Below are positions 1-31,172 of a stretch of 31,172 bases of DNA, piece after piece. A program made the position numbers and the translations under genes. Location of the stretch: the NCBI GenBank assembly GCA_002269645.1, contig NIVC01002787.1, positions 1 to 31,172 on the forward strand, written 5' to 3'. The stretch's first letter is position 1; the number at the start of each line of letters is the position of its first letter. The notes beneath the pieces are model-generated. The model saw nothing but the letters and a program-made list of their open reading frames with translations, did not search any database and was not told the DNA's origin. Origin of the DNA: Macrostomum lignano (taxonomy: Eukaryota).

Positions 1-2372
1 AGCAGGATTTGGCTGTGATGAATTTATGGCCGCGAAATTCGAGAGTGATAATATGCTCAAAGCAGCCCACACTCCCCCGGTGCGTGCGCCCGCATGACAG
101 CAGAGTTGTTGTTTAAGCACATTGACAAGATTGTGCAGTCAGACGCAAGCGTACTGTCGAGCAACTTTTCTATCCGGTTGCTAAAGGCCTGGGTGCCTCG
201 AGGTGGATGTGCTCTCGAGAACAAGCATCTAGAAGAGAGGCACGCTTTTTCAAAGCACTATGTCCGCATCACCAACACGGACAAGAGGTGCCTGCTGCGA
301 GCTCTGGTCGTGGCCTGCGCCTATCTGCAATTTGTGGCCAAGCGCATCACCGAGGATGTGTGGCGCAGGATCAAGGCCAATTCACCCAAGCAGACTAAGC
401 TGGTGACTGAGCTGCAAGTCGAAGCAGGCCTCTACACGGTAAGTTGTGCACTAATTTTCCACTGTATCAGGGAATACCAAAAGATTTATTTTCTGATAAG
501 AATTTCGTTTCTGGTTTCTAGTATTTTCATGGATTACTAAAAGAATTTTTACGATAAGGAATACTAAAAGCTATATTTTCTGATAAGAATTTTTACGATA
601 AGGAATACTAAAAGAAATATTTTGCCTCCACACAGACTCATCAAATCGTCTCGCAGGCCGGTCCTTTTGGGGTGGATGTTCTGCCCGAGGCGATACGGGC
701 CCTGAACCGTCTGCATCCAGGCCACGATTTTGGTGTACGAGTGTACAGGGCAGAGGAGGCCAACACGTGCATATTCAACCTGCCTGGCACCGAGATTCTG
801 CACCTGCACCTGGTCGAGCAGCACTTTAATGTGGTCACCAAGCTGCCTGCGTTTTTCGGCTCCGATCACTACTGCGCCAAGTGCGAGATGGCCTTCGATT
901 GCAATTATGAGAAGCACAAGTGCGCTGATGCCTGCAGTACATGCAAGACTCCGGGCTCCAACTGCAAAGCCAACCGTGCATATGTAAGATGCCATGATTG
1001 CGGGCTAAATTGCTATAATGCTCAGTGCCTAGAGAATCACAAGCGCAAGAATAAGGCGGGCAGATCGCGCTGTGATTCAGTCCACGTTTGCGGCACGTGT
1101 GGCTATCTAGAAGAACTGAAAGTAGGCCAGCCCCCGAGCATCAGTGTGGTTACGCCAAGTGTCCAGTCTGCAAGCAGTACGACGAAACGGCCACCCACGA
1201 GTGCTTTGTCACCCCGCCCAAAGCCAAAGAGTCTAGCGCCCCGTACGTTTACTATGATTTCGAGACGTACGTGGACCAAGCAGCACCGGGTACACTTGGT
1301 TACGGCTGCCACCTCCTGCGAGGCGTGTCCCAAACTCTTCCCCAGGCCCCGCTGCAGCGTGTGCGGGGGGTTGCACAGCTCAGCCAATTGCATTGCGGGA
1401 CGCAATCTGGCGCTGGATTTTACGAGCTGTGTCTCCCACAATGACTGTGCCTGTGGGATGCGAGAGTTTGTATCCGTTGGACTGCACTCTATCGATGCCT
1501 TTTACTGCTGGCTGACTAGCGTGTTCAAGCAGGGGGCAATTGCAATTGCGCACAATGGCTCTGCGTATGACGCATTCCTCCTGCTCGGCGCCCTACTCAA
1601 CGGACTGGCCAAGAAGAAGCCGCAGGTGATCTTCCAGAACAGCCGCCTAATGTACATGAAGTGCGACAAGATCACGTTCAAGGACAGCCTCAACTTTATC
1701 CCTATTGGTCTGGCGCAATTCCCAAAGGCGCTTGGTTTGGGCACCCAACTGACCAAAGGAGATTTCCCGCACGTGTTCAATCAGCCACAAAACTGGGGGT
1801 ACGTAGGTCCCTACTGCTCAATTGATATGTACGGCGGGAAGAAGAATAAGCAGCACGACTCCATCGCTGACTGGCTGGCCAAGCAGGAGGGACAGGTGTT
1901 TAATTTCAATAAGGAGTACCTGGACTATTGCCTGCAGGACACGTTAATTTTGCGGGAAGGCTGTCTAAAGTACACCCGCCTGATTAAGGACATTTGCGGA
2001 CTGGACGCATTTGTCCAATCCAACACCATTGCGGGCTTGGCTATGGCTGTTTTCACCACCAAGTTTATGGAGCCCAACACTCTTGGGGTGATTTCCCGCC
2101 GGTCCGATGTACAGTCGCACAAGGCGCGCTGCTGGCTGGCACATTTGAATGCAACCGAGTTTGGCGGCCGGTTGCGGACAGCCGATTCTGGCGGCGAGGC
2201 TTTCGCCATGGGCCGTAAGGTGGATGGCTTTGACCCGGAGACCAGGACAGTGCTGCAGTTTCATGGCTGCTTCTTCCATGGCTGTCCCAAGTGCTTCCCC
2301 AACGGCGACGTGCTGCACCCGCTCAAGAACCAGCCAATGCGGGCGATTTATGAGGAGACTGAGCGCTATTAG
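1..2372 (+). pseudogene. Protein-primed DNA polymerase B (pPolB), plus-strand copy: end of exon 3 (1-438), intron, exon 4 (about 657-2367); 3'-truncated
   Basis: Cys/His-rich Zn-finger-like clusters; Exo I YVYYDFETY (in the 1088..1444 frame); Exo II IAHNGSAYD; FKDSLNF; KGDFPH.FN; Exo III YCLQDT; TIAGLAM; Vsr-like nuclease insert VDGFD..QFHGCFFHGCPKCF. Compensating frameshifts at about 1131-1135 and 1277-1280. The ORF stops at the inversion junction before the polymerase motifs (no YxDTDS seen). Confidence 0.88.
439..656 (+). other. Spliceosomal intron 3 of pPolB
   Basis: Donor ACG|GTAAGT at 439, AT-rich body with internal repeats, acceptor TCGCAG|GCC at 656 (alternative ACACAG|ACT at 635). 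Both acceptors are phase 0 and join AGLYT to the 672..2372 frame. Confidence 0.8.
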
Positions 2373-2384
2373 TGCACAACTTAC

Positions 2385-4223
2385 CGTGTAGAGGCCTGCT
2401 TCGACTTGCAGCTCAGTCACCAGCTTAGTCTGCTTGGGTGAATTGGCCTTGATCCTGCGCCACACATCCTCGGTGATGCGCTTGGCCACAAATTGCAGAT
2501 AGGCGCAGGCCACGACCAGAGCTCGCAGCAGGCACCTCTTGTCCGTGTTGGTGATGCGGACATAGTGCTTTGAAAAAGCGTGCCTCTCTTCTAGATGCTT
2601 GTTCTCGAGAGCACATCCACCTCGAGGCACCCAGGCCTTTAGCAACCGGATAGAAAAGTTGCTCGACAGTACGCTTGCGTCTGACTGCACAATCTTGTCA
2701 ATGTGCTTAAACAACAACTCTGCTGTCATGCGGGCCGCACGCACCGGGGGAGTGTGGGCTGCTTTGAGCATATTATCACTCTCGAATTTCGCGGCCATAA
2801 ATTCATCACCAGCCAAATCCTGCTTGAATACTTCGAGCAAACTGGCAAATGTCTCGCGTAAGTCGCTAGTACCATCCAACTTTACCACATATTCCACACC
2901 CTTGGCCCTAAACTTGGGCAGGTCGCGCTGATTATCCAGCCGGGCCGTAAAACCTGTAGGGGGAATGAAGGGGGAGTGTGAGTCAGCCCGGGTCTGCCTG
3001 GGGAATAGGGGGCTGGATAACTCACCCGGTCCGGTAACAAATTCAGGTTGGGCAGGCGGGACAAACGCGTCTGAAAAAACACAAGGAGATAAAAAACCAG
3101 AAGAATCTGTCAATTCGTGGCACCCCAGGATCAGACTCCAACCGACTCATTGTTCACGCTCCCCCCCCCCTTGCGCTCAGGCCCTCCCACCGACACGCTC
3201 TGCAATTTTTTTAACCCCAGCCGCATCCCGCCTGGCTCTTTGTTAGCGCTCCCCATAACCCCTCGCACGCATGCCCCCTGCCGAGACGCATCTGCAATTT
3301 TTTAACCCTAGCCGCATCCGGCCTGGCTCATTGTTTGCGCTACTCCTCCCGCACAAGCCCTGCTGCTGAAACGCTCTGCAATTTTTTTAACCCTAGCCGC
3401 ATCCTGCCTGGCTCTTTGTTTGCGCTACCCCTCGCAAGCAAGCCCTGCTGCTGAAACGCTCTGCAATTTTTTAACCCTAGCCCGCATCCTGCCTGGTTCT
3501 TTGTTTGCGCACCCTCCCTACTCAAACTCGTAAGCTCCCTGTCGCAGCACTCTGAATTCCCGCATGCTCCTGCAGCTGTCAGAGCGCCCACCATTTTTTA
3601 TCTGGCCTGGCTCATTGTTTGCGCTCACGCATAACCCCTTGCGCTCAGGCCCTCCTGTTGAAATGCTCTGCAATTTTTTTAACCCCAGCCCGCAGCTGTT
3701 ATCCGGCCTGCTCTTTGTTTGCGCCCCCTCTCTACTCAAACTCGCATGCCCTGCTGCTGCACTCTGAATTCCCGCATGCTCCTGCAGCTGTCAGAGCGCC
3801 CACCATTTTTTATCCCGCCTGGCTCATAATCCCTCGCGCGTAGACCCTCCTGCTGAAATTCTCTGCAATTTTTTAACCCTAGCCGCATCCTGCCTGCTCT
3901 TTGTTTGCGCCCCCTCCCTACTCAAACTCGTAAGCTCCCTGTCGCAGCACTCTGAATTCTATAGCCCGCATGCGCCTGAAGCTGTCACAGCGGTAAACCC
4001 CTCAACTCTTTGTTAGCCCCCGCCTGTCTAGTCTGCTCTTATCAACTCTCTATCGCGCCTCTCTTGCTCCTGCCCCTGCCAATTCATAGAAGCTCCCTGC
4101 TGCAGCAACTCAAAACCCGTCTAGACTGATATACAACCGGATAGAAATTAATTAAAACTTACCATAAAGACGTTGCCTCTTGTCAGCTGGGAAAGTAGTC
4201 GATGCTGCGCTGCGTTTAGCCAT
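2385..4223 (-). CDS. pPolB 5' exons, inverted copy: exon 1 4223-4163, exon 2 3070-3026, exon 3 2953-2385; truncated within intron 3 at 2368
   Basis: gcaaaATGG start at 4223 (MAKRSAASTTFPADKRQRLY). Donor G|GTAAGT at 4162. Acceptor with long pyrimidine tract TTTTTTCAG| at 3071. Donor G|GTGAGT at 3025. Branch CTGAC, pyrimidine tract and CAG| at 2954. Donor |GTAAGT at 2384. Phases are 1/1/0 and all in frame. The ORF-track start at 3113 is a TTG inside intron 1. Confidence 0.78.
3150..3990. repeat. Imperfect tandem repeat array (about 90-bp core, with interspersed larger variants) inside pPolB intron 1
   Basis: About six copies of CTCTGCAATTTTTTAACCC(T/C)AGCCGCATCC..GCCTG(G)CTC(T/A)TTGTTTGCGC, plus three copies of GCACTCTGAATTC-containing blocks. 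Confidence 0.85.
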
Positions 4224-4439
4224 TTTGCATACAGAGAGAAGGATTATCTCTCTACCCCTGTTCTAGGGGTCCGAATATATACTAAAAACCTGCTTAGCTC
4301 GTCTATTATTGGCCAAATCACCAAAAAACCAACCAGAATCACTCAAAATCACCCCAAAATCACACCCTCCCACCCTCCATCTGGGGGTATATAAAGCGCT
4401 GCGCGGCTGTCGGAGAGCTCTCTGCTGCTGCTGCTAATC
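4224..4439. promoter_or_regulatory. Bidirectional promoter between pPolB (-) and the PC4-like gene (+)
   Basis: 216-bp gap between divergent ATGs. TATATA at 4276-4281 (about 53 nt upstream of the pPolB ATG), TATATAAA at 4388-4395, central ATTGGCCAA CCAAT-like element. Confidence 0.6.
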
Positions 4440-4986
4440 ATGTCTTCTTCTATCGCTCTATACGAAAACTTTGTGGCGCGGAAGCCCACATTTGAAACGG
4501 AGCATGACTTAATTGAAATCCGTCGGCTCTACACCGACGAAGCTGGAGTGTGGAAGGACGGCTTCCCAGCAATCTATTTAAGCGAGGTCGAGTGGAAGAA
4601 GCTCGAAGCTGCACGCCCTGACCTGGAGGCTGCGGCACGTCTTCACGTGGACAAGAGTCGTGTTGGGCAGCTTCAAGGCGGCAGAAGCTTCACAGGGGAG
4701 GATTCGTTTGCGGCGCAATTGGCTTAATCGGGATCCAAAGTTCAATTGGCGCTACACAATTGAATTCACGCCGGAACTGTGGCGCCGGATGTTTGCCGCC
4801 CGTTTGGGCAAGCTCTTCAAACCCAAGGCCCCGCCGCCAGCCAAGCGCGCCAGGACCGATACCTCTCTGGTAGCCAGGACTGAGGAGGAGGAAGAAAATC
4901 TCCAGGATGTTCTCCAGGTTGTGGGTCTCAAACCCTACCAATTCCCGCCCTGGGAAAATCTGTTTGACGAGAGTCAGCGCTGGTAG
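4440..4986 (+). CDS. Tandem PC4-like domain protein (putative ssDNA-binding), split by one frameshift at about 4635-4645
   Basis: DLIEIRRLYTDEAGVWKDGFPAIYLSEVEWKKL and RVVLGSFK..GRIRLRRNWLNRD..IEFTPELWRRM both fit the PC4/Sub1 pattern (xIDIRxY..G..KPG.KGISL..EQW..L) by eye. Basic PAKRAR and acidic EEEEE tail. Confidence 0.6.
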
Positions 4987-4992
4987 TTCCCT

Positions 4993-5028
4993 ATTGGCTC
5001 GCGCCACCCGGCGGGGCTCCCTATATAA
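4993..5028 (+). promoter_or_regulatory. Putative promoter of ORF3
   Basis: Inverted CCAAT (ATTGG, 4993), GC box GGCGGGG (5010), TATATAA (5022-5028), upstream of the ATG at 5099. Confidence 0.45.
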
Positions 5029-5098
5029 CTAATCTAGCCAGCCTCTAGAGAGCCAAACCCTAATCCTAGCCCTGATACTATAGTCTGCTGATTCCAAC

Positions 5099-5782
5099 AT
5101 GTCCCGCCGCCGAGCTCTATCCACCCTCTGGGATAAAAACCGCCCATCTGAAGAATTAGCCTCCCTCGACGGTGAAATACCCGAACATATAATCCCCATA
5201 GGCATAGAAAACGGCGGACTTGACTATCCTGAAAATTGGGGTGCTGATATAGCCTTATCTTGGGCTTTGTGGGCTATTACCTACGATAGCGACCCGGGAT
5301 CTGAGATTTTCGACATCCCGTGGGGTAATAGCTACGATAGCGACACCGGGTCTGAGATTTTCGACCTCCCACCGCTGACTATCGGAGGGGGTGTGAACGC
5401 CGCCGCTGCCGACTCTGGTGCCTCTGCCGCTGCCGCCCCTGCCACCTCTGCCGCCGATGCCGACTCTGCCGCTGCCGACTCTGGTGTCTCAGCCTCTGCC
5501 GCCCCTGCTGCCGCTGCCGACTCTGGTGCGGCCTCCCCCGGTGTCTCTGCCTCTGCCGCCCCTGCTGCCGACTCTGGTGTCTCTGCCTCTGCCGCCACTG
5601 CTGCCGCTGCCGACTCTGGTGCTGCCTCCCCCGGTGTCTCTGCCTCTGCCGCCCCCACCTATGGTAAGATATTACACTGTATACACAATTCGTCTTATCA
5701 TATACAAAGCATATATTCTTTCTACATTAATTGTTTTAATTTCCCCATTGCAGTCGGCCGACTACTGATTCGAGACCCTTGA
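5099..5782 (+). CDS. Hypothetical Maverick accessory protein with duplicated YDSD(P/T)GSEIFD motif and Ala/Asp/Ser-rich repeats
   Basis: ATG with an upstream TATA. Possible in-frame 90-nt intron 5664-5753 (G|GTAAGA ... TTGCAG|). No recognisable family. Confidence 0.5.
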   Translation: MSRRRALSTLWDKNRPSEELASLDGEIPEHIIPIGIENGGLDYPENWGADIALSWALWAITYDSDPGSEIFDIPWGNSYDSDTGSEIFDLPPLTIGGGVNAAAADSGASAAAAPATSAADADSAAADSGVSASAAPAAAADSGAASPGVSASAAPAADSGVSASAATAAAADSGAASPGVSASAAPTYGKILHCIHNSSYHIQSIYSFYINCFNFPIAVGRLLIRDP

Positions 5783-5981
5783 GGAGGAGGCGGCATGAAA
5801 CAACACTGAGGAGCGGCTGGAGGTTTACTGGGGTTTGCGGTTTTTTCTCCCTGTACGTGATTTTCCCTGTCTGCGCGGCACTTGAGATAATAAAACCTAT
5901 TTGGAAGCTCCCCTGGGGAGAATTCTCTTTGTATGCGGTCTGCTACCTCCACTGTGCATTGGGGCGGTCTCTGTTACTCCT

Positions 5982-6081
5982 CTCTGCCCGCACTGTACAT
6001 TGGGATCCCCCGGCCCTGGGGAGGAATTGAATTTCTCTATGTTACTCTGCCCGCACTGTACATTGGGATCCCCGGCCCTGG
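5982..6081. repeat. 37-bp direct duplication (5982-6018 and 6045-6081)
   Basis: CTCTGCCCGCACTGTACATTGGGATCCCCGGCCCTGG occurs twice. Confidence 0.9.
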
Positions 6082-6599
6082 CTCTGGGGGCGTGTCTCGA
6101 ATATCCTGGGCTGGATATTTTACTTTGCACCTACATTATATGCTTAATTTTGCATGCATATGTTGTATTATACTTAACTTCCAGTGTGTGTATTTTATCC
6201 TATGCATTGAAATTTGTGCCTGCGGGTTAATATGCAAAATGTTTAAAATCTGCCTACATTATATGCTATGTAATTTTCCTGTATTATACTCAATTTGCAC
6301 CTACATTTTGTGTATGTATGCACCTGCATTATACTGTGTGTATTTCCGCCTATGTTTTATTAGCGCCTACTACACTAATAATGCGATATGTACCTGCTTT
6401 GTCTATTTCTGTCAATATAATATGCACCTACATGGTGTGTTTTTTGCTGCTCATATGCATCAATATGTACATTTTAATATGCATTATGCACCATTATTTA
6501 CACCTACCAATATGTTTTGCCTACTATTTTTATGTAAATATACACAATTTCACCTACTATAAGTAGTTTTCACTAGCCTAATATCATTGACTACATATC

Positions 6600-7204
6600 T
6601 GTGTATGCATACATATCGGGAGAGTGTACTGGGGAGAGTGTACTGAGGAGAGTGTACACTCGGGGTGCCTGCGGCATGGGAGAGTGTACACTCGGATGCC
6701 TGCGGTTTGGGAGAGTGTACACTCGAGTGCCTGCGGTTTGGGAGAGTGGAGCGCCTGCGGCATGGGCGCCTGCTGCTCTGGAGGGAGGGCATACATATCG
6801 GGGTACATATCGGGAGTGCGCATACATGTCGGGAGGGTACCCCTGCGGCATGGGCGCCTGCGGCATACATATCGGGAGGGTCGCCTGCGGCTCGGGAGGG
6901 TGCACATATCGGGAGGGTGCAGTGCGCCTGCGGCATGGGCGCCTGATTGGCGCTTGGCGCCACGCGCCTGCGGCGCGCGCGCCAATGAGAAGCGAGGTGG
7001 GTTGACACCCACCCCACCTCCAAAAACGCCCGGATCTGCCGGCCCTTAGTAGTCCTGTAGAATACCCTACCATTTGGTTCGGTATCTTTTTGGACAAGTT
7101 GCTTGGTTGATCGAAATTGAGATCTTTTCTTCTTTTGAATTCTTTGTGGGTACTGTGCCGTGTAGTTGAAATTCCTGTAGAATACTCTACCATTTGGTCC
7201 GGTA
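6600..7204. repeat. Maverick subterminal repeat region
   Basis: Multiple GAGAGTGTAC, GCCTGCGGCATGGG and CATATCGGGA motifs. 31-bp direct repeats at 7054-7084 and 7174-7204. Imperfect GC-rich palindrome at 6946-6986. Confidence 0.8.
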
Positions 7205-7325
7205 CCTTACTACTTGATTTTTAATAGAAAAATAAGGTATGTGCGTAATAAAATTTCTGACGGGTACCTTATTACGTGTTTTGCAATTGAAAAATGTGGT
7301 ATGGACGTAATTTTCTATTACTACT

Positions 7326-7735
7326 AATCTCATCTCTCCTTTCTCCCCTCTTCTTACACCCCTCTCTTATCTCTATCTCTTCTCTTCTCACTCCTCTCCC
7401 CCTCTAATCTCCTCTCTTCTCTATCCTTTCTACTCTCTCCTCTCTAATCTCTCCTCTCCTCTTGACCCGCTGTCATCTTCTTTCTGCTCTCTCATCTCTA
7501 CTCTCTTCTCACTCTTCTTTACTCTCCTCTCATCGATCCTCTGTCTCATCTCTCCCCTCTTCTCACATTTACTCTTTCCTCTCCCTCCTTTCTCCCCTCC
7601 TCTCGCTTCTTCCTCCCTTCTTCTCTGCTCTCTCCTCACCACTTGTCTCTCCTCTTATCTTCCATGTTTTCTCTTATCCCCCTCTCGCCTCTCCTCTCTT
7701 CTAATAGTCTATTCCTTCTCCTTTCCACTCTCATC
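7326..7735. repeat. CT-rich low-complexity tract
   Basis: Almost purely pyrimidine strand. The ORFs over it are compositional. Confidence 0.9.
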
Positions 7736-8354
7736 TGGCCCGCACATAAGCTGGATTCTTTATCTGGCTTTTGAAGTAAAAGTCTGCCGATCCCTGCTTC
7801 GAAAGGCAGTTTGTGGGACGTACTACTCTCATCGTTGTTCTCATGCTTTGATCACGTCATCTTTCTTGCCAATTTGCAGCCCTGAAAGGAATTTTTATAT
7901 TTTCAGCTCCACTGCAGTCTGCATCAGTCTAACAACCAAGGAAATACGCATTTCTTAGGAGGCCATTTAAAATTTACACACTACCTTTAAAAGAAACCTA
8001 AAATTTCCATGGGTGTGCCTAATTTAGTAGGGTTGTATTGCATTGTGCATTGCATCGCATCGCCTTTTCATAAACCTTTCGCTTTTACAAATCGCTTTTC
8101 GCTTTCGCTTTTTTGCTGGATTCCCTCGATTTGCCAATTGCCATCCACTGTTAAACTGCTGCAGAGTTTGCCAATACAGAGGAGGGGAGGGCAGTGGTTA
8201 GAATTTCTCACTAATTAAACTGTTATGGCTAAACGTAGCCTCTCCACTCTCGGGGTGCGAGGAGGCTATAAAAAAGTTATTCCAAAACACTGTACATTTG
8301 CTATGTACATTCAGTCCTATCGCCTGATCCTTCGTCTGGCTCTGGGGGAATGAG

Positions 8355-8980
8355 TGAGTGAGTGGCACAAACAACAGAAAAAGCAGACAAACTTCACATG
8401 CTTACAGTTTCTGTTCTGATTGAGTTAGAGAGTTGAAACTTTACATTTAGACAGAGAATGATTCAATGAAGTATTGTGTCAAGTTTAGAGTCAATCGCTT
8501 TACGTGGAGCAAACTTATGGCAGCTGAAAGTTAGTCAACTTTGAAAACCTTATACACATCTGGGCCCAGATCGGGAAAGAGAAGCAGGCGGGCGGAGGTT
8601 GCGGTGGCTGCCTCGCTGAAAAAAGCAGCCTAACTTTAAAAGTGCACAGCGCTGTTTAGGATTAACTTTGAGACTTTAAAGTTTACATGATTGTGCCTAA
8701 ATAGTTGAAGATTGTTCGTGTCAAATTTGAAGAGGATTGGTAAAACTGGAGGCGGCGCTATGGAGGATTTAGTGAAAAAATCGCGTTTGAGCAGTTTTTT
8801 GTACTTTTAGGTAGGAAGACTTGAGTCTAGGAAATTAAAAGGTAGCCTAAGACATTCTCCGTAGTAAGTTTAGGGTGGGTGTAAAGTTTGGTGTAATTTG
8901 GTTGAGCGGTTTGGGAGTCCATAGCGATCGAAATTGTCCACAGACAGACAGACAGACAGAGTTTTGATTTTATATTTAGA
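8355..8980 (-). mobile_element. Probable non-autonomous Helitron-like fragment (5' end at about 8980; other boundary uncertain)
   Basis: The minus strand begins TCTAAATATAAAATC followed by (TCTG)n, resembling the 5' ends of the units at 17766 and 22598. No clear hairpin-CTAG 3' end was found. Confidence 0.4.
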
Positions 8981-9744
8981 GAGAAGAGATAGAAAGCAAT
9001 ACTATTCAGTTGTGATTAGGCTACAATATTGAATTTAGACGGTACTAGTGTAGTGAGTCGCTAGTTTAGTTAGGCGCCGCACTAGTCAGCTGTTGCCCTC
9101 GCCCTCGCCCCGGGCTTCTGTCTGCCGCTGGGCAGTTGCCTGTCCCCCCCCCGCCTGTCCTCTGGCCTGTCCTCTGCCCGTTTGTCTGTCTGTCTGTTTG
9201 TCCTCGTTTGCCCCCTTTTGTCTCGTTTTCCCTTTTTGCAGTGCCAAGACAGCTTGGTCTGGCCTGCCTCTGTTTCGTTCTTGGGCATCTCCAAATTTGG
9301 AATGCCTTTCTGTTTTCCGGTCCCACGGTCACGAGTGCCTTCTGACTCATGTGAGTCAGTCACATGACAAGGCCTTCTTCCTTCTTTAGTCCAAAGTGCA
9401 ATGATTTCATCATTGTACGCTGGGCTCGTGTTTATGGGGAGATCACGTGCGCCCAGACCCCCCCTTGCCTCCTCTGAGGCAGGGCCCGCTTGTTTGTTGC
9501 TAAAAATAGCAACAGAGTCACTGGGCCTTTTCATATTGCTTGTCCTTGTTCCAGAACCAGAACCAATTTGTGAAGTATAACTTTTTGTCTCCATAACAAG
9601 TAGTATGAAGACGCACACGTCTTTTTGCCACCAGTGAACGGGCTTCTTTTTAGACGTGGGTCTTCATACTACTTGATAAACCTAGTTTTGTACCGATGAA
9701 AAAGAACTTTGAGAAGCTCAATAAAAATGTAAATCTCTACTTCT

Positions 9745-9890
9745 CCCATTTTCTCCCTTTGTCTGTTCTGTTTCTCTCCACTCTAATCTCTCTCTAGTCT
9801 CCCCTCTCCTCTCCTTTCGCTTCTAGCTCTCGTTTTATCTCTTATCTTCTCTTTAGTCTTATCTCTTCTCTATTCTCTTTCTCTCTCATC
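9745..9890. repeat. CT-rich low-complexity tract
   Basis: Pyrimidine-rich, followed by a motif shared with the end of the 7326-7735 tract. Confidence 0.8.
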
Positions 9891-11661
9891 TGACCCGCAG
9901 CCATGAGCTGGAATCGAGTCTTCTATAATAGGCTTTGGAAGGCCTCGATATAAAAAAATTTCTAATGACTCCAGAGCGTAGCAGGGTTATATTTTGCAAA
10001 GAAAGCTATAAATACAGTCATTCCAAAACACTGTACATAGCTACTTCATAAGGGACATAAGCCTTTTAGTCTGGGGAGGATTGTACACGTAGTGACTTGG
10101 AGCTTGCCCCGCCAAACTTTGTACTGGGCTTGCAATTCAAATGTGCAGTTAAAGAGCTAAATTTAATACGAAATTCTAATCACGTGCCACCCGTTTATCG
10201 ATCTAATTTTCCTTGGTCTGTGCGCGAGTCAAATGAAGCTCTATTACACGCCCTCCAAACCAAGCCGCCAAGCCCTCACGCCACAGCCCCCCACTTAGAA
10301 GGGACGGGAGTGTGTGTACATTCTACGATTTTTCCTTCCTTTCCTTTCCTTTCTAACCAGCTTAACTCAGCCCAACGCCAAAGACATGCAACGTGCAAGC
10401 AATCGAATGCAAATGCAAATTTTGCAAAGCGGTATGCAGCTTAATCGGATGAATTTTGGTGCAAAAAAGGCGTTTTTTACCTGAAGAAAACATCGAATGG
10501 TTATGAAACTGAATAAATTTGTTACATTAACTGTCTGGAACACTGTGCATTGGTTTCAGTGCAAAATTCCTACCATTTCCCGGTTATTTAGCCCCGGAAG
10601 GAACAAAAGTGTCACAAATCAAGTTTTCAGTTTTTTATCGATAATTTTTTACCTAATGAACCGAATCTCTAGAAATTGCACACAAATGTGCCTCATTATG
10701 TGGGAAATCAGATTTCAGAAAAATATTGTCGTCCTATTGCGTTATTTTGCCTGATTTCAAGCAAAATATTAAAAAATCACTACTCTGATCGATTTCCAAT
10801 CACTTTTGACACATGAGCACTTGTTGCAGACACTCAAAAACTTGGTAAATTTTAGCCAGACATTAGTACAACTCGTTGCAGTATCCGCATTTGATCTAGC
10901 ATTCTTTTAAAATTTTAATCACCCATTTTTCTGACACCCAATCAGCCAAAAATCACAAATTATCGATTTCTGATCGATTTTTCAATCCGAAAGCAGCGAA
11001 AGCAGACGGCAGCAATTTACACCAATATAGTACAGCAACTACGCTATAGAAATTCGATATTGGCTTATTCGCACCATGTTCTCAAAATTATAATGAGCAA
11101 TAATGCGAAAGTCATGTGATTTTTTGAAAAATCGATTTTTGTCAATTTTCTCAGCACTGCAGAAGCGTAGGAAAACAAAACTTTAGACACTTGTAGATAT
11201 TTGCATTGCGCATCCAAATGCACTGCTTTGAAGCCGAAACTCAAAAAGCTTCGTAGGAAAAAGTGGGGAAATAATAATATGAGGGTCATTTTTTACCCAA
11301 AAACCCACCAAAACTACATAAAGATACCAAAATAAATCAAAGCGCCATATACCATTTTGTAGGAAATTTAGTTTTACAACTTTGATCCTCAGATGTCGAA
11401 GCTGTATCTCGTAAGGTGTACCAGAATTTTGAGATCTCCTAGAAGCACTTTTGAAAAAATCGTCTTTCCAGTTATTTTACGGCTCATTTAAAAAATCTCT
11501 GCATTTAAAAGTACATTCATTCGATAGATCTAAAAGTTTTCTATCGATCGACACCTCACTCAACTCAATCGGTGCAGTGGTTGCAAAACAGGAGCATTTT
11601 TTGGCGGAAAAACGTGAAATTTCAAAATGCATTAGAGTCTAACTTATTTACTGGTAAATAC

Positions 11662-11780
11662 TTTCTAGCCCATGTCGGCCTTCGGCCGCCATGGGTAGAA
11701 ATTATTCACTCGCCCTCGGCCCCTGGCGGGGCCTCGGGTTCTCTCGCTCTCGCCCGACGCCGCCTTCGGCGGCGCCGGGC
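11662..11780. other. Cluster of three GC-rich hairpins
   Basis: 11662-11701 TTTCTA(G)CCCATG-T-CGGCC[TTC]GGCCG-C-CATGGGTAGAAA; 11713-11738 imperfect; 11752-11780 GCCCG-A-CGCCGCC[TTC]GGCGGCG-C-CGGGC. Confidence 0.8.
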
Positions 11781-14164
11781 TCGGCTCGTTCACTGGTGGA
11801 ACTAGAGGGAGATACGTGCTGTAAAGTTTTTATTATTGTATGACAATCGCCAAGAAGAAACCGAAAAATTGTGCAAAGTGAGGCTGTTAAGACAGACAAA
11901 CATACAACAAAATTAAATAGTTATACTGCTGTTTTTCTTGGAAGATTCGAACCGATTCTGATTCTGGAATCGGTGATATGAAAAGCCTCACTTATGACTC
12001 TCAGCGGGGGCCTTTCGTGCTATGGTGCAATCGATCCTCGCTATAAATGCGGCCCCTCTCATGGCTTGGCTCAGACAAGCGTTTCTGCCTTTCCTTAGCC
12101 CGTTTCCTCCGTTCCAGAGCTCCAAACCGGTTCTCCTCGTCTAGCGAACACTCTAAGTTTGTGTGCCAAGTTTGTGCTAAAGTTTAAACTCCAAGACTCC
12201 CGACTTTGCGCGTGCCTGCTTCCGTTGCTCCTGCTATCAATTAGCAGGCCAGCTCAGATGGCCCGACGCTAGCACTTTCGCTCTCACCCCGCACGAGCCG
12301 GCAGGGACTGCTGACGGTGCGCACCTCTGCGCGGGAACTGCTAAATCTGCACGAAGTGCGAGTCTCTTTCTCTCGTCTTAGTTATTTGCTTCTACGAGCT
12401 CAGCACCTCACCGAAGGCTGCGACTCTGTGAAGCTGGTGGCAGCACTACCGACGCTACGAGAACTACTTTCTAAGAAGCCGCCAACGGGAGGTCACCGAC
12501 CAGGAGCCAGAAGATCTGCTAGGACACCTCTAGACGCTATCGAGCAAAGTACAAGCAACCACTTCATTGGTGGCAGCGGTGGGATTCCAAGACCTACGGC
12601 TAGGCCACCTGAGACAAATAAGAAACCACCAACAACAACAACTATACTTCACTAGTTTGTTTGTCATTGTGCAGGCAATATGTACGAGTATCCAGCATGC
12701 AGTAAAAGCAACCAGCATGCAGGATATGCATGTTGTGATCGTACCTAAAATTGTGCTGAATTCGCGTATAAACTGCTGACACGGGTGATAAATTTATATT
12801 AATCTGCGCCCTATAGCTAAAAGTGATGCAGTTAAGCAACACCATTTTATACAATAATGCTCATTTTGGCATTTCACTTAAGGAAGCATACGAGATAAGC
12901 ATATAATTCACAAGGCCATGTGCTACAGTGGAGCTTACTAAGCTAATGCTGGAGGAAAATTATATGCTTCATTTAGACTTTTAAAACGACGCCACGTAAA
13001 CAATCCCAACTAGATACATTGAGGCTCTTCATATTGGTAATTGGTAATGTGAAGAGGCTTATTGTTGCAGCATTTTGGCTAAGAATATCATGATGTAAGA
13101 TCACCGTATCATGATATCTGAGCCTTTTTGCTGCACTTATTTGTGATATATTCCAGCAAAACTGTATACACGGGTGCATTTTGGCAGGATTTTTTAAATT
13201 AATTTTAATGATAAATAAATAGATACATATAGATAGATAGATAAAAATTATATCGAGTATTAGATCCGCAAAACACGAGTTCTTAACTGCATCATAAACA
13301 GTGAAAAGGGTATCAAAGGTTGGAGCATCTGTTGAAAATATAATTAGCTTTAGTTAAACAAAACGAGCCACAATTTACTGGCCGTGAAACAAACCGCTGT
13401 TGCTCAGGGTTGGAAAGCCAACAGAAAATTTATTTGGCTGCAACAAAAAACAAAAAAATAACAAAATCCGTGCAGGATTGGTGCAGGATAGGATGTCTTA
13501 CGGGGATTAAGGTTAACTAATAACTCATTTTGGAGGGCGATTATGTTATGCACAGCATAGAAAAAGTAGTATAATTTTTTATTACACGGCCGTTAAAAAT
13601 TATTCAGCTTATCAGCTTTAATTGAGTAAAAAATTCACACAACTTAGACAAACTTAATTTCAACTGCATTGAGCTGAGCTATCAAAACACTGGGATTGAG
13701 TTACATCGCTTGGCATGATGGATTTGTACTCAGCTTGTACTTCATTTGCTTTTTAAACACATGGCAAGACAAAAAATTAAAGGAAGAAAGTACTCACTAT
13801 GTTCGAGAGGTGCATCGACCTCACTGAATGGTGGTGGAAAGTTTTTTCTCCAAATCTCTTGGCAGCGGGTGCAGGCAGTAAAATATCCAGGAACTTTAAA
13901 TGGGGTGGAGGATTGGTGTCCGGGTCCGGAAATATGGAAGTTGACATCCCACGATGGGCGAAAGCTGATGCAGAAACTTTCCAAAAAGGGATGCAGGCAG
14001 CACAAATATGAAGCTGGCTCGTACATATACGACACGTGTTACGTTATTAACCCACACGAATTTACTAAAAAAGTAGCAATAAAAAGGGACTCACAAGAGT
14101 CTTTCAAGATATCAATGCAAAACCCAGTGAAAACTTTTCTGTAAAAGTGGCCCATTGAGCATCC

Positions 14165-14280
14165 TTATCTAAATCATCTAAATCTCTAAATCCTCTAATC
14201 TTCTAATCTTCTTTCTTCTATCTTCTAATCTTCTAATCTCTAAATCTCTAAATCTCTAAATCTCTAAATCTCTAAATCAT
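14165..14280. repeat. (AATCTCTA)n / (AATCTTCT)n microsatellite
   Basis: Direct reading. It overlaps the stop codon of the FkbM gene. Confidence 0.85.
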
Positions 14281-15393
14281 CTGAATCTCTTTCTTAACTC
14301 GTGGCAAAAAGTCGTTTCTAATCCATATTCCGTCCCATTCACCAAATGTGGTGATTTTCTGCACTTGGAAGGTCCTCATGGACAGCAGAGAGAAGTTCCT
14401 GGAAGTCATGAAGTGAGTCACAAAGTTGTAATATTTCGACGCTTGCGGCGGCTCCGTGAGCTTCCGCCAGAACTCCATCTGCAGCGCCATGATGTTGAGC
14501 TCTCTAAACAGCTTTTCGCCAGTCTTCATGAACAGGTGCTCACCGGACTCGATATCCATCTTGATGATCACATTCTTGGTGCTGATGTGTTCTCGAAGCT
14601 CGTCCGCCCTGACCGTCATCACGGGAATAGTGTCCTCAATTGCTGTCGTAACCTTCTGTCTCCAGCCAGCCGCTGCACCCGAGCCGCTTCCGGCGTGGCA
14701 ACCAAAATCGTCAGCGTTCCAAGTGATTCGCTTGACCGCCACGTCGTCGCTGATGAAGCCCCAGAAGAGCTTCAGTTTGTCATCAAGCAAATCCAGCCTC
14801 TTCGCTGACATTTGCAACCTGGCCAATGCACGAATGTTTGCATCGATGGCCACTACGGGATACCCGAGCTCTCTGGCCTGCAGGCTGTAGATGCCGACGT
14901 TGCTGCCGACGTCAAGGAACGTTACCGAGTCTGTCGGAAACTGCTTTAACAGGTTGAGCATCGTCCGAATTTCGCCAGTTTCCCAGGCGTTCTTTTTTAG
15001 CATCTCCCCAGAAATGAAGTCCTCCGCGCCGAAGGTAAATATCGGCATTCGGCCGCCGCCCATCGCTCGGGTCACATTGGCCACAGGAGACCCTTGTCTG
15101 ACAATGGTGTACATCTGCTGCGGTAAGTTCCTGTTCAGCTCGCACAGGAGAAACTTGCCCCTGACTAAATGATAGGCCGGCGTCTCCTGACACAGCCGGT
15201 GCCGCAGGCTGGGGTTCGTGAAGTCGACGCTGCGGAGCTCGTTGTAGGCGGGACAGTTTTTGATCAACTGCACATCGCTCAGAACTGGCAGTGTGTCAGA
15301 ATCAGCGAAATTTCTGCGCCGAACGAGGTATGCTACAGTCAGTAAGACAGCTGCTGCGCCAGCTAGCGATATTAAGTTATTCTTTGTTCTCAT
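14272..15393 (-). CDS. FkbM-family (Methyltransf_21) SAM-dependent methyltransferase with N-terminal signal anchor, about 373 aa
   Basis: SAM-binding motif TFLDVGSNVGIYSL, V.AIDAN, IIKMDIESGE; hydrophobic LISLAGAAAVLLTVAYLV. Uninterrupted ORF. The likely start is MRTKNN at 15393; the ORF track extends to 15510. Confidence 0.85.
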   Translation of the reverse strand: MRTKNNLISLAGAAAVLLTVAYLVRRRNFADSDTLPVLSDVQLIKNCPAYNELRSVDFTNPSLRHRLCQETPAYHLVRGKFLLCELNRNLPQQMYTIVRQGSPVANVTRAMGGGRMPIFTFGAEDFISGEMLKKNAWETGEIRTMLNLLKQFPTDSVTFLDVGSNVGIYSLQARELGYPVVAIDANIRALARLQMSAKRLDLLDDKLKLFWGFISDDVAVKRITWNADDFGCHAGSGSGAAAGWRQKVTTAIEDTIPVMTVRADELREHISTKNVIIKMDIESGEHLFMKTGEKLFRELNIMALQMEFWRKLTEPPQASKYYNFVTHFMTSRNFSLLSMRTFQVQKITTFGEWDGIWIRNDFLPRVKKEIQMI

Positions 15394-16199
15394 CGTTTTT
15401 GCGCGAGCAGAAAGTTTTGAGATTGCAAAAAGCTCACAAGGATTTCTCGGAATGCATAGGAGGCCGTCTGTATCACGAGTTTTTATGCGTGAAAGGCAGA
15501 GTGTAAGCACTGGAATTGTGCTTACATCGAAGCAAACAACGGCCTCCTCTCATCTCGACCGGGGCTATCCAGCCAGACCAGCTCTAAACTAAAAGACAAA
15601 TAACAAAAGCCGAGGTTTGAGGGCCAAGCCAGCAGCCTGCGAACGCGTGACACAGTAGACTCGCAGCAATGCTTTGGGGGTGATATGGTTGCCTAACAAC
15701 AGCACACAGAAAAACTGCTCGAGCGATAACCCTGCCCCGCTCAAACTATGCATTGCTCTGCATTTTGTCAACTAAACCAGTTTGCTTGCTTGACTATAAA
15801 ATACACTGTCTTGAATAATTTGCGGTACAGAGAGGAGTTGGAGATGTGAGCCTCACACTCATAATAGGGCCCTTTGATGCCAGTGAGTTAGAAAGTCTTT
15901 CTGGCTTGTGAGCAGAAGATAGCAGGAAAATAAAACCTGTTAGACACAGAAATTCTTTGAGCACCTCTGCTACGCAGTCCCTCTCATACTGCCTGACTGT
16001 TTGGCTAATAACAAACCAAACTTCTTCAGCCTTCGGAATTGCGCACTGCGCAAAAGCAACGCAAGCTCAGTGATACAATCGTTTCTTAAGGAGAAAAGAG
16101 AGAGACGATAGAGAAAAGAAGACGCCTGGGTTTCTTTAGACGTGGGAATATGAATTTAAAGAGTGAAAAAATGGCTAAATATGAAGAGGGGGGATGGAG

Positions 16200-17730
16200 T
16201 GGCTAAATATGAAGACTGGAAATAGAGTGGCTAAATATGAAGAGTGGGAATAAAGAGGCTAAATATGAAGAGTGGGAATAGAGAGGCTAATTGAAAGAGT
16301 GGGAATGGAGAGGCTAATAGAAAGAGTGGGAATAAAGAGACTATAGAAAAAGTGGGAATGGAGAGGCTAATAGAAAGAGTGAGAATAAAGAGGCTAATGG
16401 GAAAAGTGGGAATGAAGTGGCTAATTGAAAGAGTGGGAATAGAGAGGCTAATTGAAAGAGTGGGAGTAAAGAGGCTAATGGGAGGAGTGAGAATAGAGAG
16501 GCTAATAGAAAGATTGGGAATAGAGTGGCTAATTGAAAGAGTGGGAATAGAGAGGCTAATGGGAAGAGTGGGAATAGAGAGGCTAATAGAAAGAGTGGGA
16601 ATAGAGAGGCTAATTGAAAGAGTGGGAATAGAGAGGCTAATGGGAAGAGTGGGAATAGAGAGGCTAATTGAAAGAGTGGGAATAGAGAGGCTAATGGGAA
16701 GAGTGAGAATAGAGAGGCTAACTAAAATAGTAGGAAAAGAGACTAATAGAAAGAGTGTGAATAGAAAGGCTAATAGAAAGTATGGGAGTACAGAGCTAAT
16801 TGAAAAAGTGGGAATAGAGAGGCTAATTGAAAGAGTGGGAATAGAGAGGCTAATAGAAAGAGTGGGAATAGAGAAGCTAATGGGAAGAGTGGGAATAGAG
16901 AGGCTAATAGAAAGAGTGGGAATAGAGAGGCTAATTGAAAGAGTGGGAATAGAGAGGCTAATGGGAAGAGTGAGAATAGAGAGGCTAACTAAAAGAGTAG
17001 GAATAGAGAGGCGAATTGAAAGAGTGGGAATAAAGAGGCTAATAGAAAGAGTGGGAATAGAGAGGCTAATAGAAAGAGTGGGAATAGAGAGGCTAATAGA
17101 AAGAGTGGGAATAGAGAGGCTAATGGGAAGAGTGGGAATAGAGAGGCTAATAGAAAGAGTGGGAATAGAGAGGCTAATAGAAAGGGTGGGAATAGAGAGG
17201 CTAATTGAAAGAGTGTGAATAGAGAGGCTAATAGAAAGAGTGGGAATAGAGAGGCTAATAGAAAGAGTGGGAATAGAGAGGCTAATGGGAAGAGTGGGAA
17301 TAGAGAGGCTAATAGAAAGAGTGGGAATAGAGAGGCTAATAGAAAGGGTGGGAATAGAGAGGCTAATTGAAAGAGTGTGAATAGAGAGGCTAATAGAAAG
17401 AGTGGGAATAGAGAGGCTAATTGAAATAGTGTGAATAGAGAGGCTCATTGAAATAGTGGGAATAGAGAAGCTAATGGGAAGAGTGGGAATAGAGTGGCTA
17501 ATATAAAGAGTGGGAATAGAGAGGCTAATTGAAAGAGTGGGAATAGAGAGGCTAATTGAAAAAGTGGGAATAAAGAGGCTAATTGAAAGAGTGGGAATAG
17601 AGAGGCTAATAGAAAGAGTGTGAATAGAGAGGCTCATTGAAATAGTGGGAATGGAGTGGCTAATTGAAAGATTGGGAAAAGAGAGGCTAACTGAAAGAGT
17701 AGGAATAGAGATGCTAATGGAAAGAGTGGG
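16200..17730. repeat. 27-bp minisatellite, about 55 copies
   Basis: Consensus GAAAGAGTGGGAATAGAGAGGCTAAT(A/T), degenerate at the left edge. It explains the IERVGIERL and SIPTLSISL pseudo-ORFs. Confidence 0.95.
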
Positions 17731-18705
17731 AATCATCATCTAAATATACTAAATCTCTTCTTCTATCTAAATATACTAAATCTCTAAGCTTTGTATGTTT
17801 GAATGCTTGCTTGTCCATAACGCTCTACAGATTGCAATTCTTGACCAATTTTGATCGCGTTTTCGCCAAAAGATTTCTAATCAGCCTGGGATTGTATGGT
17901 TAAAATTTCTTGTATCTGCTTCAATGCTAAAGGGATTAAATATTCGAAAAACATGTTTTCTGCAAAGGTCAAGCAGCTCTTTCTACTTGAAATGCGCTGT
18001 AAAAATGCTAGAGAAAAAACTGACTGGCTGAATTCTTATTCTGATAAAGATTACATCACAACAAGTTGAAAACACTGTGCCAAGTTGAAAGACAGCAATT
18101 GCGTAACCATATAGCAAACTTTAATTTAGACTGATACTGACTGCCTGCGTATTTAATTATGTCATAGCTGCTTCGTGTGACTTTCACTCGAACAGACTTT
18201 GTGTTAGTATTCGTGTATTCGTGTAGCACTCTAGAGATCTCTCTATAAAAAGATTTGTAATTATCTGGAAAGAAGGCAGCTAAAATTTCTTGTAGCTGCT
18301 TCAATGTTAAAGGTATTAAATATTCGAAAAACGAGTTTTTCTAATGCTTTTATTAGAAGGCCAAGCAAGGTTGAATTCTTGACTGGCTGAATTCCAATTC
18401 TAATTATAATTGCGCCACAACTGCGTACTGCATATTCTCGCTATAAACTGACTCTGAGCTTTTTAGGTGGAGGCAGTGTGCCAAGCATTGCGCAGGCACT
18501 CTGGAGGGAGAGCGAAATCAGCCAGTGCATTTTAAAAGTATTGAAATAAAATAATGCTCAGTGGCTGCGTGTGTACATTCTTCTGACCTTGGCTGAATGG
18601 CTCTGCCGGCACCAAACCTGTGCACACTGAGCAGCCTATCACTGCTATGTATTTGACCGCAATGTCAAAGCATATATGGCTGATTTTTGTGCCCTCCCAT
18701 CAGTA

Positions 18706-18776
18706 GGCGGAATAGCCGCAGTGTAGGCACTAGGATAGGTTTAGGCTAGGCGTAAGGTCCAAGGTTCGAGTCCGCC
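18706..18776 (+). other. tRNA-like Pol III A/B-box cassette in H1 (copy at 23127-23198 in H2; 5'-half copy at 25446-25483 in H3)
   Basis: A-box-like TAGCCGCAGTG and perfect B box GGTTCGAGTCC (18763-18773; 23185-23195). The ends GGCGGA and TCCGCC are complementary. It does not fold as a canonical tRNA by eye. Confidence 0.5.
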
Positions 18777-19904
18777 TCGCCGGCCGATAATTAAAATTAA
18801 ATAAATTAGTTCATTTATACCTAGCGCCTCAATTAATTGAATCATTTTTTATTAATTAGTAAGCCACACTCAATGAATTATATTTGCTATTCAGCACAAT
18901 ATTTTGCTATTCAGCACAAGTTGCTAAACAAATTTGATTTTGTCAATTTGAATTTGATTTGATTTCAGCCAGTGCATTTAAAAATTTGATTTGTAAAAAA
19001 CTGATTCGTGTATTACTGCTTCCGAATTGCAGACGATGCTGCTAAATAGCTAAATAGCTGAAGGTACTGCTAAATGCTGAGCTGCGCAAAAGACTGCCGA
19101 TATGTATCGAAAATTGATTAGTGAGCCCTACTAAATGCTGAGCAAATTTTCAGAATACTGAAAGAATAATTGCTGAGAAGACTCATTCATGCAGACTGCA
19201 AAGGGAAAAATTGAAAAAAACTGCTGAGGTATTCCTCCAGACTTATGAGTGTATAGCAGAGCAAGTTGTTGAGGGGATACGAGTAACTGCGGACTGCTGA
19301 GTGAATTATTGTAGCTTGCCGGTGCTAATGAAAGTTGTAGAGAGTAGTACCTGCAGGCTGCTAAGAGTATGACTGCAGTCTGTTTGCGGGATTAGAAGGG
19401 ATAGCTAATTTCAGGTTGTTGTGGGGATAACTGCCGATTTCTGGGGGGGGGGTTAACTTCAAAGTGCGAAGTTACTAAACTTCTAGAATAGTATAAGGCT
19501 TTTAGTAGAAGGTCGGCAGTTCGAGTCTACATTGAAGCAGCGAATTTATCGTTGTGACAATAATCATTGTTTCCTATGGGAATTCATGCAAATTTTTAAC
19601 ATTTTATTTTATATATACTTTCGCTGGGGCTACGCTAAGCTTCAAGAGCAGTGCTTATCTGCTGTAAGTGCTAATTTGCAAAGGGTATTTCTAATCTGGG
19701 TGAGCAGCGCTAATCGGGGAGAGCAGTGCTAATCTGTCGACGCATATAATAAAATAATAAATATGTAAGGAGATTAAATTTACCCTGCAAGTTGCAAAAA
19801 CATTTTAAATGGTTTCGATTATGCAGAACCAATATGGCCATATGCAAAGATTAGTGGCCATCTGCTCACTGATTGTGCAAAACAGTGCTGGTGAACCACT
19901 GCTA

Positions 19905-20025
19905 AACTGCTGGCGAAGCATTGCTAAACTGCATTGCTAAACTGCTGGTGAAGCATTGCTAAACTGCTGGTGAAGCATTGCTAAACTGCATTGCTAAACT
20001 GCTGGTGAACCATTGCTAAACTGCA
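19905..20025. repeat. Short tandem repeat of about 22 bp (CTGCTGGTGAAGCATTGCTAAA) with shorter variants
   Basis: Direct reading. Confidence 0.8.
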
Positions 20026-20929
20026 GAAAGCTATAGTGAAATATTGTATTTTTTAATATTAACTTCTGTTAAAGAGAAGAAAACGCAAAGGCAAGAAAAA
20101 ACGAACAAGAATCATCTTGTCAATCATAAAAAAGCACCCTGTCGAAAGTAAAAGTCTCATTGGGAATTGCTAAGACTGTTAAGACTGCTAAGACTATTGC
20201 TATGAGCATAATGCTGGTATGGCAAATTGCTGTGATATATCAATACTCATGGAAGGATTTATAAGATATCAAGACAAAGGGGAATTGCTATAATTATGTC
20301 ATTCTTGGGAGAATTGCTCTGAATTCAAGGTTCATTTGTGAAATTGCTGAAATTAATTGTTGAAATGCAAGTGCCAAGATATCAAATGGTTAGTCACTCA
20401 ATTTTCAGGCTCATGGGGAAATTGCTAACATTTCCAAAGCTCATTGGGGAATTGCTGAAATTCGACTACAGGTTAAGGGTTATGGTTTTGGTTAAATTAT
20501 AGAGCGATCGTCGTGACAACCATCAATGATCCATCGAGGAATTGCTAAGATTAAAGGCTCTTGGGGCGAATTACTTAAATGCTTTGGCTCTACGGGGAAT
20601 TGCTGATAGGTCAAGGCTTTCGGTGAAATTCAGATTACAAACCTTATGAGGAAGTTACTTTAATGCTGAGGCTCAAGGCTCATAGTGGAAATTGCTAACA
20701 TGCCAAGACTCACTTATGAGTAGGTTTGGGGGCTTAGGGTCAGTTTTGGTTCAATCATAGATTAACCGCTGTCAACAATCAATTAAAGACTTGCTAAGAT
20801 ATCAAAGCTCATGGGGGAATAGCTGAGTTATCAAGGCTTATAAGGGGATTGCTGAATTCTTGGGAGAGGGGAGTTGGGTTGTTGGGATGTCAAGGCTAAT
20901 TACTGCGCTGGGAGAATTGCTGCAATGTC

Positions 20930-22080
20930 GAGGCTTAATGGGGGAATTGCTGAGATGTCAAGTCCTACTAGGAATTGCTGAGATGTCAAGGCTTTCTGGG
21001 AATTGCTAAAATGTCAAGTCCTACTGGGAATTGCTAAGATTTCTATGCTTACTGAGATGTCAAGGCTTACTGGGGGAATTGCTGAGATGTCAAGGCTTAC
21101 TGGGGGAATTGCTGAGATCTCAGAGCTTACTGGGGGAATTGCTGAGATGTCAAGGCTTACTGAGGGAATTGCTGAGATGTCAAGGCTTACTGGGGGAATT
21201 GCTGAGATGTCAAGGCTTACTGGGGGAATTGCTGAGATCTCAAAACTTACTGGGATAATTTCTGAGATTTCAATGCTTACTGGGAAATGCTGAGATTTCA
21301 AGGCTTACTGGGGGAATTGCTGAGATGTCAAGGCTTACTGGGGGAATTGCTGAGATGTCAAGGCTCATGGACGATGGCTGAATTTTTTGGGGGGTGTTAG
21401 GTTGTTGGGCGATTGTCAGATAGTCAGGTAGTACGGCTCAAGTAGCTCATGTAATTCAGATAATGTAATTCAGATAAATTTTAACCATCAACCAAGGACT
21501 TGCCATCAACTAAAGACTAGCTAAGATGGGAGTTGCTAAGATATCAAAGCTCATGGATGGAATCGCTGAGTTGACAAGGCTCATGAAGAAATTGCTGAGA
21601 TATCAAGGCTCATAAGGGGATTGCTGAATTCTTGGGGGAGGGGAGTTGGGTTGTTGGGATGTCAAGGCTTACTCGGCTGAGAGAACTGCGTAGATGTCAA
21701 GGCTCGAGTTTAATTTCTGCGATGTCGATGCTTAATGGGGGAACTGCTGAGATGTCAAGGCTTTCTGGGGGAATTGATGAATTGTCAAGTCTTACTGGGA
21801 ATTGCTAAGATGTGAAGGCTTTCTGGGGGAATGCTGAGATTTCAAGGCTTACTGGGGGAATGCTGAGATATCAATGCTTACTGGGGGAATTGCTGAGATC
21901 TCAAGGCTTCTCAGCAATTCTTGCACGTATTAGCAATTGTTAGCCAAGTATTCTTAGCAATTCTTAGCAATTCTTGTCAAGGCTTACTGGTGGAATTGCT
22001 GAGATGTAAAGGCTTACTGGGAGAATTGCTGATATGTCAAGGCTTACTGGGGGGGAGGGGAATTGCTAAGATGCCAAGGC
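20930..22080. repeat. 30-bp minisatellite (GGGGGAATTGCTGAGATGTCAAGGCTTACT) in two blocks, about 20930-21360 and 21740-22080
   Basis: Direct reading. It explains the EMSRLTGGIA pseudo-ORFs. The blocks lie within a duplication of about 700 bp. Confidence 0.9.
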
Positions 22081-22597
22081 TCATGGACGATGGCTGAATT
22101 GTTGGGGGATGTTAGGTTGTTAGGCGATTGTCAGATAGTCAGGTAGTACAGCTGAAGTACCTCATGTAATTCAGATAATGAAATTGTACACACAAGTGAT
22201 GCTGATTTCTGCTAATAGGAAATACCAGCGCATTTATTAAAGGTTTCATTCTTTGATTCAGGCTAATTAAGAGAGAGGGTCTAAGGCCGTCAATGATTTG
22301 CATATTTGCAGCGGATCAGAATATGCCCCGGCCAGCGACGATATGCACTAAGAGTTTGTGCTTGAAAGGATAAGCACTATTTGTTGATTGAAAAAGGGTT
22401 TTGTGCTGATGAAGGAAACTTTTTTGGCTGATGAAAGTTCTGATTCATGGCAATTTATTTTTGCCAAAATGAGAAAAGGTAATTTTTGATTAATGGAAAT
22501 CAACATTTTGGATAATTATAGTAAGGTTACTCTTGCGTCAAAATAAAAACCAATTGGTGTCATTTTAGGGCTCCCCAAAGGGGGGCTAAATGGCTAG

Positions 22598-24932
22598 TCA
22601 CAATATACTAAATCTCTAAGGTTTGTCTGTCTGTCTGACCGGTATTCCAGTCTACAGCCTGAAAGCCTGAACCGATTTTTTTCAAGCTTGCTTCATTCAA
22701 TTGCAAATTCTTGTGAGATTGTGTGGGTGTAATTGCATTGAAAAATTCGAATGAGAAGTTGGTTAAATATTCGAAAAACGAGTTTTTTTAATGCTTTCAA
22801 TGGGAGGCTAGAAAAGGTCAAAATCTCACTGACTGAATTTCAATTCCAATTAAGATTGCGCCACAACTTTTCTCTGTTCACTGTGTACGCCTCAATACTG
22901 GCTGCAATAAGGGAGAGGAAAATAATGCTCAGTGGCTGCGTGTGTACATTCTGACCCTGGCTGACTGGCGGACTGCATAGACAGTTGCTATTTATAGATT
23001 TCACTCAACTGTGCATTGGCTCTGCCTGCACATAACTGCTTAATGAACTGAGCAGCCTATCACTGCTATGTATTTGACTGCAGTGCCGAAGAATATATGG
23101 CTGATTTTTGCGCCCTCCGATCAGTAGGCGGAATAGCCGCAGTGTAGGCACTAGGACTAGGTTTAGGCTAGGCATAAGGTCCAAGGTTCGAGTCCGCCTC
23201 CCCAGCGGATAATTAAAATTAAATAAATTCATTCATTAGTAGCTTCTGCCTCGACTATTTTGAACATTTTTGATTAATTGTAAAAATTCTTTATTAATTA
23301 CAATAATTTATTTTTGCTACTCGCACAAGCCACTAAGCAAATTTGATTTGATTTGTAAAATCCTAAGATCCCATTAATTGTTATTATCTAGGTCTATAGA
23401 AGTAGATTTTTAGTATATAGGACTAAACTGCAGGGGATTAAATTACTAAACTGCAGACGATGCTGCTAAACTGCTGAGGTATTGCTAAATGCTGAGTGGT
23501 GCAAAAGATTGCCGATATGTATCGAAAATCGATTAGTGAGCCATAAAATGCTGAGCTTATTTCAACATTGTTGAAAGCATCATTGCAGTAGATGATGCTG
23601 CTAAACTGCTGAGGTATTGCTAAATGCTGAGTTGCGCAAGACTGCCAATATGTATCGAAAATTCGTGTCGTAAATGCTGAGAAAATTTTTAAATCATTGA
23701 AAAGATCATTGCAGTTTGCTGAGAATACTAAGGGGCCAGCTGAGAGAACTGCAGACTGCTGCAAAGGGATAAATGAGAATTATTAAGGAAACACTTGCTG
23801 ACTGCAAATGAATTGACTGCAGACTACTGAGGGGAACTGCAGATTGTTGAAGGGATCATTGCAGACTGCAAAGGGGACAAACTGCAAACTGCTGACGTTA
23901 GTTAGTTTCTCGAGACTTATGAGCGTATAAGCTGCAAACTGCTGAGGGGATAGCTGCAGACTGCTAGGATAATAATGGCAGACTTCTGAGGAGGATATCT
24001 AACTGTGAATAATTGTAGCTTGCAGAAGGGACAATTCTGGGTCCCTGAGGGATAAATGAATAATAATAATAAAAGTAGTAGAGTGCAAATGAGTTGTATG
24101 ACTGCATGTCTGTTTTGCGGAATTAGAAGGGATAATTTCAGGTTGTTGTGGGGATAACTGCCAATTTCTGGGGAGGGTTTAACTTTAAACTTGTGAGGCG
24201 ATAATAGTAGTCGCCTTTTAGCAGTTTGGGAGTGGTGCTAATCTGGGGAGCGGTGCTAATCTAAGGGAGTGGGGCTAATATAAAGGAGTGGGGGGGGCTA
24301 ATCTGGAGGAAGTAGCGGTGCGAATTTTTGCGGAGTGGTGCTAATCTGGAGGAAGTAGCGGTGCGAATTTTTGCGGAGTGATGCTAATCTGGGAAGGTGA
24401 AACTATCTGGGAAGCGGCGGTAATCTGTGGAGCGGTGCTAATCTAGGCTGAGTGCTAATCTGGGCTGAGTGCTAATCTGGGCTGAGTGCTAATCTGGGCT
24501 GAGTGCTAATCTGGACTGAGTGCTAATCTGGGCTGAGTGCTAATCTGGGCTGAGTGCTAATCTGGGGGAAGTGGGGCTAATCTGGGGGTGTGCGGCTAAT
24601 ATGGGGGGAGTAGTGCTAATCTGGGGGAAGTGGGGCTAATCTGGGGGTGTAGGGCTAATGTGGGAGAATAGTGGTAATCTGATGAGGATTTGAAAATAAC
24701 GAATAATCATAAAAGAACTAAAAATGAATTGACATTGCAAAGTTTCAAACATAAAGAAATGTAAATTTTTAGAACTTTTTAGTCTCAGTAAAATTGGTGT
24801 ACAACTACTTAGAGATTTGCTACTGCAGAACTGCGCGGAGATTAGTGAGATATGCTCAGCGACTGTGACAAACTGCTTATAGACAAGCGCTAAACTGCTA
24901 AGAAGCCACCCGGAGGGGGGCTAAATGGCTAG
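22598..24932 (+). mobile_element. Non-autonomous Helitron-like unit H2 (2335 bp)
   Basis: 5' TCACAATATACTAAATCTCTAAG with (TCTG)n; 3' GCCACCCGGAGGGGGGC-TAAATGG-CTAG. Shares internal blocks with H1 and H3. Confidence 0.8.
24436..24560. repeat. 17-bp tandem repeat (GCTAATCTGGGCTGAGT), 7 copies, in H2
   Basis: Direct count. Confidence 0.9.
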
Positions 24933-25719
24933 TCAATATACTAAATCTCTAAGGTTTGACCGGTATTCCAGTCCACAGCCTGAATGCCTGAACCGTTTTT
25001 TTTCAAACTTGCTTTATTTAATTGCAAATTCTTGTGAGATTGTGTGGGTGTAATTGCATTGAAAAATTCGAATGAGAAGTTGGTTAAATATTCGAAAAAC
25101 GAGTTTTTTTAATGCTTTCAATGGGAGGCTAGTAAAGGTCAAAATCTCACTAACTGAATTTTAATTCCAATTAAGATTGCGCCACAACTTTTCTCTGTTC
25201 ACTGTGTACGCCTCAATACTGGCTGCAATAAGGGAGAGGAAAATAATGCTCAGTGGCTGCGTGTGTACATTCTGACCCTGGCTGACTGGCGGACTGCATA
25301 GCCTATTGCTATTTATAGATTTCACTCAACTGTGCATTGGCTCTGCCTGCATACAACCTGTGCACACTGAGCAGCCTATCACTGCTATGTATTTGACTGC
25401 AGTGCCGAAGCATATATGGCTGATTTTTGCGCCCTCCGATCAGTAGGCGGAATAGCCGCAGTGTAGGCACTAGGACTAGGTTTTGAGGCGATAATAGTAG
25501 TCACCTTTTAGCAGTTTGGGAGTGGTGCTAATCTGGGGAGCGGTGCTAATCTAAGGGAGTGGGGCTAATATAAAGGAGTGGGGGGCTAATCTGGGGGATT
25601 GGGGCTAATCTGGAGGAAGTAGCGGTGCCAACTTTTGCGGAGTCGTGCAAATCTGGAGAAGTAGTGCTAATCTGGGAAGGTGAAACTATCTGGGAAGCGG
25701 CGGTAATCTGTGGAGCGGT

Positions 25720-26035
25720 GCTAATCTAGGCTGAGTGCTAATCTGGGCTGAGTGCTAATCTGGGCTGAGTGCTAATTTAGGCTGAGTGCTAATCTAGGCT
25801 GAGTGCTAATCTGGGCTGAGTGCTAATCTAGGCAGAGTGCTAATCTAGGCTGAGTGCTAATCTGGGCTGAGTGCTAATCTAGGCAGAGTGCTAATCTAGG
25901 CTGAGTGCTAATCTTGGCTGAGTGCTAATCTGGGCTGAGTGCTAATCTAGGCTGAGTGCTAATCTAGGCTGAGTGCTAATCTGGGCTGAGTGCTAATCTG
26001 GGCTGAGTGCTAATCTAGGCTGAGTGCTAATCTGG
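25720..26035. repeat. 17-bp tandem repeat (GCTAATCT(A/G)GGCTGAGT), about 18 copies, in H3
   Basis: Direct count. Confidence 0.9.
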
Positions 26036-26259
26036 GCGCAGTGCTAATCTGGACGTAGTGCTAATCTGGGGGAAGTGGGGCTAATCTGGCGGTGTGCGGC
26101 TAATATGGAGGGAGTAGTGCTAATCTTGGACGTAGTGCTAATCTGGGGGAAGTGGGGCTAATCTGGGGGTGTAGGGCTAATGTGGGAGAATAGTGCTAAT
26201 CTGGTGAGGATTTGAAAATAACAAATAATCATAAAAAAACTATAAATGAATTGACATTG

Positions 26260-26480
26260 TGTTGTATATTAACAGAGAAGACACAGAGTATGCCCCAAGC
26301 CCAATGTTTTGTTGTCTAAGGCACAACCTATTATTTTATAATAAAGTACGAGCTAGTTACAACATGAATCCCAAGAGGAGTTCGTAACTACCGGAGCAAT
26401 ACGATAGCTCGAACCCCTAAGCGAACCGTTGTCTTCTTACTTAAATGTAGCAGCTCCACGTCGGAGCAGAAGACATAACA
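26260..26480 (+). repeat. 5' LTR (221 bp)
   Basis: TGTTGTATATT...GACATAACA; identical to the 3' LTR except for one C in a run. Confidence 0.97.
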
Positions 26481-29400
26481 ATGGCGACGAGTACAAAAAT
26501 CGGCGAGTTTGACGTGGCTAAACCGGATAAATGGGAAGCCTACGAAGAGCGGCTAGAACAATTTCTCGTCGTGAATAAAGTGACCGAGGAGGCACAAAAG
26601 CGAGCGAGCTTGATCACAGTGATAGGCAATGACTGTTATCAATTGCTACGCAACCTGCTATCGCCTAAGAAGCCTAAGGATGTGGCGTACGACGAACAAG
26701 TGAAGACGCTGAGGGAACACTTCAACCCAAAGCCGAAGATTGTCGTCGAGCGGTACAACTTCCACAGCAGAGTCCAACACGAAGGAGAAACAGTGAGTGA
26801 CTTTGTTGCAAGTCTGCGGAGGTTGGCAGCCACGTGTGGTTTTGACAAGTTCCTGGAGGAGGCACTGAGAGACAGGTTCGTCGTTGGCCTCAGGAACAGG
26901 CTCATCCAGCAGCGATTGCTACAAGAAGAGACACTGACCCTGTCGGGTGCATTAACGCTAGCGACTGCGATAGAAGCAGCAGAGCGAGGAGTCGTGACTA
27001 TCACCTCCGCCACAGGAGTCGGTCATAGTGTCAATTTCTCGAAGGAAACTAACAAGCAATCAACTGCAGCGCAACATGGGAAAAGGAGCCGCGCCCAAGA
27101 TGGATGTTTCCGCTGTAACGCGAAGGATCATTGGGCAAGGAGCTGTCCATATAGGAATAAAACGTGCAGCAAATGCGGCCGAGTAGGACATCTTAGAGAT
27201 GCATGCCGTACAAAGGACAAGGCAAAAGAGTCTGGAAGTGGCAGGTCGAAGCGATTCAACTCTTCAAAACGTGGGAAGTCCGGTAAGGTGCATTACGCGC
27301 GGAATTTCGACAGTGAGTCAGAAAGTGAGGGTTCGGACTGCAGTGGTCGAGACAAGCATTCCGAGATCAGGACTGTGTTTGCTACAGGAATGGCTGGCTT
27401 TAGTGGATCAGCACCGTATATGTGCGAGTTAAATATAAATGGGCATTTTGTAAATTTCCAACTGGATACTGGCGCAGACAAGACCCTTATTAACGAAAAT
27501 ACTGGCAAGAAAATTGGCTTAAGGTGGTCTAAATCTAATGTTAGACTGTCAAGTTACACAGATCATCTCATACCAGTTCTGGGCGAAGCTACTGTTATCG
27601 TAACTAACTATCAGGAAAGACAGTATCAACTAACTGCGCTTGTTGTGAAGGGAGACAGAGTGAATCTTCTAGGTCGGGACTGGCTCTCTTCGTTGAAAAT
27701 TGACTGGAGCAAATTTGCCCATGTGAAAACAACAACGTTGGTTCCACCTATCGAGCAGTTAATGAAGAAGTATGATCAAGTGTTTGCTGAAAGCCTTGGC
27801 ACTATCAAAGGGTTAAAGGCCAGAATACTGTTGAAAGAAAACTTCATTCCAAAGTTTTGTAAGAGTCGACCGGTGCCATTTGCGATCAAAAGCCTCATTG
27901 AAGAGGAGCTGGCGAATTTGCAAGCTCAAGGCATAATAAAAAAAGTGAGCGCATCAGACTTTGCATCTCTGATTGTCCCAGTTTTGAAGCGCGATGGAAA
28001 ATCCGTAAGGATTTGCGCTGATTTTAAGAGAACCGTTAATCCCCAATTGGAAGTTGACAAGTACCCTCTGCCGAAACCGGAAGAAATTTTCGCAACTCTT
28101 AATGGTGGAAGAGTCTTCTCGAAATTGGATATTTCGCAAGCGTTTTTACAACTGGAACTGGAGGATTCGTGCAAAAAGTTTGCTACAATTAACACACATC
28201 TGGGTTTGTTCCAATACGAGCGACTAACAATGGGTCTGGCATCAGCCCCTGCACAATTTCAAGAAGCGATGGAGAAAATTTTACAAGGCTTGGAAGTGGT
28301 TGTCTATATAGACGACATTCTTGTATCCGGCAGTTGTTTGGAAGACCACGACAAAAGACTGGAAGCTGTATTAGAACGTCTTTTAGCTCACGGTGTGCAT
28401 TTGAATCGGAAAAAGTGTGAATTCCGCCTAAATAGAATTGAATTCTTGGGCTACGTTATCGATGAATCGGGAATCCATCCCTCGAAAGAGAAAGTTCAGG
28501 CAATTCATGAAGCTCCAACACCAACTAACGTGTCAGAGGTTCGTTCCTTGATAGGAATGATCAGCTATTATGGAAAGTTTATTCCAAACCTATCATCAAT
28601 ACTGGTACCTCTCAACAGACTATTGCACAAAGACGCAGAGTTTCATTGAAGTGAGGCGTGTTCGGCAGCATTCGAGAAAGTGAAGGCAACTCTAACTTCT
28701 GAGCGTGTTCTGGCTCATTTTGATCCTAAGAAGCAGCTTCTATTGCAAACGGACGCCTCCAAATATGGAATCGGGTGTGTCATCTCACATTTGATGCCCA
28801 ATGGCGAGGAAAGGCCTGTAGCATTTGCTTCGAGAACTCTAACAAAACCTGAGATCAACTACTCTCAACTAGAGAAAGAAGCGCTGGCCATCATATTCGG
28901 AGTTAAAAGATTTCACCAATATCTTTTTGGACATCATTTTATACTAGTGACTGACCATAAACCCTACTGACCATTTTTGGAGATAAGAAGGACATTCCTA
29001 GCATAGCAGCAAGCAGACTTCAGCGCTGGGCCGTGTTGCTTTCTGCCCATCAGTATACCATCAAATTCAGAAGAACAGAGGATCATTCTAATGCTGACGC
29101 ACTTTCACGTCTCCCAGTGCCTGGTAATATCAGCAAGGTTGATCGTGTCTTGGAGGTCAGGCTAGAAATGCTACCAGTCAACGCAGAAACAATACGAACC
29201 GAGACACAGAAAGATTCACAGCTTCAGAGAGTTGTTCGATACTGTCAAAATGGTTGGCCAGACACCTGTGAGAAAGAGCTGGAACAGTACTTCAGGAAGC
29301 GGAACGAGTTTTGCATTGAGCAAGGTGTGCTATTTTGGGGAGTAAGAGTAATTATTCCAAGAAGCTTACAACAGGTTGTGTTAGAACTGCTTCATGATGG

Positions 29401-30498
29401 ACATCCAGGAATTGTTGCAATGAAATCCATAGCTAGACTGCATGTATGGTTCCCAGGAATCGACAAGGCTATAGAAGCCCTAGTCCATAGTTGTGAAGGC
29501 TGTCAGCTGCAAAGGAATTTGCCTGCACAAGCACCAGTTCAGCCTCTTGTCTGGCCGGAAAGGCCTTGGACTCGAATTCAACTGGACTACATGGGACCAT
29601 TCCATGGATACTACTGGCTTGTTATAGTCGATGCAACAAGTAAATGGGTTGAGATCTTTCCCATGAAGCACGCAACTACCAACAGGACGATAGAATGCTA
29701 CGAGAAACTTTCGCACGATTTGGCATCCCACAGCAAGTGTTGAGTGACAATGGAAGCCAGTTCTGCTCAGCTGAGTTCCGTACTTTCCTAGAGCGGAATA
29801 ACATCCGACAGATTTTGACAGCTGTTGGACATCCGCGTACCAACGGACTTAGTGAAAGAATGGTGCAAACAGCAAAGTCTGCTATTAAAGCAGGAATTAA
29901 GACTCACGGTGATCCAATCTTGAGCATGCAGAACTTTCTGTTTCGCTATCGCAGTACACCTCATTCAACAACCGGTAGAACACCAGCAGAGATGATGCTA
30001 TGCTACAGTCGCAGGACACGGTTGGATTTTCTTAAGCCGGATGCTTACTCAAGAGTGTTAAACAAGCAGACGGATGTCACTGAACGACAAATAGAGAGAG
30101 GATCAACTATTCGAGAATTTCAAGAAGGAGACTCAGTTCTGACGTTGGACTTCAGAAGGGAGCGAGAAAACAGGTGGATTTCTGCCAAGGTGATCGCCCG
30201 CACAGGACCGCTGTCCTATAGACTGTTGGTCAACGGACAAGTCTGGAAGCGACACGTCGACCAAATTGTCAGTGCAGAATTACCTGGACAGAACAAGCCG
30301 GAGGCTCATCACCTACCGCCTATTCTGAAGGATCCTAGGAGAGTTCAGAGCGACAAAACTACCACCGAGAAAGAGCGGCGAGAGAGTGAATCAACTCAAC
30401 CGGTCCAAGACGTGCCAAGCCGAGGAGAATCTCAGACAGCGGACACAGACCAGGATGACGCTGACCTGGAGCAGAAGGCGTGGGCACAAGGATACTGA
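26481..30498 (+). pseudogene. gag-pol: gag-pol polyprotein with one in-frame TGA (28647-28649) and two -1 frameshifts (about 28962 and 29698)
   Basis: CCHC knuckles CFRCNAKDHWARSC and CSKCGRVGHLRDAC; protease LDTGA; RT YIDD; RNase H TDAS..EKEALAI; integrase HHCC plus D(IQLDY), D(SDNG), E(GLSER); C-terminal SH3-like WISAKV..SY. Confidence 0.95.
26482..26491 (+). promoter_or_regulatory. Primer-binding site TGGCGACGAG
   Basis: Lies 1 nt after the LTR. Complementary to a tRNA 3' end ...CUCGUCGCCA, as in eukaryotic tRNA-Ser(GCU) (assignment from memory). Confidence 0.75.
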
Positions 30499-30581
30499 GG
30501 ATCGAAGCAAATTGAGAAAACCGGATCGGTTGCATTACAGTGAATAATTCCGGATAACTGACAATGCAACTTTTTATTGAC

Positions 30582-30592
30582 AAAAGGGGGAA
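30582..30592 (+). promoter_or_regulatory. Polypurine tract AAAAGGGGGAA
   Basis: Immediately 5' of the 3' LTR. Confidence 0.9.
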
Positions 30593-30812
30593 TGTTGTAT
30601 ATTAACAGAGAAGACACAGAGTATGCCCCAAGCCCAATGTTTTGTTGTCTAAGGCACAACCTATTATTTTATAATAAAGTACGAGCTAGTTACAACATGA
30701 ATCCCAAGAGGAGTTCGTAACTACCGGAGCAATACGATAGCTCGAACCCTAAGCGAACCGTTGTCTTCTTACTTAAATGTAGCAGCTCCACGTCGGAGCA
30801 GAAGACATAACA
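30593..30812 (+). repeat. 3' LTR (220 bp)
   Basis: Matches the 5' LTR. Confidence 0.97.
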
Positions 30813-31000
30813 CATTGCAAAGTTTCAAACATTAAGAAATGTAACTTTTTAGTTCAGTAAAATTGGTGTACAACAGCTTAGAGATTTGCTACTGCAGAAC
30901 TGCTCGGAGATTAGTGAGATTTGCTCAGCGACTGTGCAAAACTGCTTATAGACAAGCGCTAAACTGCTAAGAAGCCACCCGGGGGGGGCTAAATGGCTAG

Positions 31001-31172
31001 TCCTATATACTAAAAATGAGTTGTCTGTGGGTATGTGGGTATGCGATAGATTTCAGAAAAATTCGCTCAACCGATTTTTTCCAACTTGCACCATTCGATC
31101 AGAAATTTTCCTGGGACGGTACATGCTGGCTAAGAAATTGCTCAATATTAAAGGGATTAAATATTCGAAAAA
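31001..31172 (+). mobile_element. 5' end of Helitron-like unit H4 (related but distinct family), runs off the window
   Basis: TCCTATATACTAAAAATGAG directly after CTAG. Shares AAAGGGATTAAATATTCGAAAAA with H1. Confidence 0.65.

Follow-up and report, generated by a model that had tools for sequence, protein, structure and literature searches.

Polintons, or Mavericks (adintoviruses, Eupolintoviridae), carry their genes on one element bounded by long inverted repeats and by target duplications of 6 bp, with a usual size of 13-25 kb according to 10.1101/2023.08.22.554363. PMC8097293 describes intact vertebrate Mavericks as intronless, and gives the common Polinton end as 5'-(AGT)2//(ACT)2-3', with an AC-type end in one fish. 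In the genome analysed here, that of Macrostomum lignano by database labels, we find the same gene set, including a penton-like ORF, as the sum of two elements, each smaller than the usual Polinton, each with long inverted repeats and target duplications of 6 bp, and each ending in 5'-ACTACT..AGTAGT-3'. One, P (8.5-11 kb), bears a pPolB gene with six introns; the other, C (10.5 kb), bears integrase, double jelly-roll capsid, ATPase and protease genes without a polymerase. The split recurs in another polymerase/capsid pair, which is diverged and has ends of its own (P2/C2, beside P1/C1). We put at about 0.74 the probability that the window (the whole 31,172-nt stretch analysed) holds a broken fold-back copy of the polymerase-only element with its six-intron pPolB gene, and that this element is likely half of a two-part Polinton with C as its counterpart. 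The window copy is laid out as follows.

1..438, plus strand: second, inverted copy of the 3' portion of exon 3, truncated where the contig begins (comparison of the arms)
439..635, plus strand: intron 3, 197 nt, with a second in-frame AG before 657 (218 nt); contigs of runs X5 and X7 join at 636
636..2367, plus strand: exon 4, ending short of motif A (PF03175; profile of outside homologues)
2368..2384, minus strand: intron 3 stub, with the fold-back junction at 2367/2368, the same junction as in contigs C1090 and C986
2385..2953, minus strand: exon 3 (569 nt), encoding the N-terminal region of pPolB (positions 45-236 of a profile of 40 outside homologues, E 4e-22)
2954..3025, minus strand: intron 2, 72 nt (CT..AC), all 72 nt skipped in a contig of run X5
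3026..3070, minus strand: exon 2, a 45-nt micro-exon, phase 1-1 (other copies, RNA-type joint, gene models)
3071..4162, minus strand: intron 1, 1092 nt, GT-AG, with tandem repeats of 85 and 212 nt
4163..4223, minus strand: pPolB exon 1, 61 nt, with a phase-1 donor; its basic peptide looks NLS-like, by inspection only
4440..4986, plus strand: ORF A, divergently transcribed, weakly PC4-like (Pfam PC4 E 0.03-0.2, under the cut-off; PDB PC4 E 0.38)
5099..5800, plus strand: ORF B, acidic, internally deleted in the window, with a probable intron at 5665-5753
5862..7053, no strand: terminal inverted repeat of the P element, ~1.2 kb (comparison of copies)
7021..7053, minus strand: terminal 33 nt with the 5'-ACTACT end, the sole repeat stretch common to the capsid/integrase element
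7054..7059, no strand: 6-bp target site duplication; an identical hexamer flanks both sides of the fold-back element in C1090

The original prediction had read a three-intron polymerase gene across both arms of this structure. Its splice coordinates, GT-AG ends and phases (1, 1, 0) were all recovered when rechecked on the sequence, and the introns are real, but the arms are a fold-back duplication and not one transcription unit: positions 1-455 equal 2368-2824 reversed at 99.6%, an inverted duplication inside the fold-back copy. The gene copy in the window ends at 2367, ahead of polymerase motifs A-C, and shows three of the six introns that separate the seven exons of the full gene. Exon 3 contains a conserved Cys that is likely the nucleophile of a predicted vOTU protease (the domain name follows PMC11161782, and is assigned to exon 3 by motif, not by fold), and the vOTU His likely lies in exon 4, which by motif also holds a Cys-rich region, an exonuclease and a VSR-like insert. 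Because of two small deletions, near 1135 and 1276, the Exo I motif stretch of this exon is out of frame in the window copy.

A fold-back at the very start of a contig might be an assembly chimera, an explanation that would concern the window copy only. Long-read chimeras do yield inverted duplications, and the 72-nt intron and a frameshift in ORF A set the window apart from its twin contigs C1090 and C986, where ORF A is continuous, and resemble assembly errors. We regard this as highly improbable, since the junction occurs in three contigs (the window, C1090 and C986, which represent one insertion), in C1090 the fold-back element (11,294 bp) lies between unlike flanks and has an exact duplication of 6 bp, and inverted pairs of family genes are found at other loci too.

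The exon structure is best read across copies. In 18 colinear copies, which leave out the fold-back twins L001 and L002, all six introns keep both ends (donor GT 108/108, acceptor AG 108/108), and exon lengths of 61/45/569/1920/548/294/394 nt occur in 17/17/15/10/14/13/16 of the 18. Intron lengths vary among these copies (outside the window, intron 1 is 488-1188 nt and intron 2 is 68-73 nt), and the exons are under purifying selection, with pN/pS of 0.05-0.36 per exon (0.36 for exon 1, 0.14 for exon 2). Many copies also have 1-nt deletions, stops or rearrangements. The gene is Polinton-type, as had been proposed for a virus-type pPolB with a micro-exon: PF03175 is matched at E 9.5e-15, exons 3-7 tile the profile of 40 outside homologues, and 649 library proteins are matched at E<=1e-30; exons 1-2 have no match to that profile. 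Introns 4-6 interrupt polymerase motifs A, B and C, across which the outside profile is continuous (847/848, 1032/1034, 1128/1130), and none of 105 exon 6 matches lies in an open frame of more than 280 aa. Public gene models join exon 2 to exon 3. All six intron positions and phases recur in the P2 family, whose protein is only 55-74% identical (the polymerases differ by 26-45%) and which also has a similar first exon and a 51-nt counterpart of the micro-exon. The suggestion of long adaptation to spliceosomal expression is thus borne out by positions and phases kept across two diverged families, and pPolB departs in this from the intronless core genes of Polintons; the C genes examined are single ORFs.

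Junctions were also read from contigs of four runs that we guess to be RNA-type, without a DNA control; the 14 best such guesses share 0.26-0.37 of words. Intron 2 is skipped in contigs of one of the four runs, and exon 3 is joined to the acceptor at 636 in two (X5 and X7, from two studies), while neither the intron 1 joint nor the acceptor-657 joint is among the joints listed (15 of 24). Of the junctions predicted for the window, 3026/2953 and 438/636 are thereby joined, and 4163/3070 and 438/657 are not among the joints listed; the junctions of intron 1 and introns 4-6 are predicted from comparison of copies. Alternative splicing, which the original prediction had considered possible at two introns, fares unevenly. 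In-frame retention of intron 2 can be rejected because the frame is not conserved among copies: its length is a multiple of three in only 5/21, and is 73 nt in two near-identical copies. The second intron-3 acceptor, a CAG that doubles as a Gln codon, is conserved in 18/18 colinear copies, in the window and in the one P2 copy examined; the listed RNA-type contigs show only 636, the homology profile does not choose between 636 and 657, and use of 657 is unproven.

Six spliceosomal introns, a TATA-like promoter and spliced RNA-type contigs might together suggest a host gene domesticated from a Polinton. We give this next to no credence, and for the family it is refuted by the distribution of copies: at least 58 P1 and at least 35 P2 loci are dispersed, and each complete copy examined lies within repeats and its own target duplication.

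P differs from a Polinton in what it lacks. In 23 of 25 P1 stretches there is no match to 12 integrase, capsid, ATPase and protease markers, and in the other two the matches are in the flank, outside the element. No integrase match was found in any of the 25, so that rve and pPolB do not occur together on one P1 element; P2 gave one weak integrase match at 1/10 loci, 5 kb upstream of exon 3. The genes for capsid, ATPase and protease are likewise absent from P and do not reside with pPolB. A capsid ORF beside copies L008 and L012 proved to be flank interrupted by the P insertion. The product of ORF A is likely a single-strand DNA-binding protein, as predicted from its PC4-like sequence; it has homologues in two other Polinton families of the M. 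lignano genome and is not detectable in P2. ORF B has no family match and is missing from the 8.5 kb P subtype, and no NS1-like ORF was seen on P.

The ends, on the other hand, are Polinton-like in architecture: long terminal inverted repeats (P1 ~1.1-1.3 kb, one P2 0.3 kb, C 0.5-0.8 kb) and a 6-bp target duplication in 22/25 elements with both ends recognised. Exact duplications flank 6/6 P1, 2/2 P2, 6/7 C1 and 4/5 C2 elements, 3/4 gene-less derivatives and the one fold-back, a count that leaves out 2/9 C1 loci without a recognised second end and takes the C2 loci C251 and C3051 as one insertion. The termini read 5'-ACTAC...GTAGT-3', not the 5'-AG...CT-3' of Polintons.

No polymerase was found on C in 11/11 C1 loci and 5/5 C2 loci. 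Its integrase matches rve (E 2e-9), and a Fic domain is also detected (E 7e-14). The capsid has no match in a sequence search of the PDB, unlike in a fold search, where the predicted structure (pLDDT 82) matches the capsids of PBCV-1, mavirus and Sputnik with E down to 7e-18. Three database capsids (P0171-P0173) share 80-81% identity with that of C1. Pfam gave no match above the cut-off for the ATPase, the protease or the penton, and we presume these identities from motifs and gene order. Among 11 copies the C1 ATPase and protease are 96-100% identical, and some elements have inverted repeats 98-99.6% identical.

What P and C have in common is the terminal ~32 nt of their repeats, in the same mosaic variants in both. 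Over the first 30 nt, the best match of C1 to P1 is 26-30 in 18/18 C1 ends and that of C2 to P2 is 24-28 in 10/10 C2 ends, against no more than 21 between members of different pairs; in two C1 ends, all 32/32 nt are the same as in P1 ends. Beyond these 32 nt the likeness amounts to one 36-nt promoter-like match. The pairing is not perfectly clean, because a subterminal ~23-nt stretch of C2 is common to P1 and not P2. The terminal 32 nt fall into discrete blocks that occur in the same combinations on P and C, the repeats being otherwise unrelated, and therefore continuing exchange is needed. Given matching 30-base ends and complementary genes, P and C are likely one virus-like genome in two parts, and gene content and shared ends together suggest that each depends on the other.

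It is tempting to go further and regard P and C as a segmented dsDNA virus of the double jelly-roll lineage, a split Polinton both of whose segments are packaged, replicated and integrated through a swapped 32-nt end, and which exists as two co-diverged pairs. Integrated copies do present complementary essential genes on separate molecules and a common terminal sequence; we hold this extension tentatively, at somewhat less than even odds. Under the mechanism proposed for the two-part reading itself, the host would splice the pPolB message, and the terminal-protein domain of the polymerase would serve as primer on the end common to either segment, so that both would be copied as linear DNA. Both segments would be inserted by the C integrase, through recognition of these ends. 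If templates were switched at the termini while P and C replicate together, the same terminal blocks could come to lie on both, and a switch inside the gene could give a fold-back copy, then inserted by enzymes supplied in trans. No free contigs were found in viral contigs (scanned with exon 5) or in metagenome contigs (scanned with a capsid homologue), which is weak evidence.

Alternatively, P and C may be independent helper-dependent elements from the fission of one ancestor, which borrow enzymes from complete Polintons and whose ends reflect common descent. The genome also contains several complete Polintons, each equipped with an integrase and an intronless polymerase of its own, and they are abundant (penton matches in the best 136 of 614 candidates); their enzymes could in principle serve P or C. 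Derivatives that lack genes but keep P-type ends are moved in trans, and integrase-less Polinton-like viruses that integrate are described in PMC11296320. We nonetheless find this reading unlikely: common descent does not supply the exchange that the terminal blocks call for, and each of the two diverged pairs retains its own end type. The ends of the one complete family compared differ from those of P and C, and the complete families examined have neither a match to the P element nor a ACTACTAAG end. A penton gene within a P-type repeat (L034), tried as a partner segment, is part of a complete, high-copy Polinton that is unrelated and has an intronless polymerase; a P-type derivative had inserted into that Polinton.

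In the genome, 93 polymerase loci and 59 capsid loci have 2 contigs in common, at separations of 50 kb and 467 kb, and none of the former is within 50 kb of any of the latter. These counts were taken by hand, with split halves and weak tail matches left out, and the loci examined were 11 C1 and 5 C2 of the 59 and ~35 of the 93. A complete P+C element could be missed because genome searches score only the best candidates, and in an assembly of 5269 contigs it could also be unassembled. Such an element, intron-bearing and unassembled or extinct, would be the parent if P and C were decaying deletion derivatives, a reading in keeping with the lesions in many copies, the fold-back and gene-less derivatives and the fragmented assembly. 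It is very unlikely in view of the ends, as whole inverted repeats would be expected in common rather than ~32 nt, of the purifying selection on P exons and the near-identity of C1 genes and repeats, and of the recurrence of the same split in two pairs with such different polymerases.

We found no bipartite Polinton and no Macrostomum Polinton in full-text literature searches, a scope outside which lay Repbase, Dfam, the founding papers of 2006-2007, one 2024 review and supplements. Published Polinton screens, as far as their stated criteria go, require that integrase and pPolB, or else five core genes, lie within 20 kb, and that in PMC10120064 presumes no introns; by their design they would not detect split elements, which may be more common than supposed. 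A minimal signal of 32 nt for origin function and integration is suggested by the stretch that P and C share. The elements lie in a laboratory model flatworm, in which Polinton excision, protein-primed replication and virion formation could be observed. Introns in motifs A, B and C bear on intron gain in viral genes.

Segmented genomes are known for bidnaviruses. According to PMC6521256, Bombyx mori bidensovirus carries pPolB on one of its segments, which have their own inverted repeats and a common 53-nt terminal sequence. As described there, bidnaviruses differ from P and C in being single-stranded, with a parvovirus-type capsid where C encodes a double jelly roll, no integrase and no splicing observed, and their pPolB segment also bears capsid genes, unlike P. 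Movement of a replication module apart from a morphogenetic module has been proposed in 10.64898/2026.10.13.758929 for transpovirons and stand-alone modules, and P and C may be a natural case of this decoupling; the stand-alone module presented there combines pPolB with a DDE transposase, whereas here the integrase rides with the capsid genes and is absent from P. Polymerase-less Polinton-like viruses and Tlr-type elements, with capsid and integrase genes and no detectable DNA polymerase (PMC10120064), have other replicases or depend on giant viruses, and that account, in its sections on these elements, does not mention a cognate polymerase element with shared ends. Spliceosomal introns are reported in dinoflagellate Polinton-like proviruses (PMC12166617), where they are introners, recent insertions of intron-making transposons; in pPolB, by contrast, six positions are fixed over two families, and three of them cut catalytic motifs.

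The main finding of this analysis is that a Polinton appears to have been split between two elements whose ends are shared: a polymerase-only element (P; family P1 in the window, P2 a second, diverged family) and a separate capsid/integrase element without polymerase (C; C1 the apparent partner of P1, C2 of P2). Macrostomum lignano is a free-living flatworm; database proteins as much as 100% identical to the window's polymerase family carry its name, and the genome carrying the window's contig (C2787) comprises 764 Mb. Positions 1-455 of the window are an inverted copy of 2368-2824 (99.6% identical): the locus is a fold-back, with exons 1-3 in one arm (minus strand) and exon 4 in the other (plus strand). 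Every splice site, length and phase listed in the original prediction is present, and its union of both arms into one gene must be abandoned. The whole fold-back element occurs in contig C1090 (11,294 bp, an identical end on both sides, differing flanks, 6-bp target duplication), and contig C986 has the fold-back junction with the same flank as C1090; the three copies are a single insertion. The window's pPolB ends ahead of the polymerase motifs, and a pair of small deletions, one near 1135 and one near 1276, leaves its Exo I stretch out of frame; this copy is dead and incapable of encoding a working polymerase. The window also contains:

14272-15549, minus strand: 425-aa ORF lacking introns, which weakly matches FkbM methyltransferase (E 4e-4)
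16184-17733 and 19700-26200: satellite with a 27-nt unit (57 copies), plus several tandem arrays with units of 17-30 nt
26451-30498, plus strand: Gypsy-type retrotransposon with gag, protease, reverse transcriptase and frameshifted integrase region

An ORF similar to the FkbM-like one flanks another fetched stretch, L034.

A DNA search of the genome gave 40 matches among 67 candidates; 20 were fetched and 18 are colinear. In these, pPolB has seven exons (61, 45, 569, 1920, 548, 294 and 394 nt; 1276 codons) and six introns: the predicted spliced gene is real, its three introns too few. Donors are GT and acceptors AG in 108/108 cases each; for exons 1-7 respectively, 17, 17, 15, 10, 14, 13 and 16 of 18 copies have exactly the stated length, the remainder being off by 1-5 nt, while intron lengths vary freely (introns 1-6: 488-1188, 68-73, 154-309, 67-128, 68-89 and 67-73 nt). 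Selection on the exons is evident: compared across distinct copies of full length, exons 1-7 have pN/pS values of 0.36, 0.14, 0.18, 0.11, 0.08, 0.05 and 0.08. A profile from 40 homologues outside the host is exactly continuous across introns 4, 5 and 6 and has exon 3 as its N-terminus (E 4e-22); neither exon 1 nor exon 2 matched it. Exon 3 has a conserved Cys and exon 4 a His that, by motif match, fit the vOTU protease described for Polinton polymerases (PMC11161782). No intronless P-type member was seen, as none of 105 exon 6 matches lies within a frame of >280 aa. At least four other Polinton families have intronless polymerase genes (L041-L060, L071-L076, L079-L080); one of them has hundreds of candidate copies, and two have homologues of the PC4-like ORF.

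Four sequencing runs, guessed to be RNA, were compared with the window. One run contig skips 2954-3025 (intron 2, ends CT..AC) and run contigs from two studies join exon 3 to 636, matching the predicted junctions 3026/2953 and 438/636; among the joints listed, there was none for intron 1 (4163/3070) or acceptor 657 (438/657). In public gene models the micro-exon is joined to exon 3, which in turn runs on to the first acceptor; exon 1 is missing from them. Splicing of two introns is established; many run contigs are unspliced. Run contigs continue beyond 2367 into normal exon 4 and carry other copies' alleles (0/20 in the window's twin, up to 19/20 elsewhere), so it is the colinear copies that are expressed. 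In-frame retention of intron 2, proposed as alternative splicing, is an accident of the window contig, since its length is divisible by three in 5/21 copies and is 73 nt in both twins. The second intron 3 acceptor (657) is conserved, yet overlaps a Gln codon.

P2 comprises about 35 loci, with a polymerase 55-74% identical to P1 by exon. In the four copies examined, introns 3-6 interrupt the same codons as in P1, in unchanged phase, and a micro-exon lies ahead of exon 3. In the single P2 copy read from end to end, the first exon resembles that of P1 and ends in a phase-1 donor, and the micro-exon measures 51 nt; this family is the chief independent evidence for P1 exon 1. Introns 4, 5 and 6 split motif A (D-V/V-S-L-Y-P), motif B (N-S/L-W-G-K-F) and motif C (D-T-D-S/V). 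By conservation, the 11-column windows around them come 8th, 6th and 97th out of 1269, and that of intron 3 comes 897th, in a post hoc test of a pattern already seen. Such motifs are favoured by inteins and homing introns. As a guess, these introns may descend from site-seeking mobile introns, or reflect selection tying polymerase activity to nuclear splicing.

Colinear P1 elements span 8.5-11 kb, with inverted repeats of 1.1-1.3 kb, ends 5'-ACTACT...AGTAGT-3' and 6-bp duplications, and encode pPolB, a divergent weakly PC4-like ORF (ORF A) and, in one subtype, a family-less ORF B. Integrase, capsid, ATPase and protease markers had no match inside the P element in any of 25 stretches, and a target duplication of 6 bp suggests that an integrase of the Polinton type acts in trans. 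Elements without genes, 3.4-8.9 kb long (L024, L026, L027, L037), combine P-type ends and 6-bp duplications with long inverted arms of foreign sequence, showing that the ends suffice for movement. P-type elements are also inserted in other Polintons (L008:1341, L012:1328, L034), two of them at an identical position within a capsid gene. In contigs C157, C471 and C513, numerous polymerase fragments of P1 and P2 lie clustered and in either orientation, and these may be small-RNA source loci; C3085, C4430, C2274, C1313 and C633 hold inverted polymerase, capsid or penton gene pairs separated by a few kb, which are probably additional fold-back derivatives.

Tracing capsid genes across the genome revealed C. 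The C1 element (10.5 kb, 655-bp inverted repeats, 6-bp duplication) encodes an rve integrase, a Fic protein and a capsid protein whose fold matches those of PBCV-1, mavirus and Sputnik; further ORFs show features of ATPase, protease and penton, in each case below Pfam cut-offs. C2 (9.6-10.9 kb) is about 90% identical to C1 in capsid and 81% in integrase. No polymerase match was found in 11 C1 or 5 C2 loci. The C1 element at L077:7408 to L078:7918 (contig C181), like ten similar loci, carries the Fic-domain gene (Pfam E 7e-14) and three or four family-less ORFs; Fic had no match in C2. Database capsids P0171-P0173, 80-81% identical to the C1 capsid and from short contigs of other data sets, are leads to relatives elsewhere.

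The first 32 nt of the 10.5-kb C1 element are those of a polymerase element, and the C2 ends ACTACGTA/ACTACATA match P2 ends. Over the first 30 nt, C1 and P1 ends share 26-30 matches and C2 and P2 24-28; comparisons across pairs never exceed 21. Short blocks, occurring on both P and C, make up the terminal 32 nt in mosaic fashion; behind them the repeats are unrelated, except for a 36-nt promoter-like stretch. These terminal blocks are discrete and far more variable than the repeat behind. In several copies the two ends carry differing variants, and in some there is one ACT unit more, the pattern that slide-back starting of protein priming would give. A C-rich, TATA promoter-like stretch before ORF A (window 4360-4400) resembles one before the main C gene block (L078:5470-5510), and a similar motif precedes the P2 polymerase. 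Polymerase (93) and capsid (59) loci, both lower bounds, have a contig in common only twice, 50 and 467 kb apart.

P and C have complementary gene sets, separate loci, shared ends and target duplications. Each alone falls outside the Polintons; jointly they appear to function as one. We put at roughly three in four the probability that they are two parts of one bipartite Polinton; a true segmented virus with virions is conceivable, though we lean slightly against it. Counting against the bipartite reading, the genome abounds in complete Polintons that have enzymes of their own, C2 has a subterminal stretch in common with P1, P2 lacks ORF A, and P and C are known here from genes as against particles. 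In a bipartite Polinton, the P polymerase would replicate both segments, protein-primed, from the shared end, the C integrase would integrate both, and template switching could swap ends between them; the fold-back copy may be a defective replication product inserted in trans. Repeat databases could already record P and C separately.

Independently mobile replication modules have been proposed (10.64898/2026.10.13.758929), and C. elegans loci with pPolB and a repeat, without integrase in the account consulted, are described as remnants (10.1101/2024.01.15.575659). Introner insertions (PMC12166617) and group I introns (PMC12220804) are reported in Polinton-like elements; further literature consulted comprises 10.1101/2023.08.22.554363, PMC11296320, PMC6431247 and PMC10120064. 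Vertebrate Mavericks are described as single, intronless elements (PMC8097293), whereas P and C divide their genes between two elements and the pPolB has six introns. A segmented pPolB precedent is provided by the bidnaviruses, with a 53-nt common end (PMC6521256; PMC8502044; 10.1101/2024.03.25.586562), which, unlike P and C, are single-stranded and, as those sources portray them, without integrase.

Follow-up and report, generated by a model that had tools for sequence, protein, structure and literature searches.

The window analysed here is a 31,172-nt stretch of Macrostomum lignano DNA (the whole of contig NIVC01002787.1), and its first 7325 positions contain pPolB pieces, two accessory genes and repeats, laid out as follows.

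1 to 455, plus strand: visible piece of the second (mirror) arm, holding pPolB exon 3 in its 3' part, up to 438, and then the first 17 nt of intron 3, donor at 439
456 to 2367, plus strand: unique loop of 1912 bp, with the rest of intron 3 (to 635) and then pPolB exon 4
636 to 2367, plus strand: pPolB exon 4, with a zinc-finger-like region, the exonuclease domain and the start of the pre-palm insert
2367 to 2372, plus strand: fold-back joint (2367/2368) with 0 nt of microhomology and an in-frame stop at 2370-2372
2368 to 7325, minus strand: complete Maverick left arm, 4958 bp, terminus inward
2368 to 2384, minus strand: intron 3 stub, donor kept, acceptor lost
2385 to 2953, minus strand: pPolB exon 3, from tblastn of M. 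lignano models and splice sites
2954 to 3025, minus strand: pPolB intron 2, 72 nt, GT-AG, with the exon 2-exon 3 join in 13 of 43 models among the matches listed
3026 to 3070, minus strand: pPolB exon 2, from the frame map and splice sites
3071 to 4162, minus strand: pPolB intron 1, 1092 nt, with tandem repeats of 85 bp and 212 bp at 3195-3959 and the exon 1-exon 2 join in model P0032
4163 to 4223, minus strand: pPolB exon 1 with start codon
4224 to 4439, no strand: divergent promoter region between pPolB (minus) and the accessory genes (plus), with putative TATA-like words, picked by eye, near 4280 and 4390
4440 to 4986, plus strand: PC4-like accessory gene, with a frameshift near 4655 relative to other copies
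5099 to 5798, plus strand: second accessory gene, low-complexity and spliced, last exon with stops
6600 to 7319, minus strand: subterminal repeat region, with 14-bp and 31-bp tandem units, dispersed 9-12-mers and a duplicate spaced 120 bp
7320 to 7325, minus strand: element end 5'-(AGT)2, reading (ACT)2 on the plus strand and bordering host repeat
7326 to 7331, plus strand: candidate 6-bp target-site duplication AATCTC, with a single flank in the window

The pPolB frame matches PF03175 (E 9.5e-15, profile 10-195) and is 99% identical to M. lignano pPolB models, and the element terminates in (AGT)2, the commonest Maverick end motif (PMC8097293). On these sequence matches the element is a Maverick of M. 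lignano, as the sequence-only reading had recognised, and the anatomy it described, in which pPolB 5' exons, promoter and accessory genes run back to the terminus, is borne out as well. The gene has three GT-AG introns, placed by splice sites and by joins in predicted gene models rather than transcripts, with the exon 3-exon 4 join found in 27 of 43 models among the matches listed. Exon 4 carries a compensating pair of frameshifts near 1135 and 1277 (frame map against P0001, P0002, P0021 and P0067). Since the break precedes every polymerase-core motif, all of which lie beyond it, pPolB is present in a cut form and the proposed loss of the core is upheld. The family polymerase is phi29-like by a fold search with the relative P0001 (model residues 313-935; Z 16.7, rmsd 3.5, 360 aligned); a PDB sequence search with P0015 returned no match. 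Terminal-protein and OTU-like domains are candidates for the N-terminal part that was kept, by analogy with PMC11071308 and from conserved Cys/His columns.

The PC4-like gene falls with PC4 clusters of the Atlas (score 0.89, 184 of 256 features), and its single-ORF copy P0139 gave a Pfam PC4 match below the cut-off (E 0.041); the second half of the gene had no Atlas match, and PHROGs had none for P0139 or P0140. The product is a probable single-strand DNA-binding protein, which we offer as a lead only. The second accessory gene is shorter than its relatives P0143 and P0144 and had no family match. The divergent order of pPolB and accessory genes recurs as antisense read-through in models P0007, P0021 and P0025. 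The subterminal repeats at 6600-7319 are probably part of the parent's ordinary terminal inverted repeat (TIR). Across the window the (ACT)2 hexamer has 12 plus-strand occurrences and is seen as an element end once, at 7320-7325, followed by AATCTC and CT-rich host repeat; the terminus proposed at 7325 stands. AATCTC is itself a unit of that host repeat, with three copies in 7326-7740. As had been claimed, integrase and capsid genes are missing: the seven ORFs scanned from 1-7325 gave no Pfam match to an integrase, capsid, packaging ATPase or protease, and the only rve matches in the window, at 28961-30495, are part of a Gypsy element. Rfam gave 0 matches, and a bacterial promoter scan returned nothing, its models being bacterial and not relevant to a eukaryotic host.

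Positions 1-455, aligned to the reverse complement of 2368-2824 (local alignment and BLASTN), are identical in 455 of 457 columns with 0 substitutions (E = 0.0), the two remaining columns being single-base gaps, both in the left copy and within its first 88 nt. This pair is the sole minus-strand self-match in the window (window against itself, BLASTN, 287 rows). The mirror, already reported in the sequence-only reading, is confirmed as a real feature of the sequence. The geometry proposed with it (arms of about 4.96 kb around a 1.9-kb loop, about 11.8 kb in all) was recomputed as an arm of 4958 bp (2368-7325), a loop of 1912 bp (456-2367) and a predicted total of 11,828 bp. The window begins within the mirror and takes in 457 bp, or 9%, of a predicted left arm of 4958 bp.

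The pPolB frame continues up to the joint at 2367/2368 and meets a stop at 2370-2372, and to the right of the joint stand the first 17 nt of intron 3, read on the minus strand. The frame and splice map thus agree with the earlier claim that pPolB ends at 2367 and switches into opposite-strand intron 3. The 2-3 nt thought to be shared at the joint are, however, corrected to 0 nt: the sequence with which the arm itself would continue (456 onward, reverse-complemented) departs from the joint sequence at the very first base, and past the break the next residue in 3 of 3 covering near-identical gene models, among the matches listed, has a codon incompatible with bases 2367-2368 as its start. The joint is base-perfect, with element sequence on both sides to the last base, leaving no space for an adapter remnant. 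Zero microhomology argues against a primed template switch, and the mechanism first proposed is weakened, as at least 2 nt of complementarity is reported in 93.5% of phi29 short-range inverted chimeras (PMC1855051). A primed switch was also dropped as the preferred mechanism on the grounds that the longest word that 2330-2367 has in common with 440-500, taken as its reverse complement, measures 4 nt and lies off the joint. Palindromic hexamers at 2362-2367 and 2372-2377 flank the joint and are mutually non-complementary; a zero-loop hairpin at the former was ruled out because copying restarts 1.9 kb away, and a simple inversion because it would leave 1-455 unduplicated.

Family members were sought with positions 1425-2366 as query, giving the best 120 of 133 matches at lengths of 551-2000 and 18 matches at 172-550. 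Dozens of near-identical family copies are present in M. lignano. All 43 M. lignano models examined, among the matches listed, keep the downstream polymerase motifs and none ends at the break, so that nothing shows the junction recurring; as a test for a second copy this is weak, being length-biased and in protein space only, with clusters at 90% that may conceal copies. The intact members, judged from these models, are potential helpers. Among 16 long gene models no helper integrase or capsid gene was found, the extra domains being host ADAM and zinc-finger exons. The two arms share one haplotype; over exon 3, where 116 residues were compared with 20 gene models that cover them, even the closest model differs from it at 5 residues or more, and just 5 of 190 model pairs are identical to each other in that stretch. 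Such a shared haplotype, absent from the 20 models, suggests that one arm was probably copied from the other and, together with the 0 substitutions, supports the single-copy origin of both arms put forward before. In model P0067 the PC4-like exon, pPolB and the last accessory exon all lie on one strand, an order suggesting that an inverted copy is nested at another place in the M. lignano genome or its assembly. A word search of M. lignano literature (including PMC10733133 and PMC4604429) met no mention of Mavericks in the text it covered.

With Mavericks/Polintons the element shares a PF03175-type pPolB with a phi29-like fold, an (AGT)2 end, a multi-copy family and a pPolB near one end, but it has no polymerase core, integrase, capsid, ATPase or protease, and its predicted TIRs are about 5 kb against 0.05-1.5 kb (PMC8097293, PMC10748475). 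Reported TIR lengths are 46-1447 bp for Mavericks (PMC8097293), elsewhere 100-1500 bp, and 0.2-2.3 kb for EMALEs (PMC8547959). According to the same Maverick sources, intact vertebrate elements are intronless whereas pPolB here has three spliceosomal introns (PMC8097293, PMC10748475). Two ends made from one end is an architecture already known from maize Mu killer, in which, as here, two incomplete copies of the main gene's 5' portion meet in an inverted duplication, and from which the centre and the other end are lost (PMC3440606). Both TIRs of Mu killer come from one element end, whereas here one terminus is visible and the second is predicted; Mu killer is a source of hairpin or antisense RNA with silencing shown, whereas here the hairpin is predicted from sequence; and its parent is a plant cut-and-paste element with mudrA arms of about 1.3 kb, whereas the parent here would be protein-primed, with predicted arms of about 5 kb (PMC3440606). 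Three of 33 complete EMALE virophages are truncated and yet carry regenerated TIRs; these too are virus-like, integrated and of one broad class with the element here, and they remain flanked by TIRs although shortened, but they differ in their protist host and TIRs of at most 2.3 kb, and the text of that study is silent on genes in TIRs and TIR origin (PMC8547959). The geometry (a visible terminus and arm, a loop and 455 bp of predicted second arm) fits the layout seen in defective viral genomes of the copy-back type, in which a terminus and its own reverse complement surround a loop and which depend on a helper, as is predicted here; those genomes are mainly from negative-strand RNA viruses and not integrated, and the stem here is longer than the loop (PMC13506859). 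Chimeras from phi29 amplification, 406 of 475 of which are inverted joins with deletion, resemble the locus in the inverted join, an intervening deletion of less than 10 kb and a related strand-displacing polymerase, but in the short-range class 93.5% have at least 2 nt of complementarity and 6.5% are zero-type joints, against 0 nt here (PMC1855051). No Maverick with two left ends was found in the literature searched, a set outside Repbase and the founding 2006-2007 papers. Protein-primed linear replicons likewise give palindromic, helper-dependent derivatives, known from yeast pGKL plasmids and defective adenovirus genomes, and the kalilo linear plasmid reportedly has a hairpin deletion derivative; these are free replicons, whereas the element here is integrated.

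The explanation we place foremost, while rating it somewhat short of an even chance, is that the locus is a real Maverick derivative with two left ends, produced either by a blunt join or by a switch that needed no homology. Its parent, an active M. lignano Maverick, would have been undergoing copying outside the chromosome by protein-primed strand displacement, and two left-end pieces of one genome, broken in intron 3 and exon 4, would have been joined tail to tail without homology, through host end-joining or a homology-free polymerase jump. The derivative, defective and about 11.8 kb long with arms of about 4.96 kb and a 1.91-kb loop, would have true termini at both ends, so that polymerase and integrase could come in trans from an intact family member, and the molecule would have integrated into the CT-rich host repeat. 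We counted in favour of a two-left-end origin the arms with 0 substitutions in 455 sites and a shared haplotype, the clean end with the commonest Maverick motif, the base-perfect joint with a 1.9-kb spacer and no adapter remnant, the potential helpers (43 of 43 examined models, among the matches listed), the phi29-like family polymerase alongside the 406 of 475 phi29 inverted joins with deletion (PMC1855051), and the EMALE (PMC8547959) and Mu killer (PMC3440606) precedents. Counted against it were the mere 9% of second arm that is visible, the 0 of 43 models (among the matches listed) that end at the break, predicted 5-kb TIRs that exceed reported ranges (no more than 1.5 kb for Mavericks and no more than 2.3 kb for EMALEs), the unseen helper integrase and capsid genes, and the rarity of zero microhomology in polymerase-made short-range inversions (6.5%, PMC1855051), as well as the contig-tip-like start of the window together with the two arm gaps in its first 88 nt (chance 0.037 if uniform).

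A technical artefact is in our judgement rather unlikely, though a serious prospect: a long read that was chimeric or folded back, or a misjoin by the assembler within a multi-copy repeat, would have become the contig tip, with both sides polished by reads of the real arm and of other family copies. Palindromic reads due to a missed adapter have hardly any spacer and often keep some of the adapter where they turn, unlike the 1912-bp spacer and remnant-free, base-perfect joint here. Errors of the frameshift type number 1.8 per kb in 1-2367 and 0.6 per kb elsewhere, an excess at the tip that is not significant (p 0.11), and the absence of microhomology is at odds with the 93.5% of short-range amplification inversions that have at least 2 nt (PMC1855051). 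On the other side, the first base of the window already lies within the mirror, as would be the case for a contig tip, and the placement of both gaps is what such a tip might show; the consensus is noisy elsewhere, with frame breaks in a Gypsy element whose LTRs are identical in 220 of 221 columns; and the family has its dozens of near-identical copies. Palindromic reads are reported at 0.5% unamplified and 11.8-45.8% after amplification (PMC6218980), virophage copies often sit at contig ends for assembly reasons (PMC8547959), and assemblies of polyploid genomes may contain mosaic sequences (PMC10733133).

We also consider it unlikely that the joint is real and the locus is no two-ended mobile unit. 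This could come about by inverted duplication of an integrated copy in place, through chromosomal fold-back or in the manner of Mu killer; by a double switch, with a return to the forward strand upstream giving a full-length element with an internal inversion; by a deletion between two sister copies that are inverted or nested; or by a contig walking from the locus into a fold-back copy elsewhere. A blunt joint is compatible with host end-joining after a break, P0067 points to such a nested inverted copy, and the 5 of 190 model pairs, few as they are, that are identical over exon 3 indicate that identical sister copies exist. In C. elegans, inversions are driven by Polinton copies and the remnants are mostly from the pPolB end (PMC11414722), and M. 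lignano chromosomes are heavily rearranged (PMC10733133). Against this, none of the 20 covering models carries the arm haplotype, a result that speaks against two independent insertions, and a second joint is absent from the available 455 bp. Very improbable, finally, is a parent family that naturally has TIRs of at least 5 kb including the pPolB 5' exons, with the present copy a plain internal deletion: internal deletion is the usual route to non-autonomous DNA transposons (PMC3014272) and gives blunt joints, but this reading conflicts with the reported upper limits of TIR length, 1.5 kb for Mavericks and 2.3 kb for EMALEs (PMC8097293, PMC8547959), and such a parent should yield many stand-alone exon 1-3 models. 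The sequence-only reading had left out real alternatives that yield the same window, as well as the Mu killer precedent and the hairpin-RNA consequence.

If the junction is real, it could yield hairpin RNA against the Maverick family. A transcript from the unseen mirror promoter would run from exon 3 through the loop into exon 3 antisense, forming a long hairpin RNA, and its protein would stop before the palm; with such an RNA and a palm-less protein the locus may damp its own family. In a computed fold, RNA of 1-2824 pairs 455 nt arm to arm, and the plus strand holds no AATAAA or ATTAAA before 4151; both were counted in favour of the leading explanation. A minus-strand transcript from the in-window promoter would meet AATAAA at 485 and ATTAAA at 825 and 1899, all before the second arm; these poly(A)-like words may end it ahead of that arm, and were counted against the two-left-end and hairpin reading.

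To conclude, the interpretation first drawn from this DNA is partly supported. In its fullest form, that of an integrated copy-back Maverick with two left ends, TIRs of about 5 kb, an extrachromosomal protein-primed origin, integration by a helper and maybe a role as a 'Maverick killer', we regard it as doubtful. Extrachromosomal replication of Mavericks is a model, and particles are unobserved by the account of a vertebrate survey (PMC8097293). If true, a copy-back Maverick would preserve, as a fossil, the replication intermediate predicted by such models and be, with a matching target-site duplication, direct genomic evidence for extrachromosomal Maverick molecules; it would also mean that one end sequence suffices for both integration ends and that defective Maverick genomes are mobilised in trans, and a 'Maverick killer' would act on an active family through hairpin RNA and a protein dead as a polymerase. 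Were the joint an artefact, it would have no biological value; were the joint alone real, the locus would be a candidate natural source of hairpin RNA like Mu killer, in a host that offers transgenesis, RNAi and a working piRNA pathway, the last described as silencing transposons (PMC4604429). Under any reading, M. lignano carries a young, intron-bearing Maverick family.

A self-BLASTN of the window returned a single minus-strand match in 287 rows, pairing 1-455 with 2368-2824. Read against the reverse complement of 2368-2824, positions 1-455 are identical in 455 of 457 columns, with no substitutions and two single-base gaps, both of which fall in the left copy inside its first 88 nt. The near-perfect mirror described in the sequence-only reading is therefore confirmed, and it cannot be explained by chance. 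Its outer side is cut by the window start, whereas its inner side is sharp at 455/2368. At the joint (2367/2368), 17 bases into intron 3, the sequence crosses over to exon 4 on the other strand. The arm measures 4958 bp and the loop 1912 bp, giving a predicted total of 11,828 bp, and the visible share of the predicted second arm is 9%.

The plus-strand frame 612-2372 matched PF03175 (E 9.5e-15). In a protein search with 1425-2366, among the matches listed, predicted pPolB models of Macrostomum lignano matched the full query at up to 99% identity, against less than 40% for other animals. The closest relative was the predicted protein P0001, whose structure model (mean pLDDT 80) had phi29 DNA polymerase as its best structural match (Foldseek E 1.6e-9; Z 16.7, rmsd 3.5, 360 aligned). 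The arm (2368-7325, minus strand) is organised as follows, from its terminus inward:

7325, minus strand read inward: (AGT)2 terminus
Inward of the (AGT)2 end: subterminal region, rich in repeats
Between the subterminal repeats and the divergent promoter region: two accessory genes, directed outward
Between the accessory genes and pPolB: short divergent promoter region
Minus strand: pPolB exons 1-3, with GT-AG introns

The AGTAGT terminus noted earlier at 7325 thus holds, and (AGT)2 is the commonest Maverick end motif (PMC8097293). The exon 2|3 join was found in 13 of the 43 M. lignano-type gene models, the exon 3|4 join in 27 of 43 and the exon 1|2 join in one model, P0032. Three spliceosomal introns lie in pPolB (2368-4223 and 439-635), one of them 1.1 kb long with tandem repeats; intact vertebrate Mavericks are reported without introns (PMC8097293). 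For the first accessory gene, a PC4-like identity is no more than a lead (Atlas 0.89; Pfam E 0.041 for its copy P0139). The second (5099-5798) is without the long C-terminal region of its relatives P0143 and P0144 and has stops in its last exon.

The break corresponds to residue 702 of P0001, past the exonuclease motifs and ahead of the conserved polymerase motifs, the first of which lies near residue 759. Loss of the polymerase core, as had been proposed, is thus upheld, as is the absence of integrase and capsid genes: the seven ORFs scanned from 1-7325 yielded no integrase, capsid, ATPase or protease. The element is Maverick-derived and, without integrase, capsid and polymerase core, is not autonomous. 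All 43 models retain one or more of the polymerase-core motifs that lie past the break, so intact polymerases probably exist as helpers.

The Maverick end adjoins a CT-rich dispersed repeat (7326-7760) that recurs 2.4 kb away at 9730-9910, and the candidate target-site word occurs several times in this repeat. Elsewhere in the window, an uninterrupted 425-codon frame with an N-terminal hydrophobic stretch (14272-15549, minus strand) gave a weak FkbM-type methyltransferase match, below the cut-off (E 4e-4). It is followed by a purine-rich array of about 50 27-bp units with strong strand skew (16150-17740). A duplicated host unit with 2.3-kb spacing and 17-bp and 30-bp arrays occupies 18300-26260 and 30812-31014. 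A young Ty3/Gypsy retrotransposon (26260-30812) sits within one copy of this unit; it has 221-bp LTRs differing by one gap and no substitutions, is flanked by a 5-bp target-site duplication and carries a single premature stop and two frame changes.

To ask where the arms came from, the mirrored 116 residues were compared with the 20 of 37 models covering them, six sister-family models having been dropped. The arms are identical to each other and five residues from the nearest covering model, against a median of eight between model pairs. Most likely, judging from these haplotypes, one arm was copied from the other; since identical sister copies exist (5 of 190 pairs), two neighbours are also a possible source. 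There is no sign among the 43 models that the joint recurs: none ends at the break, a weak test given length-bound searches, one of which covered 120 of 133 matches, and a database clustered at 90%. M. lignano carries at least two Maverick pPolB families, one represented by 37 near-identical models and a sister one sharing about 68% identity with it (P0001-P0034, P0060-P0121), and the copies appear to combine a few haplotypes in mosaic fashion, through recombination or mixed assembly. Three Maverick pPolB models (P0011, P0012 and P0014) are fused to host exons for ADAM protease and C2H2 zinc fingers, which suggests insertions in host genes.

The joint itself speaks to mechanism. On one side, the first base past it already mismatches the arm's own continuation; on the other, the next residue in P0001, P0002 and P0004, all three near-identical models covering the break, has a codon unable to start with bases 2367-2368. 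This residue differs in three models of the 68%-identical sister family, and the other 37 models skip the region. Because both sides diverge from the first base, microhomology would be 0 nt, assuming this copy has no private change at that base, rather than the 2-3 nt previously allowed. The two breakpoint regions share no word longer than 4 nt, and the 4-nt word lies off the joint; a random blunt join is expected to show no overlap in 56% of cases. By comparison, at least 2 nt of complementarity accompany 93.5% of short-range inverted chimeras from phi29 polymerase (PMC1855051), an observation unfavourable to a primed template switch, whether in the worm or in an amplification tube. End-joining, a homology-free jump or a gap at read level fits the joint better. 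Two unlike palindromic hexamers flank it (2362-2377), 4 nt apart, possibly by chance; palindromes make up 1.7% of the region's hexamers. Of the fold-back reading, then, the mirror, the Maverick identity and the lost core stand, whereas the template switch is weakened.

We tentatively prefer, at rather less than even confidence, a two-left-end derivative in which left-end pieces of one replicating genome joined tail to tail. Formation would have taken place outside the chromosome; both ends would be true termini, the second predicted upstream of the window, so that an intact relative could copy and integrate the molecule. A technical artefact is a serious competitor, if an unlikely one: the window starts within the mirror, both arm differences fall within the first 88 nt (chance 0.037 if uniform), and in exon 4 one frameshift near 1135 is compensated by another near 1277. 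Palindromic long reads occur even unamplified (0.5%; PMC6218980), and contigs often end at repeated virophages (PMC8547959). However, frame errors also lie far from the window start, in the PC4-like gene and the young Gypsy element, and in a hand tally the difference in such errors (1.8 per kb in 1-2367 versus 0.6 per kb in the rest) was not significant (p 0.11). The spacer is 1.9 kb, and element sequence is matched to the last base on both joint sides. Palindromes from a missed adapter typically have hardly any spacer and often retain adapter sequence where they turn.

A real joint of other origin, whether in-place inverted duplication, a double switch with internal inversion, deletion between nested or inverted sisters, or contig walking between copies, we consider about as probable as an artefact. 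In its favour, the gene model P0067 places a PC4-like exon, a pPolB and the final accessory exon on the same strand, which suggests a Maverick nested inverted in another's left arm, either in the genome or in its assembly; inversions driven by Polintons have been reported from C. elegans (PMC11414722), and extensive rearrangement marks the chromosomes of M. lignano (PMC10733133). The window directly shows the arm, the joint and the loss of the polymerase core, whereas an origin outside the chromosome, a second terminus and the action of a helper are inferred. The earlier picture of a fold-back genome with two left ends is one of several readings that fit this window. Its fullest form, an integrated copy-back Maverick with TIRs of about 5 kb, formed outside the chromosome and integrated by a helper, we regard as doubtful.

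The architecture itself is already known, and a hairpin derivative of the kalilo plasmid has reportedly been described. In maize Mu killer, both TIRs come from one end, two partial transposase copies form an inverted duplication and the family is silenced; as at that locus, long palindromes may be refractory to PCR (PMC3440606). Three of 33 complete EMALE virophages are truncated yet have regenerated TIRs (PMC8547959), which may bear on the novelty of the two-left-end form, and copy-back genomes are known chiefly from RNA viruses (PMC13506859). Published Maverick TIRs span 100-1500 bp (PMC10748475) or 46-1447 bp (PMC8097293), and EMALE TIRs reach 2.3 kb (PMC8547959), so 5-kb TIRs would fall outside these ranges. 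A two-left-end Maverick was not found in the literature searched, with most subscription papers and Repbase out of scope. The accessible parts of PMC3014272, 10.64898/2026.07.28.741278 and 10.1101/2022.07.12.499685 describe fragments, short terminal palindromes and a circular form, and no gene-containing fold-back; a word search of three M. lignano papers found no mention of Mavericks.

The truncated pPolB frame stops one codon past the joint. By analogy with the domain order given in PMC11071308, its protein would still include terminal-protein, protease-like and exonuclease parts, and the frameshifts in this frame may be genuine. A consequence that the sequence-only reading did not raise is a possible hairpin RNA: in a computed fold of RNA from 1-2824, 455 nt pair arm to arm. 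A plus-strand transcript from the predicted upstream mirror promoter would encounter its first AATAAA or ATTAAA no earlier than 4151. One from the in-window promoter, on the minus strand, would run into ATTAAA at 1899 and 825 and AATAAA at 485, and these signals may terminate it short of the second arm. Such a transcript would still be antisense to exon 4, and M. lignano has a transposon-silencing piRNA pathway (PMC4604429).
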